Origin: a virus
Lineage: Duplodnaviria > Caudoviricetes
DNA length: 52,720 nucleotides
IMG/VR virus record: IMGVR_UViG_3300027782_000115
Span: 1 to 52,720 of that record
Reading direction: 5' to 3' (one strand)
Every line of letters starts with the position of its first letter. Position 1 is the stretch's first letter. The position numbers and the translations under genes are program-made. Below are positions 1 through 52,720 of this stretch, piece by piece. Below the pieces are notes generated by a model. That model saw only the letters and a list, made by a program, of their open reading frames with translations. It did not search any database and was not told the DNA's origin.

Positions 1-672
1 GCTGGCAACCGTGAAGGCGACCGTGGCGTGACATACCGTATGCCAGCTCCGTTGGCTAACCGTTTCATCCACTTGGAAGCCAAGGTAGACTTTGATGACT
101 TCCAAGAGTGGGCTGTGATGAATGCTGTACATCCAGAGGTGTTAGGTTATGTAGGCTTTGCCAAGCAAGACTTGTATGACTTTGATCCTAAGTCGCCCAG
201 CAAGGCTTTCGCAACTCCACGCTCATGGGTGTTCGTCAGCGACTTGCTCAAGGACGAGGACTGCGACAACGACACATTGCACAACTTGGTTGCGGGTGCC
301 GTTGGTGATGGCTTGGCTGTGAAGTTCATGGCTCACCGTAAAATCGCAGGTAAACTGCCCAAGGCAGAAGACATCCTCGACGGCAAGGTCAAGGACTTGC
401 AGGTCAAAGAAGTGTCAGCGATGTACTCCTTGACTGTGAGCCTGTGCTATGAGCTCAAGGACCGTGCAGACAAGAAGACCAAGGGTTGGGACAGTATGGC
501 AGACAACTTCTTCCGCTACATGATGGACTGTTTCCCAACTGAGTTGGTAGTGATGGGTGCTAAGACTGCGCTCACCAACTACGACTTGCCCTTAGACGCA
601 ACAAAGATGAAGAACTTTGACGAGTTCCACAAGCGTTTTGGCAAGTATGTGTTAAGTGCTATGGAGAACTAA
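1..672 (+). CDS. MoxR-like AAA+ ATPase (5' end lies before the window)
   Basis: Frame is open from base 1 (AGNREGDRGVTYRMPAPLANRF, sensor-1/Arg-finger region). TPRSW is sensor-2-like. Adjacent to a VWA protein. Confidence 0.85.
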   Translation, partial: AGNREGDRGVTYRMPAPLANRFIHLEAKVDFDDFQEWAVMNAVHPEVLGYVGFAKQDLYDFDPKSPSKAFATPRSWVFVSDLLKDEDCDNDTLHNLVAGAVGDGLAVKFMAHRKIAGKLPKAEDILDGKVKDLQVKEVSAMYSLTVSLCYELKDRADKKTKGWDSMADNFFRYMMDCFPTELVVMGAKTALTNYDLPLDATKMKNFDEFHKRFGKYVLSAMEN

Positions 673-688
673 CCTCTACTCTGTAGCA

Positions 689-729
689 GGGACGGGAAGC
701 TTCTCAGGGCTTGCCCGTCCATATTTTTT
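689..729 (+). terminator. Intrinsic terminator
   Basis: GGACGGG-AAGC...GCTT-G-CCCGTCC stem followed by ATATTTTTT. Confidence 0.6.
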
Positions 730-731
730 GG

Positions 732-760
732 TTGACAGGTGTGTGTTTTGATGCTATAAT
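732..760 (+). promoter_or_regulatory. sigma70-type early promoter
   Basis: TTGACA-N17-TATAAT with extended -10 TG; AAGGAG RBS downstream. Confidence 0.85.
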
Positions 761-786
761 ATACACATACTAAGGAGAGCGATACA

Positions 787-2004
787 ATGAGCAAAACAGA
801 TCAAACAATCATCGACAAACTGACAACTGCCCGTGTAGGGCTGTTGCTGAAAGCGCCGTTCTTCGGCAACATGGCAACCCGTATGCAATTAGTTGAAGCA
901 GACGAATGGTGCCCCACAGCGGCCACAGACGGTCGCAAGTTCTACTACAATACCAAGTTCGTTGAGAAGCTCAGTGTTAAGAAACTAGAGTTCCTGTTTG
1001 GACACGAGATTTGCCATTGCGTGTTTGATCACTTTGGTCGTGTAGGCTCACGCGATCGTCAGCTTTCTAACATCGCACAAGACTACGCGGTGAACCAGAT
1101 CCTCGTTGACGAGCGTATTGGTGAGAAGATCACTGAAGTTAAGATCTGTTATGACAGCAAGTATCGTGGTTTGGCTTGGGAAGAGATCTATGACATCCTG
1201 TGGGATAAAGCAGAGAAGATCTCTATGCCTGACTTGCTCAAGCAGTTAGGTGACCTGTTAGACGAGCACATCAACGAAGATGGTTCGAGCCCTGGCAAAG
1301 AAGGCGACAAAGAAGGCAAGGGTGGCAAGCCCGGCATGACCAAAGAAGAAGCACAGGCCATCCGTGATGAGATCAAAGAAGCCATGATCCAGAGTGCCGC
1401 GGCAGCAGGTGCAGGCAAGACCCCTGCAGGTATCCAACGCTTGATCAAGAACATGACTGAGCCTAAGATTAGCTGGCGTGACCTTGTACGTCAAGAGATC
1501 CAAAGCATTGTTCGCAACGATTACAGCTTCCAGCGTGTGAATCGCAAGAGTATGCACTCAGGTGCTATACTGCCAGGCATGAAAGAAGCAACTACCATTG
1601 ACGTGGCCATCAGCATTGACATGAGTGGTTCTATTGGTGATGAAGATGCAACTGCATTCCTCAGCGAGATCAAAGGCATCATGGACCAGTATGAAGACTT
1701 CCGCATCAACCTGTGGTGCTTTGACACAGAGATCTACAACTGGAAACAGATCACACACGATGACGCTCATGAGCTTGAGGACTATGAGCCTCAGGGTGGT
1801 GGCGGTACAGACTTCGAAGTCAACTGGACCTTCATGGAAGAGAACGGTATCGCTCCGAAGAAGTTCATCATGTTCACAGACGGCTACCCATGTGGCGGTT
1901 GGGGCAACGAGGATTACTGCGATACAATCTTTATCGTTAAAGGTAACACTTCAGCAGAAGCACCCTTTGGTCAGACTGTGATCTATGAAAAAGAGGCAGC
2001 ATGA
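787..2004 (+). CDS. DUF2201-type metallopeptidase + VWA domain protein (MoxR partner)
   Basis: TAATDG, HEICH (HExxH), MIDAS DMSGS, GGGGTDF and FTDGY motifs. Confidence 0.85.
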   Translation: MSKTDQTIIDKLTTARVGLLLKAPFFGNMATRMQLVEADEWCPTAATDGRKFYYNTKFVEKLSVKKLEFLFGHEICHCVFDHFGRVGSRDRQLSNIAQDYAVNQILVDERIGEKITEVKICYDSKYRGLAWEEIYDILWDKAEKISMPDLLKQLGDLLDEHINEDGSSPGKEGDKEGKGGKPGMTKEEAQAIRDEIKEAMIQSAAAAGAGKTPAGIQRLIKNMTEPKISWRDLVRQEIQSIVRNDYSFQRVNRKSMHSGAILPGMKEATTIDVAISIDMSGSIGDEDATAFLSEIKGIMDQYEDFRINLWCFDTEIYNWKQITHDDAHELEDYEPQGGGGTDFEVNWTFMEENGIAPKKFIMFTDGYPCGGWGNEDYCDTIFIVKGNTSAEAPFGQTVIYEKEAA

Positions 2005-2073
2005 TTGGAGTGCCAGGGGATGTGGCAGGTTAGCCACAGGCCCCGCTGCTTACGTGTGCGTACAACCTATCGG

Positions 2074-2102
2074 TTGACATCTAGGTATATTGGTGTTATA
2101 AT
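2074..2102 (+). promoter_or_regulatory. sigma70-type early promoter
   Basis: TTGACA-N17-TATAAT. Confidence 0.85.
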
Positions 2103-2133
2103 AAACACATAACAACAGAGCAAGGAGCGAAAG

Positions 2134-2271
2134 ATGGAAATGATAATTGCATTTGTAGTAGGTCTCATAGTGATGGATGTGTTGTGGGCATGGCGCCTAG
2201 GCATTCCCCAGATGCTGTGGTATCGCTTTAAGAATCGTAACAACCCCCAACCCGAAATTGATCAGGAGTAA
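2134..2271 (+). CDS. Small membrane protein, 45 aa (not in ORF track)
   Basis: AAGGAG RBS; MEMIIAFVVGLIVMDVLWAW... hydrophobic N-terminus. Confidence 0.65.
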   Translation: MEMIIAFVVGLIVMDVLWAWRLGIPQMLWYRFKNRNNPQPEIDQE

Positions 2272-2273
2272 TC

Positions 2274-2399
2274 ATGAGTCATATTATAGCATTCTTCCTC
2301 GGTATCTTTGTAGCAACTGTGGGCATCACAGGCGTGGCCAGTGTGGCTGACAGAGGTGTTACCCAAGTTCAACAAGTGATGAAAGAGGCTGCACAATGA
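2274..2399 (+). CDS. Small membrane protein, 41 aa (not in ORF track)
   Basis: AGGAG RBS; MSHIIAFFLGIFVATVGITG... Confidence 0.65.
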   Translation: MSHIIAFFLGIFVATVGITGVASVADRGVTQVQQVMKEAAQ

Positions 2400-2560
2400 G
2401 CGATCTAGCCTATGACATCGAGCAACTGTACATCGAGGGACACACACCTAGGATGATAGCAATCATGCTGGAGTGCCCCATCGAACAGGTCTTGGGCTGG
2501 TTGCAGGAAGTTGGTGTAGAAGCCGAAGACCACAGCCCGTATGCCACTGTAAACAGCTGA
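2396..2560 (+). CDS. Small protein, 54 aa, possible HTH (not in ORF track)
   Basis: ATGA coupling at the start; stop overlaps the next ATG (TGATG). MSDLAYDIEQLYIEGHTPRMIAIMLECPIEQVLGWL resembles an HTH pattern. Confidence 0.65.
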   Translation: MSDLAYDIEQLYIEGHTPRMIAIMLECPIEQVLGWLQEVGVEAEDHSPYATVNS

Positions 2561-2886
2561 TGAGCAAACTGGAGTACCTAGCTCGGCCAATGGTACCCTT
2601 TGATCCTTACAACAAGGATCATCGACGCTACTATGCAGCTTATCTAGAGTCGGGTGGTTGGGGGGCCTGTCCTGTAAGGTTTATCTGCCCTGAGGACAAC
2701 GGCGACAACCTGCCCAGCATGATCAAGAACAGTCTCATCGCGTGGTATGTTGAGAGCGAGTTCGGCGACGGCAAGCTGGCTAAAGAACGATCTAAGTCGT
2801 TGAAACTGAACGCTGACAGACTGTACAAGGAAGCTGGACAGATGCGCAAAGAAGCAGAGAGCCTGCTGAAACCCAGACGATCGTAG
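2560..2886 (+). CDS. Hypothetical protein, 108 aa
   Basis: Start re-assigned to MSKLEY, coupled to the upstream stop (TGATG). Confidence 0.7.
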   Translation: MSKLEYLARPMVPFDPYNKDHRRYYAAYLESGGWGACPVRFICPEDNGDNLPSMIKNSLIAWYVESEFGDGKLAKERSKSLKLNADRLYKEAGQMRKEAESLLKPRRS

Positions 2887-2903
2887 GGTCTTTCACAGAT
2901 TGG

Positions 2904-2932
2904 TTGACAGATTGGCTGTTCGGTGTTATACT
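2904..2932 (+). promoter_or_regulatory. sigma70-type early promoter
   Basis: TTGACA-N17-TATACT. Confidence 0.8.
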
Positions 2933-2961
2933 ATGGGTATAGTGAATAACAAGGAGCTGAA

Positions 2962-3342
2962 ATGAACGAATTCAAAAACTGGGAAGAGATGAGCACACTA
3001 GAGCAGTATGCTTGTCAGTACTGGGATATGCACAAGGATGCATATGGCGTTCGTCCACGCGGTATCGATACCAGCAGCTGGACCGAGGCTGACTTTGAAA
3101 TGGAGTTTGCCAGTCTAGGTGCTGTGATCCAGCAAGAAGAGGTTGTTCGCTGTGCCGCAGAGACTGAGGCCGTTCGCGGCTTTGAGATGCGAGTGCAGAG
3201 AATCTTAGCCTGCGGTGCTAAGGATCGGGCAATGGCCCTGCGTTGGATTCATGAGGCAGAAGGCACCAACGGTGACGACGAGTTCCTCTGTTGGACAGTA
3301 GGCTTGCCCTACCGTTATTTTGTAGATAACACGAAAGGCTAA
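2962..3342 (+). CDS. Hypothetical phage protein
   Basis: ORF with AAGGAG RBS after a promoter. Confidence 0.75.
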   Translation: MNEFKNWEEMSTLEQYACQYWDMHKDAYGVRPRGIDTSSWTEADFEMEFASLGAVIQQEEVVRCAAETEAVRGFEMRVQRILACGAKDRAMALRWIHEAEGTNGDDEFLCWTVGLPYRYFVDNTKG

Positions 3343-3344
3343 CG

Positions 3345-3575
3345 ATGAAGAAGTTCAAGTTCCTCATGAGTCGTACCAGTCTTATCGAAGAATCCTACTG
3401 GGTCGAAGCTGACTCAGAAGAAGAAGCCATGGAACTGGGGTTTGACGGTGAAGTTGACAACAGCGAGCCGGCCTATCGCAGATGGATTGACTATACCGAC
3501 GACGAATGGAGTATAGATGAGAAAGAATGCATTGACCCTTTGTATGTCATGGTCAAAGACTATCAACCAGGTTGA
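3345..3575 (+). CDS. Acidic hypothetical protein
   Basis: ORF with AAAGG RBS; stop lies inside the next -35 box. Confidence 0.7.
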   Translation: MKKFKFLMSRTSLIEESYWVEADSEEEAMELGFDGEVDNSEPAYRRWIDYTDDEWSIDEKECIDPLYVMVKDYQPG

Positions 3576-3600
3576 CACAGAGACATTTTGGTGTTATAAT
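3572..3600 (+). promoter_or_regulatory. sigma70-type early promoter
   Basis: TTGACA-N17-TATAAT. Confidence 0.85.
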
Positions 3601-3624
3601 ATTAACTTAACTTAAGGAGCGACT

Positions 3625-4257
3625 ATGCCTAATTGGTGTTCAAATCATATTACGGTGCGTGGAGACAATCCCGCAGAGATACAGCGACTAGCGGCTGCAT
3701 TCGCCGACAGTGGACTCTGCAACGCAGTGATCCCAGTGCCGCAAGACCTCACTGACACAGTCAGTGGCCGCCTAGGCAACGGCGACGAACAGAAGGCTTT
3801 GGAAGCCAAGACAGCAGCCAATCTAGAGAAGTATGGATATGGCAACTGGTATGACTATCAGATAGCCAAGTGGGGTACCAAGTGGGATGTCACCTGTGAC
3901 AGCGTAGAGATCGACCAAGACGGTCTTGGATTCAGCGGCAACTTTGACAGTGCCTGGTCACCTCCAGTTCCAATCGCAGAAGCATTGGCTGAACAAGGCT
4001 TTGAAGTCACACTTTACTACTACGAACCCGGTATGGGCTACTGTGGTAAATGGGAAGATGGATTCGATGACTACCACGAGTATAGTGGTGAGACTTCAGC
4101 AACTGTGCGAGCTGCCATCGGCGATGATCTTGATGACATGTTCGGTATCTCAGAATCCATCGCTGAATACGAAGCTGAGAATCCAGAGGAAGAGCTCACA
4201 GAGTGGATCAAAGACGGAGTTGAGAAGAACAACAAACTGGGATTGATCACAGAATGA
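3625..4257 (+). CDS. DUF1281/YubB ferredoxin-like domain protein
   Basis: MPNWCxN, WYDY..KWGTKWD, FDSAWSPP and YYEPG motifs. Confidence 0.75.
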   Translation: MPNWCSNHITVRGDNPAEIQRLAAAFADSGLCNAVIPVPQDLTDTVSGRLGNGDEQKALEAKTAANLEKYGYGNWYDYQIAKWGTKWDVTCDSVEIDQDGLGFSGNFDSAWSPPVPIAEALAEQGFEVTLYYYEPGMGYCGKWEDGFDDYHEYSGETSATVRAAIGDDLDDMFGISESIAEYEAENPEEELTEWIKDGVEKNNKLGLITE

Positions 4258-4430
4258 GAACCTACACCTTTACTTTTACCGTGAGCTGCCAAGGATCAGG
4301 ATCCCCGGATCTCGCCAGGGTAGAAGAGATGATTGATCTCAGCATGCAGGATCTGGTCTTCGATGACGAGTTCGTTGCTGCCCTTGATGAACAGGAGGCT
4401 GTGACCATACAGGTTAATTTGGTAAAATGA
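4254..4430 (+). CDS. Acidic hypothetical protein, 58 aa (not in ORF track)
   Basis: ATGA overlap; MRTYTFTFTVSCQGSGSPDLARVEEMID... Confidence 0.65.
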   Translation: MRTYTFTFTVSCQGSGSPDLARVEEMIDLSMQDLVFDDEFVAALDEQEAVTIQVNLVK

Positions 4431-4434
4431 ATGG

Positions 4435-4463
4435 TTGACGCTGAATCAAATCGGTGCTATACT
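4435..4463 (+). promoter_or_regulatory. sigma70-type early promoter
   Basis: TTGACG-N17-TATACT with extended -10. Confidence 0.75.
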
Positions 4464-4525
4464 AATAACATGCTGAAGAATTGGCATACACTTTAAACAC
4501 ACATAGAGAAAAAGGAAATAGTAAA

Positions 4526-4828
4526 ATGAGTACAGATAAGAAATTTGCAGTTGTAGGCGTCTCAACACACGAAGGCAAGACCAAGGTTCGGTTTGCCAAT
4601 GACACAATGCGTGTGAAGATCCTGCAGAAGAACGGTCACACTGATGTGGACATCGTAGAGCTGCCCACAGAGATGACCAAGGCTGAAGCCGTTCAGCACT
4701 TGAAGAGCACAGGCTTCGGCAAGGGCAACTCAGCTATCGAAGCTGCTCTGGCCTACGCTGAGAAGAAGAATCCAGTCTCCGTGACTGCCAAGAACTCCGC
4801 TGTAAAGGCAGAGACTGTTACCGCGTAA
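4526..4828 (+). CDS. Hypothetical protein, 100 aa
   Basis: Start MSTDKK after AAAGGA; followed by a terminator. Confidence 0.75.
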   Translation: MSTDKKFAVVGVSTHEGKTKVRFANDTMRVKILQKNGHTDVDIVELPTEMTKAEAVQHLKSTGFGKGNSAIEAALAYAEKKNPVSVTAKNSAVKAETVTA

Positions 4829-4858
4829 ATCCGACTCGCTCCCGGTACGGTGACCTTG

Positions 4859-4891
4859 GAGACCCTATGTAATGTAGGGTCTCTTTTTTTT
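4859..4891 (+). terminator. Intrinsic terminator
   Basis: GAGACCCTA...TAGGGTCTC stem + T8. Confidence 0.85.
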
Positions 4892-4893
4892 GG

Positions 4894-4922
4894 TTGACAG
4901 ATTGGACATTGTGCGTTATAAT
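4894..4922 (+). promoter_or_regulatory. sigma70-type early promoter
   Basis: TTGACA-N17-TATAAT. Confidence 0.85.
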
Positions 4923-4949
4923 AGCTACTTACACACACAGGAGCACACG

Positions 4950-5201
4950 ATGTTAACACAATGCATAGCATACGCTAAACTAGTTTACAACAAAAAATTA
5001 AATGCCTATAAAATGCAAATTGCATTTAATGTACACAAAGAGTTAGTGGGCACTAACTACAAAATGCGTTTTCCTGTACAAGCAAAATGCAACTATGTTA
5101 GTGGGGACTTACTTGCAGAAGATTTACAAAGTGAAGTGCAACGCACTATTGCAACAGCAAGCAAGCACCTGCGTACAACTAATATTGTAATAGTAGAGTA
5201 A
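4950..5201 (+). CDS. Hypothetical protein, 83 aa
   Basis: AGGAG RBS; start MLTQCIAY. Confidence 0.7.
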   Translation: MLTQCIAYAKLVYNKKLNAYKMQIAFNVHKELVGTNYKMRFPVQAKCNYVSGDLLAEDLQSEVQRTIATASKHLRTTNIVIVE

Positions 5202-5214
5202 AGCATAGGGCTAT

Positions 5215-5254
5215 TAGCACACTACTTGCATTTTGGACAGTAGTGTGCTATAAT
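5215..5254 (+). promoter_or_regulatory. Hairpin promoter copy 1
   Basis: TTGCAT(5226)-N17-TATAAT(5249) inside a 12-bp inverted repeat TAGCACACTACT/AGTAGTGTGCTA. Confidence 0.8.
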
Positions 5255-5279
5255 AACAACTTAGCAACAAAGGAACACA

Positions 5280-5438
5280 ATGCAAGACTTACAAGCACAA
5301 AAACAGCGTTTAGACAGTTTAATGTTTAGCGTACAAATTTTGCTAGACGAAATGGGTTTAGACGACGCATACACTGTGCAAAGTGCGTTTAATGCGTTAG
5401 CTTGTGCAGTAGACGAAGCTACAAGCGACAGCTACTAA
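5280..5438 (+). CDS. Acidic hypothetical protein, 52 aa (not in ORF track)
   Basis: AAGGA RBS; MQDLQAQKQRLDSLMFSVQILLDEMGLDD...; no Pro, all Ser codons AGY. Confidence 0.7.
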   Translation: MQDLQAQKQRLDSLMFSVQILLDEMGLDDAYTVQSAFNALACAVDEATSDSY

Positions 5439-5461
5439 TAACACTACAGCGTAAGGGTTAT

Positions 5462-5501
5462 TAGCACACTACTTGCATTTTGGACAGTAGTGTGCTATAA
5501 T
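5462..5501 (+). promoter_or_regulatory. Hairpin promoter copy 2
   Basis: Identical to copy 1 over the inverted repeat and the -10 box. Confidence 0.8.
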
Positions 5502-5532
5502 AAGTTTTTAAACAATGCAATAGGAGCACACA

Positions 5533-5910
5533 ATGCAAGCAACGACATTTAATGTTAGCGACAAGCTGACACTAGCAGGTACAGAGACTAACACAGACAG
5601 CATTAGCACAACATACGACTGCAATGTACTAGTGCAACTTGCGGGCGACAGTATATGGGACTGCGAGCTAGAGGCAGTTACAGTTACAAGCATACACATA
5701 CACGAGCAATGGTGGGACGAATTGGAAGGCGATAGTAGCATACACATTACAGTGTGCTACACAGTTAACGGCGACACAGAGTACGAGGGCAGTTGGAGAC
5801 TGTACACAGACAGCGGCTTTGTAGATGCGATTAGTACACTGCTAGGAACAGAGGTTATGTTTACAGAGCAGGGTATGCAAGACAACGGCTATGCTAGCAT
5901 GGAGCTGTAA
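5533..5910 (+). CDS. Very acidic hypothetical protein, 125 aa
   Basis: AGGAG RBS; about 22 D/E against 2 K/R; no Pro. Confidence 0.75.
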   Translation: MQATTFNVSDKLTLAGTETNTDSISTTYDCNVLVQLAGDSIWDCELEAVTVTSIHIHEQWWDELEGDSSIHITVCYTVNGDTEYEGSWRLYTDSGFVDAISTLLGTEVMFTEQGMQDNGYASMEL

Positions 5911-5931
5911 CACTACAACGTGTAGGGTCTT

Positions 5932-5970
5932 TAGCACACACTTGCATTTTGGACAAGTGTGTGCTATAAT
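5932..5970 (+). promoter_or_regulatory. Hairpin promoter copy 3
   Basis: TTGCAT(5942)-N17-TATAAT(5965) inside a 13-bp inverted repeat TAGCACACACTTG/CAAGTGTGTGCTA. Confidence 0.8.
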
Positions 5971-5997
5971 AAGTTTTTAAACAGTAAAAGGAAACAC

Positions 5998-6180
5998 ATG
6001 TCTAGACATCATTTAGTAGTATTTGCAAACTATTGCAGAGACACAGGCTTTACGCTTGTAGAGGCCGTTAAGTACGTGGGAGACAACTTAGAGACAGACG
6101 CAATTGACGACGAGATCGCGTATGCATATGAGGCAACATACGAAGAGCTTATGCAGTTTGTAGAGACCCAGACAGCGTAA
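5998..6180 (+). CDS. Acidic hypothetical protein, 60 aa
   Basis: AAGGA RBS; start MSRHHL. Confidence 0.7.
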   Translation: MSRHHLVVFANYCRDTGFTLVEAVKYVGDNLETDAIDDEIAYAYEATYEELMQFVETQTA

Positions 6181-6216
6181 GGGTCTTTGGGGCTACCGGC
6201 CCCGCTGCTTAAGGGG

Positions 6217-6245
6217 TTGACAGTTTGGCCTAAAGGCAGTATAAT
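6217..6245 (+). promoter_or_regulatory. sigma70-type early promoter
   Basis: TTGACA-N17-TATAAT. Confidence 0.85.
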
Positions 6246-6269
6246 AAACACATACACACAGGAGCAGAC

Positions 6270-6560
6270 ATGAACATCAGTCAAGTCAATCAGGCCATCA
6301 TGCATGGCAACTTCACCAACGATGAACTCAGTTCGATCATAGATGCGGTCAAGTATGGCCGGGCTCGACTCACACGAGAAGTCAAGCGAGGCCTGGCTGT
6401 GGGAGACAATGTGAACTTCACCAGCACCAAACTGGGACGCAACGTCACAGGAGTGATCACCAAGATCGCTATCAAGTATGTCACGGTTAAGACTGTGAAT
6501 GGCCTGTGGCGAGTGCCTGCGAACATGCTCTCCAAGATCGAAACCCCAGAGTTCGCATAA
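6270..6560 (+). CDS. Hypothetical protein, possible SH3/KOW-like C-terminus
   Basis: AGGAG RBS; LAVGDNVNF...GVITKI...WRVP pattern. Confidence 0.75.
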   Translation: MNISQVNQAIMHGNFTNDELSSIIDAVKYGRARLTREVKRGLAVGDNVNFTSTKLGRNVTGVITKIAIKYVTVKTVNGLWRVPANMLSKIETPEFA

Positions 6561-6562
6561 AT

Positions 6563-6952
6563 ATGGACATGATAGAAACTGTGCTGATCTTGGTGGTGGT
6601 GTTCTGGTTAGGTTACCAGACGGCCGCTAGATTCCATCGAAATATCTTCCGTGAGATCCTAAAGGAACTAGGAGTGACCGAACGGCAACTGAATGATCTC
6701 ATGCTGCGACAGCAGCAACAGTTGGCCGGCCTGACCCCCCAAGAACCCACTGCAGAGCTTGATGTGGTCGAAGTAAGGTTGGAACAGATGGGCGATGTGA
6801 TCTATGCTTATCGCAAGAGCGACGATCAGTTCCTAGGTCAAGGCTGTGATCGAGACAGCTTGATCCAGCGTTTGAACCAGAACCTCACTTCATGCAAGTT
6901 GGTGGTTGATGTGGACGACGGCGCTGATCTGTTGCGAAAAAACAACACCTAA
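6563..6952 (+). CDS. Membrane-anchored hypothetical protein (start 6563 or 6569)
   Basis: N-terminal TM segment VLILVVVFWLGY; ATAAATA motif 5 nt before the ATG at 6569. Confidence 0.7.
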   Translation: MDMIETVLILVVVFWLGYQTAARFHRNIFREILKELGVTERQLNDLMLRQQQQLAGLTPQEPTAELDVVEVRLEQMGDVIYAYRKSDDQFLGQGCDRDSLIQRLNQNLTSCKLVVDVDDGADLLRKNNT

Positions 6953-6957
6953 TTTGG

Positions 6958-6986
6958 TTGACAGATTGGGTGTTCAGTGTTACAAT
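6958..6986 (+). promoter_or_regulatory. sigma70-type promoter, probably leaderless transcript
   Basis: TTGACA-N17-TACAAT; ATG 6 nt after the -10 box with no SD. Confidence 0.75.
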
Positions 6987-6992
6987 ACACAC

Positions 6993-7223
6993 ATGAACAA
7001 AACAAATGAACTTCTACAATGGACAGGTGCTGTAGCCATAGTGCTAGGGCACATTCTCAACGCTGTAGGTCCTGCAGCTTATCCCTATAACATCATCGTG
7101 TTTGCTGTAGGCACAGTGCTGTTCTTAACATGGGCATTCCGCGTTAAGAACCGCCCGCAGCTGATGGTTAATGTGATTTCATTAGCCATAGGACTTGTAG
7201 GGTTATTGAGAGCAGTTGGTTGA
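6993..7223 (+). CDS. Small 3-TM membrane protein, 76 aa
   Basis: Three hydrophobic segments; start MNKTNELLQW. Confidence 0.7.
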   Translation: MNKTNELLQWTGAVAIVLGHILNAVGPAAYPYNIIVFAVGTVLFLTWAFRVKNRPQLMVNVISLAIGLVGLLRAVG

Positions 7224-7248
7224 CAGATTGGCAGTTTGAGCATATAAT
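7220..7248 (+). promoter_or_regulatory. sigma70-type promoter of the ncRNA-tRNA unit
   Basis: TTGACA-N17-TATAAT with no ORF or RBS downstream. Confidence 0.85.
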
Positions 7249-7274
7249 AGAAACAAGAAGAAAGAAAAAGCAAG

Positions 7275-7361
7275 GCGGTCCTCGAATGTAAGAACCCAGC
7301 AGCGATGCAAAAAGGGTTGGAACCAAGGGACTCGAAGCGAGTTAGGAGACTCGGCCTCCGC
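7275..7361 (+). ncRNA. Candidate structured RNA A
   Basis: GCGG/CCGC closing pairs; GTCCT/GGGAC; AACCC/GGGTT; GCA-GCGA-TGC GNRA hairpin; CGAGT/ACTCG hairpin. Confidence 0.5.
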
Positions 7362-7371
7362 GATAACAAAA

Positions 7372-7601
7372 CAGTTAGATAAGAGTTAAAGGTTACCTAG
7401 ACCACTAGGCGACTGGGAAGATGACAGTACCGACGGGCGCTGGTCGAGTCCAGGAGCATGAAACAAGGTCAGCGGCATAGGCCGTGTGGACCTGGAGTTG
7501 CGGTGGAGAATCTAGGCAGTAATGACCGTGCAGGCCCTTGTGGAGACGTTCCCCTGGGAAGAGATAGATGCACAATGGTTCCTTTAATTCTTTTCTAACT
7601 G
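7372..7601 (+). ncRNA. Candidate structured RNA B (~230 nt)
   Basis: 21-nt closing stem 7372-7392/7581-7601 (one G-U, one mismatch) plus several nested helices. Confidence 0.65.
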
Positions 7602-7608
7602 AGATTTT

Positions 7609-7684
7609 GCCGTGGTAGTCCTCTGGGTAGGGCATCTGATTGTCTATCAGACTCAGGCGGGTTCGATTCCCGTCCACGGCGCCA
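7609..7684 (+). tRNA. tRNA-Asp (GUC)
   Basis: Acceptor stem GCCGTGG/CCACGGC; anticodon stem TCTGA/TCAGA with GTC at 7642-7644; TTCGATT T-loop; discriminator G; encoded CCA. Confidence 0.93.
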
Positions 7685-7705
7685 CAACAACACAAGGAGC
7701 GAAAC

Positions 7706-7855
7706 ATGGCGAGATTCTTGCTAGAGACACAGAGAGGACAGTTCACAGTCTATGCTCTCGACGGTCATGTGTTGTTGGTCACTCGCATGTATTCCTTGGC
7801 GCATCGTGCGGCCCTAACAGAAATCCACAGAGCAATAGCAGTTAGTAGGGGTTGA
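7706..7855 (+). CDS. Hypothetical protein, 49 aa
   Basis: AAGGAG RBS; start MARFLLE. Confidence 0.65.
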   Translation: MARFLLETQRGQFTVYALDGHVLLVTRMYSLAHRAALTEIHRAIAVSRG

Positions 7856-7880
7856 CAGCCTAGCCAAAAGGTCTTATACT
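7852..7880 (+). promoter_or_regulatory. sigma70-type early promoter
   Basis: TTGACA-N17-TATACT. Confidence 0.8.
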
Positions 7881-7906
7881 ACAGATATTAACACAAAGGA
7901 ATCAAA

Positions 7907-8203
7907 ATGAAACACGTGAAGATCGCCATTGTTGCCCTAGCCGCTGTGATAGCAGTTCCAGCTCATGCAGACATCACACAACGCGATGTCCTGGGCGTGG
8001 CCATAGGAGCCTTGATTGGTTATCAACTTGCCAAGCCTGGTTCACAGCCACAGCATGACCAACCACAGTCAGTGCCTATGCATCAAGGTCATCGACACGA
8101 TCACATGCCGGCCACCTGTGTTCTGCGCCAGGTCTACAGCGCACCAGGCCAAGGTCCTATCTATGTTCAAGAGTGCCACGGCGGTGGCCGTAGACACTAC
8201 TAA
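7907..8203 (+). CDS. Exported protein with glycine-zipper-like segment
   Basis: Signal peptide ending AHA; GVAIGALIG. Confidence 0.7.
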   Translation: MKHVKIAIVALAAVIAVPAHADITQRDVLGVAIGALIGYQLAKPGSQPQHDQPQSVPMHQGHRHDHMPATCVLRQVYSAPGQGPIYVQECHGGGRRHY

Positions 8204-8212
8204 GGAGCAGCC

Positions 8213-8473
8213 GTGGGTTTCGTAGTCTATGATCAGCAGTCGGGACGCATGGAGAAGTACTACAAATTGGCTTCAACAGCCAAGCGGATCTGCACTCAGC
8301 ACAACACCGAACGCACCTACGATTGGGGTAGGACGATGGGGGTGCCTAGCTATACCTACAGTCCGGAACGTGTGTGGGCTTTCTGCTCATACAGGGACTA
8401 TGAAGGCATATTGATGGGACTGCGTGGTGATGCACTGAAGATGTGGCAGTTCTGCAACACTGATATTGGTTGA
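8213..8473 (+). CDS. Hypothetical protein
   Basis: AAGGAG RBS with GTG start. Confidence 0.7.
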   Translation: MGFVVYDQQSGRMEKYYKLASTAKRICTQHNTERTYDWGRTMGVPSYTYSPERVWAFCSYRDYEGILMGLRGDALKMWQFCNTDIG

Positions 8474-8498
8474 CACTTTGGGTGTTTGATCGTATACT
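8470..8498 (+). promoter_or_regulatory. sigma70-type early promoter
   Basis: TTGACA-N17-TATACT. Confidence 0.8.
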
Positions 8499-8528
8499 AG
8501 AGGCTAAGTTAAACAAAAGGAGCGAACT

Positions 8529-8642
8529 ATGTTACAACTGATCGGATTCTGTGCTGTGGTATATTTAGGTTGGGTCTCTGGCATCATCCAAGCTATGCTG
8601 TTGATCACTGCTGGTTTTTTAACTACAATCGCAGGAGTCTAA
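8529..8642 (+). CDS. Hydrophobic microprotein, 37 aa (not in ORF track)
   Basis: AAGGAG RBS; MLQLIGFCAVVYLGWVSGIIQAMLLITAGFLTTIAGV. Confidence 0.6.
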   Translation: MLQLIGFCAVVYLGWVSGIIQAMLLITAGFLTTIAGV

Positions 8643-8643
8643 C

Positions 8644-8739
8644 ATGGAATGGATCATCCCCGTAATCCTAGCTTTTACTGGTCAGTTGGTGTTGGGCTTG
8701 GCAGTGGCCGCAGTGCTGATCTTCATCGAACAGGAATAA
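8644..8739 (+). CDS. Hydrophobic microprotein, 31 aa (not in ORF track)
   Basis: AGGAG RBS; MEWIIPVILAFTGQLVLGLAVAAVLIFIEQE. Confidence 0.6.
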   Translation: MEWIIPVILAFTGQLVLGLAVAAVLIFIEQE

Positions 8740-8748
8740 CCCAGTTGG

Positions 8749-8777
8749 TTGACAGGTCTTTCAAAAGACCGTATAAT
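8749..8777 (+). promoter_or_regulatory. sigma70-type early promoter
   Basis: TTGACA-N17-TATAAT; spacer contains the palindrome GGTCTT-TCAA-AAGACC. Confidence 0.85.
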
Positions 8778-8803
8778 ATACACATACACACAAAGGAGCA
8801 CAC

Positions 8804-9073
8804 ATGAAAGCACTACAGGCATACATTGATCAGCAAAACCGTTGGAACTCACTGTTCAGCGGCAACTGCGTGGTCTTTGAAGTCCAGACCGCCAAGGGAC
8901 GTGAGTTCGTGGCACGACACATTGACAGCGCACTGAGTCCTGAGAACCTCAGCTGTGATGGCGAACTGTCACGCACGGAAACACAGGCTCGCTATCGTGC
9001 ATTGACCAACGCGGCACGAGACTTGATCCAGCTGGATCCTACAATGGCCGAATTTATCTACGAATTCGGTTGA
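8804..9073 (+). CDS. Hypothetical phage protein
   Basis: AAGGAG RBS; LSPENLSCDGE motif. Confidence 0.75.
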   Translation: MKALQAYIDQQNRWNSLFSGNCVVFEVQTAKGREFVARHIDSALSPENLSCDGELSRTETQARYRALTNAARDLIQLDPTMAEFIYEFG

Positions 9074-9098
9074 CAGTTTGAGCATTTGACCTTATAAT
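9070..9098 (+). promoter_or_regulatory. sigma70-type early promoter
   Basis: TTGACA-N17-TATAAT. Confidence 0.85.
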
Positions 9099-9129
9099 AA
9101 ACACATACACACACAAACAGGAGCGAAAA

Positions 9130-9654
9130 ATGAAAGTAGTTGAATACACACAAAACAAGGCCATGGGATTCTTTGATGCCAACACTAACCCTGTGGTAGT
9201 AGAGTTCATGCTGGGCAATGAAGTATTAGTAGTCACAGGTGAGCGTGGCCGGGCAGTGAGCAACGGTCAGATTCAGAAGTATTTGGGCTTCTTGGAAAAA
9301 GATCAGACATTCACTAACCGTTCAGTAACTGATCTCGCTTATCAATCATTCTTGTTAGAAAACGGCCGCACCAAGAACGGGAAACCGGTGCGAGCCCTGG
9401 GCTTCATCGGCAAGAACATACCCGAAGGCCGCTCAGGTGATGTGACCCTGCGTGTTACCATCTGTAACACAGTCGAGCAAGCAGCCACAGTGAGCAAACT
9501 GTATCGCGACACTCGCTTGCCTAAAGTACGCACCATCCGCAGGGCAGTGCCTATTGGCAACAACACAGTCTCTGAACTCAGCATGTATCGTCCTACTGAC
9601 AACCTAGTGATCGATGCTGGCAGCGCTCGTAATGTAGTGGCTAGATTTGCCTAA
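9130..9654 (+). CDS. Hypothetical protein
   Basis: AGGAG RBS; 174-aa ORF. Confidence 0.75.
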   Translation: MKVVEYTQNKAMGFFDANTNPVVVEFMLGNEVLVVTGERGRAVSNGQIQKYLGFLEKDQTFTNRSVTDLAYQSFLLENGRTKNGKPVRALGFIGKNIPEGRSGDVTLRVTICNTVEQAATVSKLYRDTRLPKVRTIRRAVPIGNNTVSELSMYRPTDNLVIDAGSARNVVARFA

Positions 9655-9968
9655 TGCAAGCACTGGTAGAAACCACAGGGGGCGCATTCCACGCCCACAC
9701 ATATCTACTAGACGGTAACAATCTAGTAGCATATGTAAAAGTCAACGAGCTTAAGCCGTTCTACTTCAAGAACCCAATCAAAGGATTCGACAAGAGAGGT
9801 AGGAAGTTTGCACCAGGCAACAAGAACTTATTCACAATCAAGAAAGAAACTCATGGACGCACAGTTATTGGTAGTAGTGGGCAAACGTACACAGTCACAG
9901 AACACTCATGTACGTGTCCAGGATACACCTACAGAGGTACCTGCAAACACATGGCAGAACATGTGTGA
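9654..9968 (+). CDS. SWIM zinc-finger protein
   Basis: CTC-x8-CKH motif. Confidence 0.75.
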   Translation: MQALVETTGGAFHAHTYLLDGNNLVAYVKVNELKPFYFKNPIKGFDKRGRKFAPGNKNLFTIKKETHGRTVIGSSGQTYTVTEHSCTCPGYTYRGTCKHMAEHV

Positions 9969-9986
9969 CTATCTAAAGAGCCTGGC

Positions 9987-10223
9987 ATGATCACCATACA
10001 CGGACTCACCAAGCGGCAACACAAGCTGGCACAACTGCTGTGGTCGGTGCAGGATGTAGAGCAGCACATACTATTCCTCAAGAGCCTAGAGGGGCGTGAT
10101 CGCGTAGATGCACACGGCATCACAGAGATAATGATACAAGAGTTCTTATGGGAGACACTGGATGAAGATACAGAAAGCCAAGCAGTCTGCGCTGCTGTTA
10201 TTGATCGCGCTCGCAGCAGCTAG
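9987..10223 (+). CDS. Hypothetical protein
   Basis: ORF continuing the operon. Confidence 0.55.
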   Translation: MITIHGLTKRQHKLAQLLWSVQDVEQHILFLKSLEGRDRVDAHGITEIMIQEFLWETLDEDTESQAVCAAVIDRARSS

Positions 10224-10386
10224 CACGGGCTGCGCTACACACGATCGCAGGGACACAGCCTGGGACCCAAAGATATCTCAGGGCAAGACTCTGTTCGATC
10301 AGATGCCCAACTGGGACAACGCTGCGGAGAAGATCTGCTGTGGTCACCTGAGACAGTGTAAGGCCAATCAATCGCCGAGGTGCTGA
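10162..10386 (+). CDS. Putative small lipoprotein
   Basis: Basic N-terminus, hydrophobic stretch, lipobox-like STG-C; Cys-rich C-terminus. Confidence 0.55.
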   Translation: MKIQKAKQSALLLLIALAAASTGCATHDRRDTAWDPKISQGKTLFDQMPNWDNAAEKICCGHLRQCKANQSPRC

Positions 10387-10556
10387 GGTCATGGTGAGGG
10401 GCCGGTGGTGGTCATGGTGGGGTGGTCGGTATACACGTAGTATGTTAGTATGCGCTAACTAGCAGCTATGGGGTCTAGATTCACCACCCAAGAAACATAA
10501 GTACTCCACCCAAATTTTTTACGCCGCAATTTTTTAGGCCTCTAGACCCCGTCGGG

Positions 10557-10931
10557 CTAACCCCTCAGATATTCTATTGCACGTTGTAATCGTTCTACAT
10601 CGTCTGCGAGATTGCCCAATCCTAGATTACACTTGTGACACAGCCATCCTCGGAACAGCCCAGTCACATGATCGTGATCACAGACCCAGCCTTTGAGTCT
10701 AGTACTGTGTCCCTGCATCATTGCAAAGTCGCGTCTACATATAGGACATTGATGATCATCAGCCACTGGGGGCGCGGTTTTCTTGATTGCTCTCAGTGTT
10801 TTACTCTGTGCGCTGGCACACTGTTTACACTCATATCTAGGATAGCCATGCCGTCCACCGTCCCTACCGAACTCGCTTAATGGTTTCGATATTAGGCACA
10901 TGCCACAGGTCTTTGTTGTGATTGTTGTCAT
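10557..10931 (-). CDS. Endonuclease VII-like (His-Me finger) nuclease, 124 aa
   Basis: CxxC pairs; CPIC...DHDH..G.FRGWLC..CN..LG motif; start re-assigned to MTTITT. Confidence 0.85.
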   Translation of the reverse strand: MTTITTKTCGMCLISKPLSEFGRDGGRHGYPRYECKQCASAQSKTLRAIKKTAPPVADDHQCPICRRDFAMMQGHSTRLKGWVCDHDHVTGLFRGWLCHKCNLGLGNLADDVERLQRAIEYLRG

Positions 10932-10938
10932 AGCAGCT

Positions 10939-10967
10939 ATTATAGCTAAAGTTCTACACTGTGTCAA
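10939..10967 (-). promoter_or_regulatory. sigma70-type promoter, probably leaderless transcript
   Basis: TTGACA-N17-TATAAT on the - strand; ATG 7 nt after the -10 box. Confidence 0.8.
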
Positions 10968-10983
10968 CCCTTGTAAATACCAT

Positions 10984-11175
10984 ATGCGAATCATATACAC
11001 CACTCTCAGCCTTGCGCCCGCTCCCCTATTCTTGCTAGGGTTTATATACAGTGTGTTTACTCCCAGTGCCATATGCGGAGTAGATTGGTCTATGCCTGTG
11101 ATGTGGTTTGTTATGTTTCTAGCCCATTTAACACCGTGGGTTCTACGCTGTCAACAACTGTACCTTACCAGGTAA
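10984..11175 (+). CDS. Small 2-TM membrane protein, 63 aa
   Basis: Hydrophobic; preceded by GTAAATA late-type motif. Confidence 0.55.
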   Translation: MRIIYTTLSLAPAPLFLLGFIYSVFTPSAICGVDWSMPVMWFVMFLAHLTPWVLRCQQLYLTR

Positions 11176-11387
11176 ACTAAAGCAACAGTGATATGCACCT
11201 TGCAGCACAGCATATGATTGCCAATAGTATATCTCCAGCAAGTCTTGTCTATCTGGAGGACACCATACTAGATCGTGAATCTGTATTATACCCACAGGAC
11301 CTTGGATAGTCACTGTGCAGTGGTATTCACCGGTGCTGTCAATTACAGTTAACATACACATATATAGTCCCGGACTGTAAATACACT

Positions 11388-11519
11388 ATGATCTACATCC
11401 TAGTCATAGATTCGCACAACTGCATGGAATTTTGGGTCAGAGACTGTGCTGTGATATATCAACGGATCCTAGGGGGCATGATCTACACAGTGCAGGTTGA
11501 ACATGCGGTCAGTGACTGA
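11388..11519 (+). CDS. Hypothetical protein, 43 aa (not in ORF track)
   Basis: GTAAATA-N4-ATG; MIYILVIDSHNCMEFW... Confidence 0.4.
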   Translation: MIYILVIDSHNCMEFWVRDCAVIYQRILGGMIYTVQVEHAVSD

Positions 11520-11615
11520 GAAAAATCTGCGCTCTAGTGCTCTGCACAAAAAAATTTTGCGCTGCGCTTCGCCAGGAATAATCCCACCTAGAACTCTAGT
11601 TGATAATTATTGTAT

Positions 11616-12473
11616 ATGACCACACTACATACTTTTGGCTGTTCTATCACACAGGGTTTCGCACTTCCGGATGTGGTCAAGCCTGTCTGTGACAGTTCGG
11701 GAAGACCACTCACTGCTGATGAAATCCGTGAGCAACGCATCGAGATTCAGTGGGAAGACATACACCTATATCAACCCAGTGAATATGCATGGCCTGCGGT
11801 ATTGGGCCGTCGTCTTGGCATTCCAGTACAGAATCATGCTCGCCGTGGCGCTTGTTTTCAGCAGATAGCTCGTCAGTGTGCAGTTCAAGCCAAAAATATT
11901 CTGCCCACGGACACGGTCATAGTTATGTGGACATATTTGTCAAGACTGAGTCTACAGTGGCCTGCTCGTACATCAGTGCCATTTTGTAACATTACAGATC
12001 CAATGCAGGGATGGCGCACAGTTATTCTAGGATTCAATAAACTTTTTGGACTGAGTCGATCACAGCATAGCACAGATCGTACGGATGCCTACATTCGAAA
12101 GTACATAGAAGACTCAACCAAGAACACTTATCTAGAACCCATGGGCATCTATAATAGATACTACAATAGTCTGGTTCTACAAACTATGACTGATGGCTTT
12201 CTATGTGCCACGGGTGCTAGAGTCATACATCTAAGTGTAGAAACTCAAACATCGTTGGATCAACTTGAACAGGCAAGACGTGACCTTGATAAATCGCTGC
12301 GTGAGCCGTACATAATACCCGATCCCAAAACTTGGTACACTGTGCCAGTAGATCATACCAGTTGTCGGGTCATACTTGATCCTTTGATACCACGAGCTGA
12401 AAACGACATGCATCCCAGTGTGCTGCATCACAGTCGTTTTGCTGATCACATATGGAATCGATATTTGGCATAA
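11616..12473 (+). CDS. SGNH/GDSL-like hydrolase
   Basis: N-terminal FGCSITQG, W.+.L...L, N.A..G, C-terminal DxHP. Confidence 0.7.
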   Translation: MTTLHTFGCSITQGFALPDVVKPVCDSSGRPLTADEIREQRIEIQWEDIHLYQPSEYAWPAVLGRRLGIPVQNHARRGACFQQIARQCAVQAKNILPTDTVIVMWTYLSRLSLQWPARTSVPFCNITDPMQGWRTVILGFNKLFGLSRSQHSTDRTDAYIRKYIEDSTKNTYLEPMGIYNRYYNSLVLQTMTDGFLCATGARVIHLSVETQTSLDQLEQARRDLDKSLREPYIIPDPKTWYTVPVDHTSCRVILDPLIPRAENDMHPSVLHHSRFADHIWNRYLA

Positions 12474-12481
12474 ATATTTGC

Positions 12482-12691
12482 ATGAGCGAACAATATCTAT
12501 TACCCATGGCTCGCAGCACAGTCACCGGGCAAACCATCAAAAGCCAGGATCTCACTGGCACAAGATTCACCCAGAAACAGAGAGTTTTGGCTGAAGACAT
12601 GGCTCGACAGTTGGCGGAACGTATGACTGCTAGAACTGGCGACACCTGGCAGGGCTTTGTGAAATTGTACACACCCAGCGAACGCAGCTAG
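12482..12691 (+). CDS. Hypothetical protein, 69 aa
   Basis: ATAAATA-N5-ATG; start MSEQYLLP. Confidence 0.7.
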   Translation: MSEQYLLPMARSTVTGQTIKSQDLTGTRFTQKQRVLAEDMARQLAERMTARTGDTWQGFVKLYTPSERS

Positions 12692-12720
12692 TTGACCTTT
12701 GACGAATTTCCCTGTATAAT
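12692..12720 (+). promoter_or_regulatory. sigma70-type promoter
   Basis: TTGACC-N17-TATAAT. Confidence 0.7.
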
Positions 12721-12747
12721 TAAGTATCTAACCACAAGGAGTATTCA

Positions 12748-13446
12748 ATGTTTGGAGTAAATTATTCAGATCAAGGAACCCTAGCCTATCGTTCGGCAGC
12801 TGACATCAACGCAGCCATGGGACGGGTGTATGCACACATGAGTCTAGCAGTCTTAGTATCGATGTTGGTCAGTTATTGGGTAGGCACAACACCAGAACTC
12901 GTACAGTTCTTTTTCACTGGCATATTAAAATGGATCGTGATCTTTGCACCCTTGGCTGCGATCTTTGGCATCAGTTACGTATTGGGTAATAATCCCAGCA
13001 AGGGCGTGGCACAGTTATGCCTACATGGTTTTGCGGCACTTATGGGTCTGAGCTTTAGCATGATCTTTGCAGTGTTTACCATGGGATCGATTGTTAGTGC
13101 ATTCATGGGTGCGGCCATACTGTTTGCTGTGATGAGCGGCTATGGTTACTTTACCAAACGCAGTCTAGAGAGCCTAGGGCAGTTTATGTTCATAGGATTG
13201 ATTGCCATTGTCATAGCCAGCATCGTCAACATCTTTATTGGCTCTAGTGTGATGGCCACTGTGATCTCAGCCCTGGCTATTATTATATTCTTGGGATTGA
13301 CTGCCTACGACACGCAACGCATACGTGAAATGATTTCTGTGGATACCACAGACGCTGTGGAGATATCAGGTGCATTGAGTCTGTACATGAACTTCATTAA
13401 TATCTTCATCAACCTCTTACAGTTGTTTGGTGTTAGGAACGATTAA
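12748..13446 (+). CDS. Bax inhibitor-1/YccA(YbhL)-family membrane protein
   Basis: 7 TM segments; GY.TK..L..LG, AYDTQ.I and AL.LY.NFIN.F motifs. Confidence 0.9.
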   Translation: MFGVNYSDQGTLAYRSAADINAAMGRVYAHMSLAVLVSMLVSYWVGTTPELVQFFFTGILKWIVIFAPLAAIFGISYVLGNNPSKGVAQLCLHGFAALMGLSFSMIFAVFTMGSIVSAFMGAAILFAVMSGYGYFTKRSLESLGQFMFIGLIAIVIASIVNIFIGSSVMATVISALAIIIFLGLTAYDTQRIREMISVDTTDAVEISGALSLYMNFINIFINLLQLFGVRND

Positions 13447-14153
13447 TCTAATACGTTGGTCTGTTGTTCCAAAGAGAGCTCGGCATCTTCCAGCTCTCTT
13501 ATTTTTTCGGTGATTTGATCTATCAGGCCTAGATTGCGCAGTATCTTGAACACCACATTTTCCACAGAATATTCACCAGCACGATCGAGACCAGCACGGC
13601 GCATGGTGGTAATTTTGTCTTTGACTGACCGCAGTTTTTCTAGATCTTTGCTTAACAAGGCCTGTTCCATCTGACTGAGCATGCTGTCCTTTTTGGCTTC
13701 CACTGCTTGATCATCTAGATCAGGTTCTGTCTTCTGAGGCTTGATCAACCAACGGCTGTCCATGACACTGTAGACTCCTGTGCTGTGATGTGTTTCTGAT
13801 TCGCCCTGTACATAACACTCCACAGGCAGACCCTTTACAGTGATATCATGGTATTCTGCCCACAGTGCCTTTTTCGCAGAAAACAGCTCTCTTTGTGCAT
13901 CTGATACTTCACCTTCAATGATCACATGCAGATCAAGGTCGCTGTACTTGCTCCACGTATAGTTGGCATTAGATCCAGTTATGGTATAGTCTTTCACAGC
14001 CAGATCCACACCTACGAAATCCACAAACGCTCTGGCTATCTGTAACAGCTTAAGGCGCACTTTGCCGTCTAGTCTGCCTTCTTGCCATAGTTTGGGATTT
14101 AGTTCTGTGTTTACCGTGACAAAATCTGTTTGGGAGAATTCTCTTAATCGCAC
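13443..14153 (-). CDS. Pol-beta superfamily nucleotidyltransferase
   Basis: TGS.ANY.W..YSDLDLH motif and third acidic strand VECYV; probable GTG start (MRLREF) after GGAG. Confidence 0.75.
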   Translation of the reverse strand: MRLREFSQTDFVTVNTELNPKLWQEGRLDGKVRLKLLQIARAFVDFVGVDLAVKDYTITGSNANYTWSKYSDLDLHVIIEGEVSDAQRELFSAKKALWAEYHDITVKGLPVECYVQGESETHHSTGVYSVMDSRWLIKPQKTEPDLDDQAVEAKKDSMLSQMEQALLSKDLEKLRSVKDKITTMRRAGLDRAGEYSVENVVFKILRNLGLIDQITEKIRELEDAELSLEQQTNVLD

Positions 14154-14154
14154 G

Positions 14155-14496
14155 TTAAACTCCGTAGCGATTGCGTTTGGGTTTGGCCACAGGACTCTGT
14201 GTTTCTGTGCTATCACGTTCGTGGCTTCCGCGATCAGCTAGTATTCGTCCCTTATGGCCAGTGACTCGTTCAGCTGCATGTATGATCTCTTCTTCTTCGG
14301 GGGTATATGCACTGATCACAGCATGCTGACCAGCAGGACCATAGGGCGGCTCTTCGTGATTGGCCATGGCCATACCAAATCTATAGACTTGATATCCATC
14401 TGAACTAGGCATGGTAGGAAACTGAAAGGTAGTGTTCATTGCCCGACTTACACGTTTGGGCAGCTGACGTTCAGTGATGAATTCTTTTGCTCGCAT
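14155..14496 (-). CDS. Probable internal virion protein
   Basis: MRAKEFITE N-terminus; CTAAATA late motif 4 nt upstream. Confidence 0.6.
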   Translation of the reverse strand: MRAKEFITERQLPKRVSRAMNTTFQFPTMPSSDGYQVYRFGMAMANHEEPPYGPAGQHAVISAYTPEEEEIIHAAERVTGHKGRILADRGSHERDSTETQSPVAKPKRNRYGV

Positions 14497-14499
14497 TCA

Positions 14500-14736
14500 T
14501 TATTTAGCCCACATTAGGTGATAGGATACCAATGTTTTTTCGTCATAGAATTCAGCAATTAATCGGCAATACATGTCATTGCGTTCCAGCATCAACTGAC
14601 ATGATTCTTGCGGTTGTTTAAGCAGCCATTTGGTCTGATCCACGCCTATGGTTTTGTGTACTTTGGGCCAGTCGATTTCGATGTTTTCTCCCTCAGAGGG
14701 CAACCATTTTAACAGTTCTACTTTCTTATTCTTCAT
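14500..14736 (-). CDS. Hypothetical protein
   Basis: ORF coupled to the helicase. Confidence 0.7.
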   Translation of the reverse strand: MKNKKVELLKWLPSEGENIEIDWPKVHKTIGVDQTKWLLKQPQESCQLMLERNDMYCRLIAEFYDEKTLVSYHLMWAK

Positions 14737-16144
14737 CGTCTGTGTTCATGCTGTTTAGAATTTCACGCAGTTTGGTGCTTTCTACTTGGGCTCGCACCTT
14801 GGCCACAGGTTGTCCTTCACTGGGCTCTTCACGTGCGGTTAGTTCTGCCTTGCGTTTGATCTGCTCAATTATACTGCTGCCACCTCGAGCTGCACCATTA
14901 TGACTTTCTTGTTCATCCTCGGGTAGATCACTGATTTTCAAACTTTCTAGATTGAATTCAAGATCAATCTTCATGCCCACACCACTGCTTGAACGAGTCT
15001 TCATTAACTGTAATTGATACCTACCACGTTCACGCATAGCACGGCTGGTAAAGATGCCAAACACATTGTCCGCTGTCTGAATCTTAGATAAGCCACCACT
15101 GATGTGACTGTGATCAAACTCGACTTCTTCAACTGCACCACGATTCAACTGTGCCGCAGTGACAAACACACAGTTCTTTTCCACTGCAAGATTTCTCAGT
15201 TCTTCTGATACATACTTGTCTTTGATAAACAAGTCTGCTGGTGAAATCTTCTTGCTCAAGGGCATCAACAAATCCAAATAGTCAACCAACAATACGTCAA
15301 CTTTCTTGCCTACTTTGATTTCATATTCTTTTAGATATGCACGAATGTCATTAGCAGTCTTACCACTGGGCATATATTTGACTTGTAACAAGCCAGATTT
15401 CTTACCAATGATTTTGACTTTCATTTCAACATCATCGAGATCCTTGAAGATGTCTTTTGTGGATATTCCTGTGACCATAGCATCAATACGCATCGATACC
15501 AATGCTTCTGAAAGTTCTAGTGTTAGGTAAACCACATTCAACCCCGCAAGTGCAAAGTTCACACCTAGATTAGCCAAGAACAGACTTTTACCTGCACCTG
15601 ATCCACCTGCAAAGATATTAAGCTCTCCGCGATTAAAGCCACCAAACAATCTACGATCCATACTGGGCCAGCCTGTGCTTACCTGTCCGTTCTTGTCTTT
15701 GATGCCCATTAATCGACCTCTAGGGTCATGAAAATAATCTGTGCCCATATCTCGAGCAAGTCCGATCTGTACAGCTTCTTTGATTAATACCTCCACTGCA
15801 CCGTAGTCATGTTTTTCTAATAAATCAGCTGATTGTATAATCGCACGTTCAAGAGCCTTGTGTTGAGTAAACTTTTCAAATTCATCCATGAACCAATCCA
15901 TATGGCCATCTTTGAGCTCACTAGGCTTGGCCAAATCTAATCTGCATGTAGCATTGACCATTTCATAATCAGGCAATACATTGTAGCCTTTGGCATATTC
16001 ATGTATGAATTCTGCTGCATCTTGTAGTTTGCGATCAAATAGGCTGTGATCAAAGATACCTTGACAGCGAACAAACACTTCAGCATCTGCCAGCATTAAT
16101 TCAAGATATAACTTTTGTACTTCGTATCCGTAATCTTTTATCAT
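14726..16144 (-). CDS. Replicative DnaB/T4 gp41-like helicase
   Basis: Walker A GGSGAGKS, TLELSE, Walker B LLVDYLD, AQLNR, MKTR. Confidence 0.92.
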   Translation of the reverse strand: MIKDYGYEVQKLYLELMLADAEVFVRCQGIFDHSLFDRKLQDAAEFIHEYAKGYNVLPDYEMVNATCRLDLAKPSELKDGHMDWFMDEFEKFTQHKALERAIIQSADLLEKHDYGAVEVLIKEAVQIGLARDMGTDYFHDPRGRLMGIKDKNGQVSTGWPSMDRRLFGGFNRGELNIFAGGSGAGKSLFLANLGVNFALAGLNVVYLTLELSEALVSMRIDAMVTGISTKDIFKDLDDVEMKVKIIGKKSGLLQVKYMPSGKTANDIRAYLKEYEIKVGKKVDVLLVDYLDLLMPLSKKISPADLFIKDKYVSEELRNLAVEKNCVFVTAAQLNRGAVEEVEFDHSHISGGLSKIQTADNVFGIFTSRAMRERGRYQLQLMKTRSSSGVGMKIDLEFNLESLKISDLPEDEQESHNGAARGGSSIIEQIKRKAELTAREEPSEGQPVAKVRAQVESTKLREILNSMNTDDEE

Positions 16145-16151
16145 AATACTA

Positions 16152-17099
16152 TTATACACTAATCTTTATATGCTTTACAACACCAAAGTCGTATTCCCAT
16201 TCTCTTTGTTTAGTATGATATAAAACCGCACCTACTGAACTGCTTGGATCTCCAGGATTAGGCAATGACCAAATATATTTGAATTTAGGTTCAACTACTA
16301 TCTTGTTGGCTTTGCTGTTCATAGCACAACCGCCCATGTATACTAGACAATCAGAATTAGTTAATTCTTTTGTCTTATTCATGATCATTTCAATTTGTTC
16401 TTCGAATACCAGTTGCACGGCGGCTGCAAGATTGCATTCGTCTTCTATGCTATCTATATAGAATTTTTGATCGTTAACACCTTTGTGAAAATTATAATTC
16501 AACTCTAGTAGACCTGTAAAATATTTCTTTACTCTATAATAAAAAATTTTAGGATCGCCTTTTTCAGACATTTGTTGTAATTGATATTCATCTTGAATGG
16601 GAGTCATTCCTAGAACATGTGTAAATGCACTATAAAATAATCCTAGACTATTTGGATAGCTGCGACTCCATACTTTACGCATTTCACCGTGTTTGCCTTC
16701 CCATATGGTAGCACATTCAAACTCGCCTATTGCATCGAGTACGACAATAGCACAGTGATTGAATGGGCTGGTATAATAGCCTGCCGCGGCATGACTGGCA
16801 TGATGCGGAGTATAAGTGATTGGTACATGCTGTAATTCTATGTTGTTCAAATATCTTCTAGGAAGTATACTTAAATCAAATGCTCTATTCAATTGACCTG
16901 CACGTAATTGTCTTGCTTTTTTAAGCCAGGGTTGTTCGTACCAAAAGATACGACTTGGTGCTCCGCAGCTTAGGGCACTATAGCTTATATCACTACTGAG
17001 TTCATCGTCAACACTAAATTTATTTGACAGTAGTTTCTGGTCCTTAAAAACTGCAAGACTACTTCCGTGATTTAGTGCATTTATTCCCCAGGCGATCAT
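16152..17099 (-). CDS. Carbamoyltransferase (NodU/CmcH family), N-terminal Kae1-like domain only
   Basis: HHASHAAA, VLDAIGE, SLGLFYS, GGCAMN, PGDPSSSVGA motifs. Confidence 0.85.
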   Translation of the reverse strand: MIAWGINALNHGSSLAVFKDQKLLSNKFSVDDELSSDISYSALSCGAPSRIFWYEQPWLKKARQLRAGQLNRAFDLSILPRRYLNNIELQHVPITYTPHHASHAAAGYYTSPFNHCAIVVLDAIGEFECATIWEGKHGEMRKVWSRSYPNSLGLFYSAFTHVLGMTPIQDEYQLQQMSEKGDPKIFYYRVKKYFTGLLELNYNFHKGVNDQKFYIDSIEDECNLAAAVQLVFEEQIEMIMNKTKELTNSDCLVYMGGCAMNSKANKIVVEPKFKYIWSLPNPGDPSSSVGAVLYHTKQREWEYDFGVVKHIKISV

Positions 17100-17212
17100 T
17101 TGTAAATGAAAGGATCACGTTTTCGCAATTCCTCTAGCCTGCGTTTAAATCTTCTATGTTCGAGATATTTGTTAAGGGGATACAGCACAAAGTCTACGAT
17201 TCTTTTAAACAT
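17096..17212 (-). CDS. Basic microprotein, 38 aa (not in ORF track)
   Basis: Overlaps both neighbours; MFKRIVDFVLYPLNKYLEHRRFKRRLEELRKRDPFIYK. Confidence 0.6.
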   Translation of the reverse strand: MFKRIVDFVLYPLNKYLEHRRFKRRLEELRKRDPFIYK

Positions 17213-18224
17213 TTCCTAACCTCTCTAATTTGTGTTCTTGTTGTTTCTTAGCCATATTAATTTTAATCTGTCCTTGTTGTGCTGTTTTTATTGCATCTAC
17301 TAGCACAAACAGCTTTCCATATCGACATACTGCATCTGCTACATCTTTTACATCAGCATCCCAATTTGGCATGGCCACTGCCCACCCAAGTTCTGCTGCA
17401 CGATCAAATAACACTACCCCTGCTCGATCTTGATCGGGAATAACAATAACTTCAGCACCTAGGCTATTGATTATTCTGCTTTGTTGTTCAGCAACCTCAT
17501 TAGTGAGCAGTGCTACACCGTCGATGGCCAAGGCGTCAAATGGACCTTCACATACAAATATATACTTCTGATTTTCTTTTTGTTGATCAAAATTGAAAAC
17601 AAAATGAGGGTGTTGATCCGATAGATATTTAGGTTTACCAGAGGTTACTTTTCTTGCAGTATTACCTACAATGCGCTCTTCCCACTTAAAAGGAATGATA
17701 ACACGGTGTTCGTACCCAGATGCAGGACTCCAGAAAAAGTTGCCATCAAACGGATCATATCCCCTACTCACAACATAGGCAATCACGAGCTCTACTTCTG
17801 AAGATATATCTTTCCAGTATTTGCTGTTTACCCATTCTAACAAAGGCATTGCACCTTCTGGTAGTTCTTTGTCTGTAAACTCTAGTTTAGTTTCGTGATG
17901 TTCTGGACGGTAATCATCACTTTCTGTTTTCATCGCTTCAAATACAAGTTCTTTGATGGTATCCTCGCCGGCTCCTAACCACCTACATAAGGTTTTCATC
18001 TTCTCGCCTATGCTACTGCCAGGTTGCCACCCAGTGGTAAATTTGCAATTAAAACAGTTATAGACTATGCCGTTGCCGTCGAATCTTATGCCAGCACGTT
18101 TGCGAGTGTCTGGGCTGTGTCCTCTGTGTTGACAGCAAGGTGCGTTGAATGATGTCCAACCAGAGGGACTTGATTTAGCACGAGGCGGAAGCAGTGTTCG
18201 AAATTTATCAACGACAAGAGTCAT
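17205..18224 (-). CDS. DNA primase (T4 gp61-like)
   Basis: Zn finger CC...YNCFNC; KYLS; TOPRIM EGPFDA, PDQD, KDVAD. Confidence 0.88.
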   Translation of the reverse strand: MTLVVDKFRTLLPPRAKSSPSGWTSFNAPCCQHRGHSPDTRKRAGIRFDGNGIVYNCFNCKFTTGWQPGSSIGEKMKTLCRWLGAGEDTIKELVFEAMKTESDDYRPEHHETKLEFTDKELPEGAMPLLEWVNSKYWKDISSEVELVIAYVVSRGYDPFDGNFFWSPASGYEHRVIIPFKWEERIVGNTARKVTSGKPKYLSDQHPHFVFNFDQQKENQKYIFVCEGPFDALAIDGVALLTNEVAEQQSRIINSLGAEVIVIPDQDRAGVVLFDRAAELGWAVAMPNWDADVKDVADAVCRYGKLFVLVDAIKTAQQGQIKINMAKKQQEHKLERLGNV

Positions 18225-18236
18225 GCTACAAGTATA

Positions 18237-19064
18237 CTATCTATACAGTATCTTGTCAACAGTTCCTGTGTTGTTTGTTGCCGGAATGTGTTTGACTCTA
18301 AACCAATTATACTTGCCTGTGACATTCTTGTATTTTTCATTGGCTAAATCAACTGTTGCAACGGTGCTAAATTTGGTATCTCGTGGTGTGGCACCTTGTG
18401 CGTCAAGGCTGGCTTGTATCTCCACTGTGCCGGTGTAATTGGTTGTGTAAAATTGAAATGTATGAATGGGATAAGCCGGTGATGTGTTGGGTCTAGCATC
18501 TATGATTGCACTGACATAGAATGGCAAGGGTTCTGAAGCACCCTGGGTAAATGGATTGGTATAGTTGAATGTATCTACTATCACACTGTCGGCCACTCCT
18601 CCATATACATCGCCTGTGACTTCCAAGGTGCCCACGGTGTCGTATTGACTGTCCATGTATAAGGGCATTTTAGAAGTCACTGTGTAGTCTGTGCTATCTA
18701 TAGTGGATCGAATTTCCTTGACTATGCTGTAGTTATAGAATCCCATATCAAGATCCAGAAGCTCTTCGGCAGTGACAATAACTGTGACCTTGCCTGTGGC
18801 AAGATCCATGGCAGTGAAATCTTTCTGTAGCACTAAATCTTTGGTGTCTTGGCTAATGAGATTAAATACCAAAGTGCTGCCAACGATGTTGCTGGCCTTT
18901 TGATCACTGTTACGGACCTGGATGTCAATGCGATTATCAACACCTCGAAATATTTTTAGATTTCTGTTATACACTCTGCGATACCTCTCAGTTGACCAAG
19001 TGTCCGTCGGGGTGGTAAATACATCGAGTTTGTTGACATATAAATAAACAGGATTAAATTGCAT
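18237..19064 (-). CDS. Hypothetical beta-rich protein, probably structural
   Basis: Thr/Val-rich; ATAAATA late motif at 19086-19092. Confidence 0.65.
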   Translation of the reverse strand: MQFNPVYLYVNKLDVFTTPTDTWSTERYRRVYNRNLKIFRGVDNRIDIQVRNSDQKASNIVGSTLVFNLISQDTKDLVLQKDFTAMDLATGKVTVIVTAEELLDLDMGFYNYSIVKEIRSTIDSTDYTVTSKMPLYMDSQYDTVGTLEVTGDVYGGVADSVIVDTFNYTNPFTQGASEPLPFYVSAIIDARPNTSPAYPIHTFQFYTTNYTGTVEIQASLDAQGATPRDTKFSTVATVDLANEKYKNVTGKYNWFRVKHIPATNNTGTVDKILYR

Positions 19065-19095
19065 ACACTAACGGACCTTTAGCAGTATTTATCGA

Positions 19096-19467
19096 ATGAG
19101 AATAACAACTAACCTACAAGAAAATTTCCCTTTTATCAGCGTTATAGTGCATGTTAGCCACGAATATGTGGGCATCATTATCAACCAAGATGCCCAGGTC
19201 ACTAGTATGTATGACTATTCTATGATAAAAACAGACGAGGAAAAAAAACGATTTCTAGAGTTAGGTGAAGCATGGTGGTGGGAATCAAATAGACAAATTC
19301 CTATCAATATTTTTCTGGCACGTGAGATCTTTAATTTTAGATATGTGATCAAGAATTTTTCAACCAAAGATGTTAAATTAGTGCATGGTCCCTGTACCAG
19401 CCTCAACGATATCATTGTCAAAAGAATCAAACGTAAGTCGATCACCTTGGTTAGAAAAATAGGTTAA
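19096..19467 (+). CDS. Hypothetical phage protein
   Basis: ORF with WWWESNRQIPINIFL motif, on the opposite strand to its neighbours. Confidence 0.7.
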   Translation: MRITTNLQENFPFISVIVHVSHEYVGIIINQDAQVTSMYDYSMIKTDEEKKRFLELGEAWWWESNRQIPINIFLAREIFNFRYVIKNFSTKDVKLVHGPCTSLNDIIVKRIKRKSITLVRKIG

Positions 19468-20042
19468 CTATACCCGTAACTGACCTGCTCACAGATCAAA
19501 TTCATCTGCACCACAATGGCTACAGCATACGCAGTAGCATGCGATTGCTTGAAGAAGTATTCTTCATTGTCTGGTTTCGTCCAAACTTCCCTCATCACCG
19601 TAGTCCAGTCTTTGCCAATTAGATAACGTTTTGCAGGTCGAATCATTGCTAGAACGGCTGCTAGTTGTTCGATAGATTTTGGTTCCATCTGCCTTAGAAT
19701 ACTGCCATGACTATTCACATGGAACAAATTCTGAACGAAATCGTTGTCTTGTAGTAGATCCCATAATGGCTCAGTCTCCATTAATTGAACGAGATGAATT
19801 TCATCTCTGACACCTTTATAAATGCCAACATTTAAAAAATCAATCTTGAAATATTTTTCTGCTTCTACATGATCATAGGGCACACTACAAACAGCTTCTA
19901 CTGCATTCATGGGTACATTATGTAGATAGACTCCAGTGTTGTGTTTGGTCAATTGATTGTTATCAACACGACTAGCAGGGATATGTTTGAATAATTTCAA
20001 TGCAGTATCTCTGTCTACAAAGTCTATATCAATATCAGGCAT
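19464..20042 (-). CDS. Minimal DNA polymerase III alpha (DnaE-like) catalytic core
   Basis: PDIDIDF, KH..GVY, KIDFL, A.IRP and F.QSHA.AYA motifs in only 192 aa. Confidence 0.82.
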   Translation of the reverse strand: MPDIDIDFVDRDTALKLFKHIPASRVDNNQLTKHNTGVYLHNVPMNAVEAVCSVPYDHVEAEKYFKIDFLNVGIYKGVRDEIHLVQLMETEPLWDLLQDNDFVQNLFHVNSHGSILRQMEPKSIEQLAAVLAMIRPAKRYLIGKDWTTVMREVWTKPDNEEYFFKQSHATAYAVAIVVQMNLICEQVSYGYS

Positions 20043-20239
20043 TATTGCATCCTTGTGGTTTCAAACAATAACAGGGGTAATGTTTCAGCTAGAAATTCAG
20101 CGTATTCGTCAGCATCCTCGGCCTCGGCAAAGTTTGAAAATTTAACGTATACACAATGTTGTGAATCTTCTTCGGTGCTCATAACTTCGATTTCAATGTC
20201 ATCATTGGAAATAAATTTTTCTTTGTTTTCTGTTGTCAC
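20042..20239 (-). CDS. Acidic hypothetical protein
   Basis: Coupled ORF. Confidence 0.65.
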   Translation of the reverse strand: MTTENKEKFISNDDIEIEVMSTEEDSQHCVYVKFSNFAEAEDADEYAEFLAETLPLLLFETTRMQ

Positions 20240-20919
20240 AATATTTTTGCCTCTTTTATAACATCTTTGACTAATTCTAGATCTGCCGGCAAAGATTTAA
20301 ATCTACGCAACCAAAACTGCGGATCTATGATCGGACCAACAATTTCTAATTGTTCATCGTTCATACGCTGTAACATTTCCTTGCCAGACCGAGTATTTAA
20401 TATCATCCATGGAGATACCAGCCCTTCTTTAATATCATGCGTGGCTCGATTAAGATGCACGTAGGCAAAATAATGTTCCCATGGCGCTGTGTATTTTTCT
20501 CCCCAGGACATCATCGTGACAATAGAGCGTTGGATAGCGCCATCGGCAGGTTCTATCTTTACAAGTTCAGTGATATAATTAATGTACAATTCATCTCTGC
20601 ACCAATGATCTAATTTAACTCCACTTTTTACCACGAAGTCAATAAATCTTTCTGGATAGATAGGCGCTGTATTAACCAAGAAACTTCCAAACTTTACAAA
20701 GGCTGTGTAAAAACTCGAAGTAGCAAATTCGTCAAATGTCTTAGGCTGCTGTGCTTTTTGTGTAAGTTGATAGAATCGCTGAAAGGTCAATAATCCCATC
20801 ATCACATGTTTTTCGTCACGACTAAGATATCTGCGTTTTTGTTCGCAGACATGTACTGTTAAGGTTTTTTCCTTGGCAAACAATTTGCCGCAATATTCGC
20901 ATTTAAAGTTTAATTGCAT
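20236..20919 (-). CDS. Zinc-finger-containing hypothetical protein
   Basis: FKCEYCGKLF...L..H.C; probable start MQLNF. Confidence 0.7.
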   Translation of the reverse strand: MQLNFKCEYCGKLFAKEKTLTVHVCEQKRRYLSRDEKHVMMGLLTFQRFYQLTQKAQQPKTFDEFATSSFYTAFVKFGSFLVNTAPIYPERFIDFVVKSGVKLDHWCRDELYINYITELVKIEPADGAIQRSIVTMMSWGEKYTAPWEHYFAYVHLNRATHDIKEGLVSPWMILNTRSGKEMLQRMNDEQLEIVGPIIDPQFWLRRFKSLPADLELVKDVIKEAKIL

Positions 20920-21382
20920 TGACTTGTTTTTTGTCCCAGCCAAGTCCTTGGCAGTAGTCTTTGATTTCACGATCTGTGGTAATGGATGCAAGTGTAGCAA
21001 TGTCTGACCTTTTCATAGTTGGAAATAGTTCTGCAAGCAATTCTTCTTTTTTATTCTTTTCTTTCTTAAGAGGAATCCATTCATGGAATTGTTTAGATTT
21101 GCTGTGATGGCTGCATGCCGCTAAGGTTAGCCATTGTAGTTTAGGATGTTTACCGATCAATGCCCAATTCTTGTTATAGAATTCATTAACTACGAGTAGA
21201 TAGTGTTCTTGTATCTCTTGATCGGAGGTTGCGACACTGCTGATGTATCGATTGAGATTCCACAGATCGCCCTTGATTTCTTTTCTACCTTCGTCCGTGA
21301 CTGCATCCCATAATTCTTTGATTCCTTGATCTACACAAGGTATCATATCTTTGAATAGGTCTACGTGTTTATTTTTTGCCAT
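20903..21382 (-). CDS. Putative clamp-loader small subunit (gp62-like)
   Basis: LNRYIS..VNE..N..HPKLQW..W pattern; size and replication context. Confidence 0.55.
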   Translation of the reverse strand: MAKNKHVDLFKDMIPCVDQGIKELWDAVTDEGRKEIKGDLWNLNRYISSVATSDQEIQEHYLLVVNEFYNKNWALIGKHPKLQWLTLAACSHHSKSKQFHEWIPLKKEKNKKEELLAELFPTMKRSDIATLASITTDREIKDYCQGLGWDKKQVNAIKL

Positions 21383-21656
21383 GGTCTTTGCTTAGATGAT
21401 ATATTATTTTAACACGTTCTAGTGCTTCTTGTAAAGCACTATTTGTTTTGGCTGCTCGATGAATATCGCCCCACAGTTTATTTTCTTTTATGTGCTCAAT
21501 TAACGGACGACCGTCATCGGTTCGAGGATCCGGCTTGTCTTCCATTTCGTATTTGTATCCAATCAACTTACGGTCTGTCTCACCAAACTCTCGAGCATAT
21601 ACTTCTTCGCCATTTCGCTCGTAGATGTAAGTTGTACCTGGCTTGAGAGACCCCAT
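21369..21656 (-). CDS. Hypothetical protein
   Basis: ORF in the operon. Confidence 0.7.
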   Translation of the reverse strand: MGSLKPGTTYIYERNGEEVYAREFGETDRKLIGYKYEMEDKPDPRTDDGRPLIEHIKENKLWGDIHRAAKTNSALQEALERVKIIYHLSKDHGKK

Positions 21657-21657
21657 G

Positions 21658-22221
21658 TTAAACCTTTTCCATAGTGACTAGTAATTTCACAACATCAAAC
21701 GATACCCCTTGCTGAGTTGTAGGTCTTCCCTCGTACACCACCGAATGATCGTTGTATATTTTCCAATTAGGTAATGCTTGAAGTTTTTGTTTCCACCATT
21801 CTGGATTTTCTACAATTAAATGTGCGTTCCTGTCATCGCTGAGATTTTTTTTAGCAGGATGGCAAGCAATCAAATGATACATAACCTTGTTAGTTCTTTG
21901 TGCAAGATCAACTATTGTCTCATCCAATAGTTCCGGTTCGATGTGTTCTAACACATCAAAGCTAAAAATCATATCAACATTTTCTGGAAGATTGTCAAAG
22001 CTTTCTATTCCAGGATCAAATCCGTAAACTTTAATATCCGGATATTTTTCTTTTAACGCAAGGACCATGTGTCCTTTCCCACACCCGAAATCTAATATAG
22101 AATCAACTTGATATTTTTCAATCAAAAGAGTGATATCTTCTGGAATAACAGATTTATTTCCAAATGATTTGCTGTCGGTATGCAGTTTTTTTAATTTCTC
22201 TTGATATTCGGGAGTGAACAT
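21658..22221 (-). CDS. Class I SAM-dependent methyltransferase
   Basis: ILDFGCGKG, DVLEHI. Confidence 0.85.
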   Translation of the reverse strand: MFTPEYQEKLKKLHTDSKSFGNKSVIPEDITLLIEKYQVDSILDFGCGKGHMVLALKEKYPDIKVYGFDPGIESFDNLPENVDMIFSFDVLEHIEPELLDETIVDLAQRTNKVMYHLIACHPAKKNLSDDRNAHLIVENPEWWKQKLQALPNWKIYNDHSVVYEGRPTTQQGVSFDVVKLLVTMEKV

Positions 22222-22575
22222 TTATTTTTTATCTTTAGAGTATCCAACCGTGTCACGATCGATATCATCGTGGTCAAATTCTGCCCAATACAACTCAAAA
22301 GCAATGCAGTCGGTTACTGCTTCAAATTGATGATATTCGCCTGGGGCAACTTTTGTGTATTGTCCGGCTTTGAGCAATGTTTCATCCACGAGATCATAAT
22401 TGTTTTTCCAAACACGGATGATCATCTCTCCGGATTCGACAAAGAATCCATTCCACTTAAATTTGTGTTTGTGTTTTGAACATACGCCGCCCGCTTTGGC
22501 TTCGATTCGGTGAAACTCCAAAACACCGTTGGCTTCTAGCAATTCTGTTTGTCCCCATACTTTTCCTGCCTTCAT
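22222..22575 (-). CDS. Cupin-domain protein
   Basis: CSKHKH...F.V.SG...PGEYHQF; AAGGAG RBS. Confidence 0.8.
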   Translation of the reverse strand: MKAGKVWGQTELLEANGVLEFHRIEAKAGGVCSKHKHKFKWNGFFVESGEMIIRVWKNNYDLVDETLLKAGQYTKVAPGEYHQFEAVTDCIAFELYWAEFDHDDIDRDTVGYSKDKK

Positions 22576-22601
22576 ATTAACTCCTTAATGTGTGTATTTA
22601 A

Positions 22602-23108
22602 TTAGATCAATTTGTGTAGTTGTAAAACTTCACTTTGCCTTGATACTTCTTTGACAAAATATACACAGGGTGGATTTTTTTCATCGTGTAATGGCACTGT
22701 CAGTAATTGTCCGTTTTTCATTTTAGGAAAATACCAGCGCACATCTTGATAGATATTAACAATTTCTACAGGCATGAATTCTGCCCTAAATCCTTTGATT
22801 GGATTGAATACTAGTGCATCAAACCCTCGTTCGTTAATACTAGTTAATGGTAGAACTTCTGGATCAAGTCCGCATTCTTTGTCTCCTACTACCATACACC
22901 AATCTAGAGGCATCTGAATTTCATATCCTCCGATGTTGAGAACTATAGCTGGTGAATTAAACGATTCTAAAAATATCAGTGGCATGAAAAAGAAGTCTGG
23001 TTCTAGTGGATTTGAATTATCCAGCACTGAAAATCTTGTGTCTTCGTCTACCTCGTCTGGCAATTCGTTAAGATCAAACGATCTATTGTTTAATGTAAGT
23101 ATTCTCAT
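22602..23108 (-). CDS. Hypothetical protein coupled to UvsW
   Basis: ATGA overlap with the helicase. Confidence 0.7.
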   Translation of the reverse strand: MRILTLNNRSFDLNELPDEVDEDTRFSVLDNSNPLEPDFFFMPLIFLESFNSPAIVLNIGGYEIQMPLDWCMVVGDKECGLDPEVLPLTSINERGFDALVFNPIKGFRAEFMPVEIVNIYQDVRWYFPKMKNGQLLTVPLHDEKNPPCVYFVKEVSRQSEVLQLHKLI

Positions 23109-24559
23109 ATGTTAACCTTGGTGATGGCAAAGGGGTACTTGGCCTCTTTGTAAAACTTTTTTCTTTCTGTTAAGTGGCGTTTAGCATACTTGCAAGCAGA
23201 AGTTATGTCCCAGATCTCGACGTGGTCTTTGTCTTCTGCTCGCCTAATGCCTCGCCCAATGCTTTGTATAACGCGGACAAAGCTCTTTCCGGGTTCCAAA
23301 AGAACCAGATTAAAAATGCGTGGAATATTAATACCCACAGCGGCCACACCATAAGTCGCCACAATAATCTTTTGATCACTAGTTTTAATTTCATCATATT
23401 CATGTTTTCTTTCATCCAGTTTCATCCCACCACTGACGAAAACTGCATCCGGCATTAATTCAATCAGTTTATTTCCAGTGTCGATCCGATTGATCAATAC
23501 TAGAGTATTGCCATTAGCCGACAACTGCTGTATTTTATTTGCTATCCAGGTCAACCTTGTAGGGTCAGTTACTAGGAAGCTGTATTCTTCTTGATAACTG
23601 CGAAATACCTGTACGTCATTGATCTGCAAGATATTAATATTCAACTGAGCTAACACATCTTTCTGCTGTAAATCATATGCAGATACTCTGTTTATCACAG
23701 GTCCTATACTGGCCAAGATGCCTTGAAATTCCCATGCTTCCTTGGGTACCGTTCCTGTGAGTCCCCAACGTATAGCGCAGTTTTTAAAATTCTGAGTCAA
23801 CAATTTAGTCAACACCTCTGCTTTGGCTTGATGTACCTCATCAACTATGATTGCACATACTCCTTCACAGAATTCCGCCAGAGACATTGTGTCGTTGTCA
23901 TAGCTTTTCTTATCTAGTACATTAAGACTTTGCCAGGTGCAGATAGTATGTGTACGATTTAATTCTTTTCTATCGCCGAAATAAACTCCGACATCTAATC
24001 CTAAATTTTTGTAATCTTCTTCTGTTTGCACCACAAGACTCTTGTTAGGTACTATTACCATTGTTCGGCCATACGGCTCGCACAAATGGCTAAGTGTAGC
24101 AGTAGTAATAGTCTTACCAGCGCCTGTGGCTACTTCTTGCAAGGCCTGTGGATTTTCTAAAAACTTATTAATGACTTCAAATTGATAGTCTCTCAGCACA
24201 ATAGGTTCGCCTGCTTGTTGGTGACCCTTGGGCCAAGTCTTGCCAAGATTAGCCCAATAATTTTCATCGATGGCAGCAAATTTTAATTCATGTGGGGTCC
24301 GTAGATCTTCAACAGTAATATCATACCCCTCGTCGTCGATAACCGCAAGTATCACATCGAGGTGTGCAAGAAACCCACTGCCGCCGATATTAAAATATGT
24401 TTTTGTGCCATCCCAGCGACCTAGTTTGTAAGCGGGCATATGTCGTGCATATGGTAAATCAAACTTCAACTTATTGACAATTTTTCTTCGTGTTTCTACA
24501 CGCAGGCCCTCGACCTTAATGTTAACTTCATCTCGTATTGTCAATTTACAATTCAACAA
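23105..24559 (-). CDS. uvsW: UvsW-like SF2 helicase
   Basis: LRDYQ, ATGAGKT, DEVH, TGT, QSIGRGIR. Confidence 0.9.
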   Translation of the reverse strand: MLNCKLTIRDEVNIKVEGLRVETRRKIVNKLKFDLPYARHMPAYKLGRWDGTKTYFNIGGSGFLAHLDVILAVIDDEGYDITVEDLRTPHELKFAAIDENYWANLGKTWPKGHQQAGEPIVLRDYQFEVINKFLENPQALQEVATGAGKTITTATLSHLCEPYGRTMVIVPNKSLVVQTEEDYKNLGLDVGVYFGDRKELNRTHTICTWQSLNVLDKKSYDNDTMSLAEFCEGVCAIIVDEVHQAKAEVLTKLLTQNFKNCAIRWGLTGTVPKEAWEFQGILASIGPVINRVSAYDLQQKDVLAQLNINILQINDVQVFRSYQEEYSFLVTDPTRLTWIANKIQQLSANGNTLVLINRIDTGNKLIELMPDAVFVSGGMKLDERKHEYDEIKTSDQKIIVATYGVAAVGINIPRIFNLVLLEPGKSFVRVIQSIGRGIRRAEDKDHVEIWDITSACKYAKRHLTERKKFYKEAKYPFAITKVNI

Positions 24560-25733
24560 TTTTTTGTCCTTTGAGTTCTGTTGGCTTCGTGTCTCCGAGA
24601 TAGATTACACACGGATGTGATCGAATCCAATCTTTTGCCATACTGCTAGTTGGTGGAAAAATATTATTAGTAACTAACATTGTAACATCGTCATCTGACT
24701 TGAACAACCATTTAGCAGGTTTAGATTCAAAAATTAATATCTTACCTGATTCAACTTGACCGCCTACTCCAGCGACCTTAATCCATTCGTTAAGACCATT
24801 ATCCGATTCTTTGGTGTTTCTAAAACACACCTTGATTTCTTCACGTGAAATACCACTACTATCAGCTTCTGCCACAAAATTCTGTAGCCAAGGTAGAGTA
24901 TAGACAGTAGTCCTATCCAATAGCATACAGATCCTTCCGGAAAATAATTTTGTCAACGCAAAAAAATCTCTGTAATTTTTAATCCAGAAAGTGTTTTCAG
25001 AACAACTGGCAATTTTTTCCACTAAATTCATGGGTTTGTCTTGGTATAAAAATCCCATGCTTTTTGCCAACAACAGATCTTTGAGAGGGTCGCTAGCCCT
25101 ATGTGTCGACCACCACTCCTGGGTAGCCTCACTGGTGTTTTTTAATGCCACTCCATAGATTGTGATTTCACTACGAGGAATAATGTCTTCTGAATTTTGC
25201 CAAATTTCTTCAACATCCGCCAAGACATTCATAAATGTATCATCAATTTCAAAATTATGTGTTAAGGCAAATTCATACAAGTGGATTAGATTATAACGAT
25301 AGAAATCTAAGCGTCTGACCTTTTGTTCATGATCCCAAAAACTATGAAAGTTAGTAGTTTGTCCGTTGTCAATTTCGTCTTCGAACTGTTTTTTCAGCTG
25401 ATAAGGAAATTTTAGACAAATTTCTAATTTGTTTTCACGCAGCTCTACATAGATTTTTTTACTAAGGTCGAGAACACGGAATTCTCGGCGCCACTTAAGA
25501 TTTTGCAGCTGGAGTCGATAATCAACACCTGCCATAGCAGACATGGTTTTATATTTTTCTAATAATTTTACGAGGAAATTTGCCTGATTTTTAGTAAGTT
25601 CATTTCCGTTGATGATTTTTTCATGAAAACTTGCAATAGGTGAAAAATCTTGACCCTGTACAGAAATTTTCTGTTGGCTGATAAGATTATAAAACTGGAC
25701 AAATATGTCTTCGGCAAATTCTGATGATAACAT
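24546..25733 (-). CDS. Hypothetical protein
   Basis: 395-aa ORF overlapping the uvsW start. Confidence 0.7.
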   Translation of the reverse strand: MLSSEFAEDIFVQFYNLISQQKISVQGQDFSPIASFHEKIINGNELTKNQANFLVKLLEKYKTMSAMAGVDYRLQLQNLKWRREFRVLDLSKKIYVELRENKLEICLKFPYQLKKQFEDEIDNGQTTNFHSFWDHEQKVRRLDFYRYNLIHLYEFALTHNFEIDDTFMNVLADVEEIWQNSEDIIPRSEITIYGVALKNTSEATQEWWSTHRASDPLKDLLLAKSMGFLYQDKPMNLVEKIASCSENTFWIKNYRDFFALTKLFSGRICMLLDRTTVYTLPWLQNFVAEADSSGISREEIKVCFRNTKESDNGLNEWIKVAGVGGQVESGKILIFESKPAKWLFKSDDDVTMLVTNNIFPPTSSMAKDWIRSHPCVIYLGDTKPTELKGQKIVEL

Positions 25734-25764
25734 TATTCAAGTATACAGCCTAAGATACTGATTG

Positions 25765-26589
25765 TCAACTGAATAATCTTGTGATTGGAGTACCTTGACG
25801 TATTTCTTCCACAGTCCATTCGGTATGACACAATTTCACAAACCAGTCAGTGCGGTCAGGCACATAAGGATTATCTAGTTCCGACCATTTAATACTGAGA
25901 TCTGTAGCTAGGCTGGATTGATCACACAACACCGGAACCCCATTTATGGCTGCTTGAACGGCTGGACCGCTATTGTGGTTCACCACACAGTGGTAATGGT
26001 AGAAAATATCAAAATCGTCATAGGTATTAGGCACTAGTGCAGGCCTCTCTATTATAACTCCAGATTGCTTGAATGGAAAGCTCGAACGAGGATGATACCT
26101 TACTATGATTCTTCTATGAGTATGTTCCTGTATTCTCTTAATAGTGTCGGCAACCCAGTCTTTCATAGCAGGCATACCCTGCCATTGCAGACTTTCTTGA
26201 TGTTGACAGGCGATCAGTATTTCACCACGACGTTTAGTCAAATGAGGTTTTAATTCAATTCCAAGTTTTTTTGATCGACTATGATCTAGATCCTTGTGAT
26301 TGCCAAAAAACCCTAAATTGTTGATATTATTAAGGCTTAACCTCCATGTGTGTCCTCTTTGTAAATTTCCAACTTCTATAATCAATACAGGTTTGTTTTC
26401 ATTGATGCAGTTTTGATAAATCTGTTGGTTAGCTCGCATGCGGCCGGCCCATAATACAGACCAAATCACAGCTACATCTTCATTTTCATTGACAATGGCA
26501 TGTCCTTGTTGCCTAAGCCCCTGTTCTACTGCATCAAACACTGGAGGACTGTTTAAGGCACCGTATTCTCGATATATTTTGAAGCGCAT
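25765..26589 (-). CDS. KpsS/capsule-synthesis-like glycosyltransferase
   Basis: VRYHP, VNHNSGPAVQAAINGVP, C-terminal R..W...L...EW...E...G. Confidence 0.6.
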   Translation of the reverse strand: MRFKIYREYGALNSPPVFDAVEQGLRQQGHAIVNENEDVAVIWSVLWAGRMRANQQIYQNCINENKPVLIIEVGNLQRGHTWRLSLNNINNLGFFGNHKDLDHSRSKKLGIELKPHLTKRRGEILIACQHQESLQWQGMPAMKDWVADTIKRIQEHTHRRIIVRYHPRSSFPFKQSGVIIERPALVPNTYDDFDIFYHYHCVVNHNSGPAVQAAINGVPVLCDQSSLATDLSIKWSELDNPYVPDRTDWFVKLCHTEWTVEEIRQGTPITRLFS

Positions 26590-26639
26590 AATGTTGATAA
26601 ATAATCTACGTAGTTAATATTGCTGTATATTTATAGATT

Positions 26640-27038
26640 ATGAATAAGTTTCAAAAAAGGGTAGGTAAATTGTCTAGAAAAAATACCAATGCTTTGGTAA
26701 TTGGTAAGGCATTTGGTTATTTGACCGAGGTTCTAGGTGTATATGCAAATATATTTGTAATTGATGAAATCTCTACTGGATTAAAAGCTAAAAATCTCAT
26801 ATATAGGGAAAGCATAGATAGATTAACCAGTGTCTCAGATATAGGGGCAATCTTTTTGGATCTAAATGAACTCGACAAATTGGAATCGTTAATGACAGTA
26901 TGGCAAAAAAACAATTCATCGGTATTCATAGAAGGTGATGCTGTGATACCTAGAGAAGTCTCTCTACCTTTATACCAATCCGGATGGAGATGTACCAGTC
27001 TTCAAGGAATATTTCATGTATGGGAACAACAAAAATGA
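26640..27038 (+). CDS. Hypothetical protein, possibly degenerate Rossmann fold
   Basis: First ORF of the + strand block. Confidence 0.6.
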   Translation: MNKFQKRVGKLSRKNTNALVIGKAFGYLTEVLGVYANIFVIDEISTGLKAKNLIYRESIDRLTSVSDIGAIFLDLNELDKLESLMTVWQKNNSSVFIEGDAVIPREVSLPLYQSGWRCTSLQGIFHVWEQQK

Positions 27039-27877
27039 AAATTGCAGTAGTTACAACCTTTCACGAAGAAGGTTTAAAAAAATATGCACAACGAATGATC
27101 AACGGATTCTGTGAAAACTGGCCAGAGGAAATTACTCTGCACATATACCCAGAAAAATGTAATCCCATCGTTAGAAATCATAATCATGTTACCCTATTCA
27201 GTCTCGACGATGTTCAAGAATTAACAGAATTTAAAAACCGGTGGAAGGATGTGCCCAAGGCCAACGGTGATGTCAGTGGTGATCCTGTTAGAGGCGGTCG
27301 CAAGGATGCAAAGAAAGCGTTCAAGTGGCATGCTGTGAGATTCGCACATAAAGTTTATGCTATTTTTCACTGTGCTAAAACAACTGATGCTGATATCTTG
27401 TTATGGATGGATGCCGACATGGTTTGTCACAGTGCAATAACTCGTGAAAAAGTTTTAGAACTATGTTCACCGTCTTTTGATTTATGTTACCTTGGTAGAG
27501 AAGGAAAATACAGCGAATGTGGTCTATATGCCATGAATCTTAGGAGTCCTGCAACAAGAAAATTCTTAGAAACCTTTCAAAAGTATTACGATGATGCAGA
27601 AAATGGAATTTTTACACTCGGCGAATGGCATGACAGTTTTGTGTTTGATGCTGTGAGAAAAACAGTGCCGGAATTAAAACAATTAAACTGGAGTCAGCAG
27701 CTTGGAGACCTACGCCCGTCAAAAACAAATTCAGTAGGAGAGGGGCATCCTTTGATTAATTGTGAATGGGGCGGGTATCTCGACCATCTCAAAGGTGATC
27801 GCAAAGATCACGGTCATAGTTTAAAAACAGATCTCAAAGTTAATAGATCAGAAAAATATTGGAGTACATTTAAATGA
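27035..27877 (+). CDS. GT-A fold glycosyltransferase
   Basis: RFAHKVYA, LWMDAD (DxD), WHDSFVFD, DHLKG. Confidence 0.7.
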   Translation: MKIAVVTTFHEEGLKKYAQRMINGFCENWPEEITLHIYPEKCNPIVRNHNHVTLFSLDDVQELTEFKNRWKDVPKANGDVSGDPVRGGRKDAKKAFKWHAVRFAHKVYAIFHCAKTTDADILLWMDADMVCHSAITREKVLELCSPSFDLCYLGREGKYSECGLYAMNLRSPATRKFLETFQKYYDDAENGIFTLGEWHDSFVFDAVRKTVPELKQLNWSQQLGDLRPSKTNSVGEGHPLINCEWGGYLDHLKGDRKDHGHSLKTDLKVNRSEKYWSTFK

Positions 27878-28524
27878 GAGAAAGTCATGGATTTTGGTTT
27901 CCGGATTATGATGATCATTTTCCTAGGATGCTTGCAAAAAGCCTTAAGAATGACGGAGTGGTTCGATATCAATGGAGGGCTAGAGATTCTGCGATTGCAT
28001 CCTGTGATAACAAAAGAATTTGCATTGATATTGGTGCAAATGTAGGCCTATGGTCTTGCGATCTTGTAAAACAATTTGAAAAAGTTATTGCTTTTGAGCC
28101 AGTTGCTGAATTTAGAGAATGTTTTAAGAAAAACGTAACAGGCAACAACTATGTAATTGAACCAGTGGCACTTGGACGTACCGAATCATTGATAGAAATG
28201 AATATTGTTCAGGGAAATACTGGACACAGTCATATTGATCCTACATCAGTGGGCAAGGGTTCTATTCCTTTAAAGACACTGGACAGTTACCACTACGAAA
28301 ACATTGATTTGATAAAAATAGATGTAGAAGGATTCGAAGAAGAGATCCTTGCAGGTGCAATGCAGACCATTCTTATAAATAAACCAGTAATTGTTGTTGA
28401 ACAACAGAAGCACGAGTACAAAGACGCAATGATCGACAAGCCATCTATTAAAATATTAGAATCTTGGGGTTATCGAGTAGTAGATCAACATAAAAAAGAT
28501 TGGATTTTAAAATGCACAACATAA
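27874..28524 (+). CDS. FkbM-family methyltransferase
   Basis: IDIGANVG, AFEP, IKIDVEGFE. Confidence 0.9.
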   Translation: MRESHGFWFPDYDDHFPRMLAKSLKNDGVVRYQWRARDSAIASCDNKRICIDIGANVGLWSCDLVKQFEKVIAFEPVAEFRECFKKNVTGNNYVIEPVALGRTESLIEMNIVQGNTGHSHIDPTSVGKGSIPLKTLDSYHYENIDLIKIDVEGFEEEILAGAMQTILINKPVIVVEQQKHEYKDAMIDKPSIKILESWGYRVVDQHKKDWILKCTT

Positions 28525-29177
28525 ACAAAAATAATTATTCCATTGATTGTTTTCACAATAGTAATATAATTGGTGAAATGCCAATTCTTCCAATGAAGGG
28601 GAGTTGGCAAAAAGAGAGTAGAAGCATTCTAATAAATCATTCTATTAACCAAGCATCTGTCGCCGGATCTATTTGTGAATTCGGCGTGTTGAAAGGCAGA
28701 ACACTAAATCAAATAGCAGATTTTTTTAAAGAAAATATCGTATTCGGGTTTGATAGTTTCGAAGGATTACCAGAAGCTTGGCATCTTACTGATGACCGAG
28801 TATTTCCAAAAGGACAAATGAGTCTTGGCGGAAATATGCCAGAGGTATTAGAAAACGTAAAATTAGTTAAGGGATGGTATAACGAAACGTTACCGGGATG
28901 GATTCGAGATAATCCGGAACCTATAAAGTTTATTCACATAGACTGCGATCTTTACTCCAGTACTAAAACTATTTTAACTTTACTTAATAGTCAAATTGTT
29001 CAGGGAACAATCCTTCACTTTGATGATTTTTATTGTTGGGGTAATCCTGAAGAATTTACTAAATGGAAAGACGGCGAATATCTTGCTCTACAAGAATGGG
29101 TAACTACTTTTGAACGAGAATTTGAAATTATACACAGAAACAACTATTTTCAGTGTGCTATTAGGATAATAAAATGA
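28512..29177 (+). CDS. TylF/MycF-like O-methyltransferase
   Basis: EFGV..G, FDSFEGLPE, HIDCDLYSS, FDD. Confidence 0.85.
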   Translation: MHNINKNNYSIDCFHNSNIIGEMPILPMKGSWQKESRSILINHSINQASVAGSICEFGVLKGRTLNQIADFFKENIVFGFDSFEGLPEAWHLTDDRVFPKGQMSLGGNMPEVLENVKLVKGWYNETLPGWIRDNPEPIKFIHIDCDLYSSTKTILTLLNSQIVQGTILHFDDFYCWGNPEEFTKWKDGEYLALQEWVTTFEREFEIIHRNNYFQCAIRIIK

Positions 29178-30127
29178 AAGTTAGATTCTTCAGCGATGCT
29201 TATAAAAGTAAAAGAGCCAGTCATAGGCTTCGAGGTGATGTGACTTGTCAAGCATTAGCTGATCAAGGTTACGATGCAAAAGTCCTAACAGACTGGAGTG
29301 AAATTGACGCAAATACCATTGTGGTATTTTTAAAACGCAGTCAACCTCACAGTATCCAACGTGCTAAAGACCTAGGTGCTAAAACTATCTATGATCTATG
29401 TGATAATAAATTTGAAGAAAAAGAAGAATATGAACCTTGTTGTCAACTGGCAGATTTAGTTTCAGTTAACAGTGTGAATATGGGAATCAGCACCAAGCAC
29501 CATACGGGAAAAGACAGCATAGTAATGCCTGATCCCTACGAACGTCCAAAATTGCCGCCTAAATTTAGTCCCAATAAAGAATTAAAATTGCTATGGTTTG
29601 GAAGTCAAAGTAGTTTTAAATTTTTTCCTATAGTTGAATGTTGGCAGAGATTAGAAAAAGAAATTGTAGATTACAAGTTCACTATGGTCAGTGCAAAAAC
29701 TGATAGAGTGCTTAGTAAAATGACTCAACGACAAAACAAAGGTCAAATATCTGGAATTAATTTTAGTAAATTAGATATGCAAGAATGGACCTGGGAACAT
29801 CAGGGAAAATTGTTAACAGAATGTGATATTGTGTTAATGCCTGTAATGACCGATAATCCTAGAACTGATACTAAAAGTGCCAACAGATTAATTGACAGCC
29901 TAATCTCTGGAAAATTTGTAATTACCACTGCATTGGCCAGCTATGAAGAATTTGCACCTTATACTTGGCAAGATGATTATATTGAAGGCATAAAATGGGC
30001 TCTAAAGAATCCAGCAGAAGTACAAGAACGTATTCGCCTGGGACAAGAATATACAGAACAAAACTATTCTGCTCGAGTATTATCGAAAAAATTCATAGAT
30101 GAAGTTAGACATCAATTAGGTATGTAA
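29174..30127 (+). CDS. GT-B fold glycosyltransferase
   Basis: AS.RLRG, IYDLCD, WFG, KSANRL...G..VI. Confidence 0.7.
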   Translation: MKVRFFSDAYKSKRASHRLRGDVTCQALADQGYDAKVLTDWSEIDANTIVVFLKRSQPHSIQRAKDLGAKTIYDLCDNKFEEKEEYEPCCQLADLVSVNSVNMGISTKHHTGKDSIVMPDPYERPKLPPKFSPNKELKLLWFGSQSSFKFFPIVECWQRLEKEIVDYKFTMVSAKTDRVLSKMTQRQNKGQISGINFSKLDMQEWTWEHQGKLLTECDIVLMPVMTDNPRTDTKSANRLIDSLISGKFVITTALASYEEFAPYTWQDDYIEGIKWALKNPAEVQERIRLGQEYTEQNYSARVLSKKFIDEVRHQLGM

Positions 30128-30128
30128 C

Positions 30129-30707
30129 ATGGGAAGTCCTAATGATGTTGTTTATCTAAAAAAAGTATATCCAAATGCAAATGGACCTGTTCTGGAGATA
30201 GGCAGTAAAATTGTCAGTTTTTCTGAATTTAGAAAGAACTACACAACTGTTGAATATGTAGGTGTTGACCTCGAAGAAGGTGATGGAGTCGATGTTGTTT
30301 GTGATTTAACCAAAGATAATCATCCACTACCTAAGAATTATTTTGATCTTGTGATATGCTGTAGCGTTCTTGAACATACGCCAACGCCGTGGCTAATGGC
30401 AAACGTTTTATCTGATTTAATAAGACCTGGTGGAAAATTGTATATCAATAGTCCGTGGGTTTGGAAATATCATAAATATCCTGACGATTATTATAGATAT
30501 AGTTTTAAGGCCATTGAGTTTTTATTCCCTAAGTTTCAATGGTCGCACTATGCTTATTCTACAGAACTATCTGATAGTATTGAATTTGTAGAAAGAGACA
30601 GCGACTTTGATCGACGAAGGGCTTTTATCGAAACACAAGAAGACGGCTCTGTGAAAAAGTATCTTCCATATTCAATGATTAATATGCTTGGAACAAAAAA
30701 TGATTAA
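30129..30707 (+). CDS. SAM-dependent methyltransferase
   Basis: LEIGS, GVD, SVLEH, PGG, H.YP.DYYR. Confidence 0.85.
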   Translation: MGSPNDVVYLKKVYPNANGPVLEIGSKIVSFSEFRKNYTTVEYVGVDLEEGDGVDVVCDLTKDNHPLPKNYFDLVICCSVLEHTPTPWLMANVLSDLIRPGGKLYINSPWVWKYHKYPDDYYRYSFKAIEFLFPKFQWSHYAYSTELSDSIEFVERDSDFDRRRAFIETQEDGSVKKYLPYSMINMLGTKND

Positions 30708-31257
30708 TGAGATAGTACAAGAAAAATTAAAAAATCAGTTACCGGTGAAATTGCATCTTGGTTGCGGTAACAGATATTTTGATGGATATATTAATATAGA
30801 TGGCGACTATATGGCACATGACCCTAATGTTACAATACATGACATTACCAAAGTTTTTCCATTACCGGATAACTGTGTCGATGAAATATTAACAGTACAC
30901 GTAATTGAACACATTAGTAGACAATATATTTTACCTATGTATAAAGAGTTTTATAGAATATGTAAGACTGGTGGTTTTGTGGCAATGGAATGGCCAGACC
31001 TATTAAAAATGTGTCAAGAAGTAGTAAGGAATCCAGATTGTTTTTGGACTCACGACAAACGTTTGTTAAAAAGAACCATTGCTGGTATTTACGGAGATAG
31101 TGCAAGATATCCCGATCCAACCATGCTGCACAAATGGGGATATAGTGCAGACAGCATGAGTAAAATATTCCTTGAAGCTGGATTCAGTAGAATAGAAATA
31201 CAAAATAATCTGCACGGTAAGAGTCCTATTGACAGCAGGGTAGTAGCGTTTAAGTAA
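30700..31257 (+). CDS. SAM-dependent methyltransferase
   Basis: LHLGCG, INID, HVIEH, K.GG. Confidence 0.85.
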   Translation: MINEIVQEKLKNQLPVKLHLGCGNRYFDGYINIDGDYMAHDPNVTIHDITKVFPLPDNCVDEILTVHVIEHISRQYILPMYKEFYRICKTGGFVAMEWPDLLKMCQEVVRNPDCFWTHDKRLLKRTIAGIYGDSARYPDPTMLHKWGYSADSMSKIFLEAGFSRIEIQNNLHGKSPIDSRVVAFK

Positions 31258-31258
31258 T

Positions 31259-32002
31259 ATGGCTGCTCGTATTATTAAAGAACTCCACGGATTTTCTGGC
31301 ACACAAATATTGTTGATGAAAAAACATGATAGGATGTTTGTGAGAAAGACTGGAGATGTTCAACGCAATGTTGAGCGTATGTATGCTCTTTCAGAAAAAT
31401 ATCCATTACCTAAAATTTACGGGTATTCTAAAAATAATTTTGACATGGAGTACATACACAGTTTAGATATTAAAACATATTTAAAAACACATCACTACGA
31501 AAAACTTTTGCAATTCATAGTTAATTTTTTAGAATCATTGTCTGAACGGTCGACGGTTAAAGATTACACACAGGTTTATATAGATAAATTAAATGTTACG
31601 GATTTTTCAGAAATGCCGTTTACAAAAGAAGCTCTATTAGATAAACTACCTAAGATTCTTCCCTGTACAGAATATCACGGAGACCTGACATTAGAAAATA
31701 TCTTATACTCCGAAGATAGAGGATTTTTATTAATAGACTGTCAGACTACTGAATATGATTCTCATATTTTTGACATTGCAAAATTGCGACAAGATTTAGA
31801 ATGCGGTTGGTTCATCCGACATGAGAATACCATGTTAGATGTTAAAACCAAACATATTCAACAAGAATTATTAAAACGATTTCCCGAAGCTGACAACGAC
31901 TATCTATTGATATTGATGTTGTTGCGTGTTTATCGATATTCAAAACCCAAAACTTTTGAAAGACACTTCCTTTTAGATTGGATTAACAAATTATGGAAAT
32001 AA
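31259..32002 (+). CDS. APH/choline-kinase-like phosphotransferase
   Basis: G.SG, HGDLTLEN, LID, DIAKLRQD. Confidence 0.8.
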   Translation: MAARIIKELHGFSGTQILLMKKHDRMFVRKTGDVQRNVERMYALSEKYPLPKIYGYSKNNFDMEYIHSLDIKTYLKTHHYEKLLQFIVNFLESLSERSTVKDYTQVYIDKLNVTDFSEMPFTKEALLDKLPKILPCTEYHGDLTLENILYSEDRGFLLIDCQTTEYDSHIFDIAKLRQDLECGWFIRHENTMLDVKTKHIQQELLKRFPEADNDYLLILMLLRVYRYSKPKTFERHFLLDWINKLWK

Positions 32003-33018
32003 TAATGCCTGCGGCGGGGTTATCAACTAGATTCCCCAACATGCGACCAAAATATACCTTAACTGATTTCACAGGTAAAATGATGTTTGAAAAATCAATT
32101 GCTCCTTTTATAGGCAAACATCACATTACAATAGGTGTGTTAAAAGAGCACGAAGACACATATCATGTGGGGAAATATGCTGAACAAGAGTACGGTGATC
32201 AAATATCAGTAGTTGTACTAGATAATAAAACCGCCGGGCCTGCCGATACAGTTTATCAAATCCTTAAAAAAATTAATTTAAGTTCTGAAGAAGAAATTTT
32301 AATTAAAGATTGCGATAGCTTCTTTGAACATGATTATCAAGAAGGAAATTATGTTTGTGTTTCAAATATAAAATATCATGAAATTTTAAAACGATTAGGG
32401 TCAAAGAGTTTTGTAATTACTAACGATCAAGGAATTATTAATTCTATAATTGAAAAACAAGTAGTATCTGATAAATTTTGCGTAGGAGGTTATAAATTTG
32501 AAAGTGCAGACCTGTTCATCGATGCTTTTGAAAAATTAACTAATGCCCGCGTTAAAGAAATATTTGTTAGCCATATTATTGAAAAATGTCTAAACAATAA
32601 ACATATATTCAAAGAAAGTCTAGTTAGTAACTATATAGATGTTGGCACTGCTGAAGAATGGTTTGAATACAACGACAAGGCAGTTATCTTCTGTGACATA
32701 GACGGGACATTAGTAAAGGCCCAACCAAGGCATGCATACTTCCAAGATCCCGAGCCTCTTACAAAAAATATACAACGTATTAAAGAAATGATAGCCAATG
32801 GTAGTGTTGTTATCTTTACCACAGCAAGACCTAAAACTGTAGAAGTTAGAACTCAACAGATGTTAGAGAGCCTCGGCTTTAAAAATTTTCAATTGATCTC
32901 TGGCTTGCCAAATACCAAAAGAATTTTAATAAATGACTATAACGAAGCAAATCCGTTCCCCAGAGCTATTGCTGTAAATATCAAACGTGATCACGAAACC
33001 CTAGGAGACTATTTATAA
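31993..33018 (+). CDS. Sugar-phosphate nucleotidyltransferase fused to HAD phosphatase
   Basis: PAAGLSTRF..PK, DCD, DVGT; C-terminal DIDGTL, TTAR, IND. Confidence 0.8.
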   Translation: MEIIMPAAGLSTRFPNMRPKYTLTDFTGKMMFEKSIAPFIGKHHITIGVLKEHEDTYHVGKYAEQEYGDQISVVVLDNKTAGPADTVYQILKKINLSSEEEILIKDCDSFFEHDYQEGNYVCVSNIKYHEILKRLGSKSFVITNDQGIINSIIEKQVVSDKFCVGGYKFESADLFIDAFEKLTNARVKEIFVSHIIEKCLNNKHIFKESLVSNYIDVGTAEEWFEYNDKAVIFCDIDGTLVKAQPRHAYFQDPEPLTKNIQRIKEMIANGSVVIFTTARPKTVEVRTQQMLESLGFKNFQLISGLPNTKRILINDYNEANPFPRAIAVNIKRDHETLGDYL

Positions 33019-33884
33019 TGTTAGCTATTTTTTATACCGGTGATGTAAGACATAATACTGAAATTGCCTATGCAAATCATAAAAAATTATTTGACGAGAT
33101 TGAAAAAATAATACCTATCAAAGTGTATTTTTTTACAAGAGATGATCCTGAAAGAGGAATATGCCCCTACGATCCGCCTGAACAAATAGATCACGATAAT
33201 AGCTATAGACGAGGTTACGGCGGTGCTGTGCAACTTTGGGATTTCTTAAGGGGTGTACAAAGAACCACAGAACCGTACGTAATGCGTGTACGTACAGACT
33301 TATGGTTTACTGAATCTGCAATAGAAATAATTTGTAACGAAATCAAAGAATTAATTGCAGGTCAAGGTGATATTTTTTACTTTGGCAGTGATTGGATTAA
33401 TCAAAATGCCGGATTGGTTTATAACAAATCGCCGGTGTATGCTGAAGTAGATAAGACTATACAAGACTTTATGATCTTGGCAAGTAGAGACAAATTAGTT
33501 CCCTTTGATGAGTGCATAGAAAATGTAAACCAGATAGTACCCAATAAAAGAAGAAGTGGCAATAAGATGTTTAGATATATAATTCGCTTTAATAATATCA
33601 AAGGTGAGGAAGGATCAACTACAAGAGTACAGTATTCAAAACCTTTTAGGATTCTTTGTCAAATTTGGCTGATAAGAAAAACCTATACTGAATCTCCTAC
33701 TGACAATGAAGTTTGTAAAGATTATATTCAAAGTTATATTGCAGATGATAAAGCAAAAGTGGGTAAGAAGAATTACATCTATCCTCATCCCATGCAAGAT
33801 GCTGTAAATTGGTGGCGAGCACAACAAGGTTGGGACAAAAAAGAAATTACGGTAGGAGAATGGTGGACATGGCAATCGGAATAA
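33018..33884 (+). CDS. Hypothetical glycan-related protein
   Basis: TGDVR...Q.WDF...RVRTD; similar pattern to the next ORF. Confidence 0.6.
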   Translation: MLAIFYTGDVRHNTEIAYANHKKLFDEIEKIIPIKVYFFTRDDPERGICPYDPPEQIDHDNSYRRGYGGAVQLWDFLRGVQRTTEPYVMRVRTDLWFTESAIEIICNEIKELIAGQGDIFYFGSDWINQNAGLVYNKSPVYAEVDKTIQDFMILASRDKLVPFDECIENVNQIVPNKRRSGNKMFRYIIRFNNIKGEEGSTTRVQYSKPFRILCQIWLIRKTYTESPTDNEVCKDYIQSYIADDKAKVGKKNYIYPHPMQDAVNWWRAQQGWDKKEITVGEWWTWQSE

Positions 33885-34552
33885 TTCAGATAGGTCTTAA
33901 AAGATTTTATGATACTGCTAAACCAAATCATAAAAAATTATATGATACTCTCAATAAAAGATACGGAATAACAGTATACGATTTTTATCGTGATACAACC
34001 GATCCCAAGTGTCCATTTTACCAAAGTGGTAAGGTACAGGTTTATGATTTTTTAAAAGCAAAAAATCATGTCAAAGAAGAAGTTTTTATTAAAGTTAGAT
34101 CTGATGCTTATTTCACTCGTACCTCCATAGACATCATTTGCAAAGAAATTGATAATATTATTGCAGGCGAATCCGACATTGTGTTTATGGGCATTGATTT
34201 TATGAATGACTATGCCGAAATACATAAACGAGAAGATGCTAGGACTGTTCACGGTCACAAAGTTACAGACTTTGTAGTAGTGGCTAGAAAAGATAAGGTT
34301 GCCGATACTGATGAAATTATAGATTTATTAAGTCATAGTGTTAAAGATAAAAGTGGGAATAAAACATATAATTTAATTTTAACCCATGATGCTATAGCCA
34401 AGAAAGTCAGTACCCAAATTTATATTCTTAGAAAAGAATACTCAGAATGTGACAATTGGCAAATATACTGGGACTGGTGCAGTCAGTACCGAAAATCTCC
34501 AGTAGCTCAAGATTGGGTAAAGAATAATGCAGATACAATTAGGAGTTTTTAA
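33869..34552 (+). CDS. Hypothetical glycan-related protein, probable paralog of the upstream gene
   Basis: G.KR...QVYDF...KVRSD.YFT..SI.IIC.EI...IAG..DI shared with 33018-33884. Confidence 0.6.
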   Translation: MAIGIIQIGLKRFYDTAKPNHKKLYDTLNKRYGITVYDFYRDTTDPKCPFYQSGKVQVYDFLKAKNHVKEEVFIKVRSDAYFTRTSIDIICKEIDNIIAGESDIVFMGIDFMNDYAEIHKREDARTVHGHKVTDFVVVARKDKVADTDEIIDLLSHSVKDKSGNKTYNLILTHDAIAKKVSTQIYILRKEYSECDNWQIYWDWCSQYRKSPVAQDWVKNNADTIRSF

Positions 34553-35181
34553 TGCCAAGTGCATATTACTTACAAAGTGTAGAACTAGGAAAACAATTCC
34601 AACTGAATAACAGCAGCTGGGGTGGAGACGATTGTAAAAATTATCACAATCAGATTAGAGTCCTGATGGACAAATACAATGCTAAAACTGTTTTAGATTA
34701 TGGCTGTGGCAAAGGTAGACAATATACAAATATAGTTTCATACGGAATGCCGCACGATCAAGTAACAGAACCAATGACATTTCAAACTAGGATAAATGCA
34801 GAAAGTGTTTATAAGTTTGATCCCTGCGTAAAAGAATTTGAAATAGAACCCATAGGACAGACATTCGATGCTGTTATTTGCACACAGGTATTAGGCAGTA
34901 TTCCCGATGTTGATATGCTCTGGTTGAGTGATAAGTTAATGAACTATGCTACTAAATTTGTATTCATAGGTCTACATAAACCAGACAAACCTGTAAAATC
35001 TAAAAAACGAATGTACGATGCTAACTGGATAACATATCCTAGAAGCATAGAATGGTATCAAGAACAATTTGCTAATTGGACTGGTCCAGACTTATATTGG
35101 TGGTTTAGAGATACCGTGCATCCGGCCAATGATTGGTATTCAATAGAAAAAGGAGGTCTCGCAGATGAAAGTAGGATTTAA
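34552..35181 (+). CDS. SAM-dependent methyltransferase
   Basis: VLDYGCGKG, FDP, FDAVIC; related to 21658-22221. Confidence 0.8.
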   Translation: MPSAYYLQSVELGKQFQLNNSSWGGDDCKNYHNQIRVLMDKYNAKTVLDYGCGKGRQYTNIVSYGMPHDQVTEPMTFQTRINAESVYKFDPCVKEFEIEPIGQTFDAVICTQVLGSIPDVDMLWLSDKLMNYATKFVFIGLHKPDKPVKSKKRMYDANWITYPRSIEWYQEQFANWTGPDLYWWFRDTVHPANDWYSIEKGGLADESRI

Positions 35182-35647
35182 TTGCAGTAGTTTCGATCTG
35201 CTACATGCAGGTCATGTAACTATGTTAAAGATGGAGAAGGAATTGTGCGACTATCTCGTAGTTGCACTACAGATTGACCCGACCGTCGATCGTCCTGGAA
35301 TTAAAAATAAACCAGTACAAAGTGCATACGAACGATTTGTTCAGCTTCAAGCATGTAAGTATGTTGATGAAATTTTAATTTACGAAACAGAGTTTGATTT
35401 ATTACAGCTATTACAAACGCAGACAATTCATATTAGATTTTTAAGTGAAGAATACCTAAATAGAGATTTTACAGGTAAGCAGTATTGTATGGACAACGGA
35501 ATTGAATTACATTATCATAAACGTGGTCATAAGTATTCTTCCAGCGAGTTAAGATCAAGAACTGCTAAATTAGAAAACGCTAAAGATTCCGACAATTCTA
35601 AGGCATTGCCGCAGTATTCTCCAGAACTGATAAAATCAAGAGATTAA
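35165..35647 (+). CDS. TagD-like (glycerol-3-phosphate) cytidylyltransferase
   Basis: FDLLHAGH, ER...L.ACKYVD, SSSELR. Confidence 0.85.
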   Translation: MKVGFNCSSFDLLHAGHVTMLKMEKELCDYLVVALQIDPTVDRPGIKNKPVQSAYERFVQLQACKYVDEILIYETEFDLLQLLQTQTIHIRFLSEEYLNRDFTGKQYCMDNGIELHYHKRGHKYSSSELRSRTAKLENAKDSDNSKALPQYSPELIKSRD

Positions 35648-35649
35648 TA

Positions 35650-36432
35650 ATGATTACATTAATTGGCCACGGCTATATTGGCAACCAGATTAAAAAAGAA
35701 TTAGAACATCAAAATATTCATCACGAATGGATCACTCATGCTCAGTCAGTACCGACTGGCACAACCGTAATTATCAATGCTGCTGGTTATACAGGTTCTC
35801 CGAATGTTGATGCTTGTGAACAATACAAACAAGAAACTATCGACGGCAATGTAGTATTTCCGTTGCAGTTAGAATCAGCAAATCCTTCTACTCCCATTGT
35901 ACATATTACTAGTGGGTGTGTATATACTGGGTATAAGCCGGGTGGGTGGACTGAGGAAGATGCTCCTAATTTTGATTTTAACAACGGATCTTTTTATAGT
36001 GGATCAAAAGCATTGTTCCAAACTTTAATGGCACCTTATCTTGATAAATCATATCTGCTAAGAATCCGCATGCCATTTGGTGACACGCATGAATCTAAGA
36101 ACATTTTTACAAAACTATCAAACTACCAAAAACTAATCGACTATGAAAATTCATTTAGTTATGTAGTTGATGTAGCCAAGGTAGCGGTATATTTTGCATT
36201 AAACAAACCAGCTGGTGGAATTTATAATGTTTGTAATCCGGGATCTGTTACTACTAAACAGGTTGCGGATCAACTTAAATTAGATAAACAATGGTTCACT
36301 AGAGATGAATTTAGAGCTGCAACTATTGCTCCAAGGTCTAATTGTGTAATGAATGTTGATAAATTAATTTCAGTATTTCCGATACAAGATATCGGTGATG
36401 CATTAGATACCGCTATTAGTAAACTACGTTAA
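35650..36432 (+). CDS. NDP-sugar epimerase/reductase (RmlD-like SDR)
   Basis: GHGYIG, NAAG.TG.PNVD.CE, YSGSK, LRIRMP. Confidence 0.85.
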   Translation: MITLIGHGYIGNQIKKELEHQNIHHEWITHAQSVPTGTTVIINAAGYTGSPNVDACEQYKQETIDGNVVFPLQLESANPSTPIVHITSGCVYTGYKPGGWTEEDAPNFDFNNGSFYSGSKALFQTLMAPYLDKSYLLRIRMPFGDTHESKNIFTKLSNYQKLIDYENSFSYVVDVAKVAVYFALNKPAGGIYNVCNPGSVTTKQVADQLKLDKQWFTRDEFRAATIAPRSNCVMNVDKLISVFPIQDIGDALDTAISKLR

Positions 36433-36434
36433 AT

Positions 36435-37115
36435 TTATAATTTTAATTCTTCGGTAACCCAGTTCGATATCCATTGAGCTCCATCAATGCCAAAGTGAAA
36501 TCCTTTGTCTATAACAAGATCTAAAAATTTTTCAGTACCTAATAATTTTTCCACACACGGTATATTTTCTAATCCCGGCACTTCTCTATACAGTTTTCTG
36601 TGAAAAAATACTAAATCGGATAAAGATCTTGCTCTGTGAGAAAATGCTCTATATTCAGGATCAAAATGATTTTGATCTTCATGCATGGCCATAAGATTTT
36701 TTAGTAATTGATATTTTTCTGCAGTCGAAGGGCTAGAGAAGTTTTCTCTGGTTTGTCTTTTTCCGCTGACCCCATTAAACGGCCAAATGCCTTTGATGCT
36801 CATCGGCAATACCCAATAATTATCTGAAATTTGTAACAAGTCTTGTTTAAGATTTAATTTAAATCCTGGATCATAAAACGTCATTCTTGTCGGCTCAGTG
36901 AGTTGTGTTATAACTAAATCTGATTTTAATTGTTCAGATACTTGATCAATCATGTTTAACGAAAATAATACACTGGTTGCTTGTTTTCCAAAATTATAAA
37001 CTTTTAAATCTGGTTTAGCCAATGACAGTTGGTAGGGCCACGATTCTCTAGGTTCAGAATCAGTAAAAACACCACCTGTAAAACTACAACCGAAACAAGA
37101 TATAACTTTTGACAT
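36435..37115 (-). CDS. SGNH-like hydrolase/acyltransferase
   Basis: FGCSFTGG, SWP..L, NFG, C-terminal D..FHF. Confidence 0.65.
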   Translation of the reverse strand: MSKVISCFGCSFTGGVFTDSEPRESWPYQLSLAKPDLKVYNFGKQATSVLFSLNMIDQVSEQLKSDLVITQLTEPTRMTFYDPGFKLNLKQDLLQISDNYWVLPMSIKGIWPFNGVSGKRQTRENFSSPSTAEKYQLLKNLMAMHEDQNHFDPEYRAFSHRARSLSDLVFFHRKLYREVPGLENIPCVEKLLGTEKFLDLVIDKGFHFGIDGAQWISNWVTEELKL

Positions 37116-38014
37116 TATTTGATATAGGGCAAGAACTGTTTGTAAACAAGACCTTGTCGACTTTCTTGATCAGTCCAATGACACGCAGCAAGATCATTAA
37201 TCCACTGGTTTCTGTCAATCAGCCTCGGATAGTTGATATCTCCAATATTGTAATTGGCAACATCCCAACATACACTACTGCTGTCATCGACCCATAACGG
37301 AACACCTTCTAAGATTGATGCAACTCCGCTACTGCTGTTAAACACAAATGCTGCCTTGGCTCGTCTAAGGTCATGCTCTATTGGAACCTTGGTACTGTCG
37401 CTGATTGTCACTCCGGGCCGTAACAGTGGTGTTAGATCTGCTATTTTTCCTGGATGCGGTCTAAGCACAATTGGAAGATTAGATACTTTTCTCACTGCTT
37501 CTATTTTTTGCCTTGTCCATTCTACAGGACTTTGACCTTTCATGCTCCACCCGCCGTCTCGTTGCACTAAGAATAAAATATACTCGCCGTCTCGTTTCCA
37601 GTCTTTTATGTTAAGGCCAATATCGTTGGATAAAATATTCCAACGAGCAGAGTTAGAATTTTTATTAGCATACTCGCTGGAATCGTAATCAACACCGTTA
37701 ATACTATATCTTAGATATTTGCTGTCGAGATCTTTGAATTTAAAACAGTTAGCGTCAATGGCCATGATATGATTGTTCTGTCGACGTTGATGTTCGACTA
37801 TCTTAGCACGTAGTTTAATATTTTCTGTTGTTTGAATTGGACTTGGCCAGCCAAGAATTACCGCTAATTTTGCAGGTTGTATCACATATGTAGTTTCAAT
37901 ATGCACACGAGCACCTTGAGATTTCGCACCATCGGCAAATGCAGTGAGGGTATCTACCTTTCTACCGGGTGTTTGCTTATGCAAGGAACTTAGATAAACA
38001 ACAACGTCAAACAT
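37115..38014 (-). CDS. KpsS/capsule-synthesis-like glycosyltransferase
   Basis: VLRPHP, FNSSSGVASILEGVP, R.QW...LA..HW. Confidence 0.6.
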   Translation of the reverse strand: MFDVVVYLSSLHKQTPGRKVDTLTAFADGAKSQGARVHIETTYVIQPAKLAVILGWPSPIQTTENIKLRAKIVEHQRRQNNHIMAIDANCFKFKDLDSKYLRYSINGVDYDSSEYANKNSNSARWNILSNDIGLNIKDWKRDGEYILFLVQRDGGWSMKGQSPVEWTRQKIEAVRKVSNLPIVLRPHPGKIADLTPLLRPGVTISDSTKVPIEHDLRRAKAAFVFNSSSGVASILEGVPLWVDDSSSVCWDVANYNIGDINYPRLIDRNQWINDLAACHWTDQESRQGLVYKQFLPYIK

Positions 38015-38022
38015 CGGAATCC

Positions 38023-39675
38023 TTATTTAGGTTGCCACAGTGTTACATCATCGTCGTTTAAGATTCTCCAAGCAGTGCCGTCCCTCATTTCTGCTTCCGA
38101 GAACTGACAGTATGACAGATGAGCAGCCCAGGCTTCAACTTCTTCTACTGTTGGGATTTTTGGATTTTCGATCTGTGAAAGATCTGATAAACTAACAGCA
38201 TGTGCGGCATTAGGTCCGAGAGTAAACGCTGGCTTACCTAACAATACTGCCTCAGTGGCAGCAATGCTATTGAATGTCACTAAACAATGAACATCCTTGG
38301 ACAGAGCCATTTCCATAGTATCGGTAGCTGTTCTTTCTCGACGGCTAACCTTATTTCTAACAACGATCGGACGATCGCTATACATTTTAATTGTTGCAAT
38401 TGTTTCCTGCATCCATGTTTCGAGATCAAGACCAAACGCACTCATAGCCTTAGCACTTGGAGGACATAATAAAATATTGCTGCCTTTTCTAAACTTGCTT
38501 CGATGCCATCCAGTTGCTTCTAATCGATCAAACGGCCTTTCAATAACAGGGCCGATGTTCTGCATAGCATTCTTAGTGATTCTATGGAAGAATTTTTTAC
38601 GAACATTACCAAAATATCCGGTATCAATGTAATAATAATCTCTACCGTTTTCTTCACAGGCCCGCATGTGTTTGGCTTTAGTGATTCCTCTGAATACCAC
38701 CGGAGTCATTGAATTTTCAATTTTATCGTAGTTTGTGATTGTGCCGCCACAGCCAAGAATAAAAGATTCCATGTACGGATCCCAACCTATACCTTTACCG
38801 TCATTAGGATCACGGCCGCCGTCAACGGCTACTGCTGCATTATTGTCTAACATTTTAATATCCTTGATTACATTGCTCACGGTGGTGTTATAAATTTTTC
38901 CGGATGGATCAACTCGATACTTTAATATCTTTTTAAATACAGTTTCAATATCTTTTGGAATGTGGTCAAATGGACCAGGTGCTGGCGCCTTCTTCAATGA
39001 TTCTACCATTGCAGCATGTTCGACGGCCCATTGATAGCCGTATTCACAGTGTTTGTAATTATCAAACCACGGCCCTCCTTCTGTATAATGAATAGCCTTG
39101 GCACAGCCATCTTGAGGTTCGTGATACCAGTTTACTAGCCAATTGTATTGATAAGACAACTCTCCGATTTCGTTGTCAGCTAACCACATAAATCTGTGAA
39201 AATATTGTCCAAGATTCACTTCGTTATTAATTATCTGGGGAGTTAGTTCAGCGTTGGCTGGATGACCGCAGTTCCATAAAATCATCGAACTCCAGTTTTT
39301 TCTCGGATACGGCATTTGTTTACAGCCATCCATTTTGTCGCCTTCCTGTGGAGTATAATCGTGTTTTACACACATAACTGCATATTGATCGTCAGCCGCA
39401 TTGAATATTTCTGTAACATCACATTGAAATAGAAAGTCACAATCAACAAAAATTGCCCATCCTTTATATCCTGTTAGATAAGGTACAAGAAATCGGGTAA
39501 ATGTAAATTCTGTGGAACTCAACGCATCTGGTTGTCTGGTATAAATTCCTGCTTCTCTTAATTCGGATTGCTTGAGAGGGATAACTTCAACTCCAACGCT
39601 TCTAGCTTTGATACTAAATTCACAAACTCGATAAGCGATATCTTCTCGTGGATCGTATCCAACAAACACTTTCAT
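38023..39675 (-). CDS. GT8-like glycosyltransferase fused to a KpsS-like domain
   Basis: STEFTFTRF, FVDCD, YPRKNWSS, HYTEGGPW; C-terminal half has IDTGYFG, VTFNSIAA.EA...G.P. Confidence 0.75.
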   Translation of the reverse strand: MKVFVGYDPREDIAYRVCEFSIKARSVGVEVIPLKQSELREAGIYTRQPDALSSTEFTFTRFLVPYLTGYKGWAIFVDCDFLFQCDVTEIFNAADDQYAVMCVKHDYTPQEGDKMDGCKQMPYPRKNWSSMILWNCGHPANAELTPQIINNEVNLGQYFHRFMWLADNEIGELSYQYNWLVNWYHEPQDGCAKAIHYTEGGPWFDNYKHCEYGYQWAVEHAAMVESLKKAPAPGPFDHIPKDIETVFKKILKYRVDPSGKIYNTTVSNVIKDIKMLDNNAAVAVDGGRDPNDGKGIGWDPYMESFILGCGGTITNYDKIENSMTPVVFRGITKAKHMRACEENGRDYYYIDTGYFGNVRKKFFHRITKNAMQNIGPVIERPFDRLEATGWHRSKFRKGSNILLCPPSAKAMSAFGLDLETWMQETIATIKMYSDRPIVVRNKVSRRERTATDTMEMALSKDVHCLVTFNSIAATEAVLLGKPAFTLGPNAAHAVSLSDLSQIENPKIPTVEEVEAWAAHLSYCQFSEAEMRDGTAWRILNDDDVTLWQPK

Positions 39676-40478
39676 AAATTTCCTTGTATCATTGTTAATG
39701 CAGCACCGGTTCGTAATTCATCATTATGGAATTGACCATAGGCCAAATGGCAGGCCCAACTATATAATTTATCTTGATCTGGGTAGTACGGATTTTCAAT
39801 TTGACTCAAATCAGTAGCAGCCACCGGCTTGGCAGCGTTACAGAGTGCTAATACAAACACGGGATAGCCATACATAACCGCCTCTGTGGCAGCATTGGAG
39901 TTAAAAGTTACCAATGCAAACACATCATCATCGAGGGCCTGTTTTAGAGTATTACCAACTGTGCGATCAATACGCTTAGGAGCACGTTCGCGTATTTCTA
40001 TAGGTCTGTCTGTGTATTTTTTAATTGTTTCGATGGTATCGTTGGTCCATTGTTCTAGGTCTATTCCGTAGAACTTGCAGGGCTTTTCATCAGGTTTAGC
40101 TATTAAAATCTTTCTTCCTGATTTTTTCCAAGGTTCGATAGTTTTATTAAATTGTTTCCATCGGTCGTCTGGTCTAGATATAATTTCATTGTGTTGCAGA
40201 TTATTTTTTACAATGCGATGCCAATATTTCCACCCGTTGGGATTTTTTGGTGTAACTTCGTTGCCAAAATAACCAGTATCCATATAATAGAAATCACGGC
40301 CTTCTTCCCAGCAGCGTTTCATTATTTTGTGTTTCAATATGCCACGTAACACAATAGGTTGATTCGAATCTTCATAGACAAAATCGTCTGTGGATGTTAT
40401 TTTTCCTCTGCAGGATCTTGCTAATTTTTCTATGTATTCGTCTGTGCCATCTTTACTTAGGAAAACCCAATCTTTCAT
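39672..40478 (-). CDS. KpsS/capsule-synthesis-like glycosyltransferase
   Basis: MDTGYFG, VTFNSNAA.EA..YG.P, W..HLAYGQF. Confidence 0.6.
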   Translation of the reverse strand: MKDWVFLSKDGTDEYIEKLARSCRGKITSTDDFVYEDSNQPIVLRGILKHKIMKRCWEEGRDFYYMDTGYFGNEVTPKNPNGWKYWHRIVKNNLQHNEIISRPDDRWKQFNKTIEPWKKSGRKILIAKPDEKPCKFYGIDLEQWTNDTIETIKKYTDRPIEIRERAPKRIDRTVGNTLKQALDDDVFALVTFNSNAATEAVMYGYPVFVLALCNAAKPVAATDLSQIENPYYPDQDKLYSWACHLAYGQFHNDELRTGAALTMIQGNL

Positions 40479-41245
40479 TTTCTTTCTATGTCCTCTTCCA
40501 CACAGGAGTTACCGTATTGTATTTCAATCACTCGTAGTGGCTGGTCAGTTTCATTGCATAACTTGTGCCATTCGGTGCGGTTTATATGAATGTGCTGGTG
40601 TTGGGTGTATTCTCCTAGCAGATCTACATCCGTGCTTTGATCTATAGTGTAGACTGTGGCTGTGCCTTCTGCTACGAACCAATGTTCTGCTCGGTCTTGA
40701 TGTCGTTGCATGCTGAGACATGTTTTGGGATTGACTGTGAGTTCTTTAAGTTTGACATGATCACTAACTTCATGTAACACTCGATAATATCCCCAGGAAC
40801 GTTCAGTTTTAGGAGCCTTCCATTCTTGTAAAATCCAACTACTAGAATTTTTCTTATCTTCGCCGCCAACTCCAAATACAAAATCTAAATGAAGCATTTC
40901 TTCAAGTAGATCCATCTCTGGAATATTTTCTTTGGTTCTGTCGCCGCCGTTGGCAAAGATGATTTGAGCATATGGATTAAGTGCCCTAACTTTCTTAATG
41001 GCATCTTTGGCACTATTGTCACTGTCATTAAAATTGATAACTCGAACAACATTATTAAGTTCTGCAATGATAGTTGCACGTTCTTCCCAGGACATAAATT
41101 CTTGCCCTTTCTTTCGACGTAGCCATTCGTCGGAATTTAAGCCTATAATTAACGAATCGCCAAGTTCTCTAGCTGCTTTGATATAGGCAATATGCCCGGA
41201 ATGTAGGGGATCAAATCCACCAGTAATTAAAACAATCTTTTTCAT
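40475..41245 (-). CDS. Cytidylyltransferase fused to a type II mannose-6-phosphate isomerase cupin
   Basis: GGFDPLHSGH, ANGGDR, NSSS; R.WG.Y, LSMQRH..RAEHW, EIQYG...EEDIER. Confidence 0.85.
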   Translation of the reverse strand: MKKIVLITGGFDPLHSGHIAYIKAARELGDSLIIGLNSDEWLRRKKGQEFMSWEERATIIAELNNVVRVINFNDSDNSAKDAIKKVRALNPYAQIIFANGGDRTKENIPEMDLLEEMLHLDFVFGVGGEDKKNSSSWILQEWKAPKTERSWGYYRVLHEVSDHVKLKELTVNPKTCLSMQRHQDRAEHWFVAEGTATVYTIDQSTDVDLLGEYTQHQHIHINRTEWHKLCNETDQPLRVIEIQYGNSCVEEDIERK

Positions 41246-41278
41246 GCAGATATTTATCTGCGTATATTATGAAACTAT

Positions 41279-41734
41279 TCAAAGAGTGGCATCTTCTAAT
41301 CCAGCAGTACGCAGTTTAACAATATTACTTAACTGCCATTGTTTGATATCAAGTGCTTTGATTATACCTAACCATTTATTACGTAATAGAGCAAAGTCAT
41401 TGATGATCTTTTCAAAGTCTACAACGTCAGCTTCGCCTTCTACAAACTTTTCACAGTCTCTAGAGCTTAACTGACGTTGATAGTTTTCAAGATATTTGCG
41501 AAAGTGTTGACTACGTAGTCGACGTAATTCGATGTTGAGATATTCTAAAATACCTTCAATTTCTTGAAGTTGGTTGAATCGATTTTCAACAATGCCAGGC
41601 ATTTGCGCAGAGGCCCTTTCAATGTTTCCCGTTACACGAACATCTTGTTTTGCTTGAATTAATTCAGCTTCATAATAGGCCACAGCATCTGGGATATTAC
41701 TAATATCCTTTGAAACTCGATCATACCAATTCAT
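41279..41734 (-). CDS. uvsY: UvsY-like recombination mediator
   Basis: Helical ~150-aa protein downstream of uvsX; K.L..K.WQL.N.VKL..AG C-terminus. Confidence 0.7.
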   Translation of the reverse strand: MNWYDRVSKDISNIPDAVAYYEAELIQAKQDVRVTGNIERASAQMPGIVENRFNQLQEIEGILEYLNIELRRLRSQHFRKYLENYQRQLSSRDCEKFVEGEADVVDFEKIINDFALLRNKWLGIIKALDIKQWQLSNIVKLRTAGLEDATL

Positions 41735-41968
41735 TTATTCCTCTTCATCGTAGCTGTCTGCGTCATTTTCGATCTCTTCGCCATCGATAGCATACGCAAT
41801 AGCTTCGTCGAGATAAGGATCTACTCCCTGAAGACTATCTAATACACTTTCTTTGATCCCGTAGTCTAACAAGGTGTTTACAAAATCGCTGGCTACATCT
41901 GCTCTTTGTTTTTCCGGTATATGTCCAATCACCACATGCCAAAGGTCAGCAATTAAATCTTCTTTCAT
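41735..41968 (-). CDS. Acidic hypothetical protein
   Basis: Coupled ORF. Confidence 0.7.
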   Translation of the reverse strand: MKEDLIADLWHVVIGHIPEKQRADVASDFVNTLLDYGIKESVLDSLQGVDPYLDEAIAYAIDGEEIENDADSYDEEE

Positions 41969-43044
41969 TGAGCTTCCTCCAAGTCTGGTTCAACTGTAGT
42001 AGTTATCTCAGAAGTGGAAATTTCACCGTGTTTGGAAATGTCTTCCATGGCAATGTCTAGACCGTCTTTCTCATTGCGTTCCCAAGCCTTGCGGAACTGC
42101 TTGATAATCTCACCGTCTTTGGTAGTGTATACAAGGCTGTTACCTTCTTTCTTGAGCATGCCTTTGGCTTCGAACAAGTCGACTAATCCACTATATGGAC
42201 TCATACCTGTTTCATAAGGAATCTCAACCTGTACACTTTCAAACGGTTTTGCGTAACGTGTTTTCATAATCTTACAGGCTGCACGAATACCTTGTACAGT
42301 TGTAGTCTTATTACCATCTGCATCAAGTTTCAACTTCAACTTGCGCATAGCAACAACGATGGAACTAGCGTAGATAAAACCTTGGCCGCCACTGATCTTG
42401 TCATCTGGGTCAAACATGTCTTGACTTGCGTATGTGTGATTAGTTGCTACCAGTCCAATACCTAGACTACCAAACATGTTTACACAGTTGCGAACCAGTG
42501 CTGTAAGTGCTTTAGGTTTACGACCCATATCACCTTTAAGATCCCCGGCTTGAAACTGGTTAACATCGGTGGGGGTCAGTAACATTCCTAAACTGTCAAT
42601 AACGAATAATACTTTAGGACGCTCGTCCTCAGGCATTGTTTTGTATTCTGCAACAAATTCTGTAATAGTCTTTGCCACGTCGTCAATCATAGCCATGTTA
42701 AGCTTCAACAACTTGTCTGGGCTTGTGTCAACATCAAGTGCGTGTAACCACTTTTCATCAAGTGCGTTCTCTGTATCAATTAAGATTGGAAAGATGCCCT
42801 GTGCTTGTGCATTCTTGACCAGATTACCTGAACAGATAAATGATTTACCTGCACCACTTTCACCAGCAAACACAGTGACCTTGCCTAGTGGGATACCTCG
42901 TTTAAAGTCGCCGCTGATAAGATAGTTCAATGCGTAGTTGTTTGTACTGACCCAGTCTGTTGGATCGTTGAAGCCAATACTTAACCCATCGATAGATTTA
43001 GTGATTGACTTTCTAAATTTAGAAATATCAAATGCTTTGGCCAT
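41965..43044 (-). CDS. uvsX: RecA-like recombinase UvsX
   Basis: GESGAGKS, IDTENA, VIDSLG, NHTY, SGG.G. Confidence 0.92.
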   Translation of the reverse strand: MAKAFDISKFRKSITKSIDGLSIGFNDPTDWVSTNNYALNYLISGDFKRGIPLGKVTVFAGESGAGKSFICSGNLVKNAQAQGIFPILIDTENALDEKWLHALDVDTSPDKLLKLNMAMIDDVAKTITEFVAEYKTMPEDERPKVLFVIDSLGMLLTPTDVNQFQAGDLKGDMGRKPKALTALVRNCVNMFGSLGIGLVATNHTYASQDMFDPDDKISGGQGFIYASSIVVAMRKLKLKLDADGNKTTTVQGIRAACKIMKTRYAKPFESVQVEIPYETGMSPYSGLVDLFEAKGMLKKEGNSLVYTTKDGEIIKQFRKAWERNEKDGLDIAMEDISKHGEISTSEITTTVEPDLEEAQ

Positions 43045-43045
43045 A

Positions 43046-43237
43046 TTAGTTATCCAGGTCCATTGAATTGTATTCTTTGATTAATGCAATAAGGTCTTCT
43101 TCGGTATTGCAAACAGTCTTGGACGTTTTCCAATCTTCTTTTTTGTCTCGTCCACCGATCTCTACCATCCAAGCGTTGTCATAGCGATTGATAGTAATCG
43201 ATTCATTTACTTTTGATAATTTAGTTAGTTTTGCCAT
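43046..43237 (-). CDS. Hypothetical protein, 63 aa
   Basis: GGAG RBS; start MAKLTK. Confidence 0.7.
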   Translation of the reverse strand: MAKLTKLSKVNESITINRYDNAWMVEIGGRDKKEDWKTSKTVCNTEEDLIALIKEYNSMDLDN

Positions 43238-43255
43238 ATTTTTCTCCAGAGATAT

Positions 43256-43288
43256 GAAAGAGAGTGCGAGGCTTGCTCGCACTACTCT
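43256..43288 (-). terminator. Hairpin (weak terminator or attenuator) after the ssb gene
   Basis: AGTGCGAG/CTCGCACT stem with only a short U-tract. Confidence 0.5.
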
Positions 43289-43300
43289 AGTTTAGTCTTA

Positions 43301-44284
43301 TTACTTTTGACGATTGCGAATCATGGCAAGAATGTCTTGCGCACGACTAGCAGAGTCAGTATTGGCTGCTGGTGCTGAAACTGATTTTGCAGTTTCTTCT
43401 TTAGCCATCGGAGCTGGCTCATCATCTGCTTCTGCTGCTGCAGGAACGGCTGCGGCTGCTGCTGGTCTATTAGGATCGCCTGTTGCTTGACCCATACCTG
43501 CTGGTTTGAAGTATTGACCCCAACGATCCATGTCATATGCTTCGCCATCAACTGAAGCTTCAAACATTTCCTTCATAACCTTAAGCTCAACATCGCTTGG
43601 TTTCTTTGGAAGGAAGCTAGAAAGGTCAAACAAGCCATGTGCTTCAATGGCTGTCTTTTCTTGATCTGACAATGCACGTTCACGTCGGCTCCACTTTGAA
43701 GTAGAATAATCAGCAAAGCCACCTTTTGATGTCTTGGCAATACGGAAGTCAAGACCTTTCAAATAGTCTGTTGGCAACTCATCTAATTCTGGATCCATCA
43801 ATGCACCGCGAATAAGTTGATAAATTTGAGGTCCGATGATAAATCTACGGATTGGGTTTTCTGGAATCTTATCTTCTTTGATAGGATCTTCAACAACAAA
43901 ACCTTGGAAAATATAACTACGCTTCTTCCAGTACTTACGACCCATTTCTTCAAGACTCTTGTCCTTGAACCAGCCACGCACCTCAGATAAGATAGGGCAT
44001 GCTGTGCCGTCGTTGTACATTTCAACACAGGGAACTTGTACCTGCACTGGACGTGAATCAGTTTCACCTTTGATACCTGCAAACGGCAATTTGATCATTG
44101 CACGTTCTACCCAGAAAAATGTGTTGTTGGTATTACCATCGGGTAGCAAACGGATAACCGCTTCTTTGCCTTCTTGCATGTTCCAATGTGGGTAAATTGC
44201 GTTGTCTCCACCGCCGGTGGATTGTCCTGTGGACTTTGATTGTGCTTCTTGAAGTTTAGCACGGATTTCTGCGAGAGTTGCCAT
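43301..44284 (-). CDS. Single-stranded DNA-binding protein (T4 gp32-like)
   Basis: AVIRLLP, C..C Zn site, GLDF.I.K...GGFADY.TSKW, Ala/acidic tail; next to uvsX. Confidence 0.88.
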   Translation of the reverse strand: MATLAEIRAKLQEAQSKSTGQSTGGGDNAIYPHWNMQEGKEAVIRLLPDGNTNNTFFWVERAMIKLPFAGIKGETDSRPVQVQVPCVEMYNDGTACPILSEVRGWFKDKSLEEMGRKYWKKRSYIFQGFVVEDPIKEDKIPENPIRRFIIGPQIYQLIRGALMDPELDELPTDYLKGLDFRIAKTSKGGFADYSTSKWSRRERALSDQEKTAIEAHGLFDLSSFLPKKPSDVELKVMKEMFEASVDGEAYDMDRWGQYFKPAGMGQATGDPNRPAAAAAVPAAAEADDEPAPMAKEETAKSVSAPAANTDSASRAQDILAMIRNRQK

Positions 44285-44341
44285 TTTAAATGCCTCCTTG
44301 TGTTATGCCTAAAATGTTTATATGCCTTATGCACATGTTTT

Positions 44342-44370
44342 ATTATGCGCTTTTTATTTATCAAGGTCAA
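44342..44370 (-). promoter_or_regulatory. ssb promoter: sigma70 with nested late motif
   Basis: TTGACC-N17-CATAAT on the - strand, with ATAAATA inside the spacer. Confidence 0.65.
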
Positions 44371-44403
44371 TGATTATCTGTGTATTTTTAATTTTGTTTT
44401 ACC

Positions 44404-44427
44404 AAAAGAAAGGGCACCGAAGTGCCC
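44404..44427 (-). terminator. Intrinsic terminator
   Basis: GGGCAC-TTCG-GTGCCC + TTTCTTTT. Confidence 0.85.
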
Positions 44428-44449
44428 GATCTAACTGCGACGAAACTTG

Positions 44450-46318
44450 TTAGTAGCCTGCTAGTTCTCTAATACGAGTAAGTTCCGCAATCTGCGGATC
44501 TTGCTGTTGTGGTGCCATACGCTCTACCATTCTACGAGCAACCATTTCTGCCCGTTCACCAAATTTTTTACCTACCATAGTGCATACGCTTTCTGGGCTC
44601 TTAGGAAATGTCTCTGATTTAGGATCATAAAAACTGTGAATGAATTCTGCTAATTCTTCGGTGTTTAATCTTTCTTTGCGTTTTTCAAAATCTCGCTTAG
44701 GCTTGTCATCTTTGTATTCTATATCTTTCATGGTCAGCGGTGGTTCGCCTGACTTCTTACGATCAATCGCTGGTCTTTCGTAGTCCCTGGGATTGTCGGG
44801 ATCTACAGCTTCCTGTGGTACTGGTTCCTCTGCAGGCGCAGCCGCTGCTGCTGGATCAACTGGTGCTGGCTCCGCTTCCGGGGCAGTTTGGTCACCTGCC
44901 TGGCCTGCTTCCGGGTCATCCACCATGTCACCAAAATCCAATTGTTCTAATGCTTCAGGTGCGTTGAGTTCGAGCCATTCTTTGACCAATGGTCTCACAC
45001 ATGCATCTGGATCTTCTGCGGCCTGTGCTTTGATTCGTTTATATAATTCTGGATCTTCAATTAGGCCTTTAAGACTTTCAATGGCATTAGTTCCATCGAC
45101 TCCTGCTGGAAAGTGTTGTCCTACAAGTTCTTGTAGTCCCTGTAGTGCTGCTGCCTGTTCTTCGGGATCTTCGCTGGTCACTGCACTTTCTTCGCCTAGT
45201 GCCATTACCCAATTTTCAAATTGAGCAAATGGGTCATTGTCTTCTGTTTCAACCGTTAGGTCTTCGTTGCTGATTTCTTCTTGTGTCATAGCGACTATGT
45301 CGTCATAGCCTATGGTGTTTCCTTCTTTCATTAGTCTGTACAAGACCGGAAACACAGTTGCGATATCTTCTTTGAAGTTTTTAACTGTGAATTTTTCTGT
45401 AAACTCTTCTACAAATTCTTGTGGAACTTCTAGCGGTTCTTGAACCTGAAACGATTCTTTATATGCCTCGTAGTGTTTTTGCTTTGTGATTTTATGCAGT
45501 TGTTCTCTAACAGATTGTAATGCTGCGTTACTACGTTCTACAATTTCGTTGGTTTCACTGTTCATTAAGTCATTGCGGTTAACATAATTGCCAAAACTCT
45601 TGAGCTGAGCTATCTGTTGACTCATACCAATAATGCTCTTGCCCATATCATCATACGGTAATCCGCCATTAGCAACGTGTCGTTGCATTGCACGAGCACC
45701 TTCTAAGTGAATGAAAGGATACTTAAATCTTTCACCTTCGTCATTTTCAACAAACAGTCCAGAAATGTTTCTTGATCTAGCACCAGGTGCTGCGTCATCC
45801 ATAACTGCTTGGCTGTGTTTGATAATGAGACGTGTGTCCATTAATTTTTGATAGCTCATTGTTTTGCTACCGTACATTGCGCTTTCACTCATTAGGCTTT
45901 CTCCAACTGGGGTTTGAATTTTATTCATCTGTGGTTTAGGTTTTGCATTTTGACTGAGAAACTCGTAGTCTCTTTTATCCAAATTATCTTTGGTAATATC
46001 CCTAGTGTCAAAACTCAACAATCTTCGTTTGGCAAATTGACGCAGTTCTTTCAAGAAGCCGTACCAACTGGTTTTCTGCCCGTCATCCATAGCTTCGGTG
46101 ATTCCGTTTGAAAAATACACTTTCATACTGTTAGGTTCTGCAAGGCTAATACTAACATGCCCGATTGCAGTTTCACCTTCCATATAATCAAAATCAAAGA
46201 ATCGAGCCTGCTCTGGATTGATAGTGATCTCACCAGTTTCTGCACCTAGTTTCAAGCCAGAGAATCGGCTGCGTACCTTATAGAATAAATCGGTGGCTAT
46301 GTTATTTGTTGCGTCCAT
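44450..46318 (-). CDS. Large acidic hypothetical protein, probably virion-associated
   Basis: ATAAATA-N3-ATG (MDATNN); Ala/Pro/Glu linker; C-terminal ELTRIRELAG. Confidence 0.7.
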   Translation of the reverse strand: MDATNNIATDLFYKVRSRFSGLKLGAETGEITINPEQARFFDFDYMEGETAIGHVSISLAEPNSMKVYFSNGITEAMDDGQKTSWYGFLKELRQFAKRRLLSFDTRDITKDNLDKRDYEFLSQNAKPKPQMNKIQTPVGESLMSESAMYGSKTMSYQKLMDTRLIIKHSQAVMDDAAPGARSRNISGLFVENDEGERFKYPFIHLEGARAMQRHVANGGLPYDDMGKSIIGMSQQIAQLKSFGNYVNRNDLMNSETNEIVERSNAALQSVREQLHKITKQKHYEAYKESFQVQEPLEVPQEFVEEFTEKFTVKNFKEDIATVFPVLYRLMKEGNTIGYDDIVAMTQEEISNEDLTVETEDNDPFAQFENWVMALGEESAVTSEDPEEQAAALQGLQELVGQHFPAGVDGTNAIESLKGLIEDPELYKRIKAQAAEDPDACVRPLVKEWLELNAPEALEQLDFGDMVDDPEAGQAGDQTAPEAEPAPVDPAAAAAPAEEPVPQEAVDPDNPRDYERPAIDRKKSGEPPLTMKDIEYKDDKPKRDFEKRKERLNTEELAEFIHSFYDPKSETFPKSPESVCTMVGKKFGERAEMVARRMVERMAPQQQDPQIAELTRIRELAGY

Positions 46319-46329
46319 AAGTATATTTA

Positions 46330-47916
46330 TCAAAGACCCATGCTGACAAAGATCGGCATAGGCATAGATTCATCGGTGATTTTTTCTGTCATTTTATCAT
46401 AGATCTGTGGATCCCAGTCTGCCAATACATCTGCCATACGCATGATTAACAGTGTTGAACTGACCAAATCATCGTGTTCTCCGCTCTTGGCTTTAAAACC
46501 CAGCCCCGATGCCACATATGTTTTTAGCTCAGATATCAACGGTTTGCTGTGGATGGTCATTTTGTGATTTTCGATCATGTTTTTTAGTTGGCTGCAAGCA
46601 GATATCTTTGATCTATGAGTGGTGTTAAATCCTTTGCGGAACTTGCGGATATGTCCTTTGCGTATGGGCTCACTGAGAAACAGTCCATGAAAGTTTTCTT
46701 CACCTATGTCGTTGATTACCATTAGGGCAGATTCGCCTATGGTATTGTTTTCAACACTGTAATACATGATAGGTGCGCCGCCCCGTTCTTCGCCTCTTTC
46801 ATGTATGTATTTTAGTATTTCTCTCAAAACCCTGACCTGTTGCTGCACAGGAGTGGTGTTGTGATGCCACTCTGCCACTTGTACCATTTCAGGCATTTCA
46901 TAGACCTGTATGGCGCCGTAGTCTCCACCTGTGCCCAAGCTGGGATCTAGAGCTATTAGATATGTGGCTCTAGGGTTTATTTCTTTGTACCAACGTGTCT
47001 GACCCATGTTCATCATAGGATCCATGCCAGCAAGTTCTATCAGCTTCACAGAGTTGATTAGAGTTTCATCATAGATCAAGAATTCACATTCAAACTCTCT
47101 ACGGAATCGTTCTTCGCCGATCTTGGCACGTTCTAATCTAGCCCACTCCTCGTCTCGGTCTGGATGTTCTTGCCACGGTGCAAAGAAGGGAAAGAAGCCA
47201 TTAACACCCAACTTAGTTTCATTGCCAAAGTCGTCAAATCGTTTGTTGGCTTCTAACCAAATCATGGCAAACTGATCTTCATCACTGTTGGGTGTTGATG
47301 TGATAATAGCCTTACCGCCTGTGGCCAATGTTGGTGACAATGCTGTCCAGAACTCTTTGGCTTTTTCTGGTGGTTGCACGAATGCAAACTCATCACAGTA
47401 TATTAATGAAAGAGATTTACCACGGCCTGTGTTTTCGGTTGTGGTGGTTGCTTGTATGCGTGATCCATTGTCATATTCGATGGTGTTTCTATTATATGAA
47501 TACACCCCAGCACGGATAAAGTCTGGTAAATTTTCATAGGCATATCTATAACGATCCATGATGTCTCGAGCACCTTCGTACTTGTGTGCTGCGATCAATA
47601 CCTGTACGTCTGGCATGAACTGAGTATACCACAATAAGTATGCCACTGCACATGTGGTCTTGCCCATCTGACGTGGCAGCATGGCTATGCATTCTTTGTT
47701 GGTGTGATATGCGTCAATCAACAATTCTTGAAATCCGTAGGGCTCGAACGGGATGGATCCTCTAGTAGGATGTTGTATCTTGATGAAGTTTTTGGCAAAG
47801 TATAGCGGGCCACCAACTGGATCCATACAGGCTTCTAGATGCTTGACTTCATCGAGATTATAGCGTATCTGTGCATGGGCTTTTTTAATTAGATTGCCGT
47901 CTAAGGATTTTGACAT
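46330..47916 (-). CDS. terL: Terminase large subunit (T4 gp17-like)
   Basis: PRQMGKT, GRG.S...IYCDEFAF, ITSTPN, F.REF.C.F, ALDPS.G.GGDY, HDDLV. Confidence 0.95.
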   Translation of the reverse strand: MSKSLDGNLIKKAHAQIRYNLDEVKHLEACMDPVGGPLYFAKNFIKIQHPTRGSIPFEPYGFQELLIDAYHTNKECIAMLPRQMGKTTCAVAYLLWYTQFMPDVQVLIAAHKYEGARDIMDRYRYAYENLPDFIRAGVYSYNRNTIEYDNGSRIQATTTTENTGRGKSLSLIYCDEFAFVQPPEKAKEFWTALSPTLATGGKAIITSTPNSDEDQFAMIWLEANKRFDDFGNETKLGVNGFFPFFAPWQEHPDRDEEWARLERAKIGEERFRREFECEFLIYDETLINSVKLIELAGMDPMMNMGQTRWYKEINPRATYLIALDPSLGTGGDYGAIQVYEMPEMVQVAEWHHNTTPVQQQVRVLREILKYIHERGEERGGAPIMYYSVENNTIGESALMVINDIGEENFHGLFLSEPIRKGHIRKFRKGFNTTHRSKISACSQLKNMIENHKMTIHSKPLISELKTYVASGLGFKAKSGEHDDLVSSTLLIMRMADVLADWDPQIYDKMTEKITDESMPMPIFVSMGL

Positions 47917-47930
47917 ATGTTTATTTAATG

Positions 47931-47958
47931 AAAAAAATAGGCTCCGAAGAGCCTATTT
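47931..47958 (-). terminator. Intrinsic terminator
   Basis: AAATAGGCTC-TTCG-GAGCCTATTT + T-run. Confidence 0.85.
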
Positions 47959-47974
47959 GGTTTGTTAGACTAGA

Positions 47975-48637
47975 TTAACTGTCAATGGTTTCTGCTGCAT
48001 CAACTAGGGTTACTGCAATATCGTCATAGATATCTGCAATGGTTTCTGGTGCTGCAATTGTGATAGATTCATCAATTTCAGCTCCTTGGGCTCCGTCATA
48101 AACACGCACACGCTTGGTCATTGCTAGAAGAATTGCTTGGCCGATCAAATAACGCAGTGCCTTAGCTGTTGTATTAACGGTAACGGCAGCACCTGTCGTT
48201 GGGGCAAACGAAGCAACACCCAGTCCTATACCACCTGTTGAACTTGCAGCACTTGCTGAATTTGTTACTGATGTAAGTATATTTGATGATGTAGCTGAGC
48301 CACTACGATCGTATCTAATAGTAAATGTTACAGTTAGTGCTTGGTTGTCTGCTACTGTTGCACCGGAGCTGGTGAATTGAACGTCTTGAATTTGAGCGTC
48401 AGCGAATCTCGATACTGCATCAACGATATTCATAAAACGTAGATGAGCTCTAGCCACACGGCGACCAAGTGCTAGTGTAGTTGGCTTGGTAGCAAATTGA
48501 CTGTGATCTTGTGGGCATACAGCACCGTTGTCATTGCCGTCTGCCGTAGGATATACACCTGTGCCGCCGGTCAGTGTTAGCACAACTTGGTAAAATTCTG
48601 GTCTTAACGAATCTGTTGAAATTTTAAATCCTGACAT
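47975..48637 (-). CDS. Ala/Thr-rich hypothetical protein, probably virion
   Basis: AAGGAG RBS; late operon. Confidence 0.7.
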   Translation of the reverse strand: MSGFKISTDSLRPEFYQVVLTLTGGTGVYPTADGNDNGAVCPQDHSQFATKPTTLALGRRVARAHLRFMNIVDAVSRFADAQIQDVQFTSSGATVADNQALTVTFTIRYDRSGSATSSNILTSVTNSASAASSTGGIGLGVASFAPTTGAAVTVNTTAKALRYLIGQAILLAMTKRVRVYDGAQGAEIDESITIAAPETIADIYDDIAVTLVDAAETIDS

Positions 48638-49386
48638 TATTTCGCTCCTTTAGCTTCTGACAATCTTTGAAGCAGTTCTTCTCTGATGCTGGCACGTAGT
48701 TGTTCTTTGCTTTCGTATGCGCCGGCCGCCATAGGATTGTCACCGCGATATGCTTTACCGCTGAAGCTTTGCTTAGGCTTATGCATATCATTGCCGTCTG
48801 GTATAGCAGCATCTATGCCTCCATATTCTGGTTCTGATCCGTTCAGTGAATTACCAAATGCTTCATCTTTTTCTTTCTTTTCAGCATCGTGATCATCCAT
48901 GTCATGATCGCCGTCGTCATCGCGGTCTAGAGTTTTGATTAAGGGTTTTTCGTCTGCGTGATCTTTTTCATGTGCATCTAGATCTCCGCTGTCATTATAG
49001 TCGCTGTCCATTTCTCCGCCTGGCATATCGTCGTTGTCTGCGTCTAGATCTGGCAGCATCTTCAAAGGTCCAGAATCCAGATTCCCTAACGGCCCCATAC
49101 TCATGGACGATGGTTTAGAAATGCTAATAGGCAAGCTCATAGGCATGCTCGGTGGTTGATTAATCATGTCTGGATTGACTTTGGTCATTAGCTTCATGAT
49201 ACTTTCGATGTTGTCCATACCTTGAGCATTCAGATTGATGCTGAGACTAGGCGGGGGAGTATCTGGCTTTGAACTCATAGGGCTAGACATTGGTGACATA
49301 GGAGGCATTGAGTCCCCACACGTCTCGGCCTGTATAACTGGCTGATCCAGCTCTCTCATTTTCTGCATTAATTCATTGAAATTCAT
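48637..49386 (-). CDS. Low-complexity acidic protein, probably internal head
   Basis: M/S/P-rich then D/H-rich segments; GGAG RBS. Confidence 0.7.
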   Translation of the reverse strand: MNFNELMQKMRELDQPVIQAETCGDSMPPMSPMSSPMSSKPDTPPPSLSINLNAQGMDNIESIMKLMTKVNPDMINQPPSMPMSLPISISKPSSMSMGPLGNLDSGPLKMLPDLDADNDDMPGGEMDSDYNDSGDLDAHEKDHADEKPLIKTLDRDDDGDHDMDDHDAEKKEKDEAFGNSLNGSEPEYGGIDAAIPDGNDMHKPKQSFSGKAYRGDNPMAAGAYESKEQLRASIREELLQRLSEAKGAK

Positions 49387-49389
49387 TTA

Positions 49390-49956
49390 TTAACTCCCTA
49401 AGGCGCTTTTAGCACCAACTTTGTCTGTTTTTTGCTTGGGCATTTTATATTCAGCAGCAAACCCATCTTTGGTTCTCTGTTTGGCTGTCTTGCTTAAATC
49501 TTTTAGAAACCCCTTGTTGAAATCATCACCGAAGTAGTCTTTGTGTTTGATTTTTCCTGTGCCTTTTTCCATGTCCTGTTCGTCCAACATGGCTTCACCT
49601 GAGGGTTCATTGTCCAACAACACTTGATCTGCTTCTGTAGGTTCACCGCTGTTCCGCACACGGAAACAGTCTTCGTCTATGCCCATGGCTTTAACATGTG
49701 TGGCAATTTCAGGAGGTGTTGTAGGATATTCGCAAACTACCTCAAACACAGTAACCTGCATATTCTCTTTGCCTGGAAAATCCAGTGGCAGTTTCTGTAT
49801 AGGAGTGGTCATGATCTTTTCAAAGGTCATCACCTTGCAGCTATCCAAGCGCGATTTTAATGCTTCTTGGAATTTTTCAGGAACATCGCCCGCAACTTTG
49901 ATCTTGAAGCTGTAGATTTTTTTGTTTTCGACGAGATATTCTTTAAAAGTTTTCAT
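49390..49956 (-). CDS. Hypothetical virion-associated protein
   Basis: MKTFKEYLVE N-terminus; ATAAATA-N5-ATG. Confidence 0.7.
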   Translation of the reverse strand: MKTFKEYLVENKKIYSFKIKVAGDVPEKFQEALKSRLDSCKVMTFEKIMTTPIQKLPLDFPGKENMQVTVFEVVCEYPTTPPEIATHVKAMGIDEDCFRVRNSGEPTEADQVLLDNEPSGEAMLDEQDMEKGTGKIKHKDYFGDDFNKGFLKDLSKTAKQRTKDGFAAEYKMPKQKTDKVGAKSALGS

Positions 49957-49964
49957 ATGAGTAT

Positions 49965-50435
49965 TTATGCTTTTCCGCTTAATTTTTTCAGCAGCTCATT
50001 GCGATCTGTAATCACATAGCCCTGCCCGTTTATGACATTGTTAGAATCAACACCTGCATCGTTGTCTATTTTCAGTTTTTTCAACTGTAAATCCACTGCC
50101 TTGAGTTTCTTTTCTATCTTATTACTTTTAGCAGTGATAGCGTTGCCCATCATTGAACTAGCTACTTCAAATATCCTACCTGAATATCTCACTTCTACAT
50201 TCATTCCTAAATCCATAAGTTCGTCGTAGGCTTTCTCTGATTTTTTAGCAAGATTATCTAATTCTTGTTCGTCGAGATTATCCAGTTCTTGTATCTGTGG
50301 CAGTGTCTGTACTATCTTTTGCACTGCTTGATATTGATCGTCAAGACTGGTGATTTCTTCGTGAACAGGAATTGGCTGTGGGGCTGGCTCGGGTTGAGAT
50401 TCTAGATCAAACAGGTCTTCTAATTTTTTGGTCAT
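49965..50435 (-). CDS. Putative terminase small subunit (gp16-like)
   Basis: Helical ~156 aa; R.FEVA..M and C-terminal RNELLK.L pattern; packaging context. Confidence 0.5.
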   Translation of the reverse strand: MTKKLEDLFDLESQPEPAPQPIPVHEEITSLDDQYQAVQKIVQTLPQIQELDNLDEQELDNLAKKSEKAYDELMDLGMNVEVRYSGRIFEVASSMMGNAITAKSNKIEKKLKAVDLQLKKLKIDNDAGVDSNNVINGQGYVITDRNELLKKLSGKA

Positions 50436-50442
50436 ACATTAC

Positions 50443-50883
50443 TTATTTCCGTTTAGCACCTTGGTGGAAAATATCGCCTTCATTTACCACACGAAATCTA
50501 ATACCCTGCTGCTTGCACCAAGCAGTGGCAGCTTCCCATTTGGCCATATTTTTAATATACTGTTCTTGATTGTATCTGCTTTTGCCCACTGATTCTCGTA
50601 GAGTTTGACTCTGTGGTTTGACTTCTACTACTTCTGCATGTTTTTTGCCAATTTTGTCTTTGTATACGATAAAAAAATCCGGTACGTATATAGTGTACTT
50701 GCCAGTAAGCGGATCACGATAAGGTATTTGTATGCTTTCGCTGGCCCAATTTTCTACTCCTGGATGTTCGTCTAGCATACGCATGAACACAAATTCCCAT
50801 GAGCTGCGAGACAACGGAGTTTTTTTACCCACATACTTGCTGGGGTTTTTCATTTCAAATCGACCCTGTGCGAATTTAGGCAT
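50443..50883 (-). CDS. Head completion nuclease (T4 gp4/TnsA-like)
   Basis: NP.KYVG, RSSWE, WASE...IPY, Y.PDF, EVKP, KW.AA..WC. Confidence 0.9.
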   Translation of the reverse strand: MPKFAQGRFEMKNPSKYVGKKTPLSRSSWEFVFMRMLDEHPGVENWASESIQIPYRDPLTGKYTIYVPDFFIVYKDKIGKKHAEVVEVKPQSQTLRESVGKSRYNQEQYIKNMAKWEAATAWCKQQGIRFRVVNEGDIFHQGAKRK

Positions 50884-51248
50884 TATGCAGCTATGTTTCT
50901 AAGTTGATTCGGTTTGACATCTTGTGTTCTAAATCCCAACAGCGAAGTTGGCACACGATTATTATTAAGTATTTCTGCCACTATTTGATTAAGTTGTATT
51001 GACGAATAATCTTTAAAAACGCCTAATATTTGACCAATTGGTGTGCCGTCAATCTTGGCCTGTCTCAATAGTATCATCGCAGAAGTATTAGCAGCATCGA
51101 TATCAAAGCCTGCTTTACGGAAAAAACCCACTGCGGCGGTGACATCGTTGGCACCAAATTCCAAGGCTGTTTCGCCGTATCGTTCAAAATACAATTTAGT
51201 GCCTGCGGCGCTGTCTTCTATAATACTACTTGGTAAATTACTGGCCAT
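50883..51248 (-). CDS. Hypothetical protein
   Basis: Coupled ORF in the late operon. Confidence 0.7.
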   Translation of the reverse strand: MASNLPSSIIEDSAAGTKLYFERYGETALEFGANDVTAAVGFFRKAGFDIDAANTSAMILLRQAKIDGTPIGQILGVFKDYSSIQLNQIVAEILNNNRVPTSLLGFRTQDVKPNQLRNIAA

Positions 51249-51249
51249 G

Positions 51250-52350
51250 TTATACGCCTCTCAACGGTGAAGTTAATCTTTTCTCAGTGGCTGTGGTTGT
51301 AGTTTCAGTGCCGGCATTTTTTGGAAACCTTGCCCCTACTAATCCCGATACTGAACTGGCTGCTGCTGTGATGTTTGCGGGATTACTGAGAATGTTAATA
51401 GCCTCACTGGCTAATTGATCTGCTGACAGCCCTTGAAAGTTTTTATAGGTGTTAATGGTCTTGGCCACGGTGCCTAGAAATCCGCCTGGTGTATTGAAGG
51501 CGGCTCCTGAGCCCACTTCACCGAATATCTGTTGTAGACCATCTAATACACCACCTTCTCCTGTGAGTGTTGCAACGCCACCTCCTGCCACACTCAGTGG
51601 ACTTGGCACAGTATCGTAGTGCAGAGTTGCGAACCCTTTAGGAGTTCCTACTGATACATTACCTGTGGTGTATTTTACCGCTTCGTATTCTAACGTCATA
51701 GAACTTTCATTAAATTCAGATGCAGAATAATTCATATCACCGTGATTCCATGATTTGATCCTGGGATTGACTAGGGTGTATCCTACAAATCTTCGTCGGC
51801 TCATGGTATAGATAGTCACTGACTTGAAAAAAGGAGGAGATATCTTGTTGTCCATGCCGTAGTTAAAATTATCCTGAGGAGTGCTGGTTGCTCTTAGATG
51901 TGTGGCACCATATGCAGCATCGGGTAAATGTCTGTCTGCTATGTAATATCCATAATACAGAGCCCACATGGCATTGATCACTGCATTGCTGTCGTCATGC
52001 ATAGTGATGTTTACAGGATCATAATTGATCTGCTTGTATAGGATTTTTTTCCGATTGTATTGATTCTTTATCACAGAATCAAAATTAAATTTTGGTAGGT
52101 CCACAGATTTTACCAATAGACCTGCTTCGTTTTGATGTTTGGCAGTGAACTGACTCATGCCTCTAACAGTGTTGTCGAACTCAAATCTCACATAAAACAA
52201 AAATTTAGTCTTAGGAGATAGTCGCAGGCCATTGTCTACAAATAATCTAGTAGCGTGACGATAGTCCGCCATTTGACCTTTGGGTTTAGTTAACCCTTCG
52301 ATCAATCCGGAACCAAAATCTGATAGATATCTTGTGAATTTATTTGCCAT
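51250..52350 (-). CDS. Tail-tube-fold baseplate protein (gp54/gp48-like)
   Basis: VKSVDLPK....NQYNRK....Y.PV.IT.HDD...L.NP.I...LEYE; directly downstream of the tail tube gene. Confidence 0.6.
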   Translation of the reverse strand: MANKFTRYLSDFGSGLIEGLTKPKGQMADYRHATRLFVDNGLRLSPKTKFLFYVRFEFDNTVRGMSQFTAKHQNEAGLLVKSVDLPKFNFDSVIKNQYNRKKILYKQINYDPVNITMHDDSNAVINAMWALYYGYYIADRHLPDAAYGATHLRATSTPQDNFNYGMDNKISPPFFKSVTIYTMSRRRFVGYTLVNPRIKSWNHGDMNYSASEFNESSMTLEYEAVKYTTGNVSVGTPKGFATLHYDTVPSPLSVAGGGVATLTGEGGVLDGLQQIFGEVGSGAAFNTPGGFLGTVAKTINTYKNFQGLSADQLASEAINILSNPANITAAASSVSGLVGARFPKNAGTETTTTATEKRLTSPLRGV

Positions 52351-52367
52351 ACAAATATTTATGCCAC

Positions 52368-52396
52368 AAAAAAAGCCCGATTATTAGTCGGGCTTT
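52368..52396 (-). terminator. Intrinsic terminator
   Basis: AAAGCCCGA/TCGGGCTTT stem + T-run. Confidence 0.8.
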
Positions 52397-52410
52397 GGAT
52401 GAGGATATTA

Positions 52411-52720
52411 TTAACCCTGTGCTGTAGAAGCACCTGTAGTAGCTGCACCAATAGTTCTGCCTACTGCTGCGCCAATTCCACCAATTGGGCTTACGGATGC
52501 TGCACCAGCTGCAAACTGTGCCAAGTTATCATAGACAATAGATAGGGCCACAGTCATATGCTCATTGGTTGAGTAGTTGGCATCACCGTAATCTGCGTTT
52601 TGAACAAAGCAACCGTAGAGTTCAAATGTCTCTAGTGTGTTTGGTACCAACGCACCATTACCACCATCGAGCACTTCAATACGCATGGTAAATTTGTAGT
52701 CAATACCTGAACGTGCAGAC
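52411..52720 (-). CDS. Tail tube protein (gp19-like), 5' end beyond the window
   Basis: G.DYKF..RIE.LDG...ETFELYGCF....YG...Y......V.LSI.YDN. Confidence 0.75.
   Translation of the reverse strand, partial: SARSGIDYKFTMRIEVLDGGNGALVPNTLETFELYGCFVQNADYGDANYSTNEHMTVALSIVYDNLAQFAAGAASVSPIGGIGAAVGRTIGAATTGASTAQG

What the first reader, a model, noticed from the sequence alone, without database searches (positions are those of the whole stretch)
4884..6000. Strand-specific TC/CC-free island: possible modification-free, first-expressed module
Seen: between 5170 and 5927 (758 nt) the + strand has no TC and no CC. Across 4884-6000 I find only 2 TC and 3 CC, whereas flanking lines have several per 60 nt. 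GA and GG remain common on the + strand, so the bias is strand-specific: the template strand lacks GA and GG. The constraint reaches the proteins (5280-5438 and 5533-5910 have no Pro and use only AGY for Ser). The island's promoters also replace TTGACA with the GA-free TTGCAT. Known: some phages hypermodify G in sequence context (for example preQ0 at GA/GGC in phage CAjan). Removing TC/CC from one strand also removes every palindrome containing GA/TC or GG/CC (GATC, GANTC, CCGG, GGCC, CCWGG). Inference: these genes are under selection to stay readable by host RNA polymerase, or to escape a motif-specific defence (restriction, DarT-type ADP-ribosylation, ssDNA deamination), before phage counter-measures are made.
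Basis: partly seen in the sequence, partly recalled or inferred. Interest (0 to 1): 0.9.

Follow-up and report, generated by a model that had tools for sequence, protein, structure and literature searches.

The report
Phage early genes lacking TC and CC
A group of tiny early genes in an uncultured freshwater giant phage is written so that its messenger RNA never contains the letter pairs UC or CC, which are the pairs the bacterial terminator protein Rho grips, so these genes may be built to escape premature shut-off by the host.

Summary
On the + strand, 5170-5927 has no TC or CC, a 760-nt gap. The next longest gap in the window is 123 nt, and the longest elsewhere in a 353-kb, 98%-complete relative is 160 nt. 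0 of 5000 synonymous resamplings reach zero.

All 21 orthologues of the 125-aa gene have zero YC despite at least 206 substitutions. About 24 unrelated small-protein families share the state. A deep clade of 27 homologues is YC-free or YC-poor, while the same domain inside larger proteins of another lineage has normal YC.

C is kept but moved behind purines, so this is selection and not a hypermutation scar.

The constraint covers UTRs, intergenic spacers and codon junctions. It follows transcription units driven by sigma-70 consensus promoters.

Best reading, confidence about 0.4: the RNA is purged of YC, the ligand of Rho's six primary binding clefts. The internal intrinsic terminators are also disabled, giving termination-proof early transcripts.

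Main rival, about 0.3: escape from an unknown YC-specific RNA or ssDNA-targeting enzyme.

The parts
4858..4892 (+). Canonical intrinsic terminator (GGAGACCCTA..TAGGGTCTC plus T-run) that closes the preceding ordinary early unit. It holds the last YC-rich element before the island.
   Evidence: 12-pair stem, T-run; sequence
4894..4922 (+). Entry promoter, TTGACA-17-TATAAT (12 of 12 consensus)
4950..5201 (+). ORF of 83 aa (family FAM1). It is YC-poor: 4 YC against 14.5 expected. Three of them (5072-5074, TCC) lie at the Phe-Pro codons (TTT CCT).
5170..5927 (+). Core stretch with no TC and no CC on the sense strand
5216..5254 (+). Internal promoter TTGCAT-17-TATAAT (5226-5254). It is embraced by a 10-bp inverted repeat, AGCACACTAC / GTAGTGTGCT, that contains neither YC nor GR.
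5280..5438 (+). ORF of 52 aa, acidic, 0 YC, no Pro
5435..5464 (+). Degenerate terminator. It is a canonical AACCCTA..TAGGGTT hairpin with CCC changed to CAC and the T-run replaced by TTATTA.
5473..5501 (+). Internal promoter TTGCAT-17-TATAAT with the same inverted repeat
5533..5910 (+). ORF of 125 aa (FAM0), the anchor gene of the island. It has 0 YC in all 21 orthologues. The AlphaFold model has pLDDT 93.4 and shows a beta-sheet plus helix fold with no named relative.
5942..5970 (+). Third TTGCAT-17-TATAAT promoter. The first TC after the core (5928) lies just upstream of it.
5998..6180 (+). ORF of 60 aa, YC-poor (6 against 10.5 expected). This is the trailing edge of the island.
6217..6245 (+). 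Next ordinary early promoter (TTGACA-17-TATAAT). The gene behind it, 6270-6560, has 36 YC.

Best explanation
The island is a run of host-RNA-polymerase early mini-genes whose sense strand, and therefore whose RNA, has been purged by selection of the dinucleotides UC and CC (YC).

YC is the unit bound by each of the six primary-binding clefts of the termination factor Rho. An RNA without YC offers Rho no loading (rut) site.

Inside the island the usual intrinsic terminators are also disabled. The stem CCC is changed to CAC and the T-run is lost. A canonical terminator returns at the exit.

Together this would make a transcription unit that cannot be ended prematurely. Polymerases starting at any of its three to five strong promoters would run through to the last gene, usually the conserved 125-aa gene.

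What is shown:
- YC is absent.
- The absence is conserved under substitution.
- The absence is limited to the sense strand of transcription units.
- The internal terminators have decayed.

What is inferred:
- Rho is the selective agent.
- These genes need the protection because they must be made before, or independently of, any other protection of phage transcripts (a bootstrap logic).
For: 1. The missing set is exactly {TC, CC}. CT (observed/expected 1.06) and TT (1.24) are not depleted. C stays at 18.8% but is relocated behind purines: AC and GC are 11.1 and 7.6 per 100 nt against 5.6 and 4.8 elsewhere. Purine content, 0.57-0.60, is like the flanking early genes.

2. Passages read in the literature:
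- Rho's primary binding site has six clefts, each accommodating one YC dinucleotide. Mutating single YCs lowered Rho termination and ATPase activity (PMC5314796).
- The clefts are described as 5'-YC-binding PBS clefts (PMC12360218).
- %YC and YC-dimer counts are among the best predictors of Rho terminators. Termination is probabilistic in rut density (PMC6144790).
- Avoidance of Rho shapes coding-strand composition genome-wide (PMC13323073).

3. The constraint is on nucleic acid, not on codons. Codon junctions carry YC at 8.6% in background genes, and about 220 nt of UTR and intergenic sequence are also YC-free.

4. It follows transcripts.
- Promoter DNA between -35 and +1 carries at least one YC in 140 of 193 ordinary promoters, in 3 of 18 island-entry promoters and in 0 of 17 internal ones.
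- In L069 (two units) and L022 the last YC lies in the promoter spacer about 20 nt before the expected start. After it there is none for 460-740 nt.
- The run ends a median of 26 nt after the stop codon of the 125-aa gene (n=25).
- 6 of 14 exits have a canonical terminator, against 0 of 21 internal junctions and 9 of 168 ordinary ones.

5. Promoters are perfect sigma-70 consensus. The nearest cultured relative by terminase (54% identity), PA5oct, depends on host RNA polymerase (PMC7318152, passages).

6. Selection is long-lived and broad.
- 21 orthologues (14 distinct sequences) carry at least 206 substitutions, with variable columns by codon position of 44/37/84, and zero YC. 24% of random point changes would create one, giving P of about 6e-25.
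- A clade of 27 homologues (support 90/92) is YC-free (22) or YC-poor (5). There is one independent gain, L112.
- A universal, conserved agent such as Rho fits such constancy better than a patchily distributed defence. This last point is inference.
Against: 1. Neighbouring early genes with the same consensus promoters have ordinary YC, 8-13 per 100 nt. Rho alone does not explain why only this island is purged.

2. Rho needs several spaced YCs. One or two per 100 nt should be harmless, yet the count is zero over up to 1357 nt. Exact zero suggests that each single site is costly.

3. YC was removed even from the 5' arm of terminator stems, where Rho could hardly bind.

4. The host is unknown, so the presence and importance of Rho are assumed.

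5. No YC-free island was found in the first 50 kb (terminal repeat and early region) of PA5oct or in T7.

6. No direct transcript ends are available. The RNA libraries hold only contigs.
Confidence: 0.4

Rival explanations
1. Escape from a still unknown host immunity enzyme that acts at YC in single-stranded RNA, or on the exposed non-template DNA strand. It could be a nuclease, a deaminase or an ADP-ribosyltransferase. The island cassettes would be counter-defence genes that must stay expressible while that enzyme is active, so every site is costly.
For: - The count is exactly zero over 0.4-1.4 kb, and YC was purged even from terminator stems.
- The effect is restricted to a cassette-shuffled set of about 24 small, mostly acidic orphan proteins typical of early anti-defence genes. 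Contigs in RNA libraries show alternative cassette joints.
- There is a precedent for a dinucleotide-specific mRNA-targeting defence: CmdT modifies A in GA of mRNA (table in PMC12945103; preprint 10.1101/2024.02.24.581662 seen only as a search listing).
- APOBEC-type and some bacterial deaminases prefer a pyrimidine before C (recalled, not checked).
Against: - No enzyme with YC specificity is known in bacterial defence. My search (36 papers, 12 listed) showed none.
- A strain-specific defence would not be expected to hold the state constant across a deep phage clade.
- A general shredder of YC would also destroy the phage's other early RNAs, which have normal YC.
- For a DNA-level attack, protecting 1 kb of a roughly 350-kb genome gives no obvious benefit.
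Confidence: 0.3
2. A phage-encoded, YC-cutting RNase for host shut-off or early-to-middle switching (like T4 RegB at GGAG, recalled). The island messages would be exempt from it.
For: It would explain strand specificity, inclusion of UTRs, exact zero, and the trait travelling with the phage lineage.
Against: All other phage genes, including late ones, have normal YC at 5.9-10.5 per 100 nt in 34 long ORFs, and they would be cut too. No candidate gene was identified. The genome was not fully annotated here.
Confidence: 0.08
3. The template strand is kept free of 5'-GA and 5'-GG so that G modification (7-deazaguanine type) or G adducts (DarT1-like ADP-ribosylation) cannot block host RNA polymerase on these genes.
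For: - The template strand has no GA or GG, by complementarity.
- A lesion on the template would make each site costly, and it would explain purging of hairpin stems.
Against: - No TGT/DpdA in 0 of 3 records, with the control positive in 14 of 14.
- QueC gives only a partial 26-bit hit in 1 of 3 records.
- No DNA methylase or deaminase families were found.
- No consensus motif could be defined for DarT1 (PMC11543638, passages).
- DarT2's TNTC is on the wrong strand for a template block. GA, and hence TC on the template, is common.
- Three entry promoters tolerate YC just upstream of the start.
Confidence: 0.08
4. A codon, tRNA or RNA-structure effect. This would be avoidance of Pro and TCN-Ser codons, of sequences complementary to the Shine-Dalgarno site, or of RNA folding.
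For: No Pro and no TCN Ser. Every complement of GGAG/AGGA contains UC or CC (logic).
Against: - Codon junctions and non-coding spacers are equally purged.
- Island RNA is still predicted to fold: -33 kcal per 150 nt against -39 to -40 in flanks, at lower GC.
- It contains designed hairpins.
Confidence: 0.03
5. A mutational scar, that is APOBEC-like C-to-T hypermutation of one strand without selection.
For: The dinucleotide set matches the APOBEC3 footprint (recalled).
Against: - C content is kept (18.8%).
- RC dinucleotides are doubled, and YT is not enriched.
- ORFs are intact with third-position-biased substitution.
- The state is held through at least 206 substitutions.
Confidence: 0.02

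Closest known systems
Rho avoidance by coding-strand composition ('purine bias driven by runaway transcription', PMC13323073; passages read)
   Same: Sense-strand sequence is shaped so that nascent RNA does not attract Rho. The complementary strand keeps the pyrimidine signals.
   Different: That case is a genome-wide, statistical purine excess in bacteria. This one is a local (0.4-1.4 kb), exact, dinucleotide-level purge in a phage, with no extra purine excess over the neighbouring genes. No phage case is mentioned in that paper (0 occurrences of 'phage').
Phage antitermination devices: lambda N and Q, HK022 put RNA, P4 Psu (Q and Psu in passages of PMC12360218; N and put recalled)
   Same: The presumed goal is the same, namely phage transcripts that host termination cannot stop.
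   Different: Those act through a protein or a structured RNA that modifies the polymerase or blocks Rho. Here no such element was found: Rfam finds only a tRNA in 1-12000. The protection would lie in the absence of the recognition dinucleotide itself.
Cleavage-motif-free messages (ACA-less mRNAs that survive MazF; recalled) and restriction-site avoidance in phage genomes
   Same: A short motif is removed from a sequence that must survive a motif-specific enzyme.
   Different: Restriction avoidance is symmetric on both strands and concerns 4-8-bp sites. Here only one strand and two dinucleotides are concerned, and no enzyme with this specificity is known.
Context-specific 7-deazaguanine modification of phage DNA
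   Same: The dinucleotides missing from the template strand (GA, GG) resemble that motif set.
   Different: No DpdA/TGT gene in this phage lineage. The bias is limited to one transcript-sized island.

Membership tests
Rho-immune (rut-free) transcript | No, or very few, single-stranded YC dinucleotides on the RNA strand | tested here: met
   0 YC in 5170-5927. 0 in 21 of 21 orthologues.
Rho-immune (rut-free) transcript | No C>G-rich region on the RNA strand | tested here: met
   C 18.8% is below G 24.1% in the core. The flanking early genes also have C below G, so this does not single out the island.
Rho-immune (rut-free) transcript | The constraint follows the transcription unit (start to terminator) and the sense strand only | tested here: inconclusive
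   Sense strand only. Boundaries fall at the promoter spacer in 3 cases and at terminators. However 15 of 18 entry promoters also lack YC upstream of the start, and no transcript ends were measured.
Rho-immune (rut-free) transcript | Transcribed by host RNA polymerase in a host that has Rho | not testable with these tools
   Sigma-70 consensus promoters, and PA5oct depends on host polymerase. The host is unknown.
Rho-immune (rut-free) transcript | Measured insensitivity to Rho | not testable with these tools
   Needs in vitro transcription or ATPase assays, or bicyclomycin reporters.
7-deazaguanine (DpdA) modified phage DNA | DpdA / tRNA-guanine transglycosylase homologue in the phage | tested here: not met
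   PF01702: 0 of 3 records, including G001 (98% complete). The control rang in 14 of 14 genomes.
7-deazaguanine (DpdA) modified phage DNA | preQ0 synthesis genes (QueC and others) | tested here: inconclusive
   PF06508: one 26-bit hit to profile positions 4-68 in a 311-aa frame of G001, and none in G000 or G002. FolE, QueD and QueE were not searched.
APOBEC-type hypermutation footprint | Loss of C with gain of YT, and damaged reading frames | tested here: not met
   C kept, RC doubled, YT not enriched, ORFs intact.
CmdTAC-type mRNA ADP-ribosylation target avoidance | Depletion of GA on the mRNA strand | tested here: not met
   GA occurs 43 times in 760 nt, observed/expected 0.69.
DarT2 (TNTC on ssDNA) avoidance on the template strand | The template strand lacks TNTC, i.e. 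the + strand lacks GANA | tested here: not met
   GA is common on the + strand. The TNTC motif is from passages.
RNA antiterminators in Rfam (nut/put-like) | Match to a curated RNA family in the early region | tested here: not met
   cmscan of 1-12000 at E<=0.1 finds only tRNA-Asp. Families absent from Rfam are not excluded.
Palindromic restriction-site avoidance | Symmetric depletion on both strands | tested here: not met
   The opposite strand has normal YC: GA+GG = 77 in the core. The longest GR-free run in the window is 126 nt.

The most novel reading that the evidence does not exclude
The island is the footprint of an undiscovered bacterial immunity enzyme with dinucleotide (YC) specificity for RNA or exposed single-stranded DNA. 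Its roughly 24 families of tiny acidic proteins are the phage's counter-defence set, encoded in target-free messages so that they can still be made under attack. If so, motif-free islands would be a sequence-only way to find both anti-defence genes and the specificity of the defences they face.
Probability: 0.3. Interest if true: 0.9.

Novelty: new variant of a known kind. Interest (0 to 1): 0.8.

Why it matters
If the Rho reading holds, this is a cis-encoded form of antitermination that needs no factor. The message simply lacks the two-letter word that Rho reads. It would also be a natural, extreme test case for what Rho needs in vivo.

It would point to a set of phage genes that must be expressed before anything else. 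It would give a simple rule for building Rho-proof expression cassettes.

If the rival holds, the island reveals the specificity of an unknown defence and a catalogue of candidate anti-defence proteins.

Either way the signal can be found from sequence alone. It could be scanned for in all phage genomes.

I found no description of such islands. Searches returned 18, 16 and 32 papers, and none reported a YC-free phage region. The library does not hold most subscription journals.

Tried and rejected
Identity of the sequence
- megablast and blastn of the island against 'phages' gave no match.
- tblastn of the 125-aa protein gave no match.
- tblastn with a distant 491-aa homologue gave only a 32-residue hit to Methylophilales phages, outside the shared domain.

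Function of the island proteins
- PHROGs and Pfam on 20 island proteins gave nothing above threshold.
- The ESM Atlas gave no usable hit.
- The first AlphaFold model (14 rows) had pLDDT 66 and gave nothing.
- The second model (44 rows, pLDDT 93.4) found no solved structure. Foldseek's best E was 0.39, and a weak row to 'Lockin with 3'cADPR' had probability 0.84 and TM 0.35. VIA's best Z was 5.5.
- BFVD gave unnamed viral proteins, best E 1.6e-4 with TM 0.69.
- Complex prediction of the 125-aa protein with E. coli Rho returned no answer. That is neither for nor against binding.

Other genomes
- PA5oct bases 1-50000: the longest YC-free run is 187 nt, and the low counts near 39.5-41 kb go with low C content. 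The remaining 237 kb were not scanned.
- T7: the longest run is 104 nt.

Ideas considered and dropped
- UV (6-4) photoproducts at TC/CC (recalled chemistry). The wrong strand is purged for a template block.
- CRISPR PAM avoidance (CC, TTC; recalled). PAMs act on both strands, and GG stays common.
- Primase sites, topoisomerase sites and Type III restriction orientation. None explains a two-dinucleotide, 1-kb, sense-strand pattern.
- Unstructured RNA.

RNA libraries
- Five freshwater or lake RNA runs hold 5-9% of the sampled words.
- Four runs were laid, and contigs cover all 30 bins in X1.
- These are contigs. They show no starts, ends or levels, and the libraries may contain DNA. I use them only to say that the sequence recurs.

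Limits of the tools
- Supplementary tables of the PA5oct paper (promoters, terminators) could not be seen. They might show whether PA5oct has comparable units.
Full report
**What the window is.** The window is an IMG/VR viral record of 52,720 bases, rated 15% complete. Its large terminase is 54% identical to that of the Pseudomonas jumbo phage PA5oct and its kin. Related records reach 353 kb at 98% completeness. So it is a fragment of an uncultured jumbo phage.

Positions 2-9.5 kb are an array of tiny + strand genes. Each has a sigma-70 type promoter. 18 promoter-like sites were found against 9.5 expected, and seven of them are perfect TTGACA-17-TATAAT. In the complete relative G001, 29 such promoters lie on one strand, 27 of them between 300 and 350 kb. 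PA5oct, by the passages I read, depends on host RNA polymerase and transcribes such small genes early (PMC7318152).

**The observation.** It is correct to the base.
- In 4884-6000 the + strand has TC at 5072 and 5928 and CC at 5005, 5073 and 5168, and nowhere else.
- GA occurs 55 times and GG 44 times.
- The gap 5168 to 5928 is 760 nt. The next longest gaps in the window are 123, 109 and 95 nt, and two of those are in the island's own flank. On the other strand the longest is 126 nt.
- In the 353-kb relative the island (922 nt) is unique. The next longest run on either strand is 160 nt. No other single dinucleotide is missing for more than 321 nt.
- T7 has nothing longer than 104 nt. The first 50 kb of PA5oct have nothing longer than 187 nt.

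**It is not a codon effect.** Resampling synonymous codons from the window's own usage gives 10.2 and 19.7 expected YC for the two core ORFs. 0 of 5000 draws reach zero. The proteins themselves are adapted. They have no Pro, Ser only as AGY, and no NTC or NCC codon. Codon junctions carry YC at 8.6% in background genes, and the roughly 220 non-coding bases of the core are purged as well.

**It is not a mutational scar.** C stays at 18.8%. AC and GC are about doubled, at 11.1 and 7.6 per 100 nt against 5.6 and 4.8. CT and TT are not enriched, and purine content equals that of neighbouring genes. The RNA is still predicted to fold.

**Conservation.** A search with the 125-aa ORF found 20 viral contigs at 71-90% protein identity. 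All 20 have a YC-free run of 436-1288 nt at the orthologue.
- The 21 orthologues (14 distinct DNA sequences) differ by at least 206 substitutions. Variable columns by codon position are 44/37/84, the pattern of a translated gene.
- All have zero YC, although 24% of possible point changes would create one. That gives P of about 6e-25 if changes were free.
- A profile search added 60 further loci.
  - 15 have zero YC in the match. The longest runs are 1341 and 1357 nt.
  - 6 have 2-6 YC where 24-33 are expected.
  - 39 have normal counts.
- The normal ones are the same domain embedded in proteins of 87-726 aa, in contigs of 34-43% G+C, without a consensus promoter.
- 20 of the 21 purged ones are stand-alone ORFs of 98-136 aa (L067 is cut by its contig's end). 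17 of the 21 have a consensus promoter within 120 nt.
- On a tree, 27 rows form one clade (support 90/92) that is wholly YC-free (22) or YC-poor (5). The other clade holds 16 normal rows plus L112, a stand-alone promoter-driven gene that has become YC-poor independently.
- The state is regional, not a property of one gene. 96 YC-free or YC-poor ORFs from 42 sources fall into 24 families of small, mostly acidic proteins. These are shuffled between relatives.
- The profile search of the protein collection found 2766 clusters of the 125-aa family, so the lineage is abundant.

**Anatomy.** Ordinary units in this phage end in a hairpin of the type GAGACCCTA..TAGGGTCTC, followed by Ts and then ggTTGACA.
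- Inside the island the same hairpin persists in crippled form. AACCCTA has become AACACTA, which removes both CCs at the price of an A-G mismatch. TAGGGTC plus the T-run has become TAGGGTTATTA.
- By a strict definition, 0 of 21 internal junctions have a terminator, 6 of 14 exits do, and 9 of 168 ordinary junctions do.
- The YC-free run reaches a median of 160 nt (range 2-937) upstream of the 125-aa gene's ATG. It reaches only a median of 26 nt (range 8-630) beyond its stop (n=25). That gene is thus usually, though not always, the last one.
- Promoter DNA between -35 and +1 has at least one YC in 140 of 193 ordinary promoters, 3 of 18 entry promoters and 0 of 17 internal promoters.
- In L069 (twice) and L022 the last YC sits in the promoter spacer, about 20 nt before the expected start. 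None follows for 460-740 nt.
- This is what a constraint on the transcript predicts. However, most entry promoters lack YC too, possibly because island promoters are copies of one another.

**Mechanism.** The missing set, a pyrimidine followed by C on the RNA strand, is the ligand of Rho's primary binding site.
- There are six clefts, one YC each. Removing single YCs lowers termination and ATPase activity (PMC5314796; PMC12360218).
- %YC and YC-dimer counts are leading predictors of Rho terminators (PMC6144790).
- Avoidance of Rho has recently been shown to shape coding-strand composition in bacteria (PMC13323073).

I therefore read the island as a termination-proof early unit with no rut sites and no working intrinsic terminators, closed by a real terminator. 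A bootstrap logic would explain why only some genes need this. Products that must appear before, or without, any other protection of phage transcripts cannot rely on that protection. That step is inference.

**Weaknesses of this reading.**
- Neighbours with identical promoters have normal YC.
- Rho should tolerate a few YCs, yet the count is exactly zero.
- YC was removed even from stem arms.
- The host is unknown.

These points favour a per-site agent. I hold as the main rival an unknown YC-specific enzyme acting on RNA or on the exposed non-template strand, with the cassettes as counter-defence genes. CmdT, which targets GA in mRNA (table in PMC12945103), shows that dinucleotide-specific mRNA-targeting defences exist. 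GA itself is not avoided here.

Avoiding G modification on the template strand is not supported.
- No TGT/DpdA in 0 of 3 records, with a positive control.
- Only a partial QueC-like hit.
- No C5 or N4/N6 methylase and no cytidine-deaminase family.
- DarT1 has no defined motif, and DarT2's TNTC would be on the wrong strand.

**The proteins.** They give no clue. There is no Pfam or PHROG function. The 125-aa protein has a confident model (pLDDT 93.4). That model has no solved relative and only unnamed viral look-alikes.

**Verdict.** It is conserved by selection, and I found no description of it in print. The best explanation is Rho-proof transcripts (0.4). The main rival is escape from an unknown YC-specific enzyme (0.3).

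Noticed in passing
window 5216-5254, 5463-5501, 5933-5970; also L007, L008, L017, L018, L068, L073, L078: Many island promoters sit inside a hairpin. A 6-10-bp arm lies just upstream of -35 and pairs with the last spacer bases before -10. The arms covary between loci (GCACAC/GTGTGC, GCGCAC/GTGCGC, GCACAGCTAG/CTAGCTGTGC). Stems of at least 6 bp occur in 8 of 19 island promoters against 40 of 206 others. Function unknown: RNA 3' stabiliser, processing site or operator.
   Followed up: partly
window 5435-5464 and equivalents in L008, L018, L019: Island-internal terminators are conserved in crippled form (AACACTAC..GTAGGGTTATTA) rather than deleted. The weakened hairpin may therefore keep some function.
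   Followed up: partly
window 2000-9500; G001 300-350 kb: Very dense array of perfect TTGACA-17-TATAAT promoters, one per tiny gene. There are 7 perfect ones in 7.5 kb. In G001, 29 lie on one strand, 27 of them between 300 and 350 kb.
   Followed up: partly
window 4892-6254 (joints in RNA-library contigs): Contigs from RNA libraries join 4905 to 5987, 5910 to 6195 and other pairs. These are relatives with other cassette orders. It looks as if recombination between the repeated promoters shuffles the cassettes.
   Followed up: no
L082-L121 (for example L085 2227-3702): The 125-aa domain (AGDSIWD..YTDSGF..FTEQGMQ.DG.ASME) also occurs inside very acidic proteins of 87-726 aa, in viral contigs of 34-43% G+C, with normal YC.
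   Followed up: partly
window 7609-7684: tRNA-Asp (GTC) lies inside the early array. The island proteins are rich in Asp (10.2% against 6.7%).
   Followed up: no
window 787-2004: 405-aa HNH endonuclease (phrog_1314, E 1.5e-108) among the early genes.
   Followed up: no
L004 5967-6128 (also L005, L006): A separate 53-aa gene with 0 YC (164-nt run) lies two ordinary genes downstream of the main island. YC-free units can therefore be split.
   Followed up: no
G001 71437-71634 (- strand): A 311-aa frame has a 26-bit match to the N-terminal PP-loop part of QueC only. It is probably another PP-loop ATPase.
   Followed up: no
window, sense strands of 32 long ORFs: Coding strands of the whole phage are purine-rich (A 33.4% + G 21.6% = 55%). 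That is the level the 2026 paper links to Rho avoidance in bacteria.
   Followed up: no

What the first reader, a model, noticed from the sequence alone, without database searches (positions are those of the whole stretch)
7372..7601. Unrecognised ~230-nt multi-helix ncRNA directly upstream of tRNA-Asp
Seen: CAGTTAGATAAGAGTTAAAGG (7372-7392) pairs with CCTTTAATTCTTTTCTAACTG (7581-7601). Nested helices: CCTAGA/TCTAGG (7396-7401/7511-7516), CCAC/GTGG, GCGACT/AGTTGC, TCCAGG/CCTGGA (7449-7454/7491-7496), CGGC-ATAG-GCCG, ACC-GTGCA/TGCAC-GGT (7525-7532/7569-7579) and TTCC/GGAA. It follows a consensus promoter, has no sense ORF, and ends 7 nt before the tRNA, so RNase P processing would release its 3' end. 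I cannot match it by eye to tmRNA, 6S, SRP, RNase P or small ribozyme cores. Inference: a novel phage ncRNA. GOLLD and ROOL RNAs are precedents for tRNA-linked phage RNAs.
Basis: partly seen in the sequence, partly recalled or inferred. Interest (0 to 1): 0.8.

Follow-up and report, generated by a model that had tools for sequence, protein, structure and literature searches.

The report
New structured RNA of jumbo phages
The ~230-base stretch beside a tRNA gene in this giant freshwater phage belongs to an uncatalogued family of intricately folded phage RNAs whose shape has been preserved by evolution, though its job is still unknown.

Summary
The finding is real, and its main interpretation holds. 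Window 7372-7601 folds better than all 200 shuffles (z -3.6) and matches no Rfam 15 family. It is one member of a conserved RNA family that I call module B. I collected 56 distinct copies from IMG/VR and JGI metagenome contigs. 31 of 48 consensus base pairs show compensatory double changes, and 97.4% of cells are paired against 84.5% in shuffles. The fold is strand-specific and no reading frame is conserved.

The RNA has a long closing stem (20-29 bp in 19 of 26 copies, in several unrelated sequence versions) and a three-way junction with invariant joining strands. It also has a GNRA-capped arm and a possible loop-loop contact.

It occurs once per genome in 12 of 43 phage records, including 4 of 6 near-complete ~350-kb genomes. 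A sigma-70-like promoter match lies upstream of all 53 testable copies. 15 of 53 have a tRNA directly downstream, usually tRNA-Asp.

A closely related phage lacks it at the same site. No reverse transcriptase, Ro protein or cellular homolog was found. A second conserved RNA (module A, 7265-7363) lies between the promoter and this RNA. Function is inferred only.

The parts
7220..7248 (+). Consensus sigma-70 promoter (TTGACA-17-TATAAT) that drives the unit
   Evidence: scores it 12 of 12. It is one of 10 such sites in window 700-11000, against 0.05 expected by chance.
7265..7363 (+). Module A: a separate conserved Y-shaped RNA of about 95 nt, lying between the promoter and the finding
   Evidence: A 27-mer from it hits 11 IMG/VR loci. 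15 distinct copies fold to 27 pairs, 5 of them with compensatory changes. It stands alone before the next promoter in L104.
7372..7392 (+). P1, 5' strand of the long closing stem
   Evidence: The window's duplex is -26.5 kcal/mol, against -8.6 +/- 2.7 for shuffled partners.
7396..7406 (+). P2, 5' strand (pairs with 7502-7516)
   Evidence: Six of its 11 pairs have changes on both sides.
7409..7457 (+). P3 arm (7409-7418 with 7449-7457), carrying hairpin P3a (7427-7431 with 7436-7440) with loop 7432-7435
   Evidence: Changes on both sides occur in 1 of the 2 basal pairs (helix 4), all 5 pairs of helix 5, and 3 of 4 pairs of P3a.
7458..7464 (+). Conserved single-stranded junction segment of the inner three-way junction
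   Evidence: It holds invariant columns in A1.
7466..7493 (+). P4, a hairpin of variable length. The window has a long version with the CGGC-ATAG-GCCG tip. Many other copies end in a GNRA-type tetraloop.
   Evidence: All 3 basal pairs have changes on both sides.
7502..7516 (+). P2, 3' strand
7518..7533 (+). Invariant junction strand running into the 5' strand of P5. It is part of the 17-nt word that is identical in the 23 aligned copies; those copies were collected with that word, so the identity is partly by construction.
7534..7559 (+). P6 hairpin (7534-7544 with 7550-7559) with conserved loop 7545-7549
   Evidence: 8 of 10 pairs have changes on both sides.
7560..7580 (+). Conserved 9-nt bulge (7560-7568) followed by the 3' strand of P5 (7569-7580)
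   Evidence: The segment is nearly invariant.
7581..7601 (+). P1, 3' strand
7609..7684 (+). tRNA-Asp (GTC) with encoded CCA, co-oriented and starting 7 nt after P1
   Evidence: 47.7 bits. An identical tRNA is found in L086, L093, L095 and L101.

Best explanation
Window 7369-7604 encodes one member of a previously uncatalogued family of phage structured non-coding RNAs, which I call module B. The RNA is about 190 nt of core plus a long closing stem.

Shown:
- The fold is conserved through many compensatory changes and is strand-specific.
- The family is single-copy where present in ~350-kb freshwater jumbo phages.
- A sigma-70-type promoter match lies within 260 nt upstream of every copy that could be tested.
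- The RNA is often the first element of a tRNA array.

Inferred:
- It is transcribed early by host RNA polymerase. In the window this is one transcript from the promoter at 7220-7248, holding module A, module B and tRNA-Asp.
- It is then cut out as a discrete stable RNA. The 20-29-bp stem formed by its two flanks is the size of an RNase III substrate, as in rRNA precursors. Where a tRNA follows, RNase P cleavage at the tRNA 5' end trims the 3' side.
- The mature RNA is a compact particle. Two arms leave a three-way junction with invariant joining strands. The arms are probably held together by a loop-loop contact (7432-7435 with 7545-7549) and a GNRA-capped arm.
- It acts in trans by binding a conserved host or phage factor. 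It is an accessory early function such as host take-over, counter-defence, or tRNA or translation metabolism, and is not essential phage machinery.
For: Family and fold:
- A 17-nt word from the RNA hits 33 IMG/VR loci. With the window that makes 34 sequences. 8 were exact duplicates and 3 were cut by contig ends, which left 23 distinct full-length copies.
- RNAalifold on their MAFFT alignment predicts 48 pairs, 24 of them with compensatory double changes.
- The covariance model R1 finds divergent members at 51.4, 45.7 and 30.2 bits. It also confirms 40 of the 80 metagenome loci that share the word.
- On 56 distinct copies, 97.4% of cells pair, against 84.5% in shuffles. 31 of 48 pairs have double changes, against 19.5 +/- 1.6. 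No shuffle of 500 reaches any of the five measures. Slid registers give at most 12 such pairs and at most 43.5% pairing.

Strand and coding:
- Alifold energy is -41.9 on the + strand and -23.5 on the reverse complement. Anchor spacing falls in all three reading phases.

Closing stem:
- 19 of 26 copies have 20-29 pairs, at -21 to -39 kcal/mol, against about -7 to -11 for shuffled partners. The stems come in several unrelated sequence versions.

Copy number and spread:
- Exactly one match in each of 12 of 43 phage records, including 4 of 6 records that are at least 90% complete.

Context:
- 53 of 53 copies with at least 200 nt upstream have a promoter-like match within 260 nt. In 16 of them it ends within 25 nt of the RNA. 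The pattern was a loose regex with no shuffle control.
- 15 of 53 copies have a tRNA starting within 30 nt (Asp 9, Leu 3, Ser 2, Glu 1).
- 22 of 53 have the next promoter within 40 nt.

Accessory nature:
- The syntenic site of relative G004 (terminase 98% identical) holds a small ORF and a gene whose translation I read by eye as a DNA methyltransferase (no family search run).
- A more distant syntenic contig, L082, keeps a divergent copy at the same place.

Loop-loop contact:
- The partner positions read A-U in 40, C-G in 7 and G-U in 4 of 56 copies.

RNA libraries:
- Contigs of 4 metatranscriptome runs from 4 studies carry module A- and module B-like sequence at 90-100% likeness.
Against: - No transcript ends, abundance or processing were observed. 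The RNA-library evidence is from contigs only. Several of those contigs run on into promoter or unlike upstream sequence, so they may come from DNA carry-over or read-through.
- The alignments A2 and A4 were fitted to the model, which favours its structure. The independent MAFFT figure is 24 of 48 pairs.
- Most copies fall into a few clades, so cell counts overstate the number of independent events.
- Seven of 26 copies lack the long stem. Six of them, all directly behind module A, show only about 4 pairs with energies within the shuffle range; for the seventh (L082) my flank boundaries were probably wrong. RNase III excision therefore cannot be general.
- In 16 of 53 copies the promoter abuts the RNA, so the 5' end needs no processing.
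- Only 15 of 53 copies have an adjacent tRNA.
- The P5 helix is almost invariant, so it is not proven by covariation.
- The loop-loop contact rests on one covarying position that follows clade structure, and 4-5 copies mismatch there.
- No binding partner or function has been tested. The trans-acting role is inference from conservation of unpaired nucleotides and from the varied downstream genes.
Confidence: 0.55

Rival explanations
1. It is a cis-acting leader element of the transcript it sits in, and not a free RNA. It would be a structured 5' module that protects or organises the precursor. It might stabilise the 5' end, insulate folding of the following tRNA, direct processing, or modify the transcribing polymerase as phage put RNAs and rRNA-operon leaders do.
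For: - It is promoter-proximal in every testable copy: 53 of 53 have a promoter-like match within 260 nt, and 16 have one within 25 nt.
- 15 of 53 are followed within 30 nt by a tRNA.
- 12 of 53 have a leader with a motif that I recall as resembling the boxA antitermination element, plus hairpins, ahead of the long stem. That layout resembles rRNA operons. The resemblance is recalled, not tested.
Against: - In 22 of 53 copies the next gene has its own promoter within 40 nt, so it needs nothing from the RNA.
- The downstream genes differ between loci.
- About 190 nt of near-invariant junctions and loops is far more than end protection needs.
- No terminator-like platform follows it consistently.
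Confidence: 0.2
2. It is a catalytic or ligand-sensing RNA, meaning a new self-cleaving or processing ribozyme, or an aptamer. The invariant junction would be the active or binding site.
For: The architecture is a three-way junction with invariant joining strands, distal arms probably tied by a loop-loop contact, and a GNRA-capped arm. As I recall them, known aptamers and small ribozymes share this layout.
Against: - No ribozyme or riboswitch model in Rfam 15 matches, even at E<=10.
- The 20-29-bp P1 is too stable to act as a switching helix.
- There is no consistent expression platform.
- Hammerhead-, group I- and RNase P-like motifs that I thought I saw by eye rest on memory only, and the models do not back them.
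Confidence: 0.12
3. It is a DNA-level element. It would be a miniature inverted-repeat mobile element, or a cruciform or recombination site bounded by 21-bp terminal inverted repeats.
For: - It has terminal inverted repeats of 21 nt.
- The unit occurs in different genomic contexts and is missing from a close relative at the same site.
Against: - There is one copy per genome in all 12 positive records and one in the window.
- 0 of 58 bacterial or archaeal loci that share the 17-mer pass the model. 0 of 151 sampled genomes of the class of a Pseudomonas genome match.
- Conserved G-U pairs and the energy asymmetry between strands point to RNA.
- No target-site duplication is visible at 7371/7602.
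Confidence: 0.03
4. It is a retron-type msr-msd RNA, with the terminal stem serving as the a1/a2 pairing.
For: It has a long pairing of the two ends.
Against: - No RVT_1 domain in the window.
- None in 5 near-complete related jumbo phage genomes, 4 of which carry the RNA. The control genomes did ring in that search.
- Downstream neighbours are tRNAs or unrelated small genes.
Confidence: 0.01
5. It is a chance fold or a decaying remnant with no function.
For: The whole 441-nt transcript region is not significantly more stable than shuffles (z -1.54).
Against: - z is -3.6 for the element itself.
- There are 56 distinct conserved copies with compensatory changes in 31 of 48 pairs.
- A 17-nt word is identical in all 23 aligned full-length copies, though they were collected with that word.
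Confidence: 0.02

Closest known systems
Phage T4 'species 1' and 'species 2' stable RNAs (rnaC, rnaD)
   Same: They are small stable RNAs of unknown function encoded inside the tRNA gene cluster of a T4-type phage, next to a tRNA (annotation of AF158101). The window's phage has a T4-type large terminase. From established knowledge, they mature from the tRNA precursor transcripts.
   Different: There is no sequence or structure similarity. Model R1 scores at most 8.3 bits anywhere in the T4 tRNA region with filters off, and the best places are not rnaC or rnaD. The T4 RNAs are 139 and 119 nt and lie at the distal end of the cluster. Module B is about 220 nt and sits at the head of a transcription unit.
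GOLLD and ROOL large ornate RNAs
   Same: They are elaborate, covarying non-coding RNAs of unknown function. As I recall, they are often found in phages or prophages and beside tRNA genes.
   Different: As I recall they are several times larger. Their Rfam models give no match here at E<=10 or in 10 homologous loci at E<=1. No homology is claimed.
rRNA-operon processing stems (RNase III excision of 16S/23S precursors)
   Same: Flanking sequences pair into a duplex of at least 20 bp that encloses a structured RNA. In 12 of 53 loci the unit is preceded by a leader with a boxA-like motif and hairpins, and it is often followed by a tRNA. This suggests how the RNA is cut out.
   Different: The enclosed RNA is not rRNA, since no SSU, LSU or 5S model matches. 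Cleavage was not observed. 7 of 26 copies lack the long stem (for one of them, L082, my flank boundaries were probably wrong).
Candidate structured RNAs catalogued from IMG/VR (Fremin, Bhatt and Kyrpides 2023, PMC10690425)
   Same: That study mined the same collection and reports 8,495 unnamed candidates, some overlapping tRNA-Asp predictions (passages read). This family may be among them.
   Different: The main text passages I read describe no RNA with this anatomy or context.
Retron msr-msd RNA
   Same: Long complementary ends.
   Different: No reverse transcriptase in the window or in 5 near-complete relatives.

Membership tests
Any Rfam 15 family (including GOLLD, ROOL, RNase P, group I intron, tmRNA, 6S, SRP, small ribozymes, riboswitches) | A covariance-model match to the family | tested here: not met
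   Only the tRNA matches at gathering threshold over the whole window. At E<=10 over 7100-7750, nothing overlaps the + strand of 7372-7601 except a chance-level antisense lncRNA model. In 10 homologous loci scanned at E<=1, no family falls on the module.
tRNA / tmRNA | Cloverleaf or tmRNA recognised by ARAGORN | tested here: not met
   ARAGORN finds only tRNA-Asp at 7609-7684 in the window.
Retron ncRNA | A reverse transcriptase gene beside or with the RNA | tested here: not met
   PF00078 is absent from the window and from 5 near-complete related genomes. The positive controls rang.
Retron ncRNA | Complementary a1/a2 ends | tested here: met
   A 21-nt terminal pairing is present. It is present in 19 of 26 copies.
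Bacterial Y RNA (Ro/Rsr-associated) | A Ro (TROVE) protein encoded with the RNA | tested here: not met
   PF05731 is absent from 5 near-complete related genomes. The controls rang.
T4 rnaC/rnaD stable RNAs | Homology of sequence and structure | tested here: not met
   R1 scores at most 8.3 bits over T4 70.5-73 kb with filters off.
T4 rnaC/rnaD stable RNAs | Non-tRNA stable RNA encoded within a phage tRNA cluster | tested here: met
   tRNAs flank module B in L129, L144, L145, L147, L148 and L151-L153. Stability of the RNA was not tested.
MITE / insertion element | Multiple dispersed copies with target-site duplications | tested here: not met
   There is one copy in each of 12 positive records and one in the window. 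No duplication is seen at the borders.
RNase III-excised RNA (rRNA-precursor type) | The flanks form a duplex of about two helical turns | tested here: met
   19 of 26 copies have 20-29 pairs, far below shuffled energies.
RNase III-excised RNA (rRNA-precursor type) | Cleavage in the stem by RNase III | not testable with these tools
   This needs end mapping in wild-type and rnc-mutant cells.
Riboswitch | An expression platform (terminator or RBS-sequestering helix) coupled to the aptamer, upstream of a regulated mRNA | tested here: not met
   Downstream there is a tRNA in 15 of 53 copies, another promoter in 22 of 53, and neither in the rest. No + strand terminator-like site is seen at 7372-7700.

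The most novel reading that the evidence does not exclude
Module B is a new class of compact, tertiary-structured phage RNA with an activity of its own. One possibility is a decoy or inhibitor RNA that disarms a host defence or RNA-processing protein early in infection. It may be paired functionally with the unusual tRNA-Asp that so often follows it. The other possibility is a new ribozyme or ligand-binding RNA whose invariant three-way junction is the active site.
Probability: 0.25. Interest if true: 0.85.

Novelty: new variant of a known kind. Interest (0 to 1): 0.62.

Why it matters
Phage tRNA clusters have long been known to hold stable RNAs of unknown role, such as T4 species 1 and 2. Large ornate RNAs such as GOLLD and ROOL are still unexplained.

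This finding adds a well-defined family with clean covariation that is small enough (about 220 nt) for structural and biochemical work. It has a companion RNA (module A) and clear transcription signals that E. coli-type polymerase should read. It is an accessory cassette under strong early promoters in ~350-kb freshwater phages. That is the type of place where host take-over and counter-defence functions sit.

The covariance model and alignment made here would allow it to be annotated in phage genomes and metagenomes, and would allow a direct test of what it binds or does.

Tried and rejected
Searches that found nothing useful:
- blastn of window 7200-7700 and of the terminase/portal region against 50,697 GenBank phage records gave no match.
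- blastn of 7250-7605 against 24 records of terminase relatives gave 0 of 24.
- A 31-nt word from the variable P4 hairpin gave 0 hits in IMG/VR. That hairpin later proved to be the least conserved part.
- ORF 9130-9654 has no relatives in IMG/VR.
- None of the 9 small flanking ORFs has an informative PHROG match.

Anchoring on the tRNA:
- A word from the tRNA 3' half brought 18 loci. None carries module B, and only L095 shares module A.
- At that point the element looked unconserved. That reading was overturned.

Hypotheses tested and rejected:
- Retron.
- Ro/Y RNA.
- Homology to T4 rnaC/rnaD.
- A cellular homolog. 58 genome-contig hits of the 17-mer are about what chance gives by my own estimate, and 0 of 58 pass R1. 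0 of 3 and 0 of 151 genomes match. These are samples, so I can only say 'not found in those searched'.
- A coding region.

Weaker leads:
- A scan of all column pairs for extra covarying pairs gave mostly clade-linked artefacts. Only the P3a-loop/P6-loop position was kept, and only as tentative.
- By eye I considered RNase P (P4-like strands), the group I intron S element, the hammerhead core, the loop E motif, CsrA-binding GGA motifs, antisense pairing to the 16S 3' end, and pairing between module B and module A. All rest on memory or on invariant bases. None is backed by a model or by covariation, and the module A variants do not covary with module B. I dropped them.
- For the six copies directly behind module A, I tested pairing of their outer flanks. 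The energies are within the shuffle range.

RNA libraries:
- No contig lay on 7000-7221. Cover of 7466-7493 and of most of 7687-8000 was absent or came from a single contig. Parts without cover prove nothing, and the laid records are relatives' contigs.

- Supplementary files of papers are closed, so I could not check whether the family is one of the 8,495 IMG/VR candidates of PMC10690425.
- Literature searches listed nothing that describes this RNA. For PMC10690425 I read passages. For the 2026 tRNA-mimic preprint I read the abstract and outline. For all other papers I saw only the search listings.
Full report
**What the window is.** The window is a 52.7-kb IMG/VR virus record that CheckV puts at 15% complete. 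That implies a phage genome of about 350 kb. It encodes a T4-type large terminase, a DnaB-like helicase and a RecA-like protein. The first 11 kb are a run of small genes, each behind a perfect or near-perfect sigma-70 promoter. There are 10 sites of TTGACA-17-TAYAAT where 0.05 are expected, and 9 of them are on the + strand. The finding lies in this early-type region.

**The observation.** The 21-nt arms at 7372-7392 and 7581-7601 pair. The 230-nt stretch folds to -83.6 kcal/mol, against -67.5 +/- 4.5 for 200 dinucleotide shuffles (z -3.6), and no shuffle does as well. tRNA-Asp(GTC) follows at 7609-7684. Rfam 15 recognises only the tRNA, both at gathering scores over the whole window and at E<=10 over 7100-7750. 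The longer stretch 7250-7690 is not clearly more stable than shuffles (z -1.54). A 46-aa sense frame does exist at 7458-7598.

**First searches for relatives.** These made the element look unconserved.
- GenBank phages gave nothing.
- The terminase has 377 relatives among 380 matched IMG/VR stretches, many 98% identical. Yet blastn of 7250-7605 found nothing in 24 of their records.
- Record G004 is syntenic with window 1-16 kb. The membrane-protein gene at 6993-7223 is conserved, but from 7235 to about 8500 G004 carries a small ORF and what reads by eye like a DNA methyltransferase gene.
- Anchoring on the tRNA's 3' half brought 18 loci. In most of them the same tRNA-Asp sits inside tRNA arrays.
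- Only L095 shares the promoter and the 115 nt behind it, and it has about 80 nt where the window has the 238-nt stretch.

**The turn.** A 27-nt word from that shared leader hit 11 IMG/VR loci. In two of them, L103 and L107, the leader is followed by clear homologs of window 7389-7585. Three more carry a divergent version. A 17-nt word common to these homologs then hit 33 IMG/VR loci, many on contigs of 340-356 kb. With the window that made 34 sequences. I dropped 8 exact duplicates and 3 copies cut by contig ends, which left 23 distinct full-length copies.

**Conservation of the fold.**
- On a MAFFT alignment of the 23 copies (A1), RNAalifold predicts 48 pairs, and 24 have at least one sequence with both sides changed and the pair kept.
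- A covariance model built from it (R1, 221 positions) finds all these copies at 174-235 bits. It also finds divergent members at 51.4 (L112), 45.7 (L105) and 30.2 bits (L082/L083), plus partial copies at contig ends.
- The same word scanned over JGI metagenome contigs hit at least 120 stretches, of which 80 were returned. 40 of those 80 are true members by R1, and the rest are chance matches of the word.
- On 57 matches (56 distinct) aligned to the model, 97.4% of cells form standard pairs, against 84.5% in column shuffles. 31 of 48 pairs carry double changes, against 19.5 +/- 1.6. Cells with double changes number 336 against 93.6. No shuffle of 500 reaches any of the five measures. Sliding the 3' partners by 1-3 columns gives at most 12 such pairs and at most 43.5% pairing.
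- Two caveats apply. That alignment was fitted to the model, and the copies fall into a few clades. The independent figure is therefore the 24 of 48.
- The fold belongs to the + strand, with alifold energy -41.9 against -23.5 for the reverse complement. The spacing between two invariant anchors takes all three residues modulo 3 among the 23 copies, so no reading frame is conserved.

**Anatomy in window coordinates.**
- P1: 7372-7392 with 7581-7601.
- P2: 7396-7406 with 7502-7516. It encloses an inner three-way junction made of P3 and P4.
- P3: 7409-7418 with 7449-7457. It carries hairpin P3a (7427-7431 with 7436-7440, loop 7432-7435).
- A conserved single strand at 7458-7464.
- P4: base at 7466-7468 with 7491-7493. 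Its length varies, and many copies end in a GNRA-type tetraloop. The window has a long version.
- An invariant joining strand at about 7518-7525.
- P5: 7524-7532 with 7569-7580. It encloses P6.
- P6: 7534-7544 with 7550-7559, with a conserved 5-nt loop at 7545-7549.
- A conserved 9-nt bulge at 7560-7568.

P1 is 20-29 pairs long in 19 of 26 copies. Its energies are -21 to -39 kcal/mol, against about -7 to -11 for shuffled partners. It comes in several unrelated sequence versions, which is itself covariation. Six copies that sit directly behind module A have only about 4 pairs. A scan of all column pairs suggested one tertiary contact between the P3a loop and the P6 loop. The partner positions read A-U in 40, C-G in 7 and G-U in 4 of 56 copies, with a few mismatches. 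I hold that contact as tentative.

**Distribution.**
- R1 finds exactly one copy in each of 12 of 43 phage records searched whole. These include 4 of the 6 records that are at least 90% complete. The other two near-complete genomes and all 26 records found through the window's terminase have none at E<=0.001, though most of those 26 are fragments.
- The contig L082 is syntenic with the window. Its neighbouring proteins are 52%, 70%, 89% and 78% identical, and it keeps a divergent copy at the same place, without module A or the tRNA.
- The RNA is therefore an old but dispensable cassette.
- It was not found in cells. 0 of 58 bacterial or archaeal loci sharing the 17-mer pass R1. 0 of 151 sampled genomes of the class of a Pseudomonas genome match. 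These are samples only.

**Context (56 distinct copies).**
- All 53 copies with at least 200 nt upstream have a sigma-70-like match within 260 nt. The pattern was a loose regex without a shuffle control.
- In 16 of them the promoter ends within 25 nt of the RNA.
- In 22, module A lies between promoter and RNA.
- In 12, the leader carries a motif that I recall as resembling the boxA antitermination element of rRNA operons, plus hairpins.
- Of 53 copies with at least 100 nt downstream, 15 have a tRNA starting within 30 nt (Asp 9, Leu 3, Ser 2, Glu 1). 22 have the next promoter within 40 nt. 16 have neither.
- In the large genomes the RNA sits inside arrays of up to 24 tRNAs, some with a tmRNA nearby.

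**Module A.** Window 7265-7363 is a separate conserved RNA. 15 distinct copies fold to 27 predicted pairs, 5 of them with compensatory changes. It stands alone in front of the next promoter in L104, and it lies apart from module B in L141 and L143.

**Known families considered.**
- Retron: no reverse transcriptase in the window or in 5 near-complete relatives.
- Ro/Y RNA: no TROVE protein.
- T4 rnaC and rnaD, the classical stable RNAs of a phage tRNA cluster: annotated in AF158101, but R1 scores at most 8.3 bits there with filters off.
- Ten homologous loci scanned against Rfam at E<=1 show tRNAs and a beta-proteobacterial-type tmRNA, and nothing on module B.
- The literature searches I ran list no description of this RNA. 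The IMG/VR catalogue of 8,495 unnamed candidates (PMC10690425, passages read) may contain it.

**Expression.** 14 DNA-type freshwater or metagenome runs hold 24-95% of the sampled words of window 7000-8000. 6 RNA runs hold 6-18%. Contigs of four metatranscriptome runs from four studies lie on parts of module A, module B and the tRNA at 90-100% likeness. Several of them continue into promoter or unrelated upstream sequence, and contigs cannot show ends, strand or level. This is compatible with transcription but does not show it.

**How it most likely works.**
- Shown: a conserved, strand-specific, promoter-led, single-copy structured RNA gene.
- Inferred: early transcription by host polymerase, and release as a discrete stable RNA. 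Release would use the RNase III-sized P1 duplex and, where a tRNA follows, RNase P. The particle would be compact, with invariant junction strands and loops that bind a conserved partner in trans.
- The varied downstream genes, the patchy presence among close relatives and the early-cassette setting argue for an accessory function in host take-over, counter-defence or tRNA metabolism, and against essential machinery.
- Rivals: a cis-acting leader, a ribozyme or aptamer, a DNA element, a retron, and chance. They are weighed in their own sections.

**Verdict.** The finding is a real new RNA family. Its anatomy and spread are now defined, and its function is open.

Noticed in passing
window 7265-7363: Module A is a second conserved structured RNA of about 95 nt, lying between the promoter and the finding. 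There are 15 distinct copies in IMG/VR loci, folding to 27 pairs with 5 compensatory. It stands alone before the next promoter in L104 and has no Rfam match.
   Followed up: partly
window 700-11000: There are ten perfect TTGACA-17-TAYAAT promoters where 0.05 are expected, nine of them on the + strand, each heading a small gene or RNA. This looks like a cassette-built early region. The relative G004 has different cassettes at the same places, including a gene that reads by eye like a DNA methyltransferase where the window has the RNAs and tRNA.
   Followed up: partly
L113, L119, L120, L122, L124, L129, L133, L138 and others, upstream of module B: In 12 of 53 loci the leader between promoter and P1 holds a short motif that I recall as resembling the boxA antitermination element of rRNA operons. 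It is flanked by hairpins. The unit therefore reads promoter, boxA-like leader, long processing stem, RNA, tRNA, like a miniature rRNA operon. The resemblance is recalled, not tested.
   Followed up: no
L095, L106, L110, L112 (after tRNAs) and L082 about 6930-7010: A third recurring non-coding element of about 60-80 nt, with a GC-rich hairpin, follows tRNA-Asp or other tRNAs in several loci. In L082 it follows the divergent module B. It is absent from the window.
   Followed up: no
L105 1637-1715; L155 2315-2393: ARAGORN calls a tRNA with anticodon CTA (an amber suppressor, labelled tRNA-Pyl) inside the tRNA array of a 225-kb relative. This hints at stop-codon recoding in that phage.
   Followed up: no
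L155 284-728; L106, L109, L110, L112: The phages encode tmRNAs. The one in L155 matches the beta-proteobacterial tmRNA model at 133.8 bits, which suggests a Burkholderiales-type host for this phage group.
   Followed up: no
window 7609-7684: By my reading of the sequence, the tRNA-Asp has a pyrimidine at the position 3' of the anticodon. It scores only 47.7 bits. The identical tRNA occurs in unrelated contexts (L086, L093, L095, L101).
   Followed up: no
window 1-2004: A putative metallopeptidase/VWA-like protein (DUF2201_N plus DUF2201) is encoded at 787-2004, behind an open-ended ORF at 1-672. It is conserved at 84% identity in G004.
   Followed up: no
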